From Thermodesulfobacteriota bacterium (GTDB lineage: Bacteria; Desulfobacterota; S145-22), in assembly GCA_024763435.1 (NCBI GenBank), contig JANTFN010000003.1, forward strand, positions 1-32,151: a stretch of 32,151 nt of DNA, given 5' to 3'. Under the pieces are notes generated by a model. That model did not search any database. It was given only the letters and a program-made list of their open reading frames with translations, and was not told the origin of the DNA. This document shows positions 1-32,151 of this stretch, one piece after another. Each line of letters opens with the position of its first letter. Positions within the stretch are counted from its first letter, which is position 1. Both the position numbers and the translations under genes were made by a program.

Positions 1-426
1 GCCGTGGGCGTCATGATCGGCATTTACGGCAACTCCCTGGAGGAGGCTTTTTACACTTCACCCCAGGTGGATACGGACGGCAACCCTCTCAATGGCAAGT
101 ACAAATATGAACTGCGCTTCGAAAAAGGACACCTGCCCCCGGTCAATCTCTTCTGGTCCATCACCATGTACAAGCTCCCCGAGCGGCTGCTGGTGGAGAA
201 TTCCATCCATCGCTACTCCATCGGAGACCGTACCAAAGGCCTCAAATATGGCAAGGACGGATCGCTGACCATCTACATTCAGCACGCACCGCCTAAAGGC
301 GACAGGAAGGCGAACTGGCTTCCCGCGCCGGATGGTCCCTTTTTCATGGTCGGCCGGTTTTATGGACCCAAGCCCGAGCTGATGGACGGCTCTTATGAGA
401 TGCCTGCCCCGCAACGGGTTAAATAG
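1..426 (+). CDS. DUF1254/DUF1214-domain protein, C-terminal part (5'-truncated by window edge)
   Basis: DUF1214-type motifs: PPV..FWSITMY, RYSIGDRT..L.YG.DGSLTIYIQ, NWLPAP.GPF....RFYGP; frame open from the window start. Confidence 0.85.
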   Translation, partial: AVGVMIGIYGNSLEEAFYTSPQVDTDGNPLNGKYKYELRFEKGHLPPVNLFWSITMYKLPERLLVENSIHRYSIGDRTKGLKYGKDGSLTIYIQHAPPKGDRKANWLPAPDGPFFMVGRFYGPKPELMDGSYEMPAPQRVK

Positions 427-452
427 ATAGTTTTTGAAAGGAGAAATATCCT

Positions 453-1949
453 ATGAAAAAATCCATTTTTAGCAACATGCTCTTTGCTGTCCTGATTGTT
501 TTCTCACCCCTCTCTTCTGTTGCAGCGACCGTTTCCCTTGATAAGGCGAAGCTCGTCGGTGACGAGACTGTGAATACCCCATACGGCACGGCGCAGATCG
601 AACATAACTTCATCAACATCGGCTCCCAGGAGCTATTTGACGCCATGGATTTCCAGCGTGCCTCCCAAGCCTATATCTGGTCCACGCCGGCCGTCTCTTT
701 CAAGCAGTGGCAGGTCGCCCAGGCCAAGACTTTCGGAGCCACAAAGCTCGGTGACTTTGTGGTCTACAAGACCCTGAAGGAAAAGCGGGGCATTGTCACC
801 GCCAACCTGACCACACCCTATGTCATCAACTTCCTTTCCCTCGCCGACGGGTCCATCAAGGTCAAGGTGCCTGCCGGGCCCATTGCCGGGATGTTCCTCG
901 ACCTCTGGCAGCGCCCGATCTGCGATATCGGCCAGACCGGACCGGACCAGGGCAAGGGCGGTACATACATCATTGTCGGCCCTGAGGACGACAAAACGAA
1001 ATATGAGGGAAAGGCCGGTTTCGTCTATCAGTCGGAAACCAACAATATCTTCATCGGCCTGCGTCTGCTTGACTCCTCTCCTGAGTTCGAGAAAAAGATC
1101 CAGAAAGAACTAAACGTGGCCCGGGTCGGCGAGAGCTTCAAGCCCATTCGTTTTATCAAGGGGGTGGACAAAGAGTGGTCCGCCACCGCCCCGCGGGGCA
1201 TGGACTATTGGAAACTGCTTAGCCAGATTTATCAGGAAGAGCCAACCCGGGAGCAGGACAAGCTCTTTGCCGCCATGCTCGAGCCTCTGGGTATCCAAAA
1301 AGGGAAGAATTTCGCGCCCGACGAGCGACAGCGGAAAATTCTGCTCAAAGGAGCGGCTATGGGTGAATTGATGCTGAGGAACATGCAGACCAACCCGCGT
1401 TTCGCGAAACCTTACTGGCCGGGCACCCATTGGTACAAGAGCTTTGATTTCACCGTGCCCCAGATCACCAAAGAGAAGGTAGAGCTGGACGAGCGCGCCG
1501 TCTGGTTCTACGAGGCGGTAACCTCCTCAGAAGGTATGGTGAATCCCACACCGGGCAAGGGCCAGGTCTACATGACCACTAAGTACGACTCAAAGGGCAA
1601 GCTCCTGCGGGCGGACAAGACCTACCGCCTGCATGTACCGAAGGATGTGCCAGTCGCCCAGTTTTGGTCGGTTACGCTTTACAGCGAGGATACCCGGAGA
1701 CCATACGACAATGGGGGCAAAGACATAGCCAGCATCAGCCTTGACTCCAAAATGAAGCAGCTTCAGTACAACAAAGACGGCTCAGTTGACCTCTATATAG
1801 GGGCTAAAGCTCCTAAGGGAATGGAATCCAACTTTATGAAAACCGTTGGTAAGGACGGTTGGTTTGTCTATTTCAGGCTGTATGCTCCAACTGAACCGTT
1901 CTTTGACAAGTCGTTTTCCTTGCCCGATTTCGAGGAAATCACTTTTTGA
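453..1949 (+). CDS. Secreted DUF1254/DUF1214-domain protein
   Basis: Signal peptide; TANLTTPY, D.WQRPI.D.G..GPD.GKGG.Y, FWSVTLY, DGSVDLY.G, WF.YFRLYAP motifs; AAGGAG SD upstream. Confidence 0.9.
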   Translation: MKKSIFSNMLFAVLIVFSPLSSVAATVSLDKAKLVGDETVNTPYGTAQIEHNFINIGSQELFDAMDFQRASQAYIWSTPAVSFKQWQVAQAKTFGATKLGDFVVYKTLKEKRGIVTANLTTPYVINFLSLADGSIKVKVPAGPIAGMFLDLWQRPICDIGQTGPDQGKGGTYIIVGPEDDKTKYEGKAGFVYQSETNNIFIGLRLLDSSPEFEKKIQKELNVARVGESFKPIRFIKGVDKEWSATAPRGMDYWKLLSQIYQEEPTREQDKLFAAMLEPLGIQKGKNFAPDERQRKILLKGAAMGELMLRNMQTNPRFAKPYWPGTHWYKSFDFTVPQITKEKVELDERAVWFYEAVTSSEGMVNPTPGKGQVYMTTKYDSKGKLLRADKTYRLHVPKDVPVAQFWSVTLYSEDTRRPYDNGGKDIASISLDSKMKQLQYNKDGSVDLYIGAKAPKGMESNFMKTVGKDGWFVYFRLYAPTEPFFDKSFSLPDFEEITF

Positions 1950-1956
1950 TTGAATC

Positions 1957-1983
1957 AGCTAACGACTTCACCGGACGTTGGGC
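1957..1983 (+). mobile_element. Internally deleted attC-like remnant
   Basis: AGCTAAC (1957-1963) ... GTTGGGC (1977-1983, fits GTTRRRY) just before the first small ORF; only 27 bp, central stem missing. Confidence 0.4.
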
Positions 1984-1992
1984 GAAGAGGTA

Positions 1993-2451
1993 ATGAAAAT
2001 GGAAGTCAGGCCATTCGATCCAAGAGATGAAGCTGCTGTCGTCCAGTTGTGGAAGGACTGCGGTTTGGTTGTTTCTTGGAATGATCCCCATAAGGACATC
2101 CAGCGCAAGCTTAAAATGCAACCTCAAATGTTCCTCGTTGGATGTTCAGATGAATAGATTATTTCCACTGTCATGGTTGGTTACGACGGCCATCGTGGTT
2201 GGATCAACTATCTTGCCGTACATCCCGGCTACCAGCGTACCGGAATCGGGAGGCACATGATGGAAGAAGCTGAAAACCGTCTTCGAAAAACTGGATGCCC
2301 GAAGATCAATTTACAGGTCCGCAGTAGCAACACTGCGGTGATTGAATTTTATAAGGCAATCGGGTTCATGCCTGATGATGTTGTCAGTTTCGGCAAGCGT
2401 CTTAACCCGGATGATGGAGTAGAACAAATTGCTGGAGAGGGATGTTCGTAA
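1993..2451 (+). pseudogene. GNAT acetyltransferase (YpeA-like) interrupted by in-frame TAG at 2155-2157
   Basis: Translation from ATG 1993 gives MKMEVRPF...LWKDCGL..SWNDPHKDIQRKL...FLVG..DE*IISTVMVGYDGHRGWINYLAVHP..QR.GIG; both halves are in one frame and together form a full YpeA-type GNAT. Confidence 0.85.
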
Positions 2452-2485
2452 ACTCGTGCTTCCCAGCTCAACTCGGGGATTGGCC
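2419..2485 (+). mobile_element. Degenerate attC-like site
   Basis: GTAGAAC ... ATTGGCC; weak stem. TTGGCC is complementary to GGCCAA of the next site (2780-2785), as expected for a cassette boundary. Confidence 0.5.
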
Positions 2486-2491
2486 ACAGAA

Positions 2492-2824
2492 ATGAAACTA
2501 ACTGAACGAGCCAGATCGATCATCAAATGGTCCTCGCAAGAGATCGCCTTCTATCGCGTTGTGCTGAAGCATCCTCGGACTCCTCATACATCACGGTTCT
2601 TGCTGGGCGCGGCAATAACCTATGCGGTCTCGCCTATTGACCTGATTCCGGATTTCATCCCGGTGATTGGGCATCTCGACGACGTGATTGTCTTGCCCGT
2701 TCTGATCTGGCTTGCACTTCGGCTGATTCCAAAGGATGTGATTGCAGAGTGTAGGAATCGACAGAAAGAGAATGCGAGCGGCCAACAATGTGTTCAAGCT
2801 AACGCTGAGGACGGCGCGTTTTAG
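2492..2824 (+). CDS. DUF1232 (YkvA-family) membrane protein, gene cassette
   Basis: HPRTP, YAVSPIDLIPDFIPVIG.LDD signature; ATG 2492 lies just after the attC-like site. Confidence 0.9.
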   Translation: MKLTERARSIIKWSSQEIAFYRVVLKHPRTPHTSRFLLGAAITYAVSPIDLIPDFIPVIGHLDDVIVLPVLIWLALRLIPKDVIAECRNRQKENASGQQCVQANAEDGAF

Positions 2825-2837
2825 CACCACGGTGTGC
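2780..2837 (+). mobile_element. Degenerate attC site (58 bp)
   Basis: GGCCAAC ... GCTAACGC-TGAGGACG-GCGCGTTTTAGC imperfect inverted repeat ... GGTGTGC at the GTTRRRY position. Confidence 0.6.
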
Positions 2838-2852
2838 GAAAGATGACAAAAA

Positions 2853-3107
2853 ATGAATAAGAGAAAGATTCTTCAAAAAATACTTTCAGGTTCAAAAAAC
2901 ATAAGGTTCTCTGATATGGTAAATCTTATTCAAGGTTTTGGCTTCACTTTATCAAGAACAGATGTGAGTCATCATATTTTCACTCGGCCAGACATTCTGA
3001 AACTTGTCAACCTGCAAAATGTGAAAGGTCAGGTGAAGCCATATCAGATTCGTCAATTTCTGAAGCTTGTCGAGAGATATAATCTGAAATTGGAGGAGAA
3101 CGAATAA
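2853..3107 (+). CDS. hicA: HicA-family toxin (type II TA); GSH motif reads VSH
   Basis: NIRFSD...L..GFGF...R..xSHHIF, NLQ...G..KPYQIRQFL; stop overlaps the hicB start (TAATG). Confidence 0.85.
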   Translation: MNKRKILQKILSGSKNIRFSDMVNLIQGFGFTLSRTDVSHHIFTRPDILKLVNLQNVKGQVKPYQIRQFLKLVERYNLKLEENE

Positions 3108-3358
3108 TGCGCGACTACCATATGAATATTTTTTATTCCCAAGGTGAAGGTGGGTAGATTGCTGACATCCCTGATCTTGAAGCATGTTCAGCATTTTGTG
3201 ATACCCCTGATGAGGCGTTTCATGAAGTTCAAAAGGCCAAATCTCTTTGGATTGAGGCCGCCAAATCGGAAGGTAAGCCAATCCCGCTGCCTAAGTATCG
3301 GCCGGTTATTTATCAAGCACAATTTGCTTGGCAGGAAAAAACCGAACAAAGAAATTGA
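3107..3358 (+). pseudogene. hicB: HicB-family antitoxin with in-frame TAG at codon 17 (3155-3157)
   Basis: Not in the ORF track; manual translation MRDYHMNIFYSQGEGG*IADIPDLEACSAFCDTPDEAFHEVQKAKSLWIEAAKSEGKPIPLPKYRPVIYQA...; TAG sits where Tyr of GGYIADIPDL is expected; GGAGG SD upstream. Confidence 0.85.
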
Positions 3359-3412
3359 GATGGATTTTGAAAAGCTAATGCTTTTCAAAACCACTCATAC
3401 CCGACATTCGGC
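3341..3412 (+). mobile_element. attC site with intact stem and ATT in place of GTT
   Basis: ACCGAAC ... TGAG(A)TGG(A)TTTTGAAAAGC-TAAT-GCTTTTCAAAACCACTCA ... ATTCGGC: long inverted repeat with two extrahelical bases, the attC hallmark. Confidence 0.85.
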
Positions 3413-3438
3413 ATATCAATAAAAGGAGGAAGTTATTT

Positions 3439-3852
3439 ATGAAGTACTTCAAAAAGCTGTCATTGGTATTTTCAGCTGGTTGTTTGGGCGCGTTCGTAAA
3501 TAGTCTTGTGGTGTGGTTATTTGGCTTGCTCGGCATCACGGCTGCCTTCGGAGTTCATATTGCTCCAGCCTTAACAAAAGGTTGGTTATACCCTCGGATT
3601 ATTTGGGGTGGTATATGGGGCATTATTTTACTTGTGCCGCTGATCAAGAAGTCAAATATTTTAAATGGGATTGTACTGAGCATTGCGCCCACCTTGGTTA
3701 CTCTGCTTGTTGTCTTTCCTTCAAAGGGAAAGGGAATGATGGGGTTAGAGCTTGGCGCTCTTACTCCTATATTTCCGCTGATATTCAATTCGATATGGGG
3801 TGCCGTAGCTGGGGCATGGTTTAGTATTGTGAACGAGAATAGACATATCTGA
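3439..3852 (+). CDS. Hypothetical multi-pass membrane protein, gene cassette
   Basis: About 4 hydrophobic segments, LYPRIIWGGIWG motif, AAGGAGG SD, flanked by attC sites. Confidence 0.8.
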   Translation: MKYFKKLSLVFSAGCLGAFVNSLVVWLFGLLGITAAFGVHIAPALTKGWLYPRIIWGGIWGIILLVPLIKKSNILNGIVLSIAPTLVTLLVVFPSKGKGMMGLELGALTPIFPLIFNSIWGAVAGAWFSIVNENRHI

Positions 3853-3871
3853 TAACAGAGTAATGCAGAAA

Positions 3872-3944
3872 GCCGAACGAATCACGCCACCTGACCGTTG
3901 CTCCGCAGGTGCTCTATGGCAGCAGGTGAGTTTTCACATTGTAT
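3872..3944 (+). mobile_element. attC site with ATT in place of GTT
   Basis: GCCGAAC ... CACCTG ... CAGGTG(AG) inverted repeat ... ATTGTAT; GCCGAA is complementary to TTCGGC at 3407-3412. Confidence 0.8.
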
Positions 3945-3972
3945 GTAAAAAAATATATTACGAGGTTTTAAA

Positions 3973-4326
3973 ATGCAACCAGCTCCAATAAAAGACGTTA
4001 TCTCTTTCGAAGATTTTGAAAAAATAGATATCAGAGTGGGTACTATTATTTCTGTCAGTGAGGTTGAAAAATCAAATAAACTGATGAAGTTAACCGTGGA
4101 TTTTGGTGATCACACGAGATCAATCCTCGCAGGCATAAAACAAGAACGTGATAACCCAAAAGAAATAGAAAATAAACAAGCTCTTTTTGTTCTCAATTTG
4201 CCTGAAAAAAAGATGGCCGGTGAAGTATCACAAGGAATGCTCTTTGATATTGGTTATGCAGATAAGGTTACCCCATGCCTCGCCATTCCAGAAGTACCGG
4301 TTCCAAATGGCTCAAGGGCAGGATAA
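3973..4326 (+). CDS. tRNA-binding OB-fold protein (CsaA/Trbp111 family), gene cassette
   Basis: ISFEDFEKIDIRVGTI, KL.VDFG, NLP.KKMAG..SQGML. Confidence 0.88.
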   Translation: MQPAPIKDVISFEDFEKIDIRVGTIISVSEVEKSNKLMKLTVDFGDHTRSILAGIKQERDNPKEIENKQALFVLNLPEKKMAGEVSQGMLFDIGYADKVTPCLAIPEVPVPNGSRAG

Positions 4327-4331
4327 ATGGC

Positions 4332-4376
4332 ATACAACCAGTCGTTCCACCGGACTCGCTAACTTCAACGTTAAAT
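4332..4376 (+). mobile_element. attC site with right arm of stem deleted
   Basis: ATACAAC-CAGTCGTTCCACCGGACTCGCTAAC-TTCAAC-GTTAAAT; both core boxes present, partner of TTCCACCGG missing; ATACAA is complementary to TTGTAT at 3939-3944. Confidence 0.75.
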
Positions 4377-4397
4377 GGCACAATCTGGAGCCGCCCA

Positions 4398-4502
4398 ATG
4401 AGAAAATTCACAAAGAAGATCATGCATACCAGTGTATTCCAAAACGGTCTAAACGGCGGAAATCCTTGTCCCGTTGTCCTTGATGGAGATGACTTAACTT
4501 GA
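4398..4502 (+). pseudogene. N-terminal stub of PhzF-family isomerase
   Basis: MRKFTKKIMHTSVFQNGLNGGNPCPVVLDGDDLT* carries the PhzF-like F....GGNPxxVV motif; GGAG SD; ends after 34 aa. Confidence 0.65.
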
Positions 4503-4990
4503 TAGGTGAAGAAACCGTAAAAATGGCCAATGACAACGGTTGCTACATTAGCCCGCAGACAGGTGTATATTTGTCGCCTGCCCCGGATAGTTTCACGCCT
4601 GAGCAAAAAGAACGACAAAAACAGGCTGCCGACGGATTGGAGAGCCTGATGACACTGTGCATAAAACACAATGCAAAAATCGGTTTTGGCAGCGACCTGA
4701 TTATGGACCAAAAAGAAGCCCTTAATCAGGAATTTACAAATCGTACAAAGTGGTTTTCAAATGCAGAAATTTTGAGACAGGCAACTGCTATTAATGGTGA
4801 AATTTTAGCGCTGTCCGGCCCACGCAATCCTTATCCCGGTAAACTTGGGGTTATTGAAGAAGGGGCTTTGGTCGACATCCTCTTGATTGACGGAAACCCG
4901 CTGGAGGATATCTCCATCTTGTTGGAACCTGAAGAGAATCTTGCCCTGGTCATGAAAGACGGCAAGATTTATAAGAATACAATTGGTTGA
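4499..4990 (+). pseudogene. C-terminal fragment of metal-dependent amidohydrolase
   Basis: GFGSDL, AEILRQAT..NG, GKLGVIEEGAL.DILLIDGNPLED, LVMKDGKIYKN; N-terminal HxH metal-binding half absent. Confidence 0.8.
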
Positions 4991-5043
4991 TTGTTGAGGA
5001 AAAATCTTACCTTCTATCTAGTTGATGGCCGCATGGGGTTGGT

Positions 5044-5553
5044 ATGCTCGACATTCTTGAATTCATCGCCGTGGTCGCCGCCGGAATCTACGGCATTCTC
5101 CACGCCCGGGCAAAACGCATGGATCTTATCGGCGTTTTCACCGTCGCCTTTTTAACCGCCCTTGGAGGGGGAACGCTTCGGGACCTGATCCTGGATCGCG
5201 ACCCCATTTTCTGGATCCGGCATCAGGAATATGCCATCGCTGTTTTTGTGATGGTCCTTCTGGCAAGTTTTTTTAAACAGTTTCCTCCGAAATTGGAGCG
5301 CGCCCTGTACATTCCCGATGCCGTTGGCCTGGCGCTTTTCACGATCCTGGGCGCCGATTACGCCCTGCAGGCGGATGTGCCGCTTTTTGCGGCGGCCATT
5401 ATCGGCGTGGTAAACGGTGCCTTCGGCGGGGTCATCGCCGACATCATGTGCGACAAGATACCGAGCCTCTTTGTCGGCGGGCCATTATACGCAACCTGCG
5501 CCTTTCTCGGTGCCTGGATCTTTTTCGGTTTACTGCACCTGCTGCCCGGGTGA
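5044..5553 (+). CDS. UPF0126/TRIC-family membrane protein, probably C-terminally truncated
   Basis: D..GV...AF.TALGGGTLRD and DAVGLA.F...G ... G.FGGV..D duplicated motifs; 169 aa, last helix apparently missing. Confidence 0.8.
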   Translation: MLDILEFIAVVAAGIYGILHARAKRMDLIGVFTVAFLTALGGGTLRDLILDRDPIFWIRHQEYAIAVFVMVLLASFFKQFPPKLERALYIPDAVGLALFTILGADYALQADVPLFAAAIIGVVNGAFGGVIADIMCDKIPSLFVGGPLYATCAFLGAWIFFGLLHLLPG

Positions 5554-5670
5554 TTTGGCCGTGAATAATAACTCTGGCAGTGTCGCGGCGTTGCGTGAGA
5601 TTTGATTTTTTTGTGAGATGTCGTCATTTTTTAACGGGCTGATTTGTGCTAAATATTGTCTATGGAGATC

Positions 5671-7218
5671 ATGACCGCGTGGAAAAACCGCCTGCCTGCC
5701 TGGTTTTTGCTTGTCCTTTCAGGAATCCTGCTGACGGTTTCGTTTCCGCCTTTTAACCTTTACGGTTTTGTCTGGATTGCCCTTGTCCCTTTTTTTGTCG
5801 CGATGGCGGGTGAGCGCAGCCCGCGCAAAGGATTCCTGTACGGATTTTTTTTAGGGTTTATCCATGTGTCAACGACCATGTACTGGGTCAGTGTTTCGAT
5901 CTATACCTATGGCAGTATTCCGGCCTTCGGCACGGCTGTGCTTACCTTGGGGTTGATTCTTATTCTCTCTCTTTACTGGGGATTGTTTGGCCTGATTCTG
6001 GCGATACTGAACGGGTATGAAACGGTCTGGCTGATACCTTTTTTTACCGTATTTATTGAATTTCTTAAGGGAGTTCTTTTTACAGGTTTTCCCTGGAATT
6101 TGTTGGGAACGGCCTTGCCGCCGTATCTTGCCATTTCTCAGATTGCGGATATAACAGGGGTCTACGGCCTGAGCTTTCTGATATGTTTTGTAAATTTTTT
6201 TGTTTTTCGCTTTCTTGTCAGATATTTTAAGGGAGAGATTGCACTGATTCTCAGGGAAGGTGTTATCGTTTTTCTGGTGCTTGCGTTGGTCTATGGCTAT
6301 GGCCTGATCCGGGTGGCCGGGATCCAGCAGCGCATAAAGAGATGGAAAAAACTTCGGGTCTGTGTTGTTCAGCCAGATATAAATCAGGCCCTTAAATGGA
6401 CACAACCCTGGGTTAAAAAAGGTCTTGATAAATATCTCCGGATGTCTGAAACGGCTTTAAAGGGGTTTCAGCCTGATTTGATTGTCTGGCCGGAATCTTC
6501 CGTAACTTTCTATTTTAACGAAGAGCCCGGCCTGACGGAGAAAATTCAGGCGTTAACCCGGCAAAACCATTTTGATCTTGTCCTGGGCGCGACGGCCTAC
6601 AAAAAAGGAGAGGAAAAAACAATTTATCACAACTGCGCGTTTGTTATTTCAAAGGCCGGAAAGTTGCTTGATGAATATGACAAGGTGCACCTGGTCCCCT
6701 TTGGTGAGTATATTCCCTTGAGGGGATGGCTGCCCTTTGCGAAGAACATCGTGGGGACAGAAGAAGATTTTACCCCCGGAAGGCAGCTTAACCCGTTAAA
6801 AACTTCCTGCGGACTGGTGGGGGCAACTATTTGCTTTGAAGGAATATTTCCAGCTCTTTCCAGGGAGCTGGTGCGGCGCGGAGCGATACTCCTCGTTAAC
6901 CTGACCAATGATGCCTGGTTTGGGAAAAGCTCGGGGCCTTATCAGCATCTGCGCATGAGTACCTACCGGGCCGTGGAAAACAGGGTTTATTTCGTCCGTG
7001 CCACGGGGACAGGGGTCTCTGCTGTTATTAATCCCCTGGGCCATATTGTGGCAACAATTCCCCTTCAGACCGCGGGGACCATCAGGGGCGTCGTTCGAAA
7101 ACGGGAGGGGCCCGAGACATTTTATACACGGCATGGAGATGTCTTTCTGTTTTTTTGCGTTATTTTTAGCGTATTTATCCTGATTGGGATGGGAATAAAG
7201 AAATTATTTGGTAAATAG
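5671..7218 (+). CDS. lnt: Apolipoprotein N-acyltransferase
   Basis: TGFPW, VQP.I.Q..KW, VWPES, YDK.HLVPFGEY, ICFE, TNDAWFG, RAVEN; start chosen at ATG 5671 after GGAG (5656 and 5662 are alternatives). Confidence 0.97.
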   Translation: MTAWKNRLPAWFLLVLSGILLTVSFPPFNLYGFVWIALVPFFVAMAGERSPRKGFLYGFFLGFIHVSTTMYWVSVSIYTYGSIPAFGTAVLTLGLILILSLYWGLFGLILAILNGYETVWLIPFFTVFIEFLKGVLFTGFPWNLLGTALPPYLAISQIADITGVYGLSFLICFVNFFVFRFLVRYFKGEIALILREGVIVFLVLALVYGYGLIRVAGIQQRIKRWKKLRVCVVQPDINQALKWTQPWVKKGLDKYLRMSETALKGFQPDLIVWPESSVTFYFNEEPGLTEKIQALTRQNHFDLVLGATAYKKGEEKTIYHNCAFVISKAGKLLDEYDKVHLVPFGEYIPLRGWLPFAKNIVGTEEDFTPGRQLNPLKTSCGLVGATICFEGIFPALSRELVRRGAILLVNLTNDAWFGKSSGPYQHLRMSTYRAVENRVYFVRATGTGVSAVINPLGHIVATIPLQTAGTIRGVVRKREGPETFYTRHGDVFLFFCVIFSVFILIGMGIKKLFGK

Positions 7219-7230
7219 GGAGGGTGAGAA

Positions 7231-7692
7231 ATGGAAGGGAAAAAGGTCAGCGATTCAAAAGTTGAAATGGCCCAGATGATGCTGCCGGAGGATGCCAATG
7301 TCGCGGGAAATGTTCATGGCGGGACCATTATGAAGCTCATTGATAATGCGGGTGGGGTGGTCGCGCACCGCCATTCGCGGAGCAATGTTGTGACCGTCTC
7401 CATCTCGCAGATGTCGTTTCACGCCCCTGTTTATATTGGAAATGTTGTGTTTCTTAAGGCGAGCGTGAATTATGTTGGCAGGACTTCCATGGAGGTAGGG
7501 ATTCGCGTGGAGGCTGAGGACCTCAATACCGGCAACCGGGTCCACACGGGTTCCGCCTATCTTTCTTATGTCGCTTTGGATAAAAGCGGAAAGCCCGCTG
7601 CTATCCCCCCGCTTATTGTTGAAACGAAAACGGAAAAAAGACGGTACGAAGAGGGCAGAAAACGCCACCTTTTCCGCGCCTCCAAGCGCTGA
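7231..7692 (+). CDS. Acyl-CoA thioesterase (hotdog fold, YciA family)
   Basis: P.DAN..GNVHGG..MKLID, VVTVS, GRTSMEVG, YVALD..GKP. Confidence 0.93.
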   Translation: MEGKKVSDSKVEMAQMMLPEDANVAGNVHGGTIMKLIDNAGGVVAHRHSRSNVVTVSISQMSFHAPVYIGNVVFLKASVNYVGRTSMEVGIRVEAEDLNTGNRVHTGSAYLSYVALDKSGKPAAIPPLIVETKTEKRRYEEGRKRHLFRASKR

Positions 7693-7739
7693 AAAAGCAG
7701 GTTTTCTCTCTTTTTTTCTGTTTTAAAAACCGGGGTGTG

Positions 7740-8027
7740 TTAAGCGGCTGCTTTGGTTTCGGTCGTTTTTTTCTCTTTTGCCGGGGATGCTGATGTTTTT
7801 TCCTCGGGCTTTGTCTCGTGATGCTTCCTGGCAGGGGAGGCGCTGGATTTGCTGGCATAGTCTGTCGCGTACCATCCGGATCCCTTTAAGTGGAACGTGC
7901 AGTTTGAAATAAGTTTGGTAAGCTCCCCGCCGCATTCGGGACAGTTTGACTTGGGCGCGTCTGAAAATTTCTGCATAAATTCAAAGTCTTTTCCGCAATT
8001 TACACAATGATATTCGTAGATAGGCAT
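7740..8027 (-). CDS. FmdB-family zinc-ribbon protein
   Basis: MPIYEY.C..CG..FE, CPECGG, F.LKGSGWYATDY; AAGGAGG SD. Confidence 0.93.
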   Translation of the reverse strand: MPIYEYHCVNCGKDFEFMQKFSDAPKSNCPECGGELTKLISNCTFHLKGSGWYATDYASKSSASPARKHHETKPEEKTSASPAKEKKTTETKAAA

Positions 8028-8064
8028 GGCTTTTCCTTTACCCCTCCTTTTTGCTCTCTGAGCA

Positions 8065-8092
8065 AATATAGCGATATTTTTTTAAAAGTCAA
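8065..8092 (-). promoter_or_regulatory. Putative sigma70 promoter for the FmdB gene
   Basis: Minus strand TTGACT-N16-TATATT. Confidence 0.55.
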
Positions 8093-8100
8093 GAGGGGGT

Positions 8101-8129
8101 TTGACCCGAGCCGGTGGCTCTGATACGTT
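8101..8129 (+). promoter_or_regulatory. Putative sigma70 promoter (extended -10) for the kinase gene
   Basis: TTGACC-N17-TACGTT preceded by TGn; ends 7 nt before ATG 8137. Confidence 0.45.
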
Positions 8130-8136
8130 ACCATTC

Positions 8137-9033
8137 ATGAATAGAGAAGAATCCGCGATATTATCAGGCAGGCGTTTGATTGAAAATGGAATTCTGAAGA
8201 AATATCAGGAATGTGACCTTGCCGGATACCACTTTATTTTGCGGGATACTGCTGTTTCTTACACGCGCTTTCTATCTGAAATCCTATCTGAGATCACAAC
8301 GGGTCGAATTAAAAATAAAGGGGTGAGGCCCGTTGCCGCCGGAAGGGAACGCGTTTTTTTTATTACCCTTCCGGATGGTGAAGAGGTCGTGATTCGTCCC
8401 TACCGCCATGGCGGAATATTTGGCGCGGTTTCAGGGAGTAATTTTCATGATCCCGCGCGTTTTATTTCAGAACTTGCTGTAACAGAAAAGGCCCGGGTGT
8501 TGAAAATTACAGCGCTGGAACCTGTTGGAATAGGCTATGTTCAGTCAAAGTGGGGTTTTTGGGGAGTCTGGATGAGCAGGCGTTTAAAGGAAAGCTGTAA
8601 TCTCCAGATATGGATGCGGGCGTTTCCGCCCTCATCTTCAGTGATTTTTCAGGTTGCGGAAACCATTGGTAAAATGCATCAAGCTGGAATCAGTCATCCG
8701 GATCTTACGGTTCAGAATATTATGGTTATGCCTGATTCCCGGCATCAGCCCACTGTTTCCATTATCGATTTTGATGGCGCCATAATGCGTGCCCCCCTTT
8801 CAGCCACGACATGCATGCGACAGTTGCGGAGGTTGGACCGGTCATTTTTGAAATGGATTCCGGAAACGTCGTCCTGGCAGAAACCCATAATTCGGCTTCG
8901 GTTTGCCGTGGCGTATTGTCAATTTAACCCCGAGATACGCCCTTTGATGGAAAATTATTTAAGAAAAATAAGGCAGTATATGCTCCGCTACCGTGTGGGC
9001 TGGCGGCTTCAAAAAATCCTCAAGGGGGGCTGA
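8137..9033 (+). CDS. Lipopolysaccharide/Kdo kinase family protein (KdkA/WaaP-like)
   Basis: GR...F, R.Y.HGG, MH.AGI.H.DL...NI, IIDFD, RL.RS..K. Confidence 0.82.
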   Translation: MNREESAILSGRRLIENGILKKYQECDLAGYHFILRDTAVSYTRFLSEILSEITTGRIKNKGVRPVAAGRERVFFITLPDGEEVVIRPYRHGGIFGAVSGSNFHDPARFISELAVTEKARVLKITALEPVGIGYVQSKWGFWGVWMSRRLKESCNLQIWMRAFPPSSSVIFQVAETIGKMHQAGISHPDLTVQNIMVMPDSRHQPTVSIIDFDGAIMRAPLSATTCMRQLRRLDRSFLKWIPETSSWQKPIIRLRFAVAYCQFNPEIRPLMENYLRKIRQYMLRYRVGWRLQKILKGG

Positions 9034-9043
9034 ACACCCCTTT

Positions 9044-9676
9044 TCAAATGGTTTTGTGCCAAGATAGAAAATTTTTTACCAGGTTTATTTCTTTTCCAGC
9101 CCAGAAATGATCGGTTCCGGCGAAGGGAATCAAGGTAACCTCGCGGCCGCTATTTTCGAGTTTTGAGCGCAGGATTGAAAGGCTGCAATAGGCATCGGCA
9201 TCGCCGGCCATGATGAGATGGGGAACGGAGATAGTGGGTGAAAAATCGAAGGGGATCATTGAAACAGGGGGTGAAACAAGACAAACCCCTTTCACCGACT
9301 CGGGGAGAGGGCCAAGGCGATGGATGACATAAGCGCCGAAGGAATATCCAATCAACAAAAACGGGGTGTCTTTGTACCCCTGTTTTACAAGAAAGGCAAG
9401 GGCGCCCAGGATATCCTGCGTTTCTCCAAACCCTTCTTCATGGCGGCCTTCACTAACTCCCACCCCTCGGAAATTGAATCGGAACGTCAGGAGTCCGCGT
9501 TGTGGCAGGTGTTTCCAGAATGCCTCGATAACAGCGGTATACATATCGCCACCATAAAGCGGATGCGGGTGGCACAGGACGCAGACGCCTTTGGGAGGCC
9601 CGTCAGGTTTATTCAGTTCCCCGACGAGCGAGAGGCCGTCGATACTCTTAAAAATAACCTTCTGTTTGCTTTCCAT
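9044..9676 (-). CDS. Alpha/beta-fold hydrolase
   Basis: CHPHPLYGG.M, RFNFRGVG.S.G, GYSFG nucleophile elbow, G..D, DHF; start set at MESKQ because the longer start runs through a hairpin. Confidence 0.9.
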   Translation of the reverse strand: MESKQKVIFKSIDGLSLVGELNKPDGPPKGVCVLCHPHPLYGGDMYTAVIEAFWKHLPQRGLLTFRFNFRGVGVSEGRHEEGFGETQDILGALAFLVKQGYKDTPFLLIGYSFGAYVIHRLGPLPESVKGVCLVSPPVSMIPFDFSPTISVPHLIMAGDADAYCSLSILRSKLENSGREVTLIPFAGTDHFWAGKEINLVKNFLSWHKTI

Positions 9677-9692
9677 AATGCCGCGGAGATCT

Positions 9693-9720
9693 TGAGCCGG
9701 GGAAAAATTTCTCCGGCTCA
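9693..9720 (-). terminator. GC-rich hairpin downstream of the HD-GYP gene
   Basis: TGAGCCGG-GGAAAAATTTCT-CCGGCTCA inverted repeat; no clear U-tract. Confidence 0.4.
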
Positions 9721-9740
9721 GGCGTATCAAGGCCGACCAT

Positions 9741-10916
9741 TTATCCCTTTATAAGGCCTTCCTGCATAATAAGTCCGAGGTTCTGTTTTCCTTCTGTTGC
9801 CTTGATAAGCCTTTCGTATCTCCCCTTGGGGCCAAGAAAAAGGACAAATTGTTCAAACAGCGCGGGCTCGAAGGCGTCTTCCAGGGCGAGATCCACTTCA
9901 ACCTCCGTGCCCGCAGTGACATACCCCCCAAACCTCAGGTTGTAATCAGACTGGAATTCCTGCATTTTCATCAGGGCGTCATAGGGGCTGTAGGCACGCT
10001 GATAATAACGAACCGTCGTGAGGGCATCAAAGGAATCCATAAGCATCGCGATCTTACTGAAAAAGTGAAGGTCTTTGCCTGTTAAACCCAGGGGATAGCC
10101 GGTTCCGTTACAGCGTTCGTGGTGCTGAAGAATCATCTTGGCGGCACCTTCAGGGATGGGTTTTCCGTTTAGAACCTCTATCCCCCATTCCGGATGTTTG
10201 CGCATAATTGCCCATTCTTCTTCTGTCAGGGGACCGCGTTTTTTGAGAATTTCTTCTCCCACCTTCACTTTTCCCAAGTCGTGCAGAATAGCGCCCATGC
10301 CCAACTCTTTCAACTGTTCTTCGTTCAATCCGATGTAGGACCCGAAAAGGAGAGAAAGGACCGCGACGTTCACGCAATGGGTATAGGTATAATAGTCGAT
10401 AGAGAGCACGTCTATAAGGGAAAAAGCCGCGTCTGGACGCTGGGTGATATAGGAAATAATATTTTGAACAAAATCAGTTGCGCGTTGGATGTTATTTCCT
10501 GATCTTGGGTCATCCAGGAGATCCACAGTCAAATTTACCGCGGTCTCATAAACAAGTTCCTGCTTTTCTTCGCGCCGGAGCCCTGGGACGTTGCGATTTA
10601 AAAGATCATGAAGTTGCCCCTCCACATATTGCAGATAGGACTTATATTCTTTGCGCTTAACGTAGAGCTTCTTGGAAAGAGATTCAACTCTTTTAAGATG
10701 AGATGCGTTGAGCGTCATGGTTTTCCCCCGGTAGAGGACATACCGGGGGATATCGTAGCTGTCGCGATGAAAGATATAGATGTCGAAATCACGTATTCTG
10801 CTTGGATTCAGGGTCCATGATTTGATCCCGACAAATTTTTTTGGTGTCGTGATCGTTTCAATATATGGGTGATGTTTCTTTATCGATTTTGACACGGGTC
10901 GAACCACACCTCTCAA
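9741..10916 (-). CDS. HD-GYP domain protein (putative cyclic dinucleotide phosphodiesterase)
   Basis: YTYTHCVNV, LHDLGK, L.K.G.LT.EEW..M..HP, HHER.NG.GYP; start codon uncertain. Confidence 0.92.
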   Translation of the reverse strand: MRGVVRPVSKSIKKHHPYIETITTPKKFVGIKSWTLNPSRIRDFDIYIFHRDSYDIPRYVLYRGKTMTLNASHLKRVESLSKKLYVKRKEYKSYLQYVEGQLHDLLNRNVPGLRREEKQELVYETAVNLTVDLLDDPRSGNNIQRATDFVQNIISYITQRPDAAFSLIDVLSIDYYTYTHCVNVAVLSLLFGSYIGLNEEQLKELGMGAILHDLGKVKVGEEILKKRGPLTEEEWAIMRKHPEWGIEVLNGKPIPEGAAKMILQHHERCNGTGYPLGLTGKDLHFFSKIAMLMDSFDALTTVRYYQRAYSPYDALMKMQEFQSDYNLRFGGYVTAGTEVEVDLALEDAFEPALFEQFVLFLGPKGRYERLIKATEGKQNLGLIMQEGLIKG

Positions 10917-11003
10917 ATTATTTCATATTAGTTTAAATTTATACACCTGAAAAAAACAAAACGCAACCTTAAAAATTTTTTGTGTCGCGGTTTTCAAGGG
11001 AAC

Positions 11004-11031
11004 AGGTAAAAGGTAAAAGGTAAAAGGTAAA
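11004..11031. repeat. Tandem heptamer (AGGTAAA)x4
   Basis: Four exact copies in the divergent intergenic region. Confidence 0.95.
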
Positions 11032-11126
11032 AGACAGAAGACACCATGATAGCAGATGTCGATAATCAGTATTTATGTGTTATATGGAATATAAGTTATT
11101 TTTTAGGATTATTTAAGATAATTTTC

Positions 11127-11155
11127 TTGACAAACAAGCGGGGGACTGTTATTAA
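11127..11155 (+). promoter_or_regulatory. Putative sigma70 promoter of the regulator-porin-binding protein operon
   Basis: Perfect TTGACA, then 17 nt to TATTAA preceded by TGn; ATG 11162 follows with no SD. Confidence 0.5.
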
Positions 11156-11161
11156 AGCTAC

Positions 11162-12073
11162 ATGAACAAGGAAATGATGACAACCCGGGATGTGGCGCTT
11201 TATCTTGGCCTGAATGAGAAAAAGATTTACCAGCTCGCGAAAAACAGGGAAATTCCCGCGGCGCGGGTCGGCGGAAAGTGGATTTTTCCCCGCAGCCTGA
11301 TTGACCAGTGGATACATGAAGGCGCGGAGAAGAACCTGAAGGCTGTTGAACCGGAACTTCATCCGCCTCTCTCTGTCATGGGGAGCAATGACATGGCCTG
11401 GGATATCCTCAGCCATATCCTGAAAAACTCGCCTTATAATCTTTTAATTTCCCGCGCGGATGTTGGGAGTGCAGGCGGACTGGTGGCCCTAAACCACAAA
11501 ATGGCTCAGGTTGCCGGGGTACACCTTTTCGACCCGGAAACAGGAACTTATAATATTCCGTTTCTAAAGGATTATCTCCCGGGGAAAAAAATATCTGTGG
11601 TAAACCTTTTTTACCGGGAGCAGGGGCTGATGGCCAGAAAGGGGAATCCGCTGTCTATACAAGGGGTTGAAGACCTTCAGCGGCCGGATGTCCAGTTTAT
11701 CAATCGTCAGAAAGGATCTGGAACGCGGTTGCTTCTGGATTCAACTTTAAAAAAATTAAAGATTGATCCCGCTCAAATCAGGGGATACCTTCGCGAGGTT
11801 GACACACACATGGCTGTCGCGCTGGAAATTATTCGCGGCAAGGCAGATGTTGGAATGGGAATATTTGCCGCGGCACGGGCCCTTGATCTCTATTTTATCT
11901 CCATAAAAAACGAGCGCTATGACCTTGTTATTCCCGGGGAATATATCCAGACCCCGATGGTTGAAATCCTTCTGCATGTGATTAAAACACCGGAATTCCG
12001 GGAAGCCCTTTTGGGATTGGGGGGATATGACCTCAAAGAAACAGGGAAAATAATCTGGGAGGGTATTGTATGA
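11162..12073 (+). CDS. Excisionase-type HTH + molybdate/tungstate PBP-domain transcriptional regulator (TaoR-like architecture)
   Basis: N-terminal MTT.DVA.YL....KIY.L.....IPA.RVGGKW.F; C-terminal GSND, VGS.GGL, AG.HL, REQGL, FINRQ.GSGTR, E.YDL, L.GYD. Confidence 0.9.
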   Translation: MNKEMMTTRDVALYLGLNEKKIYQLAKNREIPAARVGGKWIFPRSLIDQWIHEGAEKNLKAVEPELHPPLSVMGSNDMAWDILSHILKNSPYNLLISRADVGSAGGLVALNHKMAQVAGVHLFDPETGTYNIPFLKDYLPGKKISVVNLFYREQGLMARKGNPLSIQGVEDLQRPDVQFINRQKGSGTRLLLDSTLKKLKIDPAQIRGYLREVDTHMAVALEIIRGKADVGMGIFAAARALDLYFISIKNERYDLVIPGEYIQTPMVEILLHVIKTPEFREALLGLGGYDLKETGKIIWEGIV

Positions 12074-13461
12074 TTGGAAAGGGAAATAATGCCGGAAAAA
12101 CCGGGAGGCTTTATGTACTTATAACGGGCTTGATTATAGCTTTGATGTTGGCCTCTCCCCTTTCGGCAAAAACGCCCAAGCTGACTTTTGGCGCGGAAGT
12201 TCGATTCAGGGGTGAATCCCTGGACAACTTTAATCTGGCGTTCTATGGCCCCAATCCTTCCAAAGGCAAGTCCCATGATCAATTTCTTCTCGGAAGGTTC
12301 CGTGCCGGGTTTGATTATACGCCCAACCAGGTCATTCATCTCGCCTTATGGGGACAGGATGCCCGGGAATGGGGGTATGGGTTTAAAGATAAGGATTTTT
12401 ACAATCCTGTCTTCGGAACGCAACATAACCCCTTTAAAGATGAATTTGAACTCTGGAATACCTATCTGGAGGTAAAAAAACCTTTTGACTGGCCTCTTGC
12501 GGTGAAGGCCGGGAGACAACGGATTTTTTACGGGGACAAACGCGTTTTTGGCCCAGGGCAGTGGGGGAATTCAGGAAAATGGATATGGGACGCGGTTAAG
12601 ATGTCGTTTTTTATTCCGAAGGGGTTTGTGGATGTCTATTATGGGCGTACCATGATCCACCAGCCGACAGAGTTTAGCTTGAATCATCGCCATGGCTTCG
12701 AATCCATCGGGACCTATGCCCACATCACCCTCCCCAAAAGCATGGGGGAGATTGGCGTGGAACCCTTTGCCATGACGAAATACGACAGCCATGACCATTA
12801 CAAGGGAGAAGATGGACGTTACGGAGACCTGAACGCCGCCTACGCGGGGATGCGGGTATTCAAAAAGAATCTCCGAGGATTTGATCTTGATGCCACTTAT
12901 GTGCGGGAGTTTGGAAAGTTAGCCAATGATACAATCCAGGCGTATGGGTATCATCTACTCGCGGCCTACACCGTTACATCCTGTCCCTGGCGCCCGCGGG
13001 TCAGCCTCGAGTATTCGGTTGGATCAGGAGATAAAAATCCGAAGGATGGCACCCGTGGATCCTTCGACGGGGCCTTTGGAGCGCGGGATAAGATGTATGG
13101 ACGGATGAATCTCTTTAAATGGCGGAATATCAGAGACGCTCAGATTAATTTGGAGCTATGGCCGCAAAAGTGGAAATGGTTCTATATCAAAGCGGAGTTC
13201 CATAAGTTCTGGCTGGATGAGGAAAAGGATGGTTGGTCTTTAAACCCGAAACTTTACAGAGACAAAACGGGAAACTCCGGGAATGAAGTGGGCCGGGAGG
13301 TTGACATCGTCTTCAGGTTTAATCTCCCCAAGGGGCACCAGATTCAGGCGGGATATGGCCATTTCTGGCCCGATGAATTTGTCAAAAAACTGGCCTCCAA
13401 CAAACAGGCAGATTGGTTTTTTATTCAGTGGCAATATAAATTTAACTGGAAAATACTATAG
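12070..13461 (+). CDS. Alginate-export (AlgE)-family outer-membrane beta-barrel
   Basis: Signal peptide; R.R.E, QDAR, K.GRQ...YGD.R..G...W.N, SGD, G.EVD, aromatic C-terminal beta-strand. Confidence 0.85.
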   Translation: MIGKGNNAGKTGRLYVLITGLIIALMLASPLSAKTPKLTFGAEVRFRGESLDNFNLAFYGPNPSKGKSHDQFLLGRFRAGFDYTPNQVIHLALWGQDAREWGYGFKDKDFYNPVFGTQHNPFKDEFELWNTYLEVKKPFDWPLAVKAGRQRIFYGDKRVFGPGQWGNSGKWIWDAVKMSFFIPKGFVDVYYGRTMIHQPTEFSLNHRHGFESIGTYAHITLPKSMGEIGVEPFAMTKYDSHDHYKGEDGRYGDLNAAYAGMRVFKKNLRGFDLDATYVREFGKLANDTIQAYGYHLLAAYTVTSCPWRPRVSLEYSVGSGDKNPKDGTRGSFDGAFGARDKMYGRMNLFKWRNIRDAQINLELWPQKWKWFYIKAEFHKFWLDEEKDGWSLNPKLYRDKTGNSGNEVGREVDIVFRFNLPKGHQIQAGYGHFWPDEFVKKLASNKQADWFFIQWQYKFNWKIL

Positions 13462-13543
13462 GGCTGAGGACTGAGAAAAACACGCATCCGAATCACCTGT
13501 TAACACTTATGAATGCATTATAATGAGAGGGAGATATTGTAAA

Positions 13544-15346
13544 ATGGAAAGATTACGCGTGAAACACAGTTGGTTGATTTTGTTTATTATTGGAGGTGTT
13601 CTTTTTTTAAATTCCATGGCGTTTGCGCAGGGTAAACCCACTGCTGTTTATGGCGAAGGACAGGCGAGTTTTGTGGTGGCCACGGGCAGCCCGGGGGCGC
13701 TGGGATTGCTCAAGGCCCTGGCAGAACCGTTCTGCAAGGCGAATAACTGTCGCTTGATATGGTTCAAGAAGGGGAGCGGCGCTTCCCTTGCCTTTATGAA
13801 GAAGGGAAAATGCGACGTGATTATGGTCCATGCCCCCGCGGCGGAGAAAAAGGCGGTGGCCGAAGGCTGGGCGGTCCATCGCACGCTCCTTGGCGCGAAT
13901 GAGTTTTTTATTGTGGGCCCGAAATCGGATCCCGCCGGGATCCGAAAGGCCAGATCGGCCAAGGAAGCCTACGCGATGATCGCGAAGGCAAAAGCGACCT
14001 TCTTCTCCAGGGGTGACAATTCCGGGACCAACAAACGGGAACTGAAGATATGGAAATGGGCGGGAATCAAGCCCTCGGGTCGCTGGTATGTCATTACGCA
14101 TGGATTTATGGGGCCGACCCTGATGCGCGCGGATAAAGAAATGGGATATTTTATGACGGATAACAGCACTTACTATGTTAAAAAAGCGAAATTGGAACGC
14201 ATGGTGCCGCTGTTCAAGGGAGACCCCATCCTGACGAACGTTTATCACGCCCTGATACCGAATTCCGAGAAATACCCCAAACGAAATACCAAACTGGCCC
14301 TCAAATTTATTACGTTTGTTGCCTCCCCGACCGGCCAGAAAATCATTCACACCTTTGGGGAGAAAAGATATGGCCGTCCGCTTTACCGGGACGCGTCGGT
14401 CGCGAAAGAATTGGAAAAAAACCTGGGAGGCATGCCCGGGGCCGCGAAAATCAAGGGAAAGGTAATTATCTTTCACGCGGGTAGTTTGACTCTCCCCTTA
14501 CTCATGATGGAAAAGGCCTTTGAGAAAAGCCATCCCGGGGTGGATATTGTCCGGGAAGCGGCGGGCAGTCGGACCTGTGCCCGAAAAATTGTGGATTTGA
14601 AGCGTCCCTGTGACCTGATGTTCTCGGCCGATGATTCCGTTATCGACAAATTTCTCGTTCCCGCCCATGCCAATTTCAACATCCGTTTCGCGAGCAACCA
14701 GATTGTCCTGTGTTATACAAACCAAAGCCGTTTTCATGACAAACTGACGGCTAAGAACTGGTACAAGATACTTCTCGACAAAAAGGTCATCTGGGGGCAG
14801 GCGGACCCGAATGCCGATCCCTGTGGATACCGCGCCCTGATGGTTATGCAGCTCGCCGAAAAATATTATAAAATAAAGGGATTATACAAGGCGCTTCTGG
14901 CGAATCGCCCCCTCAGAAACGTCCGGCCGAAATCTGTGGAATTGATTGTCTTGCTCCAGACGGGCGACATGGATTACGCGTGGGAGTACCGCTCCGTGGC
15001 CGTCCAGCATAAACTGAAATTCCTCTCGCTCCCTGAAAAAATCAATCTGGGAAGCACCGATGATAACGATTTTTACAAACAGGCGGCGGTTGAAATATCG
15101 GGGAAAAAACCGGGGGCCAAAATAAAAAAAATCGGCAAGGCCATTACCTACGGCGCTACGCTCCTGAAAAAAACGAAAAATAAGGCCGCCGCACTGGCCT
15201 TTCTAAATTTTGTTCTTAACCCGGACAAGGGATTGAAAATTCTGAAAAAGATGGGACAGCCCCCTGTCGTTCCGGCATGGGTCACATCCAAAGCGATGAA
15301 ACAGAAGATTCCAGCACAGTTACGGCAGTGGGTTGTGGTTAAATAA
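13544..15346 (+). CDS. Fused periplasmic tungstate/molybdate-binding protein: TupA-like domain + WtpA-like domain
   Basis: N-half [36 protein letters not shown] (TupA-like); C-half [38 protein letters not shown] (WtpA-like); one signal peptide. Confidence 0.88.
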
Positions 15347-15366
15347 GATACAGGAGTAAACCAAAC

Positions 15367-16701
15367 CTATCGTCTTCGTAATACCGTGAAGGTTTCGATG
15401 TGAAATGTCTGCGGAAACATGTCAACAGGAATGACAGACCGGACATCATAGACTGCGGGGGAGAGCATCTTCAAATCACGGGCGTGCGTCATGGGGTCAC
15501 AGGAAACATAAACGATGGTTTCAGGACGCTTGTCTGACGCGGTTAGCAATTTGGCTATTTCCAGCGCCCCGGTTCTTGGTGGGTCCATGACCAGGATATC
15601 ATAGGGAGGTTGTTCCTTGTGCTGAAGATGTTTGCGAAGGAAATCACCCGCGTCGGCACAGATAAACCGGGCCGAATGAATGCCATTTGTAGCGGCATTT
15701 TGCCGGGCCATTTTGATGGCAGACTGCGTGCTGTCTATACCGGTTACCCGTCCCCCCTTCAGGGCAATCGGGAGAGAAAAGTTTCCCATCCCGCAGTAAA
15801 GATCGAGAACCTTCTTTTTGCAGGATGATGCCCCGTTATCTTCGATGATTTTTGTTAGGAGAGCCGTAAGACGCCGGTTTTGAGCCAAATTAACCTGTGA
15901 AAATCCGCCTGGAGGAACCGTAAGCTTTAAAGCGTTATCTGCCATTGGCTGAAGGGCTACTTTGCCTGCCCCTGCGAGGAGCGTAGGTGCCCCGTTGCAG
16001 CGCGTATCCACCCATAATGAGAATCCTCCCCGCTCTGCGAGAGTGGCAACTTCCTGAAGGGCGTCCTGTGTAGAATCTGTTCGTCGAGATGCCCCGGGCC
16101 GAAACCGGAGAATTACCCGCGGGGTTCCATTGTCCCCCACTTCCAGAAGAAGTTCTTTGCCCATGCGTGAGAGAGGACGCGCTGTCAAGACTTTTTGAAT
16201 GTTACTCAGGATATTATTCAATCGGGGGTCGAGTAAGGGGCAGCGCTCAATAGGGATGATTCGATGGCTCCTGTTTCGATAAAAGCCCACGCCTTCCTTC
16301 CCCCAGGCCAGGCGTGCCCGTGCCCGGTAATGCCAGGGAGAGGGAGATGGCAGTATCGGGGCCACCCGCTCCGCGGGAATGGATGCTGTCTTCGCAAAAA
16401 TTTCGGCGACAATCTTGTGTTTCCAGTGCCCTTGTTTCCTGTAATGAATATGCTGCCACTGGCACCCCCCGCATCGGCCGAAATCAGGACAAGGCGGAGC
16501 TACTCTGTCGGGAGAGGGGGATAAGACCTCCAAAAGCCGTCCCTGAATGAAGTGTTTTTTCTCCTGGGCCGTTTCCCACGAAATAATGTCGCCGGGCGCG
16601 GTAAAAGGGACAAAAACAGCCTTTCCGCCCCAATGCCCCAGGCCGCTTCCCCGATAGATCAGTTTCTCAATTTTCAGGCTTTTTTGACGGGCTGCTTTCA
16701 T
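15367..16701 (-). CDS. rlmD: 23S rRNA (uracil-5)-methyltransferase, RlmD/RumA family
   Basis: TRAM domain, C..F..CGGCQWQH Fe-S motif, F.QVN, LDLYCG.GNF, DPPR.G, YVSCDP.T.ARD, DMFPQT.HIE. Confidence 0.9.
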   Translation of the reverse strand: MKAARQKSLKIEKLIYRGSGLGHWGGKAVFVPFTAPGDIISWETAQEKKHFIQGRLLEVLSPSPDRVAPPCPDFGRCGGCQWQHIHYRKQGHWKHKIVAEIFAKTASIPAERVAPILPSPSPWHYRARARLAWGKEGVGFYRNRSHRIIPIERCPLLDPRLNNILSNIQKVLTARPLSRMGKELLLEVGDNGTPRVILRFRPGASRRTDSTQDALQEVATLAERGGFSLWVDTRCNGAPTLLAGAGKVALQPMADNALKLTVPPGGFSQVNLAQNRRLTALLTKIIEDNGASSCKKKVLDLYCGMGNFSLPIALKGGRVTGIDSTQSAIKMARQNAATNGIHSARFICADAGDFLRKHLQHKEQPPYDILVMDPPRTGALEIAKLLTASDKRPETIVYVSCDPMTHARDLKMLSPAVYDVRSVIPVDMFPQTFHIETFTVLRRR

Positions 16702-16930
16702 CTCTTTTGGATATTACCACAAAATGGCCCCGGCGGGTAAATCCGTTGCGCCTGGGAGCGAATTTTCAGCTCAGCTATGTGCGATATATTTGCTGTTCTT
16801 TCAACCTGTAAAAATTTATGCGCCGTAAACCTTGTTTTTTGTCTTGGATTTCTATACGCTATCAATACTAACAGCAGTCAGGAGCTGCTTAACCCGTATT
16901 GCGAAGGGATGAAAGGCAAGGGAGGTTAAA

Positions 16931-17932
16931 ATGCTTATTATTATTTTTGGATTCTTGTTCGGTGCGGTGTTGCAATACGCAAGACTCAATAAATTCGATG
17001 TCATCAGCGGCATGGCTACCCTCGATGATTATGCCGTGGCCAAGGCCATCGCTTTTGCCATTGGGCTGGGGGCCATCCTGATCAATATTGAGATCGGGCT
17101 GGGTCTTGCCGCCTACCATGTAAAACCCATGGTTCTGGGTGGTATTATGATAGGTGGCATCATCTTTGGAATCGGCATGGCTATTCTGGGATACTGCCCC
17201 GGGACGCTTGCTATCTCCCTCGGCGAAGGTGCTATGGACGCGTTGCTTGGCGTGGTTGGCGGGCTCCTGGGAGGGTTGGTTTATACACTTGTACTGCCTT
17301 TCATAAAACCCATTCTGGGCCCGAACCTGGGGAAAATTTCCCTGAATTCTCTTATGGGGGCGGGTATAGCCTTCTACATTGTTGCCATTATTGTCGGCCT
17401 CATTTTTATGGCCATTGCGTTCTGGCTGAACGCGATTGAAAAAGCAAGAAATAACAAATGGTTATATTCAGGAATTGGTCTGGCTATTCTGGAGGTCATC
17501 ATCTTTTCAAAGGCAACGACCAATCGTCCTATCGGTGCTTCCACCATGTATCCTTATCTCGCAGATCTCTTGTCCAGTGTAACGCATAATGCCTATTTTG
17601 CCAAAATTCAGATCCCGGGATACTGGGAATTTAAATTTCTAATAGGATCTTTCCTTGCCGGCTTCGTTGGCTCTCTTGTGAGGAGGGATTTCAAAGTGGT
17701 GTTGATTCACGAGCGCTGGAAACAAAACAAGGGGACTTCCAGCATCCAGAGAGTTATCTGGTCTTTTATCGGTGGTTTTATTCTGATTTTCGGCGCCAGA
17801 ATGGCCGGGGGTTGCACGAGCGGGCACGTCCTGTCCGGCGGCATGCAGCTGGCCATCAGCAGCCTGGTTTTCGGCGTCTTCGTTTTCGCGGGATTACTTG
17901 TGACGGGCAAGCTGTTTTATAAAAAGCCCTGA
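16931..17932 (+). CDS. YeeE/YedE-family sulfur-compound (thiosulfate) transporter, two modules in one chain
   Basis: GG..FG.GM...GYCPGT and FGARMAGGCTSGH motifs, many TM helices; GGAGG SD. Confidence 0.88.
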   Translation: MLIIIFGFLFGAVLQYARLNKFDVISGMATLDDYAVAKAIAFAIGLGAILINIEIGLGLAAYHVKPMVLGGIMIGGIIFGIGMAILGYCPGTLAISLGEGAMDALLGVVGGLLGGLVYTLVLPFIKPILGPNLGKISLNSLMGAGIAFYIVAIIVGLIFMAIAFWLNAIEKARNNKWLYSGIGLAILEVIIFSKATTNRPIGASTMYPYLADLLSSVTHNAYFAKIQIPGYWEFKFLIGSFLAGFVGSLVRRDFKVVLIHERWKQNKGTSSIQRVIWSFIGGFILIFGARMAGGCTSGHVLSGGMQLAISSLVFGVFVFAGLLVTGKLFYKKP

Positions 17933-18078
17933 AAACACATGGGGTGACTTAATTCTTGCAAAAGGCTTCTTGTGTTTCCGCGGATCTTCAGGGGTTTATG
18001 TTGCTTCAGTGTTTAACCGGCGTCCCTCTTTTTTACTGTCCGGCAGCTTGACAGCGACACAAATTCAGCCTATTTATT

Positions 18079-20766
18079 TTACCATGTTTGACTGATCCAG
18101 TGCGGGCAATCTCCCTTGTCGATGCTAAGATTAATTTTTTGACTTTTCACGGGGGCATCTGTTAGATAAATTGTTTTGGTATCTTTTGACACGCCATTTT
18201 GCGTGTAGGTAAATAGCGAAATATTTAGTTTTGGGGACAACTTCCCGTAACACAGGCAGCCGGGGCCAAAAGGAGTTCCATCAATACCCTGCTTGCATTC
18301 CTTGAATACCCAAAACAGCGCTTCCACGCCGGAAATACCGACCGTGGGGAGGGTCATGACATAACTTATCTTGCCTTTGGGAAATGATGTCGTTTTGTAC
18401 TGGATGGGGGAAGAATTTCCCCTGCCGGTGAAGGAAAAGGTGTCTTTGACTGTTTTGGGTTCAATCCAGAATTTCCAATGACTGTGCCAGGTTTGTGGGG
18501 CGCTCGCACCGAGACGATAGGGGGTTGCAACAGTAAAAGTCAAATATTGTGCCCCGAATTGAGTATGCCCATAATCACCGAGGACAAAGGCGGAATTTGA
18601 GTTGACTTCCATAAAGACTTTTATCCATTTTACGCTTCCGGTTGACGAGGCGCTGAACTGCCATTTGACGTCCTTGATTTTGAATGTTGCATTTTTTGGT
18701 TTCTGGTCATTGGTGATTGAAAAAGCACTGCTTTCGATCTGGGCGCTGCGGTCCGATTTTTCGATGAGCGCGGTATATTTTCCCTGGGGTGTGTCTGCTA
18801 AGACCGCAATCGAGGCCACGCCGCTATAGGGGTTGATAATCAGCTCTTCGGCAATCTTCTTGTGGCTGGCATTCCAAAGCGAAATATAAAGGTTTGTGTT
18901 TTGCAAAGCCTGTTTGTCCAAAACAGTCCACCTAACGTTGTGCCAGCTGCCGGCTTTCCATACCGTTGTTTTGATGGGTTCGGTTATTTTAAGGGTATTA
19001 AAGTAAGCCGGGGCTCTATGGGAATAGGAGATTGAAGGACCGCTGGTTTTTAAAGTAAAAGGCGCACTGTCGCCGGAGACAGTCTTGTTGGATGCTTCAA
19101 CACGCGCGATGAATTGTCCGCTATAAAACTTGGCGGGGATTTTCCAGAGAAGTTCTCCTGTGTTGATAATTGTATTATCGCCCCCTGAGCCGCTACTGAT
19201 TATTGAAAAGGGGGAAGTTTTACCATCCGGATAAATCGTAATTTTTACCTTCGTGGTTTTGCCAAGCCCTATACTGTACCAGCGAATGGGTAATGTCTGG
19301 CCGGACTTCCAGATTGAACCGGATTTTGGGGACCAGACGTTTATGAACGCCGATTCTATGATTTTCGGGGGTAATGGCTTTGCAATGTAAAAAGTATCAC
19401 TTTCACCGTAAATCTTGCTGTTGTTTGAGGCTGAAACGCGGATAAAATAGGTTCCCGCGGGTATTGTCGAAGGTACCGTCCAGGGGAAGGTGAAGCTCAA
19501 AGCGTTAATAGAGCTTTTTATTGTTTTGGTTGTTTTCTTGGTTGTAGCATTTTTAAGCTTGATATTTACCTTATTAATGCTGGCTCCCAAAACAATCCAT
19601 TTTATTTTATGGGTTGTTTTGTAACGCCATACATTATTTTTCATGGGGGATGATATGCCTATACCGTTAGAAGTCCCCATGAAAATTTCGGGTAAAGGAA
19701 GAAAAGCCAGTGGTTTTCTCGCTGCGTAGGGCAATGGTCTTTTCGGTAAAGGCCCAATTCCTGGCTTTGCGATTGAGACGTTTCCCGCGGCAGCCGGTGC
19801 GCGATGCGTTGCCGGCACGTTGCCTGGAATGGTGAAATGTTTGCTATCACTGAAAACCAGGTTATCCAGGGTCTGCACCCGCACTATGTACTTGCCTGTG
19901 CGTTTGATCCTGGAAAGCGACAGACTGAAATGTCCATTGTTGGAAGCGTTTTTCGTCAGCCAGGCCCCATGGCCGTCAGCGGCCAGACGAGATTGTCCAG
20001 CCGGATAAAGCAGAATTTTGATACGGGTATTCATTCTGCCCTTTTTAGACCAGCGGATGTCCAGAAACTTCCCTCTCCAGCCTTTGACCCCGGGATGCTC
20101 CGAGCCCTTCATGGCCAGGGTTTCGATTTCCGCTTTGACATTATAGATCTTCCCCAGCACGTTCCTGACAGGTTTCGCCCTCTCGATATGGGGAGTCCGG
20201 GCGGGCCCTGTTATCCTGACCCCCTGGATCGGTGCGGCAACAATAATCTGAACCGAGGTGCTGTTGTTCTGTGGTCTTATGTCTTCCTGCCCTTTCTTCG
20301 GGATGACCGCAACCTTGACGGTGAAACTCCCCGGCTTTTTAACCTTGAAGGTGGTCTTAACGTCATGTGACTTTCCGGCATCAAGTTTGAGTTTATGGTT
20401 CTTGTCTTTGGTGATCTTCTTTCCGTTCAGGTAGAAGCGCACCACGGCATCCTTGAAGGTCAGGAGACCTGTGTTTTGAATGGTTGCCGTAAAGGTAAGG
20501 GGTTTTCCTATCTTTGGCTTACTGGGAGAGAAGGTGAGTTTCTGGACACTGAGATCACCTTTCAAAGTCAAGGGCCTGGCTTGATGGATTTTCTGGCGGG
20601 CAGGTTGCGCCCGGTGGGATTGCTGCCCGGCAGGGTGACTGTTCCCGGTCCTTTCAGGGGGCGGCAACTGAAGCTGCTGGATGGCAACTGCGGTTGAGCC
20701 ATAGAAGCAGAAGGCTATAAGGGTGAAAGCAAAAATTGCCTGTACGATATATGTCTTCCTTTTCAT
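18079..20766 (-). CDS. Secreted multi-Ig-like protein E (CARDB + ~4 Ser/Thr-rich-family Ig-like modules); lacks the Cys repeat
   Basis: Signal peptide; DLSV....FSP..P..G....TATIQN.G...NN (CARDB); repeated SP.....W..G....I.W ... S..F.I modules; AAGGAGG SD. Confidence 0.85.
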   Translation of the reverse strand: MKRKTYIVQAIFAFTLIAFCFYGSTAVAIQQLQLPPPERTGNSHPAGQQSHRAQPARQKIHQARPLTLKGDLSVQKLTFSPSKPKIGKPLTFTATIQNTGLLTFKDAVVRFYLNGKKITKDKNHKLKLDAGKSHDVKTTFKVKKPGSFTVKVAVIPKKGQEDIRPQNNSTSVQIIVAAPIQGVRITGPARTPHIERAKPVRNVLGKIYNVKAEIETLAMKGSEHPGVKGWRGKFLDIRWSKKGRMNTRIKILLYPAGQSRLAADGHGAWLTKNASNNGHFSLSLSRIKRTGKYIVRVQTLDNLVFSDSKHFTIPGNVPATHRAPAAAGNVSIAKPGIGPLPKRPLPYAARKPLAFLPLPEIFMGTSNGIGISSPMKNNVWRYKTTHKIKWIVLGASINKVNIKLKNATTKKTTKTIKSSINALSFTFPWTVPSTIPAGTYFIRVSASNNSKIYGESDTFYIAKPLPPKIIESAFINVWSPKSGSIWKSGQTLPIRWYSIGLGKTTKVKITIYPDGKTSPFSIISSGSGGDNTIINTGELLWKIPAKFYSGQFIARVEASNKTVSGDSAPFTLKTSGPSISYSHRAPAYFNTLKITEPIKTTVWKAGSWHNVRWTVLDKQALQNTNLYISLWNASHKKIAEELIINPYSGVASIAVLADTPQGKYTALIEKSDRSAQIESSAFSITNDQKPKNATFKIKDVKWQFSASSTGSVKWIKVFMEVNSNSAFVLGDYGHTQFGAQYLTFTVATPYRLGASAPQTWHSHWKFWIEPKTVKDTFSFTGRGNSSPIQYKTTSFPKGKISYVMTLPTVGISGVEALFWVFKECKQGIDGTPFGPGCLCYGKLSPKLNISLFTYTQNGVSKDTKTIYLTDAPVKSQKINLSIDKGDCPHWISQTW

Positions 20767-20857
20767 GACCTGTCCCCTCCTTTTTTCATGCTGAGATTAT
20801 ACCGGACCATTTTCTATGATCCTTTTTTTAGTAGTTACAGGATGGCACGCACCACCT

Positions 20858-23371
20858 TCACCAACAACTTCTGGCTTCTGAACAGGTGAGGGGGTAGAAG
20901 TATACCGTATCATCAAAATCTCTGTAGGTATGAAGCCTCTTATAGATATAACCTTTTACACAGTTGTTGGCTTCATTGGTTTCCATAATAAGATTATCAG
21001 GGTCAATTCTGGCATGGTACTCCCGGACTCCCGGCATGATCCAGTACTCCTGGCGTTGATCGCATTTATATCCGTCTCCCCCAGTATAGGGATCCAGCTC
21101 AGGGATGTCGTAGCACTTCCCCCCGCACTTCTCTATCCAGATGCAAAGTTTTGACGGGGGCGACCGGACAGTCCCCATGTTCCTTACGTAGACAGGGATT
21201 CTGACATGTCTGTTCAGCTTTGCCCAAATTTCACTACATATACAAACGACAAGGTCAGGCAGATTGTTTGCTCTGTGGGCGGAGAAAGTTTTACGGTCTT
21301 CGTTGTTAGATTCATTGGATTCATCGACATCATTGTTGGTATCAATCTCAAGGGTGTGGTGATATTCTCCAGCAGCAGGATAATTGTATGATTTTTCCAG
21401 AAGATAGTGTACCCCGTAGTTAAGGGAAGGAATGTTTATGTCATCAAATTCCTTTTGAAATCTCGGTCCGCTTATGGCCAGCTTTGCCTTCGAAGGGCCC
21501 GCGCTTCCCAGGGAATTGTTTTCAATCAAGGCCTTTACCGTGATTAATCCCTGTGTTTCATCCTCTTCTATTTCCATGTTCCTGATGATCAAGTCTGGTT
21601 TGTAGGTGACAATTTCAAACCGGTCACTGACTGTCAGGTAATTCCAGTCTCCCTTTCTTATTTCGATTCTATAATTGCCTGACGGAATTTCAGGGACCTG
21701 CCAGGTAAAGCTGGTGCCGTGAAGTTCTTCACTTATTAATTCATACCGGACACCCATGAGCAGGACAAAAAAACCTTCCTCAGAATTGTGGAAGTTGTCC
21801 GTCCACTTGAGAGTGTACGTGTTGCCCTGGACGAGAATCGATCCCTTGCGGGGAAAGATTACCATGTTCGGCGGCGGGATATATTCTTCTGTGGCTATCT
21901 GCTGACATGTCATTGTATCGGACCAGGTATTATCTTCGTCGGATTCATCAATCCTGTGGTTCGCATCTGCCTCAATCCTGATTTCCTTGCCGCATGGAGC
22001 GGAAGCAAAAGTGTAAGAAAGAAGTTCTGTTGATACACTTGACGGTAAAGGAGGATTGACGTGCTGGGAATGCACAAGGCTGTTTCCGAACCAGATATGA
22101 ACGTTGAAAGCATCTAATACGGTGAGTGTGCCAATATTTTTTACCTTGTAAGATAATGTTACGGCATCGCCGGGTGAAAAATACCGGGGTAAAAAACTGA
22201 CCTCTGTTACGATAAGGTTTGGACCATCACCAGGCGAAAACAGTTTGCCGGGCAAATGCTTCCCTTCTGCCTGGAGGATTGAAGGCTTTGAAGCCTGCAT
22301 TGTCGGATGCGTTTTCGGGGATATGATTGTCGGCTTAAAGGCTTTCGCTTTAACTTTCTTAAAGGCGACCTGGATTTTTTCACTTTTTTTCAGCACAAGT
22401 TCAGTATCAAAATCCAGCATGCCGCCCGGTTTAGCCAAAAGCTTCTTGGGATCAATGCCTTTCAATCGCCAGCTCTTTGCCCTGCCACCATGGTGGAGGA
22501 CCAGCTTTCCATGCCGGTAATCCCCGGCAGTCAGTTTCCCTTTCCCCCTGTTCCGGACACGGATATGAAGCGTGCCGCCCTTGAGATAAATCCTCACGAT
22601 GGAAAGCAGGGGAGGTGCCTGGGCCAGAAGCGTTGTTTTCTTGGATGCCGCCGGGGCCGGAGAGTACTTCCTGACACTCAGGGTCTTTTCCGCCTCGGCC
22701 TTCTTTTTGAAAAACCGCCCACGTCTCGCCAGGCATTTCCTGTAGGTGGTTTCAACGATCCGGCCATTTAACAGGCACCATCCCATGGGTTCACATACCC
22801 TGGAAGCTGCTTGTTTGTCTTTGAAAAATATGCCCTTCTTTTTGAAACAGTCTCCCTTCTTCATAAGAGAAACCTTGTGGTTGATGCAGCAATATCCTGG
22901 CTGATTCATCTCGCAGTAAAGAAGCGCAGCGCCTTTTTTTTCAAAGAACCGCCCTTTTGCCTCCTGACACTTTCCCCTGACGGTTTTGACGACCTTCCCG
23001 TTGATGCAGCAATATCCCGGCTGATTGATCTCGCAATAGTGGGTCGCCGCTGCCTTATTTTCAAAGAACAGGCCATTTATTCCCTGACAGTCTTCCTTTT
23101 TTAATGAAGCGACCTTGCCATCTGTACAGCACCATCCTTTCGTCTGGGCATTGAGATACGCCTTCGCGGAATTCCTGTCTTTGAAGAAATGCCCCTTGCA
23201 CCTGGACCGGGTGCTTTTGAAGATCTTACCATCCGCGCAGCACCAGCCGGTGACGTGGCTACCCTTTTTAGTCTTTGCGGCTTGTTTGGCATAGGAAGAG
23301 AGAACACTTCCCGCAGTTATCAGCAATGCCGCCAACAGGAAGGTTATCAGGTGTTTTGTCTGTTTTTTTAT
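20858..23371 (-). CDS. Secreted Cys-repeat protein A (5 repeats; CARDB and Ig-like C-terminus); probable ATA start
   Basis: ATA at 23371 follows AAGGAGGA and gives IKKQTKHLITFLLAALL, collinear with MKNQAKHLIIFLLVALL of paralogue D; three CARDB-like modules (PNL.V, PDL.I, PDLVV ... E..E.N). Confidence 0.85.
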   Translation of the reverse strand: MKKQTKHLITFLLAALLITAGSVLSSYAKQAAKTKKGSHVTGWCCADGKIFKSTRSRCKGHFFKDRNSAKAYLNAQTKGWCCTDGKVASLKKEDCQGINGLFFENKAAATHYCEINQPGYCCINGKVVKTVRGKCQEAKGRFFEKKGAALLYCEMNQPGYCCINHKVSLMKKGDCFKKKGIFFKDKQAASRVCEPMGWCLLNGRIVETTYRKCLARRGRFFKKKAEAEKTLSVRKYSPAPAASKKTTLLAQAPPLLSIVRIYLKGGTLHIRVRNRGKGKLTAGDYRHGKLVLHHGGRAKSWRLKGIDPKKLLAKPGGMLDFDTELVLKKSEKIQVAFKKVKAKAFKPTIISPKTHPTMQASKPSILQAEGKHLPGKLFSPGDGPNLIVTEVSFLPRYFSPGDAVTLSYKVKNIGTLTVLDAFNVHIWFGNSLVHSQHVNPPLPSSVSTELLSYTFASAPCGKEIRIEADANHRIDESDEDNTWSDTMTCQQIATEEYIPPPNMVIFPRKGSILVQGNTYTLKWTDNFHNSEEGFFVLLMGVRYELISEELHGTSFTWQVPEIPSGNYRIEIRKGDWNYLTVSDRFEIVTYKPDLIIRNMEIEEDETQGLITVKALIENNSLGSAGPSKAKLAISGPRFQKEFDDINIPSLNYGVHYLLEKSYNYPAAGEYHHTLEIDTNNDVDESNESNNEDRKTFSAHRANNLPDLVVCICSEIWAKLNRHVRIPVYVRNMGTVRSPPSKLCIWIEKCGGKCYDIPELDPYTGGDGYKCDQRQEYWIMPGVREYHARIDPDNLIMETNEANNCVKGYIYKRLHTYRDFDDTVYFYPLTCSEARSCW
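22679..23248 (-). repeat. 5 x ~40-aa G[WY]CC Cys-rich repeat in protein A
   Basis: G[WY]C[CL]x[DN]G[KR]x7-C-x4-G-x-FF-x5-A-x3-C repeated. Confidence 0.92.
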
Positions 23372-23403
23372 AACCTATCCTCCTTCCATTTAGTTTATCA
23401 AAG

Positions 23404-25566
23404 CTACAACGTGAGACAGGAATACTCCCTCTCCCTATCAATAGCTCTCCAGGTGATGTGACAATCATTATTCGAGGTGCTTGTTTCGGGTATCTTGTTG
23501 TGCTGATCAAGAATAACGTGAAAATCGAGATCGTCGCCCCTGTGTGAATCATTATAAATAAAGGTATATATTTTTTCCTGGTGCCCGCCGATCCCATCCT
23601 CAATCCAGCCGGCCATATCAAGGCCCCGGAGATCAATTCTGATTCGCCGCCAGGTTGTTCCAGCTTCTCGGTTTTCTACGGTGATCTGAATAACAAGCTG
23701 TCGTTGCCCGCTCACTGTTCGACGGGAAATTCTGACATGGGATGTGTGAATGTCGATCTCGGGATGTTCACTCTCATCGCCGGGAGTGAACGTGATACCG
23801 GCTGCGTCATTATTGCCTGAACTGTTGGTAACGGTTATTTCGGCAGGTCGATTTTCTCCGGCATAAAGTCTGTCGGTAGGATCTCCGTAAGGATCATCCA
23901 TGGTGTCCGAAAGCTGCATCCTAATCCGGGTGTTATTCCAACTGATAATATTGACCCTGTAAGCGTATCTGTCACCCGGGACAGAAAATGTTAATTGACC
24001 CGGGGAGTCTCCAAAGTTCCTCCCGCGTATCGTAAGCTCCTGGAGAGGTGAAATTTCTCTCTTGGAAAGGCGATCGATACGTGGAACCATCGGCTGAATG
24101 GTGCAGACATATCTGGGACCTTCTTCGCCACTGTAATAGTAAGGTGTCTCGCTGGGTCCACCCGGTCCCGAAGCGATAAAGGTTCCGGGTGCCGGCGGTT
24201 CGACCCGGGCAGGTTTGAGCCAGATCACAGTCTCTTTTGCCGACCGGCCGATGGCTTCTCCCATGGATATCGGAACGATGCAGCGGACACGCCCTTGCGT
24301 CCATTCGGTAATCTCGCAGGAAAAAGTCGCATCCGGCAGGGCAATGACCACATGGCCTTCGTTTCTCCCAAAATCGTGGCCGTAAATGGACAGATTCCCC
24401 CCGACAGCGACCGGATGGTTGACCGATGTAATCCTGGCCGGAAACCCGGGCTCGGGGAGTGATGGTGCCTGCGCAGTCATCCCCGCATTAGATCCGGCAA
24501 CTCTTCGTTCTGTGGTCATGCGCGAATTCTGTAATGCCTTGTTGGATTGTTGAGAGGGAGCTATTTTCCTTTTAAAATAGTCGGTTTTTACTGTTGGCAT
24601 AATCTGCAAAGCACTTGACCTGCTGGCAACAGGGATGAGCAAAGCAGTTTTCTTCGCTTCACCGGGAAGGTTTGAAAATGACGTCTTGATCCTTGCGCGC
24701 CGGGTCAACTTGAGTCCGGTATCGAAATCCACGCTTTTGCCGGGGGTGAGCGCCCCCCTGGGATCGACCTTGCCCAAAGTCCAGGTCTTGTTCTTCGCGC
24801 CAAATGACAGAATAAGGCGGCCCTTGTCGTAATGCTTGCGCGTAAACTTCCCTTTGCCCTTGTTTTTGACCCGGACATAGATGGTGCCGTTTCTGAGAAA
24901 AATCTTCTCCACGGAAAGCAGGGGAGAGAGAGTGGACTTCCCTGATGTCCCCGGACCGGAAGAGGGTTTCTGCTTCTGTGTTGCCTGGCGCAGGGCCTTT
25001 TGAGCTTCCGCTTTCTTGGTGAAAAAACGCCCCCTTCTCGTCAGGCAGATCTTGCGGGTGGTTTCAAAAATCCGGCCATTAAACAAACACCAGCCCTTGC
25101 AGGCCGCGGCGGCTTTTTCCCTGCCTGTGAAGAACTTCCCTCCCTTGTCCTGACAGCCCCCTTTGGTCATCCTTGAGACTTTTCCATCCAGGCAGCAGTA
25201 CCCGGGGGTCTGGGCGTCGCAGTAGTCATTGGCGTCATTCTGGGTTGTGAAGAACTTCCCTCCTCTTATTTTGCAATTGCCTTTGGTTATGTTGGTAACC
25301 TTTCTATCCGCGCAGCACCAGCCTTTTGTCTGGGCATCGAGATACGCCTTCGCGGAGTTCCTGTCTTTGAAGAAATGCCCCTTATGTTCTCGACAGTAGG
25401 AACTGGTACTTTTGATGATCTTGCCTTTCGCGTAGCACCAGCCGACTATTTGACCGCCCTTTTTCCCTTTCGATGCCTGTTTGGCGTAGGAAGAGATGGC
25501 AAATGCGGAGACGACCAGTAATGCTGTGAAAAGAAAGAATATTGCATGTTTTGTTCTAGGGTTCAT
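23404..25566 (-). CDS. Secreted Cys-repeat protein B (4 repeats; two IPT/TIG-like domains + CARDB-like end)
   Basis: Signal peptide ending SSYA; RITSV...G..LSIYG.DFG and PRI..LS......LTIRG.NFG; D..N.I.E....NN. Confidence 0.9.
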   Translation of the reverse strand: MNPRTKHAIFFLFTALLVVSAFAISSYAKQASKGKKGGQIVGWCYAKGKIIKSTSSYCREHKGHFFKDRNSAKAYLDAQTKGWCCADRKVTNITKGNCKIRGGKFFTTQNDANDYCDAQTPGYCCLDGKVSRMTKGGCQDKGGKFFTGREKAAAACKGWCLFNGRIFETTRKICLTRRGRFFTKKAEAQKALRQATQKQKPSSGPGTSGKSTLSPLLSVEKIFLRNGTIYVRVKNKGKGKFTRKHYDKGRLILSFGAKNKTWTLGKVDPRGALTPGKSVDFDTGLKLTRRARIKTSFSNLPGEAKKTALLIPVASRSSALQIMPTVKTDYFKRKIAPSQQSNKALQNSRMTTERRVAGSNAGMTAQAPSLPEPGFPARITSVNHPVAVGGNLSIYGHDFGRNEGHVVIALPDATFSCEITEWTQGRVRCIVPISMGEAIGRSAKETVIWLKPARVEPPAPGTFIASGPGGPSETPYYYSGEEGPRYVCTIQPMVPRIDRLSKREISPLQELTIRGRNFGDSPGQLTFSVPGDRYAYRVNIISWNNTRIRMQLSDTMDDPYGDPTDRLYAGENRPAEITVTNSSGNNDAAGITFTPGDESEHPEIDIHTSHVRISRRTVSGQRQLVIQITVENREAGTTWRRIRIDLRGLDMAGWIEDGIGGHQEKIYTFIYNDSHRGDDLDFHVILDQHNKIPETSTSNNDCHITWRAIDREREYSCLTL
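24991..25443 (-). repeat. 4 x G[WY]CC Cys-rich repeat in protein B
   Basis: Same consensus as in A. Confidence 0.92.
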
Positions 25567-25605
25567 GGTAATTCCCCTCCTTTTTTTATGTTGCCGGTTT
25601 TTTAC

Positions 25606-25645
25606 TCTTTATAAGTAAGTGTCAAAATCACCGAAAAAGTTCATT
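25606..25645 (-). promoter_or_regulatory. Conserved 40-bp upstream element, copy 1
   Basis: 38/40 identical to 31947-31986; ~40 bp upstream of the ATG of B. Confidence 0.7.
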
Positions 25646-26111
25646 CCTCTGTGAAATTAAATTTTTCATGTCTAAATGAAGATTTAACAATTTAAATTCC
25701 CATAAAAAGTTTCCCCTGTAGGGGATCTATTTTTTTCTCCGGAAGAAGGAAAATATTTCCCCCTGTTTTTCTAATACAAGTAAAAATGTCAAAAGGCCCT
25801 TGTTTCTAAACCAGGGCACAACGGAGAAAAATCAAAAAAAGGGAGAATACACCAGGAGTTTTCCAGCGATAGCATAGTCTGCGGCCTGTAACGCGATATC
25901 TCACCGGAAACGCATACCTTAAAGATGATGTCTGTTGTTGGACCATTACGTGAATCTCTAAATTATAGGTTCTCATAAACAATAACATTGTTTTAATATC
26001 ATGTCAAAGTCCTGGCAGTGCTTAACGGCATACGTAAAGGGAAAACTAAAGCGTGTAAATAAAATTAAGTTCATATCGAGAAAGCCCCTTTTTGTTGTTG
26101 GCTAACGCTTG

Positions 26112-28877
26112 TTATTCGATGTAGAAAAAATCACTATAGGCTGTTACGCTGGGACAATTATCAAGCTCGAGGCGCAACCTGTATCTCCCGGTAGGAAGCG
26201 CGCCAGGCCCGCCCATGTTTCCCGCCCCACTGTCGCCTCCTGCCATCGTTACCCCATAAGACGCATCGTAACAGGAAGAGCCGATGACCCACCGAAAGCC
26301 TATTGTCGAAGACACCATAATTCTATAATTAAATGGTAGGTGTCGCGCTATGCAATCATAGTCTCTCCCGTCAGAACTGAGGTAAAGAGAGGCGGTTGCA
26401 GTGGGACAGGGATGGGGGCAGTATGGTGAATTGTCCCACACAATATCCACCCTGTCACCACTGGAGAAACGTCTCCTTGAGCCGGAGAAACCAAGTGTTA
26501 TTGCTGGTTGCTCGATGCGAAACTCCTCGCTTTCCCCGTAAATTCTGGGATCGGTTCTACTTTCAATGCGGATTTTGTACCCAGCTCCCAAGTATATGTC
26601 ACCTCTGCAATCACCACCGATTATCCAGGGGTGATTAGTCAGGTCAATATGTGATAGCGCTGCAATATTTTCAAGGATTGTTTTTATGCGTCTCCCACGA
26701 TTCATCAAGATTGCGTTGATCCTTTCAGGCCTAAAATTATAATGGCAGTGAATGGTTGGGGTGGAACCCAGAGACAGGGTTTCTCCATCTACCGAAACTT
26801 CCATAGGTGGGACAACGCTGAAAGAATGATCACTTTGATCATCAATCAGGGTCCCCCCGGTGATTATTTTGATAGTGTAGTCATCTCCCTCTTCGTAAGA
26901 GCCCGAGACATCATAGTTTACTGTACAGGTATAGGCATTGGCATTGGGACCCGGGGCATCTGAATCAAGTACACAATGGGCGTCTGTTTCATAGATTGTA
27001 TCCAAAATTCGCCCGTTTTTCATCAGTTGTATGAAGAAGTTCGGCAAAGCATCGCCGGGCATGGCAGAATAGTAACGCCATGAAATCGCCTGTCTGCTTC
27101 CTTTGGGCCACAATTCACCGCCGTTGGGGGAGAGCACACTAATACCATAAGCGCGCGTAGTTGATCCTGCGTCCCTGATCCCGCGAGTAAGATAAAAGGG
27201 CTTAGAAGAACCGTGAGATTCATTTTCTCCAACAAAGCGGACTCGGTTAAAAAAAGTCATGACATAAGGGCCCCCTTCCTGGAGATCATCGGGAAGGGTA
27301 CAATCAAGGATAAGGCTTCGCCGATCATCACTCAGAGACACAATAGTGCAAGGCAAGAAACGCCAAACTCCCATCATGGTTTCCGATTGCGATTGCAGGT
27401 GAATCCGTTTCTCCAGTTCATCTCCGGGGGGGCTTCGGAATGAAGGAAATTCCGGATCGGGAATAGAGAGGTAGATTGTCACATGCTCATTGGCAAGGTA
27501 AATTTGTTTCCTTGGTTCAATAGAAACTAACATTCCATGAGGGGCATAAGCATGCATCTCCGGGGGAATCACCCAGCCAATTTGAAAATCATCACTCACA
27601 CCATAGATGGCAGCAGTTGCTCGAACCATTACTGTATAGTGCCGGTTGGAAGGCACGTCTGCTGGAACCGGAAGTTCGACGCGCATTTCTCTTGACGGGA
27701 GCGGAATGACTGAGACGTCAGCGGTGGCAACGATTGTGTCTCCATTCCTAAGGGTCACTTCGGAAATCGGGAGCGGTTCTCTGCTTTCCTCAAAACTAAA
27801 ATGCACTTCGATGGTGTCGCCGGGCATAAAATGATTGGTGGATGAAGGCAGGGAAACATGAATTCCCCGATCAATAAAGAGGGGATTGTGTTTGCCCGGC
27901 TTACGGATGAGGGAAGGCAGTTTTCCCTGAAGCTTGGCGGGTGTCACGCCTGCCGCACGGGATAATGGAGCAACGCTGGTAACACGTCTGGTAAAAACCT
28001 TATGTTTTCCTTCTTTTTGAGTCAGTACTTTCGATGGTCCGAGTCGTACCGTCTTGAATCCTGCTATCCTGACCTTTTTAAAGGTTATCTGGAATTGGAT
28101 TATTTCTCTTTTTTTCAGCACAAGCCCCGTATCAAAGCTCATCTTTCCGCCCGGTTTAGTTAAAAGTCTTTTAAGATCAATCTGCTGTAAGCGCCACGTA
28201 TTTATCTTGCCGCTATAACGGAGGACAAGTTTGCCCTGTTTGTAATCCCGGGCGGTCAGCTTCCCTTTTCCTTTATTCTGGAGACGGATATGGACGGTGC
28301 CGCCCTTAAGATAGATCCGGGCTACGGAAAGCAGGGGGAAGATAGAAGGCTTGGCTGGTGCCTTGCTTGGAACCAAAAGGGACGAGGGAGCCTGCTTCCC
28401 GGACTTTGCCAGATGCAGGGCCTTTTCAGCTTCGGCTTTCTTCGTGAAAAACCGCCCCCGTCGCGTCACGCAGAGCTTTTTTGTACTCTCGAAAATCCGG
28501 TTGGTTGACAGGCACCAGCCTTTCAGTTCACAAGCTGAAGTGGCTTTGGTTTTGTCTGTAAAGAATTTTCCTTTCTTTTTCAGGCAGTTCCCCTTATTCG
28601 AGGAAACCACCTTGCCATTCAGGCAGCAGTATCCGGGGATCTGGCTATCGCAATAGCTCACAGCGGCCTTGTGGGATGTAAAGAAGTGTCCCTTATGCTT
28701 TAGACACATCGAAAGGGTACTTTTGAAGATCTTGCCGCCCGCGCAGCACCAGCCGATAGTATGGCTACCCTTTTTCCCTGAAGGCGTCTTCATGGCGTAG
28801 GAAGAGATGGCAAATACGAAGACGACCAGTAAGGCTGTGAAAAGAGAAAATATTGCATGTTTTGTTCTGGGGTTCAT
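26112..28877 (-). CDS. Secreted Cys-repeat protein C (3 repeats; ~5 Ig-like modules)
   Basis: Signal peptide ending SSYA; VLSPNGGE.W..GS...ISW module; recurrent YG.S..F.I module ends. Confidence 0.9.
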   Translation of the reverse strand: MNPRTKHAIFSLFTALLVVFVFAISSYAMKTPSGKKGSHTIGWCCAGGKIFKSTLSMCLKHKGHFFTSHKAAVSYCDSQIPGYCCLNGKVVSSNKGNCLKKKGKFFTDKTKATSACELKGWCLSTNRIFESTKKLCVTRRGRFFTKKAEAEKALHLAKSGKQAPSSLLVPSKAPAKPSIFPLLSVARIYLKGGTVHIRLQNKGKGKLTARDYKQGKLVLRYSGKINTWRLQQIDLKRLLTKPGGKMSFDTGLVLKKREIIQFQITFKKVRIAGFKTVRLGPSKVLTQKEGKHKVFTRRVTSVAPLSRAAGVTPAKLQGKLPSLIRKPGKHNPLFIDRGIHVSLPSSTNHFMPGDTIEVHFSFEESREPLPISEVTLRNGDTIVATADVSVIPLPSREMRVELPVPADVPSNRHYTVMVRATAAIYGVSDDFQIGWVIPPEMHAYAPHGMLVSIEPRKQIYLANEHVTIYLSIPDPEFPSFRSPPGDELEKRIHLQSQSETMMGVWRFLPCTIVSLSDDRRSLILDCTLPDDLQEGGPYVMTFFNRVRFVGENESHGSSKPFYLTRGIRDAGSTTRAYGISVLSPNGGELWPKGSRQAISWRYYSAMPGDALPNFFIQLMKNGRILDTIYETDAHCVLDSDAPGPNANAYTCTVNYDVSGSYEEGDDYTIKIITGGTLIDDQSDHSFSVVPPMEVSVDGETLSLGSTPTIHCHYNFRPERINAILMNRGRRIKTILENIAALSHIDLTNHPWIIGGDCRGDIYLGAGYKIRIESRTDPRIYGESEEFRIEQPAITLGFSGSRRRFSSGDRVDIVWDNSPYCPHPCPTATASLYLSSDGRDYDCIARHLPFNYRIMVSSTIGFRWVIGSSCYDASYGVTMAGGDSGAGNMGGPGALPTGRYRLRLELDNCPSVTAYSDFFYIE
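28416..28754 (-). repeat. 3 x G[WY]CC Cys-rich repeat in protein C
   Basis: Same consensus as in A. Confidence 0.92.
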
Positions 28878-29062
28878 GGCAATTTCCCTCCTGTTGCAAG
28901 CTTGAATGTTAACATTTTTGAACTCAACCTGTTTGGCTCGGGGCTTCTTTTCATGACAGTGATGGTTTTGTCGATGTCGGTCTGTTTGGTTTTCGCTATG
29001 CCCAAAAGCCCCATAAACAGGAAACGCAATACAGTTATTGCCGGAATGACAATTTTTCTCAC
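28874..29062 (-). CDS. Small ORF or gene relic between D and C
   Basis: GTG start, basic then hydrophobic N-terminus (MRKIVIPAITVLRFLFMGLLGIA), stop overlaps the start of C (ATGA); no recognisable domain. Confidence 0.25.
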   Translation of the reverse strand: MRKIVIPAITVLRFLFMGLLGIAKTKQTDIDKTITVMKRSPEPNRLSSKMLTFKLATGGKLP

Positions 29063-29153
29063 AGGGTCACCTTTAGGGGTTGTTGTTTTTCGACACCTGC
29101 GAACAAGATAAGAGAAGTTTCTCCTCCCTTATTTTTCTGATTGGATTTCCATC

Positions 29154-31910
29154 TTACCTCCTGCAACCACGGTCAGGTAAGTGAAACATTGAAGAAAGAC
29201 CGTACACATAGTTTCTAAAACCATTAGGATACACCACGATGTTTGCAGGGATTCCTCGGTCATTTGTAAAACAACTGCAATAAGGATAGCCACCGCTACT
29301 ACTCTCGCCGAATCTCCAGCACAGACTTCCAGAAGGTGGCTGGTCATAGGATATCCAGATTTCACCACAATACCGCATAATTTCATGGAAGAAAGACTGA
29401 GCCGCGCCACAACTCGAGTTGCCGCTAACATACAGACAAACAACAGATACCCGAACCGAAGCATCCAGGGGGCTTTCCCAGTGGATCTGTCTGCCGTGTC
29501 TGCATCCGGATGTATTGGTCCAGACCCGGAAACCGGCATACCTTACTTCGAAATAACTGCCCAAGCCGTAGTTAGAAGGATCAGACGTATCGGAGACGCG
29601 AATCGCATAATGCGAACCACCATGCAGGGGCACTTCTTCTCCATGAAAAATCCACTGGCCTTCAGATACGCGATTTCCGCCTATATTCCACGTAAACCTT
29701 TGCTCGTTCCCACTAAATACCCCCTGGTTTCGGCTTAAGACCATAACCTCTGTTCCGCTTTCGTCCACAACTGAAATGCGAACGGAGCGTACCCCGGTGT
29801 GTGAGTGTTCTAATGGCCATTGGAATCGAATGACAGTAGGGTTGGCTATATAGCGCACGCCGCCACCATGCATTACCTTGATCGGGCCGGTGACGGAAAA
29901 CGTTTCGCTTATTCCTTCGGTAGGGCCGTTTCTATCTACAACTTTGATCCGGTAATCGGATGCCGGAGACAGATCGGCGGGGATAGGCCAGCTGAGAGAG
30001 TAGGACTCGGATGCCCCATGCCATATGGCACGTTCTGCGGGGATTGTAAGCACGGTATCAGCGCCACGCTTCAGCTGAACCAGAAAAGCGCGTTCTGCGG
30101 GGTAATGGCCATTGATACGCCAGGCAATAATCTGGGTGCTGCCGCGCGGCCAGCTGATCGGCGTGTGTCCTGGTGTTACGAGCCGAATCTCCCAGGCCGT
30201 ATGGGTTCCCCCGCCTCCCTCAGAAGCTCCCCCTTCCCCTATTGGCCGGATGGGAAATGTGACAAATCCGCTTGCTTTGGGATGCGTGGCAAGGATGGTA
30301 TAATTACCATAAGAGATGCCGGATGGGATTTCGAAGTGCAGCGTGTGGATTGCCTGATGCATCGTGCCCGCCCCTTCCGGGAGATATTCTTGCGTCTGTT
30401 CCGCTTCAACGCTGCCGTTGTGGTAGAGCTGAAAGGTAATTGTGCCGGGTTCGACCCGTCGGTTGAACTGATACCTGACGGTCATGGTTCCGCCCGTATG
30501 CTGGACATCATCCCTGGAAGGCTCTAAAAAGTCTATTCGCGCCAAGTTTCTCGTGATCTGAAATTCATCGCTTTCACCGTAGGCGTCGGATGCGGAATGG
30601 CTGGCTGAAATATAATAGCGCCCGATGGGGGTATCCTCCCGGAGCGTTAAAAGAGCCGGAACGCCTGGATGGGCGGGAACAGTTATGGTGCCGGCGTTGG
30701 TGCCGGTCCTGCTGAGGACGGAGAAGGTAATGTCGCCGTCCGACACATCCTCCCGGGTAATCTCATAAATGATATGGATGGTTTCACCCTGGTAATATTT
30801 TGCCGGGCCGACAGGATTGAGAATATGGATTCCCCTGTCAAGTATCATGGGGACCATTGATGGGGGTGACGGTTTCGCCCTTTTGGCCATCATCAAAGGT
30901 GAAACGGGTGTTTTTTTTGTATGTCCTGTGGAAAATGTTGAAGCCGTTTTCTGCTTCAATCTTTCAGATGGGGTAAGCAGAGATGTTTTGGATTTACCAC
31001 TTGGGAGTTGAGCAGTTGAAACCTGGACTTTGGCGCGCCGGGTCAGTTTGAACCCCGTATCGAACTCGACATATTTGCCTTTATTGAGCGCGCCTTTGGG
31101 GTCGATCCTGCTCAAGGACCAGGTCTTGTTCTTCGCTCCCAGCGACAACATTAAGCGCCCCTTGTCATAATGCCCCCGCGTAAACTTTCCCTTGCCTTTG
31201 TTTCTCACACGGAGATGGACGATGCCGTCCTTGAGATATATCTTTTCCACGGAAAGCAGGGGAAATAGCGCGGGCTTCTCTGGTGTTCCCGGGCCGGGCG
31301 ATAGTTTCTGCTTCTGCTTTGCCAGACGCAGGGCTTTTTGAGCTTCCGTTTTCTTGGCGAAAAAACGCCCCCGCCTTGTCAGGCAGGTCCTGCGGGTGAT
31401 TTCGAAAATCCGGTTGTTTAACAGGCACCAGCCTTTTAGTTCACAGGCTGAGGTGGCTTTGGTTTTGTCTGTAAAGAATTTTCCTTTCTTTTTCAGGCAT
31501 TCACCTTTCTTCATTTTGGAAACCTTGTGGTCAATGCAGCAGTAACCCGGTTGACTCATCTCGCAATACAGGTCCGCCGCGTTTTTTTTCTTAAAGAAAT
31601 GCCCTTTGTTTTTCAGGCAGTTCCCCTTATTCGAGGAAACCACCTTGCCATTCAGGCAGCAGTATCCGGGGGTCTGGGCGTCGCAGTAACTCTCGGCAGC
31701 CTCGCGGGTTGCAAAGAAGTGCCCCTTCTGTTTTGAACACATTGCGGCGGTGGTCTTAACGGTTTTACCGCTCTTGCAGCACCACCCGATGGTCTGGCCT
31801 CCTTTTCCCCCTTTTGAGGCCTGCCTGGCATGTGAAGATATAACGGCTCCCACAGTTCCCAGAAGCGCCACAAGCAGGAAGATTATCAAGTGCTTTGCCT
31901 GATTTTTCAT
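29154..31910 (-). CDS. Secreted Cys-repeat protein D (4 repeats; ~5 Ig-like modules)
   Basis: Signal peptide ending SSHA; DRGIH entry into the Ig region shared with C; YGESDEFQI, GISETFSV, YGLGSYFEV, YGLSSMFHL module ends. Confidence 0.9.
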   Translation of the reverse strand: MKNQAKHLIIFLLVALLGTVGAVISSHARQASKGGKGGQTIGWCCKSGKTVKTTAAMCSKQKGHFFATREAAESYCDAQTPGYCCLNGKVVSSNKGNCLKNKGHFFKKKNAADLYCEMSQPGYCCIDHKVSKMKKGECLKKKGKFFTDKTKATSACELKGWCLLNNRIFEITRRTCLTRRGRFFAKKTEAQKALRLAKQKQKLSPGPGTPEKPALFPLLSVEKIYLKDGIVHLRVRNKGKGKFTRGHYDKGRLMLSLGAKNKTWSLSRIDPKGALNKGKYVEFDTGFKLTRRAKVQVSTAQLPSGKSKTSLLTPSERLKQKTASTFSTGHTKKTPVSPLMMAKRAKPSPPSMVPMILDRGIHILNPVGPAKYYQGETIHIIYEITREDVSDGDITFSVLSRTGTNAGTITVPAHPGVPALLTLREDTPIGRYYISASHSASDAYGESDEFQITRNLARIDFLEPSRDDVQHTGGTMTVRYQFNRRVEPGTITFQLYHNGSVEAEQTQEYLPEGAGTMHQAIHTLHFEIPSGISYGNYTILATHPKASGFVTFPIRPIGEGGASEGGGGTHTAWEIRLVTPGHTPISWPRGSTQIIAWRINGHYPAERAFLVQLKRGADTVLTIPAERAIWHGASESYSLSWPIPADLSPASDYRIKVVDRNGPTEGISETFSVTGPIKVMHGGGVRYIANPTVIRFQWPLEHSHTGVRSVRISVVDESGTEVMVLSRNQGVFSGNEQRFTWNIGGNRVSEGQWIFHGEEVPLHGGSHYAIRVSDTSDPSNYGLGSYFEVRYAGFRVWTNTSGCRHGRQIHWESPLDASVRVSVVCLYVSGNSSCGAAQSFFHEIMRYCGEIWISYDQPPSGSLCWRFGESSSGGYPYCSCFTNDRGIPANIVVYPNGFRNYVYGLSSMFHLPDRGCRR
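31329..31787 (-). repeat. 4 x G[WY]CC Cys-rich repeat in protein D
   Basis: Same consensus as in A. Confidence 0.92.
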
Positions 31911-31946
31911 GATTTACCCCCCATTTTAATGTTGCAGGATTGTGTT

Positions 31947-31986
31947 TCTTTATAAGTAAGTGCCAAAATCACCGAAAAGGTTCATT
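31947..31986 (-). promoter_or_regulatory. Conserved 40-bp upstream element, copy 2
   Basis: 38/40 identical to 25606-25645; ~36 bp upstream of the ATG of D. Confidence 0.7.
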
Positions 31987-32151
31987 GATTATGAAATATT
32001 TTTTTACATATTTCAATTTTGTTATATGAAAAATCTTTAAAACCAACCCTTGTGTCACCTCCAGTATCGGAAAAAATTTATTTTTTTCAGTGCATCTGAA
32101 TTTTTAAAAAATCTAAGGGACCGGAGCGTTAAAAGGCTGAAATACATTGTT

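Follow-up and report, generated by a model that had tools for sequence, protein, structure and literature searches.

A predicted periplasmic protein joining a TupA-like module of a separate clade to a bacterial-type WtpA in a Thermodesulfobacteriota genome

Tungsten uptake is described as the work of three separate ABC systems, Mod, Wtp and Tup, with one binding protein each. In some other uptake systems the primary periplasmic binding protein has a co-encoded partner that serves the same transporter: Sbp and CysP share CysTWA, and ZinT assists ZnuA. Those pairs are unfused and experimentally studied, whereas the clade of binding modules considered here, termed ATGSP, is known from sequence alone. 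For TupA, the TTTS motif is a characteristic feature, and the residues of the oxyanion site are Ser12, His59, Arg118, Thr124 and Asp170 (PMC5517513). For WtpA of Pyrococcus furiosus, PMC10221389 gives Asp160 as a carboxylate metal ligand and Glu218 as the second carboxylate, which confers octahedral coordination. Tandem substrate-binding domains are found in the ABC importer GlnPQ, as described in 10.1101/2020.12.19.423572. The protein reported here shares with GlnPQ the presence of two binding domains with different predicted ligand sites in one polypeptide; in GlnPQ, however, both domains are of one family and joined to the membrane domain, whereas here they belong to two families in a soluble protein encoded apart from the permease.

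The window, a 32,151-nt stretch of DNA (positions 1 to 32,151, forward strand, of contig JANTFN010000003.1, assembly GCA_024763435.1), contains the fused binding-protein gene at 13544..15346 on the + strand. A single open reading frame spans 13523-15346 (+) and encodes 607 aa, and all residue numbers given here follow this 607-aa frame, counted from the in-frame upstream ATG at 13523. The ATG at 13544, also chosen as the start in the preliminary description and giving a product of 600 aa, is the likely start codon because a GGGAG lies ~10 nt 5’ of it and Met8 forms a nearly invariant first column among homologues. The product begins with a Sec-type signal peptide read from the sequence (13544..13627, +; ending in NSMAFA, then QGKP), which has no lipobox Cys and whose helix (residues 10-33) was modelled with a lower pLDDT of 72-78. 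This is followed by the N-terminal module (residues 36-295; 13628..14407, +), an interdomain linker (residues 301-313; 14423..14461, +) and the C-terminal module (residues 314-607; 14462..15343, +). Pfam placed PBP_like_2 at residues 44-269 and SBP_bac_11 at residues 316-578, and neither Pfam nor the structure model showed a membrane domain in the fused protein.

The structure model reached a mean pLDDT of 93.5 overall, falling to a mean of 60 at linker residues 301-310 between flanks of 87-98, close to where a short linker had been proposed (~14410-14460). Comparison of the two halves by BLASTP gave only E = 17, so the halves represent different families; the C-terminal half passed the WtpA models and the N-terminal half belongs to the TupA superfamily. 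Together with the Pfam, NCBIfam and PDB matches, this bears out the original proposal of a single-chain fusion of two different W/Mo binding-protein families behind one signal peptide. The product is accordingly predicted to be one exported periplasmic protein of ~63 kDa with two complete type-II binding modules on a flexible linker. The full-length model (pTM 0.64), with its low-confidence linker, did not suggest a fixed interface at which ligand could move between the two sites.

The junction between the modules is genuine. In run X4, from a different study, a 1596-nt contig spans 13733-15328 unbroken, with 88 differences and two compensating 1-nt indels, and independent assemblies contain the full-length architecture again at 42-94% identity; the artefact that the preliminary description had allowed for is therefore discounted. 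An assembly chimera or a frameshift-joined gene pair had to be considered for a window taken from a metagenome-assembled genome in 285 contigs, and two runs (X2 and X3) of the study to which the possible source run belongs provided no contig across 14394-14535, which reflects low coverage and is not evidence. Against this, the contig of the independent study crosses the junction, dozens of full-length homologues occur in other assemblies, and the frame is continuous with a confident model on both sides. This explanation was rejected on the strength of the bridging contig and the independent homologues, and its probability is negligible.

The N-terminal module shares the fold family PBP_like_2 with TupA (3LR1; Desulfovibrio alaskensis G20, 5MY5; Campylobacter, Eubacterium), at ~35-45% identity by eye over the aligned region, and its PDB matches were Geobacter TupA 3lr1 (E 1e-51) and Desulfovibrio TupA 5my5. 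Unlike TupA, it scored 122.8 bits against the TupA model NF041772, for which the cut-off is 400, and three stand-alone ATGSP proteins (P0121, P0122 and P0126) likewise fell below this cut-off at 111-190 bits. The ATGSP clade was split from canonical TupA with a support of 100, and a midpoint-rooted FastTree phylogeny gave 51 rows against 114. By these sequence comparisons the N-terminal module is not a true TupA and falls within a well-separated sister clade, named ATGSP after its motif (residues 53-57; 13679..13693, +). The earlier assignment of a TupA-like N-terminal domain stands as regards the fold family and the 3lr1 and 5my5 matches, but the module misses the TupA cut-off and belongs to a separate, recurrent sister clade.

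TTTS is not present in the module. In HMMER alignments the T-T-T-S of TupA aligns with A-T-G-S at residues 53-56, and not with TGSP as had been described, and the metal-pointing Ser of TupA is for this reason kept. Residues Ser56, His103, Arg163, Thr169 and Asp213 align with Ser12, His59, Arg118, Thr124 and Asp170 of TupA, the equivalents of Arg118 and Thr124 lying in SRGDNSGT (residues 162-169; 14006..14029, +); a VHAP motif is found at 13826-13837 (+). In each of the two clades, conservation of Ser56, His103, Arg163 and Asp213 is at least 85%, and Thr54 is also a conserved residue of both. The anion-binding core of TupA (Thr54, Ser56, His103, Arg163, Thr169 and Asp213) is predicted to be kept by the ATGSP module, and these conserved residues point to an oxyanion as the putative ligand. 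The clades differ at positions 53, 55, 82, 195, 210, 211, 243 and 288, with Gly55 in 98% of the ATGSP clade vs Thr in 91% of TupA. Six of these eight positions are at strand-to-helix turns of the model, beside the TupA site residues named in PMC5517513, and clade-specific substitutions (Ala53, Gly55, Lys82, Phe195, Phe210 and Met211) occur in all five pocket loops.

One explanation of this divergence is that the N-terminal module has lost ligand binding and has a structural part to play, either as a spacer or in contacting the porin or the envelope. The score below the TupA cut-off and the missing TTTS would be expected of such a module, and ATGSP genes are often near genes for outer-membrane channels, either AlgE-type, Porin_O_P or TonB-dependent receptor. 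We nevertheless regard it as very improbable, given the conservation in both clades of the equivalents of Ser12, His59, Arg118 and Asp170 and the occurrence of the clade not only in Thermodesulfobacteriota but also in ANME-1 archaea, archaea having no outer membrane.

The C-terminal module is a bacterial-type WtpA. Residues 306-607 scored above the cut-offs of both WtpA models (NF003196, 382.1 bits against 355; TIGR03730, 329.8 bits against 242.75), and the PDB matches were Archaeoglobus ModA/WtpA 2onk_E (E 2e-61), 3cfz and 3k6u. The module aligns over its full length with archaeal WtpA (P. furiosus WtpA; Archaeoglobus fulgidus ModA/WtpA of ModBC-A, 2ONK/2ONS) and keeps the Asp ligand: Asp432 of DPCGYR (residues 432-437; 14816..14833, +) aligns with the Asp of the archaeal DPCGYR, and Asp occupies this column in 123/123 WtpA domains. 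Unlike archaeal WtpA, it follows another binding module in the same chain, and its gene is remote from wtpBC. A further difference concerns the Glu ligand, which was placed in column 471 by inference from Asp-to-Glu spacings. This column holds Ser471, within RPKSVEL (residues 468-474; 14924..14944, +), and is Ser in 110 of the 123 domains and Glu only in eight archaeal-type sequences. Conserved instead in the bacterial subfamily are Glu473, two residues on (106/123), and Glu488 of EYRSVA (residues 488-493; 14984..15001, +; 116/123), the latter being Ile in six archaeal-type sequences. The Glu ligand appears from the alignment to have moved in the bacterial subfamily, which the locus makes available for study, and the Ser at the archaeal ligand column leaves the coordination chemistry of the module uncertain. 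The preliminary description had taken retention of DPCGYR and EYRSVA as the mark of a WtpA-like domain; the family assignment and the invariant Asp432 agree with this, but the Glu of EYRSVA is Ile in the solved archaeal WtpAs.

The architecture is not confined to this genome. With a TupA-like module denoted T and a WtpA module W, the 268 retrieved proteins and the query included 28 T-W proteins (counting the query), 10 W-T and 4 W-T-T; both modules thus occur together in about 40 related cluster representatives, in both orders and in some triple forms. The ATGSP module is doubled in some fusions, no W-W fusion was seen in the same set, and deletion variants lose the N-terminal module and always keep WtpA. 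As judged from the sequences, a module of the TupA superfamily has been united with WtpA at least three independent times, in both orders and also with true TTTS-type TupA. The architecture is therefore uncharacterised yet not rare in metagenomes. Literature searches returned no published description of a TupA-like/WtpA fusion, in agreement with the preliminary description; of the suspicion that it might already be common and characterised, only the first part has some substance. In the Protein Atlas the nearest clusters were single-domain, of 289-332 aa, and no fused cluster with at least 50 members came up, a result that shows neither rarity nor novelty.

The genomic surroundings of the clade were examined at 27 ATGSP loci from other genomes of the phylum. 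At 18 of these, a canonical TupA or WtpA gene is adjacent or close by, or the module is fused to WtpA: 13 are beside or within ~2 kb of a TTTS-type tupA (10 of them with tupB- and tupC-like genes alongside), four are beside or near wtpA and one is fused to WtpA. Six loci have neither tupA nor wtpA nearby, with no transporter gene near them, and the remaining three are on contigs too short to tell. Overall, in bacteria and archaea alike, ATGSP modules are encoded as neighbours of WtpA, TupA or ModA-like proteins or are fused to them, in either order. The stand-alone genes are usually directly upstream of tupA-tupB-tupC, and the Tup-linked proteins fall mostly in one derived subclade (support 96). 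The closest unfused relative, at locus L066, nests inside the fused subclade of the query (support 99) and has the gene order porin, ATGSP, WtpA, then WtpB and WtpC, the unfused genes and wtpBC being ~2 kb apart and on one strand. The flanks of two archaeal W-T loci contain no wtpBC.

Upstream of the fused gene, the window encodes a one-component regulator (11162..12073, +) with HTH_17 at residues 5-53 (52.8 bits) and PBP_like at residues 90-275 (232.5 bits; Pfam). This architecture makes the regulator TaoR-like, TaoR itself being described in PMC11980592. The stop of the regulator gene overlaps by 4 nt the start of a gene for an outer-membrane β-barrel of the AlgE/alginate-export porin family (12070..13461, +; 463 aa; Pfam Alginate_exp, 143.7 bits), which directly precedes the fusion. 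The same porin (59-81% identity) is directly upstream of fused or unfused binding-protein genes at seven other loci, L066 among them, and homologous regulators are found beside ATGSP or WtpA genes at four. No permease gene is present within the window. Rfam returned no family at threshold over the whole window, and therefore no Moco riboswitch upstream, and a promoter and terminator scan of the window gave counts not above shuffled controls.

The transporter was sought in the rest of the assembled genome, which is 79% complete in 285 contigs. The fusion is the only WtpA/TupA-like gene in this 79%-complete assembly, in which neither ModA nor TupB was found (best TupB match 31 bits vs a cut-off of 320). 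A wtpB-wtpC pair, the partner genes of WtpA systems and as a rule neighbours of wtpA, is present on another contig, its own neighbours being Hsp20 and PfpI genes and not a binding-protein gene; WtpB (286 bits) and WtpC (355 bits) both score below their equivalog cut-offs of 340 and 440. The same picture was obtained in three fusion-carrying relatives of 91-96% completeness. TupB had no match at E ≤ 1e-5 in any of them, so that no tupBC, the cognate pair of TupA, was found in the query genome or in 3/3 near-complete relatives. Each of the three has a single WtpBC pair, located on another contig, and the short flanking stretches contain no adjacent gene for a binding protein. By elimination in a 79%-complete assembly, WtpBC is most likely the partner of the fusion. 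Prediction of a complex of the ATGSP module (residues 36-300) with two copies of the WtpB of the genome gave a score of 0.00, which has no bearing on docking either way. Seven genes of the AOR family (AFOR_N matches) are present in the genome.

The evidence on function is contextual: WtpBC is the one transporter, TupBC was not found, and a porin and a TaoR-like regulator are encoded next to the fusion. We favour a reading in which WtpBC receives its substrate from the WtpA module, with the ATGSP module as an accessory second oxyanion site, and consider the chances of it to be even. The C-terminal WtpA would dock on the WtpB/WtpC encoded on the other contig, and at least seven AOR-family enzymes would receive tungsten in this way. 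In the periplasm, behind the AlgE-type porin of the adjacent upstream gene, the N-terminal module would capture tungstate, or W/Mo species that the primary site binds poorly, and feed the captured metal into the WtpA/WtpBC route. The fusion would then do no more than tie together two partners which a close relative encodes as neighbouring genes. Telling against an accessory role are the six ATGSP loci that lack a transporter gene and the two archaeal W-T loci that lack wtpBC in their flanks; furthermore, the association of ATGSP with both Tup and Wtp permease types fits a second docking-competent protein equally well. The sorting or buffering of W and Mo suggested at the outset, or binding of another oxyanion at the variant site, are possible roles.

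A second docking-competent protein is the basis of a rival explanation, in which the two modules are tandem docking domains, differing in substrate or in affinity range, that compete for a single WtpBC translocator. Parallels would be the pair of substrate-binding domains in GlnPQ, or separate binding proteins sharing one permease. The position of stand-alone ATGSP genes, usually directly upstream of tupA-tupB-tupC, is consistent with it, being the customary arrangement where two binding proteins serve one permease, the concentration of Tup-linked ATGSP proteins mostly in one derived subclade would fit co-adaptation to permease type, and the pocket substitutions suggest a different specificity. 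It is less easily reconciled with a single clade having to dock on two permease families, TupB and WtpB, with the lack of W-W tandems although ATGSP modules can be doubled, or with deletion variants that always retain WtpA. On balance we judge tandem docking unlikely, though it is the rival to be taken most seriously.

If instead the protein were uncoupled from any importer, it could act behind the porin as a periplasmic W/Mo buffer or sequestering agent, for example keeping excess molybdate or tungstate off the cell. The gene is unlinked to any permease gene here, in relatives and in the two archaeal loci, and is accompanied by genes for a porin and for a regulator of the metal-sensing type. 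Such a role is improbable, as the fusion is the sole WtpA/TupA/ModA-type protein found in a genome with an orphan wtpBC and seven AOR-family genes, whose transporter needs some partner, and as the unfused genes of L066 lie ~2 kb from wtpBC on the same strand.

A more far-reaching reading, and one we would give only a small chance, is that the ATGSP clade constitutes a distinct class of periplasmic or surface receptor for W/Mo species poorly handled by TupA, WtpA and ModA, which would pass the metal to a canonical binding protein or permease. Because the habitats of the carriers are sulfidic, thiotungstate or thiomolybdate would be the most plausible ligands; the substitutions cost the pocket two Thr hydroxyls and bring in two Phe, a Met and a Lys, which would suit a larger anion that is a weaker hydrogen-bond acceptor. 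PMC11484787 describes molybdate as the only known bioavailable Mo source and reports use of tetrathiomolybdate without an identified uptake component. The acquisition of Mo and W in sulfidic water is an open question that purified ATGSP module would allow to be tested directly. As a TupA sister clade with a remodelled pocket, ATGSP would represent a fourth recurring player in tungsten uptake, and should the module bind a ligand of its own or pass metal to the primary site, uptake in tungsten-dependent anaerobes would include an unrecognised step. The locus may also offer a natural two-site scaffold for the sensing or recovery of W and Mo.

Two further candidates were set aside. An AioX-like sensor role, with the binding protein signalling to a kinase, was rejected because no histidine kinase was found beside ATGSP in the 27 loci. 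A UPF0014/FetB-like protein with an ABC ATPase was considered as the missing permease; these genes are convergent downstream of the fusion in two loci only (L002 and L003), which is attributed to synteny among close relatives, and are absent from the window. Other observations were made at single loci. A CheB/CheR-PAS protein is encoded near the ATGSP gene of L080, and a more distant porin homologue (35%) is directly downstream of the ATGSP gene of L076. At L065 the ATGSP module shares its chain with a region weakly matching Oxidored_molyb (35.3 bits, cut-off 24), and the fusion gene lies between a TonB-dependent receptor gene upstream and tupABC-like genes downstream.

The fused binding protein is encoded by a single open frame of 607 codons (window 13523–15346, plus strand), in which ATG 13544 is the likely start codon given a GGGAG approximately 10 nt upstream and the near-invariance of Met8, the first column, across homologues. 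A putative Sec signal peptide, recognized by its appearance (residues 8–35, with AFA at its end followed by QGKP), precedes a PBP_like_2 domain (residues 44–269) and an SBP_bac_11 domain (residues 316–578), both placed by Pfam. The C-terminal half passes both WtpA equivalog cut-offs of NCBIfam (382.1 against 355 and 329.8 against 242.75), and the N-terminal half falls well under the TupA cut-off (122.8 against 400). The nearest solved structures are Geobacter TupA 3lr1 (E 1e-51) and Desulfovibrio TupA 5my5 for the N-terminal half and Archaeoglobus ModA/WtpA 2onk_E (E 2e-61) for the C-terminal half. BLASTP found no similarity between the two halves (E = 17) and, with Pfam and NCBIfam placing different domains on each, the protein is a one-chain fusion of two binding-protein families, as the preliminary description had proposed. 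The motifs named there were found where it had placed them; overall, its observation stood with two residue-level corrections and its interpretation was supported in part. An AlphaFold2 model built from a 120-row alignment had a mean pLDDT of 93.5, the linker (residues 301–310, pLDDT 60) being the sole weak stretch outside the signal peptide. The pTM of 0.64 suggests two well-folded modules whose mutual orientation is not confidently fixed.

The junction proved genuine when checked on assembled DNA. A 1596-nt contig from a sequencing run of a different study (X4) spans window 13733–15328 unbroken, and its 88 differences from the window, with two compensating single-base indels, indicate that a related strain has the same fusion. 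Run X1 also covers the entire stretch but, as the possible source of this DNA, does not count as independent. Full-length homologues with 42–94% identity recur in many assemblies, in three Thermodesulfobacteriota or unclassified MAG contigs and in three genomes of the window's own family.

The TupA binding site comprises Thr9-11, Ser12, His59, Arg118, Thr124 and Asp170, with TTTS as the family motif (available sections of PMC5517513). HMMER aligned TTTS to A53-T54-G55-S56 of the query, so that the metal-pointing serine is retained and the earlier pairing of TGSP with TTTS was one residue out. His103, Arg163, Thr169 and Asp213 aligned with the remaining site residues. Searched alone against 1.84 billion representative proteins, the N-terminal module gave 3779 matches at E ≤ 0.001; the top matches all bear [AS]TGSP[GY]xLGL, and the motif becomes TTTS at approximately 45% identity and below. 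Midpoint rooting of a tree built from 165 TupA-like domains placed the motif-bearing rows together on one side (51 versus 114), and in a better-modelled tree of 65 rows this ATGSP clade was split from eight canonical TupA rows with an SH-aLRT of 100. Residues Thr54, Ser56, His103, Arg163, Ser167, Gly168 and Asp213 are kept at 85% or more in the ATGSP clade and TupA alike. Consistent differences between the two occur at eight positions (ATGSP/TupA: 53 A/T, 55 G/T, 82 K/A, 195 F/G, 210 F/T, 211 M/L, 243 A/V and 288 Y/F). In the AlphaFold2 model, positions 53, 55, 82, 195, 210 and 211 sit at the strand-to-helix turns bearing the named site residues and would thus line the pocket. No member of the ATGSP clade was found among solved structures; 3lr1, 3muq and 3kn3 contain TTTS, as does DaG20 TupA 5my5 (PMC5517513, in the portion available).

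In the C-terminal module, Asp432 is invariant across all 123 WtpA domains compared. The carboxylate ligands of Pyrococcus furiosus WtpA are Asp160 and Glu218 (accessible part of PMC10221389), and an equivalent Asp/Glu pair is given for an Acidithiobacillus protein (excerpts of PMC11350598). Judging from the Asp-to-Glu spacings in these partial sources, column 471 probably corresponds to the ligand glutamate. This column holds serine, as in Ser471 of the query, in 110 of 123 domains and glutamate in only eight archaeal-type sequences. Glu473 is kept in 106 of the 123 and Glu488 in 116, with isoleucine at the latter in six archaeal-type sequences. Columns 471 (nt 14933–14935) and 488 (nt 14984–14986) covary, archaeal-type sequences having Glu/Ile and the bacterial subfamily Ser/Glu. 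Comparison at the sequence level therefore suggests that the second carboxylate ligand was relocated in the bacterial WtpA subfamily, which makes octahedral coordination by the C-terminal module plausible.

Domain orders were classified for 268 retrieved proteins and the query, with T denoting a TupA-like and W a WtpA module. T-W was found in 28 (including the query), W-T in 10, W-T-T in four, a T fragment followed by W in five, T-T in one and W-W in none. Among the W-T and W-T-T proteins are some that their sources name as Methanophagaceae (ANME-1) and Methanosarcinales. The T module is a true TTTS TupA in the T-W proteins P0040 and P0148, with which the N-terminally truncated P0192 groups on the tree. 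The existence of two domain orders and of T modules of two kinds implies no fewer than three separate fusion events. The ATGSP module is also partnered by a TTTS TupA (P0109), a ModA-like SBP_bac_11 domain (P0133), an NMT1-like binding domain (P0067) and a weak Oxidored_molyb match (locus L065). Some close relatives of the fusion (L005, L006, P0022, P0025 and P0029) have lost most of the N-terminal module by in-frame deletion and keep the signal peptide, an N-module stub and the whole of WtpA; the genes of L005 and L006 lie at 5431–6648 and 1463–2599, respectively. The fusion in the query is genuine and recurrent, and apparently it has not been described before. No description of a TupA-WtpA fusion or of a TupA sister clade was found in the literature searched, most subscription journals lying outside its scope. 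In the accessible text of two comparative surveys (PMC6147048 and 10.1101/2024.07.23.604723), Mod, Wtp and Tup are each handled as systems of their own and fusions of this kind go unmentioned, although the supplementary homologue tables of the surveys might contain fused proteins uncommented.

The fusion gene is the third and last of three co-oriented genes. The first encodes a regulator that combines an HTH_17 with a PBP_like domain, as does the tungsten-related regulator TaoR (PMC11980592, in part). The start of the second gene, for an AlgE-type porin, overlaps the regulator stop. A convergent methyltransferase gene follows the fusion, and the window contains no ABC permease or ATPase gene. 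Just past the methyltransferase gene lies a gene for a Sulf_transp (YeeE/YedE-like sulfur transport) membrane protein (16931–17932, plus strand). Further on, five very large ORFs of 720–921 aa run along the minus strand (18079–31910) with CARDB, Kre9/KNH-like Ig or TIG domains; the ORF at 18079–20766 begins signal-peptide-like, and the set has the look of a secreted or surface protein family.

In the assembly containing the window (1.94 Mb, 285 contigs, 79% complete), the fusion gene is the only WtpA/TupA-like gene, and neither ModA nor TupB was found, the best TupB match reaching 31 bits against a cut-off of 320. Seven AFOR_N (AOR-family) genes exceed the Pfam cut-off, on contigs C212, C81, C67, C43, C63, C110 and C42, and from its gene content the organism looks strongly tungsten-dependent. 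A single wtpB-wtpC pair is present on contig C76 (21–1148 and 1063–1905, minus strand; L029), where its neighbours are a divergent Hsp20 gene and a PfpI/DJ-1 gene, with no adjoining binding-protein gene. None of three fusion-carrying relatives from the same family (91–96% complete) gave a TupB match. In each of them a single wtpBC pair lies on a contig other than that of the fusion, again with no adjoining binding-protein gene within the short stretches available. No wtpBC lay within the available flanks of two archaeal W-T loci; in the same scan, wtpB directly followed wtpA at two single-domain loci.

The ATGSP module is also found elsewhere in the phylum, with a match of at least 49% identity in 33 of 401 sampled genomes, six of them within open frames of approximately 580–630 codons. 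At 27 of these loci, from 27 genomes outside the window's family, the ATGSP gene was beside or within approximately 2 kb of a TTTS-type tupA in 13 (10 with tupB- and tupC-like genes alongside), beside or near wtpA in four, fused to WtpA in one and without a nearby transporter gene in six, the contig being too short to tell in three. A formate-dehydrogenase-like gene adjoins one of the six transporter-less loci and a xanthine-dehydrogenase-type gene another. Outside the 27, genomes G303 and G379 each have a second, TupA-level match within 1–3 kb. The N-terminal module belongs to an uncharacterised sister clade of TupA whose members habitually partner canonical W/Mo binding proteins. Its closest unfused relative, at L066, is 79% identical to that of the query and lies in the order porin, ATGSP, WtpA, DUF364, an unassigned opposite-strand gene, WtpB and WtpC. 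Given that L066 nests within the fused subclade of the query (99*), the window gene looks like a fusion of two neighbours. The DUF364/DUF4213 gene of L066 (putative heavy-metal chelation; G185:C67, 4904–5611) stands between wtpA and wtpBC.

In the simplest reading, the WtpA module would dock on and deliver to the orphan WtpBC, the ATGSP module would be an accessory second oxyanion site, and the porin and TaoR-like regulator would make up the rest of an outer-membrane-to-periplasm front end that supplies tungsten. That the ATGSP module is accessory rather than a second docking module is weakly favoured, as the WtpA module is always single whereas ATGSP modules can be doubled, WtpA is retained in the deletion variants, and the ATGSP clade itself occurs alongside two distinct permease families. 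Nearly as likely on this analysis, both modules may dock in turn with different specificities, in the manner of GlnPQ or of two binding proteins sharing one permease. The AlphaFold2 model gives no fixed inter-module interface, which would count against direct hand-off. The ATGSP module is the more interesting half of the fusion. It is unlikely to be a receptor for thiotungstate or thiomolybdate, a reading that draws on the statement that thiomolybdate uptake in sulfidic settings has no dedicated component identified (PMC11484787, partial text).

Several other loci have distinctive layouts. At L002 (3944–5393) and L003 (1746–3229), convergent UPF0014 (FetB-like) permease and ABC ATPase genes, absent from the window, lie directly downstream of the fusion. 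L065 (G284:C1, 5856–12424) begins with a TonB-dependent receptor gene and continues with the fusion of ATGSP to the weak, sulfite-oxidase-like Oxidored_molyb match, a small LysR-type HTH gene, canonical tupA, and tupB- and tupC-like genes. The tup-type operon of L071 (G019:C33, 6734–12499) consists of TupA-type, ATGSP, TupA-type, Porin_O_P, and tupB- and tupC-like genes, so that this tungstate operon has an outer-membrane anion channel embedded (496 aa, OprO/P-like); the layout of L074 is similar. At L068 (G337:C1, 4702–7536, minus strand), adjacent ORFs of 399 and 528 aa beside a stand-alone ATGSP gene match the N- and C-terminal parts of a formate dehydrogenase-type molybdopterin oxidoreductase, and the break between them could be a selenocysteine codon.

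Follow-up and report, generated by a model that had tools for sequence, protein, structure and literature searches.

CARDB (PF07705) is the 'cell adhesion related domain found in bacteria'. SLH, Listeria GW, LysM and choline-binding repeats act as non-covalent envelope anchors at protein termini, where a few tandem small modules, often basic, are found at one terminus of secreted proteins that are otherwise unrelated. A list of putative adhesins of syntrophic sulfate reducers includes CARDB proteins (PMC10553843). The window analysed here (the whole stretch of DNA, 32,151 nucleotides) contains, according to the ORF listing, five co-oriented minus-strand ORFs, g0 and A-D, spanning 18079-31910, with the repeat-bearing tandem genes A-D at 20858-31910. 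The initial annotation had taken this 14-kb span as one co-oriented array; the orientation is common to all five genes, and g0 has neither the Cys repeat nor the conserved PLLS domain of the others. The genes and the short repeated elements around them are as follows.

18028-18075, unstranded: 48-nt element just past the g0 3′ end, with a 98% copy on contig C106
18079-20766, minus strand: g0, 895 aa, signal peptide, CARDB at residues 71-169, Kre9_KNH-like Ig at residues 373-461, C-terminal part without assignment, 4 Cys
20858-23371, minus strand: gene A, 837 aa from ATA at 23371 or 825 aa from TTG at 23335; 5 Cys units, CARDB-like domain, then three CARDB and one Kre9_KNH-like module
23404-25566, minus strand: gene B, 720 aa; 4 Cys units, CARDB-like domain, IPT/TIG-containing C-terminus
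25606-25645, unstranded: copy of the 40-nt element, upstream of B, 95% identical to that upstream of D
26112-28877, minus strand: gene C, 921 aa; 3 Cys units, CARDB-like domain, Kre9_KNH-like and unassigned modules
29154-31910, minus strand: gene D, 918 aa; 4 Cys units, CARDB-like domain, Kre9_KNH-like and unassigned modules
31947-31986, unstranded: 40-nt element upstream of D

The 40-nt element upstream of D and B may be a shared promoter or operator, and the 48-nt element, which has its C106 copy upstream of a pta-like gene, probably flags the five-gene block on either side. No secretion genes were found adjoining the array or the copies in relatives, and no secretion, sortase or chaperone gene recurred beside the latter, whose neighbours include other CARDB proteins. 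Genes beside the relatives' copies showed no significant similarity to g0 (BLASTP E 0.03), and a search of the order's 8 other genomes at E≤1e-20 found no match to the YeeE-like left neighbour. Read mapping revealed contig pieces at least 99% alike in three further sequencing runs. Joints in the mapping at 24867/28404 and near 23000-25200 fall where the repeats are encoded and probably reflect branching of the assembly graph between paralogues; we accepted no structural variant of the array from these data.

ORFs, regular expressions and an HMM reproduced the layout first proposed for A-D, namely signal peptide, Gly 42, 5/4/3/4 repeat units and conserved domain. The signal peptides, read by eye in the translations, are of Sec type, and A-D share one of 28 residues with the first repeat Gly at residue 42. 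This holds for B-D as annotated. Gene A has no ATG, GTG or TTG at the position homologous to the B-D start; the aligned codon is ATA (23371-23369), 6 nt after GGAGGA, and the first canonical start, TTG at 23335, would leave a signal peptide of only 16 residues. For A, both the 28-aa signal peptide and Gly 42 are therefore conditional on an ATA start. The N-terminal features map as follows.

31827-31910, minus strand: signal peptide of D, residues 1-28, ending ...ISSHA and followed by RQ (from the translation, as for the next three)
28794-28877, minus strand: signal peptide of C
25483-25566, minus strand: signal peptide of B
23288-23371, minus strand: signal peptide of A, from ATA
31320-31787, minus strand: Cys-repeat region of D, residues 42-197, 4 units
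28407-28754, minus strand: Cys-repeat region of C, residues 42-157, 3 units
24982-25443, minus strand: Cys-repeat region of B, residues 42-195, 4 units, unit 1 without C4 and C35
22670-23248, minus strand: Cys-repeat region of A, residues 42-234, 5 units
30984-31268, minus strand: divergent CARDB-like Ig domain of D, residues 215-309, 'PLLSVEKIYL...'
28059-28343, minus strand: CARDB-like domain of C
24646-24930, minus strand: CARDB-like domain of B
22334-22618, minus strand: CARDB-like domain of A

The repeat consists of units of 38-40 aa of G[WYF]CC type, five in A, four in B, three in C and four in D. In each of the four proteins, a regular expression combined with a position script located the first G[WY]C[CLY] unit at residue 42, and an HMM built from the units returned identical counts. 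Unit 2 of C is a hybrid that starts as a match to unit 2 of D and, at an offset of 120 nt, goes over into unit 3, which suggests that repeat number changed by in-register recombination. Relatives carry 1-12 units per protein, and the first and last units are conserved unit-specifically across orthologues.

Structure prediction gave the unit as a beta-hairpin, a short helix, a strand and a helix, with predicted disulfides C3-C17 and C4-C35, of which the final unit keeps C3-C17 only; for D these would be 44-58, 45-76, 84-98, 85-116, 124-138, 125-156 and 162-176. The 40-residue module is predicted to fold confidently and offers a testable disulfide map. We counted cysteine losses over the 695 distinct units in which none of the four Cys columns is a gap. 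All four cysteines were kept in 618 units, C4 and C35 were absent together in 52 and C3 and C17 in 11, and the pattern was broken in 14. Units without C4/C35 were found in 37 proteins, and the lost pairs were mostly replaced by hydrophobic pairs (L/A, L/L, V/L). This paired loss indicates which cysteines are partners, and the partners would be joined as disulfides. A homodimer prediction with two copies of the N-terminal cassette scored 0.00 and gave no answer either way.

Profile searches for the canonical disulfide machinery found no match to VKOR, DsbB or Thioredoxin_4 in the source genome (79% complete). Of five carrier genomes with a completeness of 92-100%, none yielded DsbB or DSBA, and VKOR and Thioredoxin_4 each turned up in one. 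Carrier genomes thus appear mostly devoid of DsbA, DsbB and VKOR, a puzzle for cysteine-paired proteins. The sequencing runs listed for the source sequence comprise 5 of DNA, in 3 studies and each labelled hydrothermal vent metagenome, and none of RNA. Because of this habitat and the missing genes, oxidation of the predicted Cys pairs in vivo is in question, and the locus poses a concrete problem: by what route, if at all, organisms that have no DsbA, DsbB or VKOR oxidise paired cysteines. One explanation, which we regard as very unlikely, is that the Cys pairs are metal- or sulfide-reactive sites and not disulfides, with the cassette binding metals or metal-sulfide minerals or sensing redox at vents.

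The initial annotation called A-D an undescribed family, and for the repeat this stands. Residues 42-234 of A-D gave no match in Pfam-A 2025 or NCBIfam r20 at E≤0.1, and neither database matched the repeat in any of the five window proteins. Among 94 scanned relatives no Pfam family was common to a majority. In 12 repeat-rich relatives no family passed its threshold on the repeat, GULLO2-like_3rd giving sub-threshold matches of 16-18 residues in 2 of them. The PDB returned no sequence match and no convincing solved-fold match, and full-text literature searches returned nothing describing a G[WYF]CC unit, which thus appears to be without a described family in Pfam, NCBIfam or PDB. The top VIA-align structural rows for the repeat were zinc fingers, and C2H2 arrays likewise consist of tandem beta-beta-alpha-containing units of 30-40 aa; a C2H2 zinc finger was rejected, since there is no conserved His column among 747 units and Cys is lost in pairs.

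Nor is the family confined to the array. An HMM found the repeat in 6 genes of the source genome, and it occurs in other phyla as well. The N-terminal 272 aa of D had 159 matches at E≤1e-10 among 1.84 billion representative proteins, far beyond chance for the cassette, and the repeat module was found in 301 representative clusters at E≤1e-3. Carriers belong to Desulfobacterota-type lineages, Aminicenantes, Thermoanaerobaculia and Syntrophus; a related-locus search with a single protein returned one relative, a Desulfobacterales MAG. A homologue with 6 units is encoded in the record 'Thermodesulfobacteriota bacterium B35', which bears no MAG label. In other phyla the repeat is joined to FecR, peptidase, PASTA and CARDB partners, and judged by these partners it is a portable module. 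Its confidently predicted fold, its 301 clusters and its absence from Pfam, NCBIfam and PDB make it a candidate new domain family and structure target, and it flags exported proteins in anaerobes that are poorly known and have a largely unannotated surface biology. The likeness to GACC-type repeats of planctomycete secreted proteins that the initial annotation suggested found no support. No planctomycete Pfam family gave a match; a degenerate DNA pattern hit at least 118 loci in genome contigs, and of those listed the repeat HMM bore out only 7, the others being chance hits, and none of the 4 planctomycete loci among them. The best ESM Atlas neighbour was a mostly planctomycete cluster with a score of 0.81, below the lead level, and G-A-CC variants of the unit are present in one relative (P0010).

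The second constant element did not prove new. The domain of about 90 aa, with PLLS at residues 254/215/181/217 of A/B/C/D, has a mean column identity of 51% across 12 aligned copies. A profile of these 12 copies, from which the domains of two proteins encoded elsewhere in the genome (contigs C134 and C247) had been left out, matched the first domains of those proteins at 1.5e-13 and 5.1e-11 among 17,839 ORFs. With 32.5 and 24.6 bits, these first domains exceed the Pfam CARDB cut-off of 22.7. Gene C is 35% identical to the C134 protein (BLASTP E 3.7e-10), and in a relative from Aminicenantes a canonical CARDB comes after 5 units. None of the four window copies matched Pfam CARDB even at E≤1, direct hhalign comparison with the four CARDB domains of the window was weak (probability 5%), and a PDB profile search returned nothing below E 0.14. 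The domain is homologous to accepted CARDB domains, and its fold is an Ig-like beta-sandwich comparable with solved CARDB domains. On these profile and fold comparisons, it is a divergent CARDB-type Ig-like sandwich and not a new module.

Downstream of this domain the four proteins diverge, over the following stretches.

29157-30983, minus strand: variable C-terminal cassette of D, with a P/K/S/A linker of low complexity ahead of Ig-like modules
26115-28058, minus strand: variable cassette of C
23407-24645, minus strand: variable cassette of B
20861-22333, minus strand: variable cassette of A

Pfam assigned three CARDB and one Kre9_KNH to the C-terminus of A, TIG to B, Kre9_KNH to C and D, and CARDB and Kre9_KNH to g0; in whole-protein scans the CARDB matches of A sit in its C-terminal part. 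The CARDB, IPT/TIG and Ser/Thr-rich-type Ig-like modules originally assigned are thus matched in part, large portions of B, C and D having no Pfam match. The description of a constant N-terminus with a variable C-terminus was borne out. The N-terminal parts of the paralogues are 38-60% identical, and the C-terminal cassettes match in pairs only, D with a gene on contig C150 (50% identical over full length), B with a partial gene on C260, and A with those on C134 and C247, so that a second copy of each cassette type is found elsewhere in the genome. This pattern suggests that C-terminal cassettes (CARDB x3, TIG-type and Kre9-type) have been shuffled onto a common N-terminal cassette.

Tandem paralogues of this layout would also be expected if the array encoded polymorphic toxins or effectors, the constant N-terminus serving delivery and the variable C-termini being toxic. 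Pfam and NCBIfam revealed no enzyme, toxin, nuclease, peptidase or immunity family in the five window proteins, the intergenic gaps of 32-545 nt held no small immunity-like or conserved small ORFs, and the C-termini that can be assigned are Ig-like modules, all of which makes such an array extremely improbable. The variable toxin domain with adjacent immunity gene that defines a polymorphic toxin system was not found, and we rejected that assignment. In agreement with the initial annotation, A-D carry no enzyme, toxin, lipobox or barrel signature in either database. No outer-membrane translocation, sorting or anchoring signal was recognised, and reading of the translations revealed neither a C-terminal tag shared by A-D and g0 nor a CxxCH motif in A-D. 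A-D are probably exported proteins of the surface or matrix that have no enzymatic activity.

The two halves of these proteins differ in charge, the repeat regions having a pI of 9.6-9.8 and the C-terminal cassettes one of 5.3-7.2. Across relatives, net charge is positive in 516 of 747 units, and the pI of the repeat region is below 6 in 29 of 144 proteins. With a common new repeat and gene-specific Ig modules, A-D look like cell-surface binding proteins, and we infer that they are exported beyond the inner membrane and have anchoring and binding roles. In the mechanism that we propose, the five genes would encode Sec-exported, non-enzymatic modular proteins, four of them paralogues built on one N-terminal cassette in the order signal peptide, 3-5 mini-domains, divergent CARDB-type sandwich and low-complexity linker. 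After export the basic cassette would serve as a common attachment module or stalk, binding to a surface or to an anionic polymer of the envelope or matrix, and the near-neutral or acidic variable cassettes would confer differing binding specificities. The cell would thereby possess a range of adhesin-like proteins for its surface or matrix. We give this reading, exported modular proteins with a basic attachment or stalk cassette and shuffled Ig specificity cassettes, a probability of about 0.5.

The strongly conserved positions of the 747 units all look structural (Gly, Cys, aromatic, Ala), so that no ligand site can be named. This would also suit a rigid, disulfide-stapled stalk or spacer that binds nothing itself, with attachment and specificity lying in the CARDB-like domain or the C-terminal modules, as would the defined mutual geometry predicted for four units (pTM 0.77), the varying unit number, typical of stalk repeats, and a charge that is not conserved in all relatives. 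However, three to five units would make a short stalk, their position between signal peptide and long flexible linker suits an anchor better, and the unit-specific conservation of first and last units suggests more than a spacer; we consider a mere stalk possible, if unlikely. As to location, the only signal is of Sec type, with neither a sorting signal nor secretion genes nearby, and a periplasmic site is therefore equally compatible with it. There the proteins would have an envelope-structural or binding role, with their basic repeats attached to peptidoglycan or to the outer membrane's inner face. Against this, strings of CARDB, TIG and Kre9-type Ig modules are, by their family descriptions, typical of extracellular and cell-surface proteins, A-D are large multi-module proteins with long linkers, and relatives include fusions to secreted-type peptidases (M35, C13), which renders the periplasmic alternative decidedly unlikely. 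A bolder version of surface attachment, to which we accord a slim chance, would make the G[WYF]CC unit a hitherto unrecognised extracellular fold family whose Cys pairs form a redox or metal-sulfide switch in anaerobes without Dsb, the basic cassette attaching reversibly to minerals or partner cells at the oxic-sulfidic interface of vents and the Ig cassettes choosing the partner.

Taken as exported attachment proteins, A-D resemble several known systems in part. With fibrillar adhesins they share a signal peptide, strings of Ig modules, the lack of an enzyme domain and shuffled paralogues, but at 720-921 aa they have no long identical stalk repeats. Pfam and NCBIfam recognised no adhesive tip domain and no LPXTG, T1SS, T5SS or T9SS anchor, the sole T9SS-tail match, in g0, falling below cut-off (19.1 vs 23 bits). 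As in envelope-anchor repeats, one module is reused on many domains, the Cys unit occurring with CARDB, FecR, peptidase and PASTA; the likeness is one of analogy only, since sequence and fold show no similarity, the Cys unit is predicted to be disulfide-paired and its carriers are diderm-type anaerobes. CARDB surface proteins offer a further likeness. Bona fide CARDB domains are present in A and g0, the conserved domain of A-D is a divergent CARDB relative, and CARDB neighbours accompany the array's relatives. The A-D domain nevertheless fails the Pfam model and is without the C-terminal E-x-N-E-x-N-N type motif, and the Cys-repeat cassette was seen in no described CARDB protein that we found. 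Modular surface proteins that are rich in Ig domains and have shuffled cassettes are common, and the locus reveals no new kind of system; what is new in A-D is a domain, set in proteins of a familiar kind.

The ORF listing for positions 18079-31910 gave five genes, all on the minus strand, in line with the co-oriented genes that the initial annotation had described:

18079-20766, minus strand, gene g0, which lacks the Cys repeat
20858-23371, minus strand, gene A, if read from an ATA codon
23404-25566, minus strand, gene B
26112-28877, minus strand, gene C
29154-31910, minus strand, gene D

The metagenome-assembled genome (MAG) that contains them amounts to 1.94 Mb in 285 contigs and is 79% complete, and the window is the entire contig C3. 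A position script and a profile HMM confirmed the layout previously claimed for A-D. Their N-termini are signal-peptide-like segments of 28 residues, nearly identical to one another; the first G[WY]C unit stands at residue 42 in each; and A, B, C and D carry 5, 4, 3 and 4 Cys units, respectively (regular-expression count, with which the profile HMM agrees). The PLLS domain, a divergent CARDB-type Ig-like sandwich, is found at residues 254, 215, 181 and 217.

The Cys unit spans 38-40 residues with the consensus G-[WYF]-C-C-x2-G-x-[VIL]-x7-C-x4-G-x-[FY]-[FY]-x5-A-x3-C. Pfam-A and NCBIfam gave no match to it in the window proteins, in support of the claim of an undescribed family. The scan covered 94 of the 150 listed relatives, picked as no longer than 760 aa within the residue limit, and none of the families occurred in a majority of them. 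Recurrent partners were CARDB (13), FecR (12), Cyt-b5 (5, some of which may fall on the repeat itself), Kre9_KNH (4) and TIG (3), and twelve repeat-rich relatives returned sub-threshold family fragments only. An HMM built from the 16 window units, with one iteration over 155 proteins, recovered 747 units in 144 proteins, at 1-12 each.

Cysteine pairing was counted on the 695 distinct units with residues at all four Cys columns. All four cysteines were kept in 618 units; C4 and C35 were jointly absent in 52 units from 37 proteins, and C3 and C17 in 11 units from 4 proteins, mostly with replacement by hydrophobic pairs. Only 14 units broke the rule, 10 of them lacking C35 alone. Fisher p values for the pairing were 1e-65 and 1e-22, figures that overstate independence since units of one protein are related. 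Two buried disulfides, C3-C17 and C4-C35, would leave just this pattern of loss. In each of A-D the final unit is the two-Cys form. How such pairs would be oxidised is a puzzle: VKOR, DsbB and Thioredoxin_4 had no match in the window genome, at its 79% completeness, and five carrier genomes that are 92-100% complete gave 0/5 for DsbB, 0/5 for DSBA, 1/5 for VKOR and 1/5 for Thioredoxin_4 (the genomes behind these observations are G000, G001, G004, G006, G319 and G384). The three carriers from the window's own family (92-99% complete) had none of DsbA, DsbB, VKOR or Thioredoxin_4. The explanation is either another oxidase, extracellular oxidation of the Cys pairs, or a different role for them.

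Cys units are encoded by six genes of the genome, namely A-D, a gene on contig C150 and a partial gene on C260; the PLLS domain occurs in these six and in two more, on C134 and C247, whose proteins have two PLLS domains each and zero Cys units. C134 also encodes, at 142-690 on the minus strand, an exported thioredoxin-fold protein of TlpA/ResA-like type, with a CPPC motif identified by visual reading only. About 2 kb away is a family member that has two CARDB-type domains and lacks Cys units. The constant N-terminus and divergent C-terminus initially ascribed to A-D were recovered: the N-terminal ~300 residues are 38-60% identical, and beyond them the proteins match in pairs only. D matches the C150 protein over its full length (50% identity), B the C260 protein over 561 aa (32%), the C-terminal half of A the C134 and C247 proteins (25-32%), and C part of D. 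These pairwise matches indicate that one N-terminal cassette has been recombined with a small set of C-terminal ones. Within the shared part the genes are 64-81% identical at the DNA level and thus are not recent duplicates. The first half of unit 2 of C aligns with unit 2 of D and its second half with unit 3, at a 120-nt offset; this hybrid shows the loss of one unit by in-register recombination, a deletion that explains why C has 3 units and D has 4.

Gene A has an unusual start (23335-23384). The codon aligned with Met1 of B-D is ATA, not ATG, GTG or TTG, with GGAGGA 6 nt upstream. TTG at 23335, the next canonical start, lacks a Shine-Dalgarno sequence, and its use would shorten the signal peptide by removing the charged beginning. 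Contigs of sequencing run X1, which contains the entire stretch, span the ATA codon with no variant listed. Either ATA is a rare start codon here, or gene A is weakened or silenced. Because A lies 32 nt after B, the two are probably co-transcribed. B and D are each preceded, some 40-75 nt before their starts, by a 40-nt element (25606-25645 and 31947-31986, 95% identical), a candidate for a promoter or operator common to both. Another element, of 48 nt, at 18028-18075 beyond the 3′ end of g0, contains TTGACA-N17-TATTTA/T and recurs with 98% identity at 6050-6097 of contig C106, at the contig end and upstream of a pta-like gene. On the right side, one X1 contig continues 213 nt past 32151 and then matches this 48-nt element. 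From this we infer, short of proof, that C3 abuts C106 and that the array ends at D with direct repeats on both sides. Flanked in this way, the five-gene block would resemble an inserted island that lacks an integrase.

A HMMER search of 1.84 billion representative proteins returned 301 matches at E<=1e-3, of which 159 reached <=1e-10 and 35 reached <=1e-30. Only 10 matches, four being the window's own, came from 5.8 billion clusters searched by word index. Those among the matches listed were named 'hypothetical' or 'FecR family' throughout. The organism belongs to an uncultured deltaproteobacterial/Desulfobacterota-type lineage whose closest RumA-like relatives are MAGs (41-56% identity), and runs containing the window DNA are labelled hydrothermal vent metagenome. 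Matches occurred in 4 of the 9 genomes of the organism's order and, across the phylum, in 7 of the 401 genomes sampled. HMM-confirmed copies, among the matches listed, came from Desulfobacterales, Desulfobulbaceae, Thermodesulfobacteriota bacterium B35, Syntrophus and a delta proteobacterium, and also from Thermoanaerobaculia (two records), Aminicenantes and Bacteroidetes. The units follow the signal peptide in most relatives (first unit at or before residue 60 in 81/144) and are C-terminal in FecR-type lipoprotein-like ones. In one of the latter (locus L037, 9171-10538, minus strand), the N-terminal part is FecR-like and the C-terminus carries six near-identical Cys units; it shows that the unit is a portable module, capable of recent expansion. 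An Aminicenantes MAG (locus L099, 2058-3131, minus strand) encodes a 358-aa protein in which five Cys units, acidic to neutral in charge, link the signal peptide to a single canonical CARDB domain and nothing else is present; this is the N-terminal cassette in minimal form in a different phylum.

As initially stated, no enzyme, toxin or immunity family was matched in the five proteins (Pfam, NCBIfam). A-D are built, in this order, of a signal peptide, a rigid basic repeat, an Ig domain, a long P/K/S/A linker and variable Ig modules; the repeat regions are strongly basic (pI 9.6-9.8) and the C-terminal cassettes have pI 5.3-7.2. From this order and charge contrast we infer that the repeat and Ig domain may serve all four proteins as an attachment module or stalk, and that the variable Ig modules are putative binding ends differing from protein to protein. 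Across relatives, 516 of 747 units have net positive charge, and the loop at unit positions 18-21 has at least 2 basic residues in 448. Limiting this reading, the conserved unit positions are all structural, the repeat regions are acidic in 29/144 relatives, and Sec is the only sorting or secretion signal to be seen. The cassette might work similarly to SLH, GW and LysM-type anchors, a likeness that implies no relatedness.

All in all, the initial observation held, and its interpretation was supported in part. The Cys unit represents a new and well-defined domain family, in a type of protein that is already familiar. The closest known kind is that of modular surface proteins rich in CARDB and Ig domains, and passages of PMC10553843 name such CARDB/Ig-rich proteins as adhesin candidates in syntrophic sulfate reducers.

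Follow-up and report, generated by a model that had tools for sequence, protein, structure and literature searches.

Evidence for repeated exchange of N-terminal segments in a tandem family of exported proteins of an uncultured vent bacterium

Four consecutive genes (A to D) of an uncultured, free-living hydrothermal-vent bacterium of the Thermodesulfobacteriota make up a tandem family of exported proteins in which, with a probability of about 0.8, segments of the N-terminal modules have been repeatedly exchanged between the copies through ordinary homologous recombination. The closest partner of each gene changes along its length, from the signal peptide (A with D, B with C) to the first repeat (A with B, C with D) and an immunoglobulin-like domain (A with C, B with D). 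The window, that is, the whole stretch of DNA analysed, is 32,151 nucleotides long and belongs to a genome that is available as a bin of 285 contigs.

Results

Gene array

The four open reading frames lie in tandem and in the same orientation on the minus strand, separated by spacers of 29, 545 and 276 nt (Table 1). They share a common plan, namely a signal peptide, three to five Cys-rich repeats of 38–40 aa, an Ig-like domain of about 95 aa (DOM) and Ig-like C-termini that are unrelated to each other. The C-terminus of A matched Pfam CARDB above the curated cut-off (111.8 bits, E-value = 2 × 10-32), that of B matched TIG (28.4 bits; cut-off, 20.9), and those of C and D matched Kre9_KNH (28.6 and 25.6 bits, respectively; cut-off, 24.6). 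Each of the four is a full-length ORF with its own ribosome-binding site and signal peptide, and the products are probably exported by the Sec pathway to a location that we infer to be the cell surface or matrix. The full signal peptide of A requires an ATA start at 23369–23371, 29 nt past the stop of B; the first common start is a TTG at 23335, from which the signal peptide would be truncated. A 40-nt motif upstream of B recurs before D but is missing before both C and A, and a consensus scan of 20500–32151 for sigma-70 promoters and terminators yielded nothing usable.

Table 1. Positions of the genes, the upstream motif and the main partner tracts in the window
Feature	Position	Strand	Description	Basis
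Gene A	20858..23371	-	signal peptide, 5 repeats (22679-23248), DOM (22328-22612), CARDB-type C-terminus	ORF, Pfam, modules
Gene B (720 aa)	23404..25566	-	signal peptide, 4 repeats (24991-25443), DOM (24640-24924), IPT/TIG-type C-terminus	ORF, Pfam, modules
Gene C (921 aa)	26112..28877	-	signal peptide, 3 repeats (28416-28754), DOM (28053-28337), Kre9_KNH-type C-terminus	ORF, Pfam, modules
Gene D (918 aa)	29154..31910	-	signal peptide, 4 repeats (31329-31787), DOM (30978-31262), Kre9_KNH-type C-terminus	ORF, Pfam, modules, AlphaFold models
40-nt upstream motif	25606..25645	-	before B; copy before D at 31947-31986, 2 of 40 positions differ	
B=C tract	25370..25584	-	starts 18 nt upstream of the start codon and reaches nt 197; 81% identity over nt 1-197; C counterpart 28681-28895	
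A=B tract, end of repeat 1	23127..23197	-	67/71 identical to 25313-25383; sharp start at the KGHFF motif	
B=D tract	25184..25224	-	39/41 identical to 31648-31688; B repeat 2 and D repeat 1 match at their ends	
C=D patch in C	28540..28638	-	99 nt identical to D 31609-31671 plus 31453-31499, joined over an 11-nt shared motif	
D counterpart of the C=D patch	31453..31671	-	63-nt and 47-nt blocks on either side of a 109-nt D-specific piece (31500-31608)	

Incongruence along the genes

The numbers of informative sites for the pairings AB/CD, AC/BD and AD/BC were 3, 1 and 23 in the signal peptide, 16, 1 and 2 in repeat 1, and 5, 45 and 4 in DOM, so that each of the three possible pairings is favoured in one segment (AD/BC, AB/CD and AC/BD, respectively); the last repeat (4, 4 and 1) and the linker (2, 3 and 2) gave an unresolved tree. 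The chi-square over the first three segments was 108.7 (4 df, p = 1.3 × 10-22), with the segments chosen in knowledge of the hypothesis of the earlier note. A test of site order is independent of that choice: the patterns of the 116 informative sites run in blocks along the genes (333..., 111..., 222...) with only 36 switches, against a mean of 74.3 and a minimum of 53 after shuffling, and so low a number occurred in 0 of 100,000 order shuffles.

In segment trees to which a paralogue on another contig (F) was added as a fifth row, the support was 100/99 for (B,C) and 87/86 for (A,D) in the signal peptide, 99/99 for (A,B) and 92/89 for (C,D) in repeat 1, and 100/99 for (A,C) and 68/67 for (B,D) in DOM, the values 87/86 and 68/67 being moderate only. 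AU tests rejected all four rival pairs in each of these segments (p = 1.2 × 10-3 to 1.5 × 10-7). One tree therefore cannot fit all segments, and recombination among the copies is required; the earlier note had held that simple duplication could not yield all three pairings. The pairings were the same at informative third codon positions (signal peptide, 12 against 1; DOM, 13 against 4), and pS in the signal peptide was 0.29 for B–C and 0.45 for A–D, against 0.70–0.86 for the four pairs that cross these partners.

Duplication of a two-gene block (D-C to B-A) was considered as the sole origin of the array and rejected: it is at odds with the pairings B=C and A=D in the signal peptide and A=B and C=D in repeat 1, and with the unrelated C-termini. 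Such a duplication does agree with the B=D pairing of the upstream motif and of the last repeat, and with both pairings in DOM (B=D, A=C).

Partner tracts and their ages

The partnerships previously read from the sequence were recovered throughout. Nucleotide identity in the signal peptide is 82% for B=C and 68% for A=D. At the end of repeat 1, the match noted before between A and B (54/56 nt; 23142–23197 and 25328–25383) is the core of a longer tract, and 44 of 20,000 shuffles also reached its 26-nt perfect run. The middle repeats link A with D (72–76% nt identity over repeat 3b/4a) and B with D, and in DOM the pairs A=C and B=D are about 72% identical in nucleotides and 65–66% in amino acids (other pairs, 42–49%). 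Two identical C=D blocks had also been described, at 47 and 52 nt; they are present with lengths of 63 nt (28576–28638 and 31609–31671) and 47 nt (28540–28586 and 31453–31499), overlapping by 11 nt in C. Nucleotides 240–338 of C thus combine, without a mismatch, two pieces that in D are 120 nt, or one repeat unit, apart. None of 20,000 shuffles exceeded this run of 99 matches with its 35 consecutive third positions, whereas pairwise perfect runs outside C=D are not striking at third positions.

The edges of the tracts coincide with the most conserved motifs of the repeats (GxCC, KGxFF and CLKKKG), and a direct repeat of 11 nt holds the junction of the repeat-unit deletion. A recent exchange, together with the loss or gain of one 120-nt unit, accounts for the C=D patch. 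In both C and D, the ending of the first repeat resembles that of B repeat 2. Unit 2 is absent from C and D, so that part of the AB/CD signal of repeat 1 comes from the comparison of non-equivalent half-units and reflects the loss of one unit that the two genes share.

The tracts differ in age: the C=D patch is identical at 99 of 99 positions, and dS is 0.22 for A=B in repeat 1b, 0.37 for B=C in the signal peptide, 0.42 for B=D in the last repeat and 0.96–1.12 for the DOM pairs. This range of partner dS, from 0 to about 1.1, shows that exchange took place repeatedly and at different times. Of all the tracts, the C=D patch is the one that is clearly recent and the one that has the look of a short conversion tract.

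Relatives beyond the array

A scan of genome contigs with a single protein found no relative, and a scan with an alignment found 13 loci. Within the array, amino acid identity is 66–80% in the repeats, including the last one, and 22–38% in the C-termini; the last repeat is 43–51% identical to those of F and another paralogue, G. The C-terminus of D has its best partners in F (53% aa) and in a homologue from another genus (50%), and that of B in a protein from another metagenome (43%). Of the four tails, only that of A aligns with two non-repeat proteins encoded at other sites in the genome (scores of 156–157, against at most 45 for B, C and D). No nucleotide similarity was found among A–D past about nt 1000. 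Since the C-termini are not homologous at the nucleotide level, they are not undergoing swapping among the four genes at present. The earlier note had proposed an ability to swap C-termini between promoters and signal peptides; of this we saw no sign, the contigs, in which rare variants would not show, also displaying one fixed arrangement.

Homologues from other assemblies display the same patchwork: P0007 pairs with P0008 in the signal peptide (78%) and with P0011 in the middle repeats (92%), P0008 with P0011 in DOM (92%), and P0005 with P0007 in the far C-terminus (68%). A search of a protein atlas gave chance-level matches only (0.81).

Integrity of the assembly

In the probable source run, contigs that were built separately extend over 20000–23297 (A to nt 78) and 24146–25853 (the whole N-terminus of B) with 0 differences, and break solely at the two identical C=D blocks; in the public runs the contigs break 30 nt inside each block. 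The gene order is fixed, because a single contig holds the 3' part of D, the spacer and the 5' part of C. In a run from a second study, 16 of 18 placed contigs matched at 99% or more. Altogether, four runs from two studies display one fixed arrangement, the other runs representing the same strain (0–2 differences per piece); these contigs share reads with the assembly, except in the low-coverage runs, and runs X2–X4 are informative only for the parts of the stretch that they cover. The sole ambiguity in the graph would move the 109-nt piece 31500–31608 from D to C and leaves the linkages of signal peptide, repeat 1 and DOM unaffected.

No alternative joint was supported in the contigs of the four runs, in which rare variants are dropped. 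A joint of 24867 to 28404 in run X1 was rejected as a rearranged allele, as it has a depth of 2.5, only 21 letters on one side and non-homologous positions. Another contig, with a depth of 9.4, reaches both 25212 and 23181, which it separates by 34 letters, and there are loose ends at 25187 and 25218; these were rejected as A/B recombinants and read as the missing N-terminus of G, because the loose end reverse-translates to the first full repeat of G.

Cys-rich repeat

The repeat is a four-cysteine unit that is confidently folded in AlphaFold models, and it is present in 593 cluster representatives of extracellular multidomain proteins. Searches of Pfam with the cut-off loosened to an E-value of 1 gave sub-threshold matches only, NCBIfam gave no match, and a profile search of the PDB gave 0 matches at E-values up to 1. 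The best structural Z-score, 3.6, was to arrays of C2H2 zinc fingers. Foldseek and VIA searches with a 311-aa model were set aside, as their matches were confined to the Ig-like domain, and a literature search on the motif word GWCC found nothing related among the papers listed. This N-terminal repeat, for which these searches gave neither a Pfam family nor a solved structural relative, is the more useful by-product of the analysis.

Discussion

The pattern fits recurrent homologous exchange across a long evolutionary time. Conserved repeat motifs would supply the homology, and misaligned pairing would add or remove whole 120-nt units, giving three units in C, four each in B and D, and five in A. 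Unequal crossovers and short non-reciprocal patches due to gene conversion have probably built up over this time, leaving each gene a patchwork with different closest relatives in different parts. We infer a RecA-type, intragenomic route, and any direction of transfer is likewise conjectural. The earlier proposal of recurrent gene conversion through the repeats thus holds for recombination, its recurrence and the tract edges on repeat motifs, and is narrowed in that the C=D patch alone resembles a conversion tract; the older blocks could equally be due to unequal crossing-over during growth of the array, or to exchange with other strains. Because the comparison covers one genome of the genus, the events are neither polarised nor dated against speciation, and inter-strain and intragenomic exchange are not separable. 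As that note had also supposed, no dedicated recombinase came to light: a scan of 17 other ORFs in the window gave no match to recombinase, transposase or reverse-transcriptase families.

Other strains or species might instead have supplied the incongruent blocks, by way of horizontal transfer and homologous recombination, or fusion of pre-existing modules might have produced them, rather than conversion between resident copies. Each C-terminal type does have closer relatives outside the array than inside, two non-repeat proteins encoded on other contigs have a second domain with which the A/C type of DOM groups (94/91), and the model for the lpl cluster of Staphylococcus aureus, as passages of its description indicate, permits intergenomic exchange (PMC2568036). 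However, the best partner of every N-terminal segment is a member of the same array and the C=D patch is identical inside one genome, and we regard such an origin as rather unlikely. Active, high-frequency shuffling, in which promoters, signal peptides and C-termini are re-assorted as population-level phase or antigenic variation, is highly unlikely: most partner tracts are old (dS 0.2–1.1), the genes are complete with their own translation and export signals, which leaves no silent cassette, the scanned ORFs offer no recombinase or reverse transcriptase, the contigs of both studies agree on one arrangement, and the sole cross-gene joint is the thinly covered one rejected above. The tandem, co-oriented genes with built-in repeats, the perfect patch of recent exchange and the variation in repeat number from 3 to 5 would nevertheless suit it.

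An assembly chimera is unlikely, and extremely so, although the genome is a short-read metagenome bin of many contigs, a paralogue contig (C260) ends within the repeats and the run contigs break at the C=D blocks. The mosaic parts of A and B lie within single contigs that show no differences, the longest block common to copies other than C=D is 26 nt, the one alternative C/D path shifts only the 109-nt piece, the partner tracts are 68–94% identical rather than copies, and the run of the second study has the same sequences. Least credible of all is the idea that convergent selection on amino acid motifs mimics segment-wise likeness of unrelated copies; the repeats bear strongly conserved motifs, but the pairings persist at third codon positions and in pS, and 35 third positions in a row are identical in the C=D patch.

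Exchange between resident copies, the preferred reading, has several parallels. In Helicobacter pylori (babA/babB) and Moraxella (UspA), mosaic surface-protein families have been shaped by intragenomic conversion, and these too are patchwork paralogues whose 5' and 3' gene parts were exchanged through shared sequence; A–D differ in having no host and neither evidence of selection for variation nor population variants seen. Cassette-based antigenic variation (pilE/pilS, vlsE and msp2) likewise involves segmental, non-reciprocal transfer between related sequences. It relies, however, on promoterless or truncated silent donors and one expression site, whereas A–D are all full-length with their own translation signals, with no single expression site and no silent cassettes. 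As for a diversity-generating retroelement, the 17 other ORFs scanned in the window gave no reverse-transcriptase match at E-values up to 10-5.

The closest analogue, as judged from one genome, appears to be the lpl (lipoprotein-like) cluster of S. aureus. In passages of the original account (Tsuru & Kobayashi 2008, PMC2568036), the cluster consists of tandem, co-oriented paralogues for exported proteins in which a conserved stretch within each ORF is the recombination site, the ORF parts give incongruent trees, and unequal crossing-over and apparent conversion are invoked without a dedicated recombinase; its hallmark is a conserved unit made up of the 3' end of one ORF, the spacer and the 5' end of the next. 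A–D resemble this cluster in three respects: tandem paralogues on the same strand, a conserved in-ORF region flanked by variable regions, and significantly incongruent trees. A–D differ in that the homology lies in an intragenic array of 120-nt repeats near the 5' end, so that the number of units changes too, in at least three tree switches per gene instead of one, and in products that are not lipoproteins, in a free-living vent bacterium.

Conclusion

The patchwork in homologues of other genera and the recent C=D patch leave some slight room for the view that the repeat array, beyond being a passive target, is a portable export or anchor module, in which 120-nt repeats serve as built-in homology and let the bacterium keep re-assorting promoters, leaders and Ig-like heads of its surface proteins. 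This is quite unlikely; if true, antigenic variation would have a counterpart in the environment, which phages or surface attachment might drive. A warning for annotation is that any single tree or orthology call for A–D would be invalid. In short, segmental exchange is a familiar evolutionary route for bacterial surface-protein families, with no sign of active or programmed shuffling here, and A–D provide a clean and statistically strong case of it beyond the pathogens in which it is usually studied.

Gene plan and genomic setting

The four paralogous genes for secreted proteins, A to D, are consecutive ORFs with a common N-terminal plan: a Sec-type signal peptide, Cys-rich repeats of 38-40 aa each, the final one in every gene being a variant with two cysteines, a short linker, and an Ig-like domain of about 95 aa (DOM). 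No nucleotide similarity was found among the four downstream of DOM. The window makes up the entire contig C3 of a metagenome bin (285 contigs, 1.94 Mb), and the public runs containing its sequence are labelled hydrothermal vent metagenomes. The remainder of the window is ordinary chromosome, with Lnt, an LPS-kinase-like gene, solute-binding proteins, a tRNA methyltransferase and a sulphur transporter. In the loci of two relatives, an ORF similar-looking in sequence to the protein adjoining A lies directly upstream of the family gene.

Features of the four-gene array and its surroundings
Feature	Coordinates	Strand	Cys-rich repeats	Tail or other content
Gene D	29154-31910	minus	4, at 31329-31787	Kre9_KNH tail
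Gene C	26112-28877	minus	3, at 28416-28754	Kre9_KNH tail
Gene B	23404-25566	minus	4, at 24991-25443	IPT/TIG tail
Gene A	20858-23371	minus	5, at 22679-23248	CARDB tail
ORF adjoining A downstream	18079-20766	minus	none	895-aa secreted protein, CARDB and Kre9_KNH
40-nt motif	25606-25645	minus		
40-nt motif	31947-31986	minus		

Partner switching along the genes

The mosaic structure reported in the earlier note, in which the nearest partner of each gene changes along its length, is confirmed. Every pairing that it listed was found in the sequence, and its two identical blocks shared by C and D are present, with lengths of 63 and 47 nt rather than 47 and 52 nt. When the modules common to the four genes are aligned by codon, the informative sites are grouped in blocks, and the favoured pairing changes from the signal peptide to repeat 1 to DOM (chi-square = 108.7, p = 1.3e-22). 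Along the 116 informative sites the pattern switches 36 times, whereas the mean of shuffled orders was 74.3 and none of 100000 shuffles gave a value as low.

Informative sites supporting each of the three possible pairings
Segment	AB/CD	AC/BD	AD/BC
Signal peptide	3	1	23
Repeat 1	16	1	2
Last repeat	4	4	1
Linker	2	3	2
DOM	5	45	4

Maximum-likelihood trees of the segments, with F (a paralogue on another contig) as a fifth row, grouped (B,C) at 100/99 and (A,D) at 87/86 for the signal peptide, (A,B) at 99/99 and (C,D) at 92/89 for repeat 1, and (A,C) at 100/99 and (B,D) at 68/67 for DOM; the last repeat and the linker gave no resolved tree. For each of the three segments with resolved trees, AU tests rejected the four rival pairs without exception (p = 1.2e-3 to 1.5e-7). 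A single tree for all segments, which the earlier note had named as refuting its reading, therefore does not fit.

Neither convergence nor faulty assembly explains these pairings. Convergence is contradicted by the third-position informative sites, which follow the local pattern (signal peptide, 12 versus 1; DOM, 13 versus 4), and by the synonymous differences in the signal peptide, where pS is 0.29 for B-C and 0.45 for A-D but 0.70-0.86 for the four cross-partner pairs. An assembly chimera is countered by the contigs built separately from the probable source run, which match the window with zero differences; a single contig (20000-23297) holds the whole of A as far as nt 78, and another (24146-25853) the entire N-terminus of B with its upstream region. 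Around C and D the contigs break exactly 30 nt within the 63-nt and 47-nt identical blocks, as would be expected of a 31-mer graph (the word size being that of the tool description), and a contig at 28609-31482 links the 3' part of D, the spacer and the 5' part of C. From these positions, the sole alternative path through the graph moves a 109-nt piece (31500-31608) from D to C, and this path is unable to re-link the signal peptides, repeat 1 or DOM. Another study contributed a run of about 3x depth with the same sequences, in which 16 of 18 contigs are at ≥ 99% and three single-letter differences were listed. These comparisons are of contigs rather than raw reads, and the linkage across the two identical blocks rests on the original assembly.

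Ages and shape of the exchanged tracts

The tracts shared by partners vary widely in age. The C=D patch is identical at 99 of 99 nt, with an unbroken run of 35 third positions (0 of 20000 shuffles), followed by the A=B tract in repeat 1b (67 of 71 nt, dS 0.22), the signal peptide of B and C (dS 0.37), the last repeat of B and D (dS 0.42), the signal peptide of A and D (dS 0.68), and the DOM partner pairs (dS 0.96-1.12). In the signal peptide, in repeat 1 and in DOM, most pairs of non-partners are at or near saturation (dS about 0.8 to infinite), and in the last repeat dS is 0.42-1.02 over all pairs, with no contrast between partners and non-partners. The edges of the tracts coincide with the most conserved motifs.

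Because identity drops on either side of it, the C=D patch looks like a short conversion tract. In it, D repeat 2 is joined to D repeat 3 at an 11-nt motif common to both, with exactly one 120-nt unit gone. Loss of unit 2 is common to C and D, whose first repeat has an ending similar to that of repeat 2 in B (B and D agree there at 39 of 41 nt), and the first repeats of A, B and most homologues retain a cysteine-free ending. The AB/CD signal is therefore partly a shared unit deletion, yet such a deletion still groups C with D as a derived character.

Upstream regions

The upstream regions add one further partner switch: B has a 40-nt motif in common with D and with F, C has just 18 nt in common with B upstream of the start codon, and A begins 29 nt past the B stop. 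At 23335-23403, no ATG, GTG or TTG would give A a full signal peptide; a strong ribosome-binding site precedes its frame, which begins with ATA and a run of seven A, and either the ATA serves as the start or A is losing its start. Copies of the 40-nt motif precede B, D, F and other genes by about 40-80 nt, on contigs C150, C260, C163 and C45 (two copies) as well as in the window. It has seven genomic copies within 10 mismatches, is absent from four loci of relatives and does not match sigma-70 spacing. A promoter or operator common to a regulon of secreted proteins is one possible role for it.

Tails and the wider family

The C-terminal tails of A to D are of separate lineages, with their closest relatives outside the array. 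The D tail is 53% identical in amino acids to F and 50% to a homologue in another genus (F and that homologue, 60%), and the B tail is 43% identical to the homologue P0009 and 34% to G, a second paralogue outside the window. The A tail aligns with two proteins of contigs C247 and C134 (scores 156-157, versus ≤ 45 for B, C and D), whose CARDB tails are 34-35% identical to it over 151-221 aa. These two proteins have two DOM-like domains each and no Cys repeats, and the DOM of A and C groups with their second domain (94/91). F, on contig C150, is complete with a D-like tail; G, on C260, has a B-like tail and is truncated by the contig end inside its repeats, and its missing upstream unit seems to lie on a source-run contig of depth 9.4 (window 25187-25218, 23181). 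The last repeat is 66-80% identical inside the array versus 43-51% to F and G.

Homologues in other assemblies are likewise patchworks whose partner changes by segment: P0007 pairs with P0008 in the signal peptide (78%), with P0011 in the middle repeats (92%) and with P0005 in the far tail (68%), and P0008 pairs with P0011 in DOM (92%). The full architecture is rare: among the 5.8 billion clusters whose lengths fell within the search range, 11 proteins were returned, including the four of this window. Matches occurred in three of eight other genomes of the same family and in none of the 32 genomes taken from the phylum's other families. The loci encoding relatives are labelled Desulfobacterales, Deltaproteobacteria and Thermodesulfobacteriota bins.

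The Cys-rich repeat

In Pfam and NCBIfam no family matched the four-cysteine repeat of 38-40 aa, nor did any PDB entry by sequence or fold. AlphaFold confidently predicted the 311-aa N-terminus with pLDDT 82.7 and the repeat array alone with pLDDT 96.8, each unit being modelled as hairpin-helix-strand-helix and DOM as a generic Ig-like sandwich (Z = 8.9 to FlaF and 6.9 to the CARDB domain 3idu). A repeat profile matched 593 cluster representatives at E ≤ 0.001, and 137 at ≤ 1e-30, among 1.84 billion. Of 25 matches scanned, 12 had no Pfam family and the others carried extracellular modules such as CARDB, TIG, Kre9_KNH, LGFP, FG-GAP and Peptidase_C25; bins with repeat loci are labelled Desulfosoma, Fischerbacteria, Dehalococcoidales, Acidobacteria and Clostridia, among others.

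In 103 repeat units from family members and relatives, the first and third cysteines are always present, and the second and fourth are both present in 73, both absent in 21 and discordant in nine, although the units are mutually related and the count overstates their independence. Because the second and fourth are kept or lost jointly, this suggests that the cysteines pair 1-3 and 2-4, more like disulfides than a single four-ligand metal site. The homologue P0004, from another metagenome, has at least seven repeats, and an internal two-unit segment in it recurs nearly unchanged. This pattern points to a recent duplication within the gene, and it shows how labile the number of repeats is among family members.

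Mechanism

Ordinary homologous recombination among tandem copies, seeded by the conserved repeats, is the simplest account. It would proceed by short conversion patches and by unequal crossovers, which would also alter repeat number. From the one genome of the genus compared, intragenomic conversion cannot be told apart from exchange with other strains. The recurrent recombination through repeats proposed in the earlier note is right in kind; the working combinatorial device that it implied goes too far. Programmed or high-frequency shuffling left no sign: silent cassettes are absent, and among the 17 ORFs scanned in the window no match to recombinase, transposase or reverse-transcriptase families was obtained at E ≤ 1e-5. 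A single arrangement was seen in four runs from two studies, in contigs only, which are blind to rare variants.

In the lpl cluster of S. aureus, a conserved region within each ORF is described as shuffling its variable flanks, the same process as proposed here for A to D (PMC2568036).
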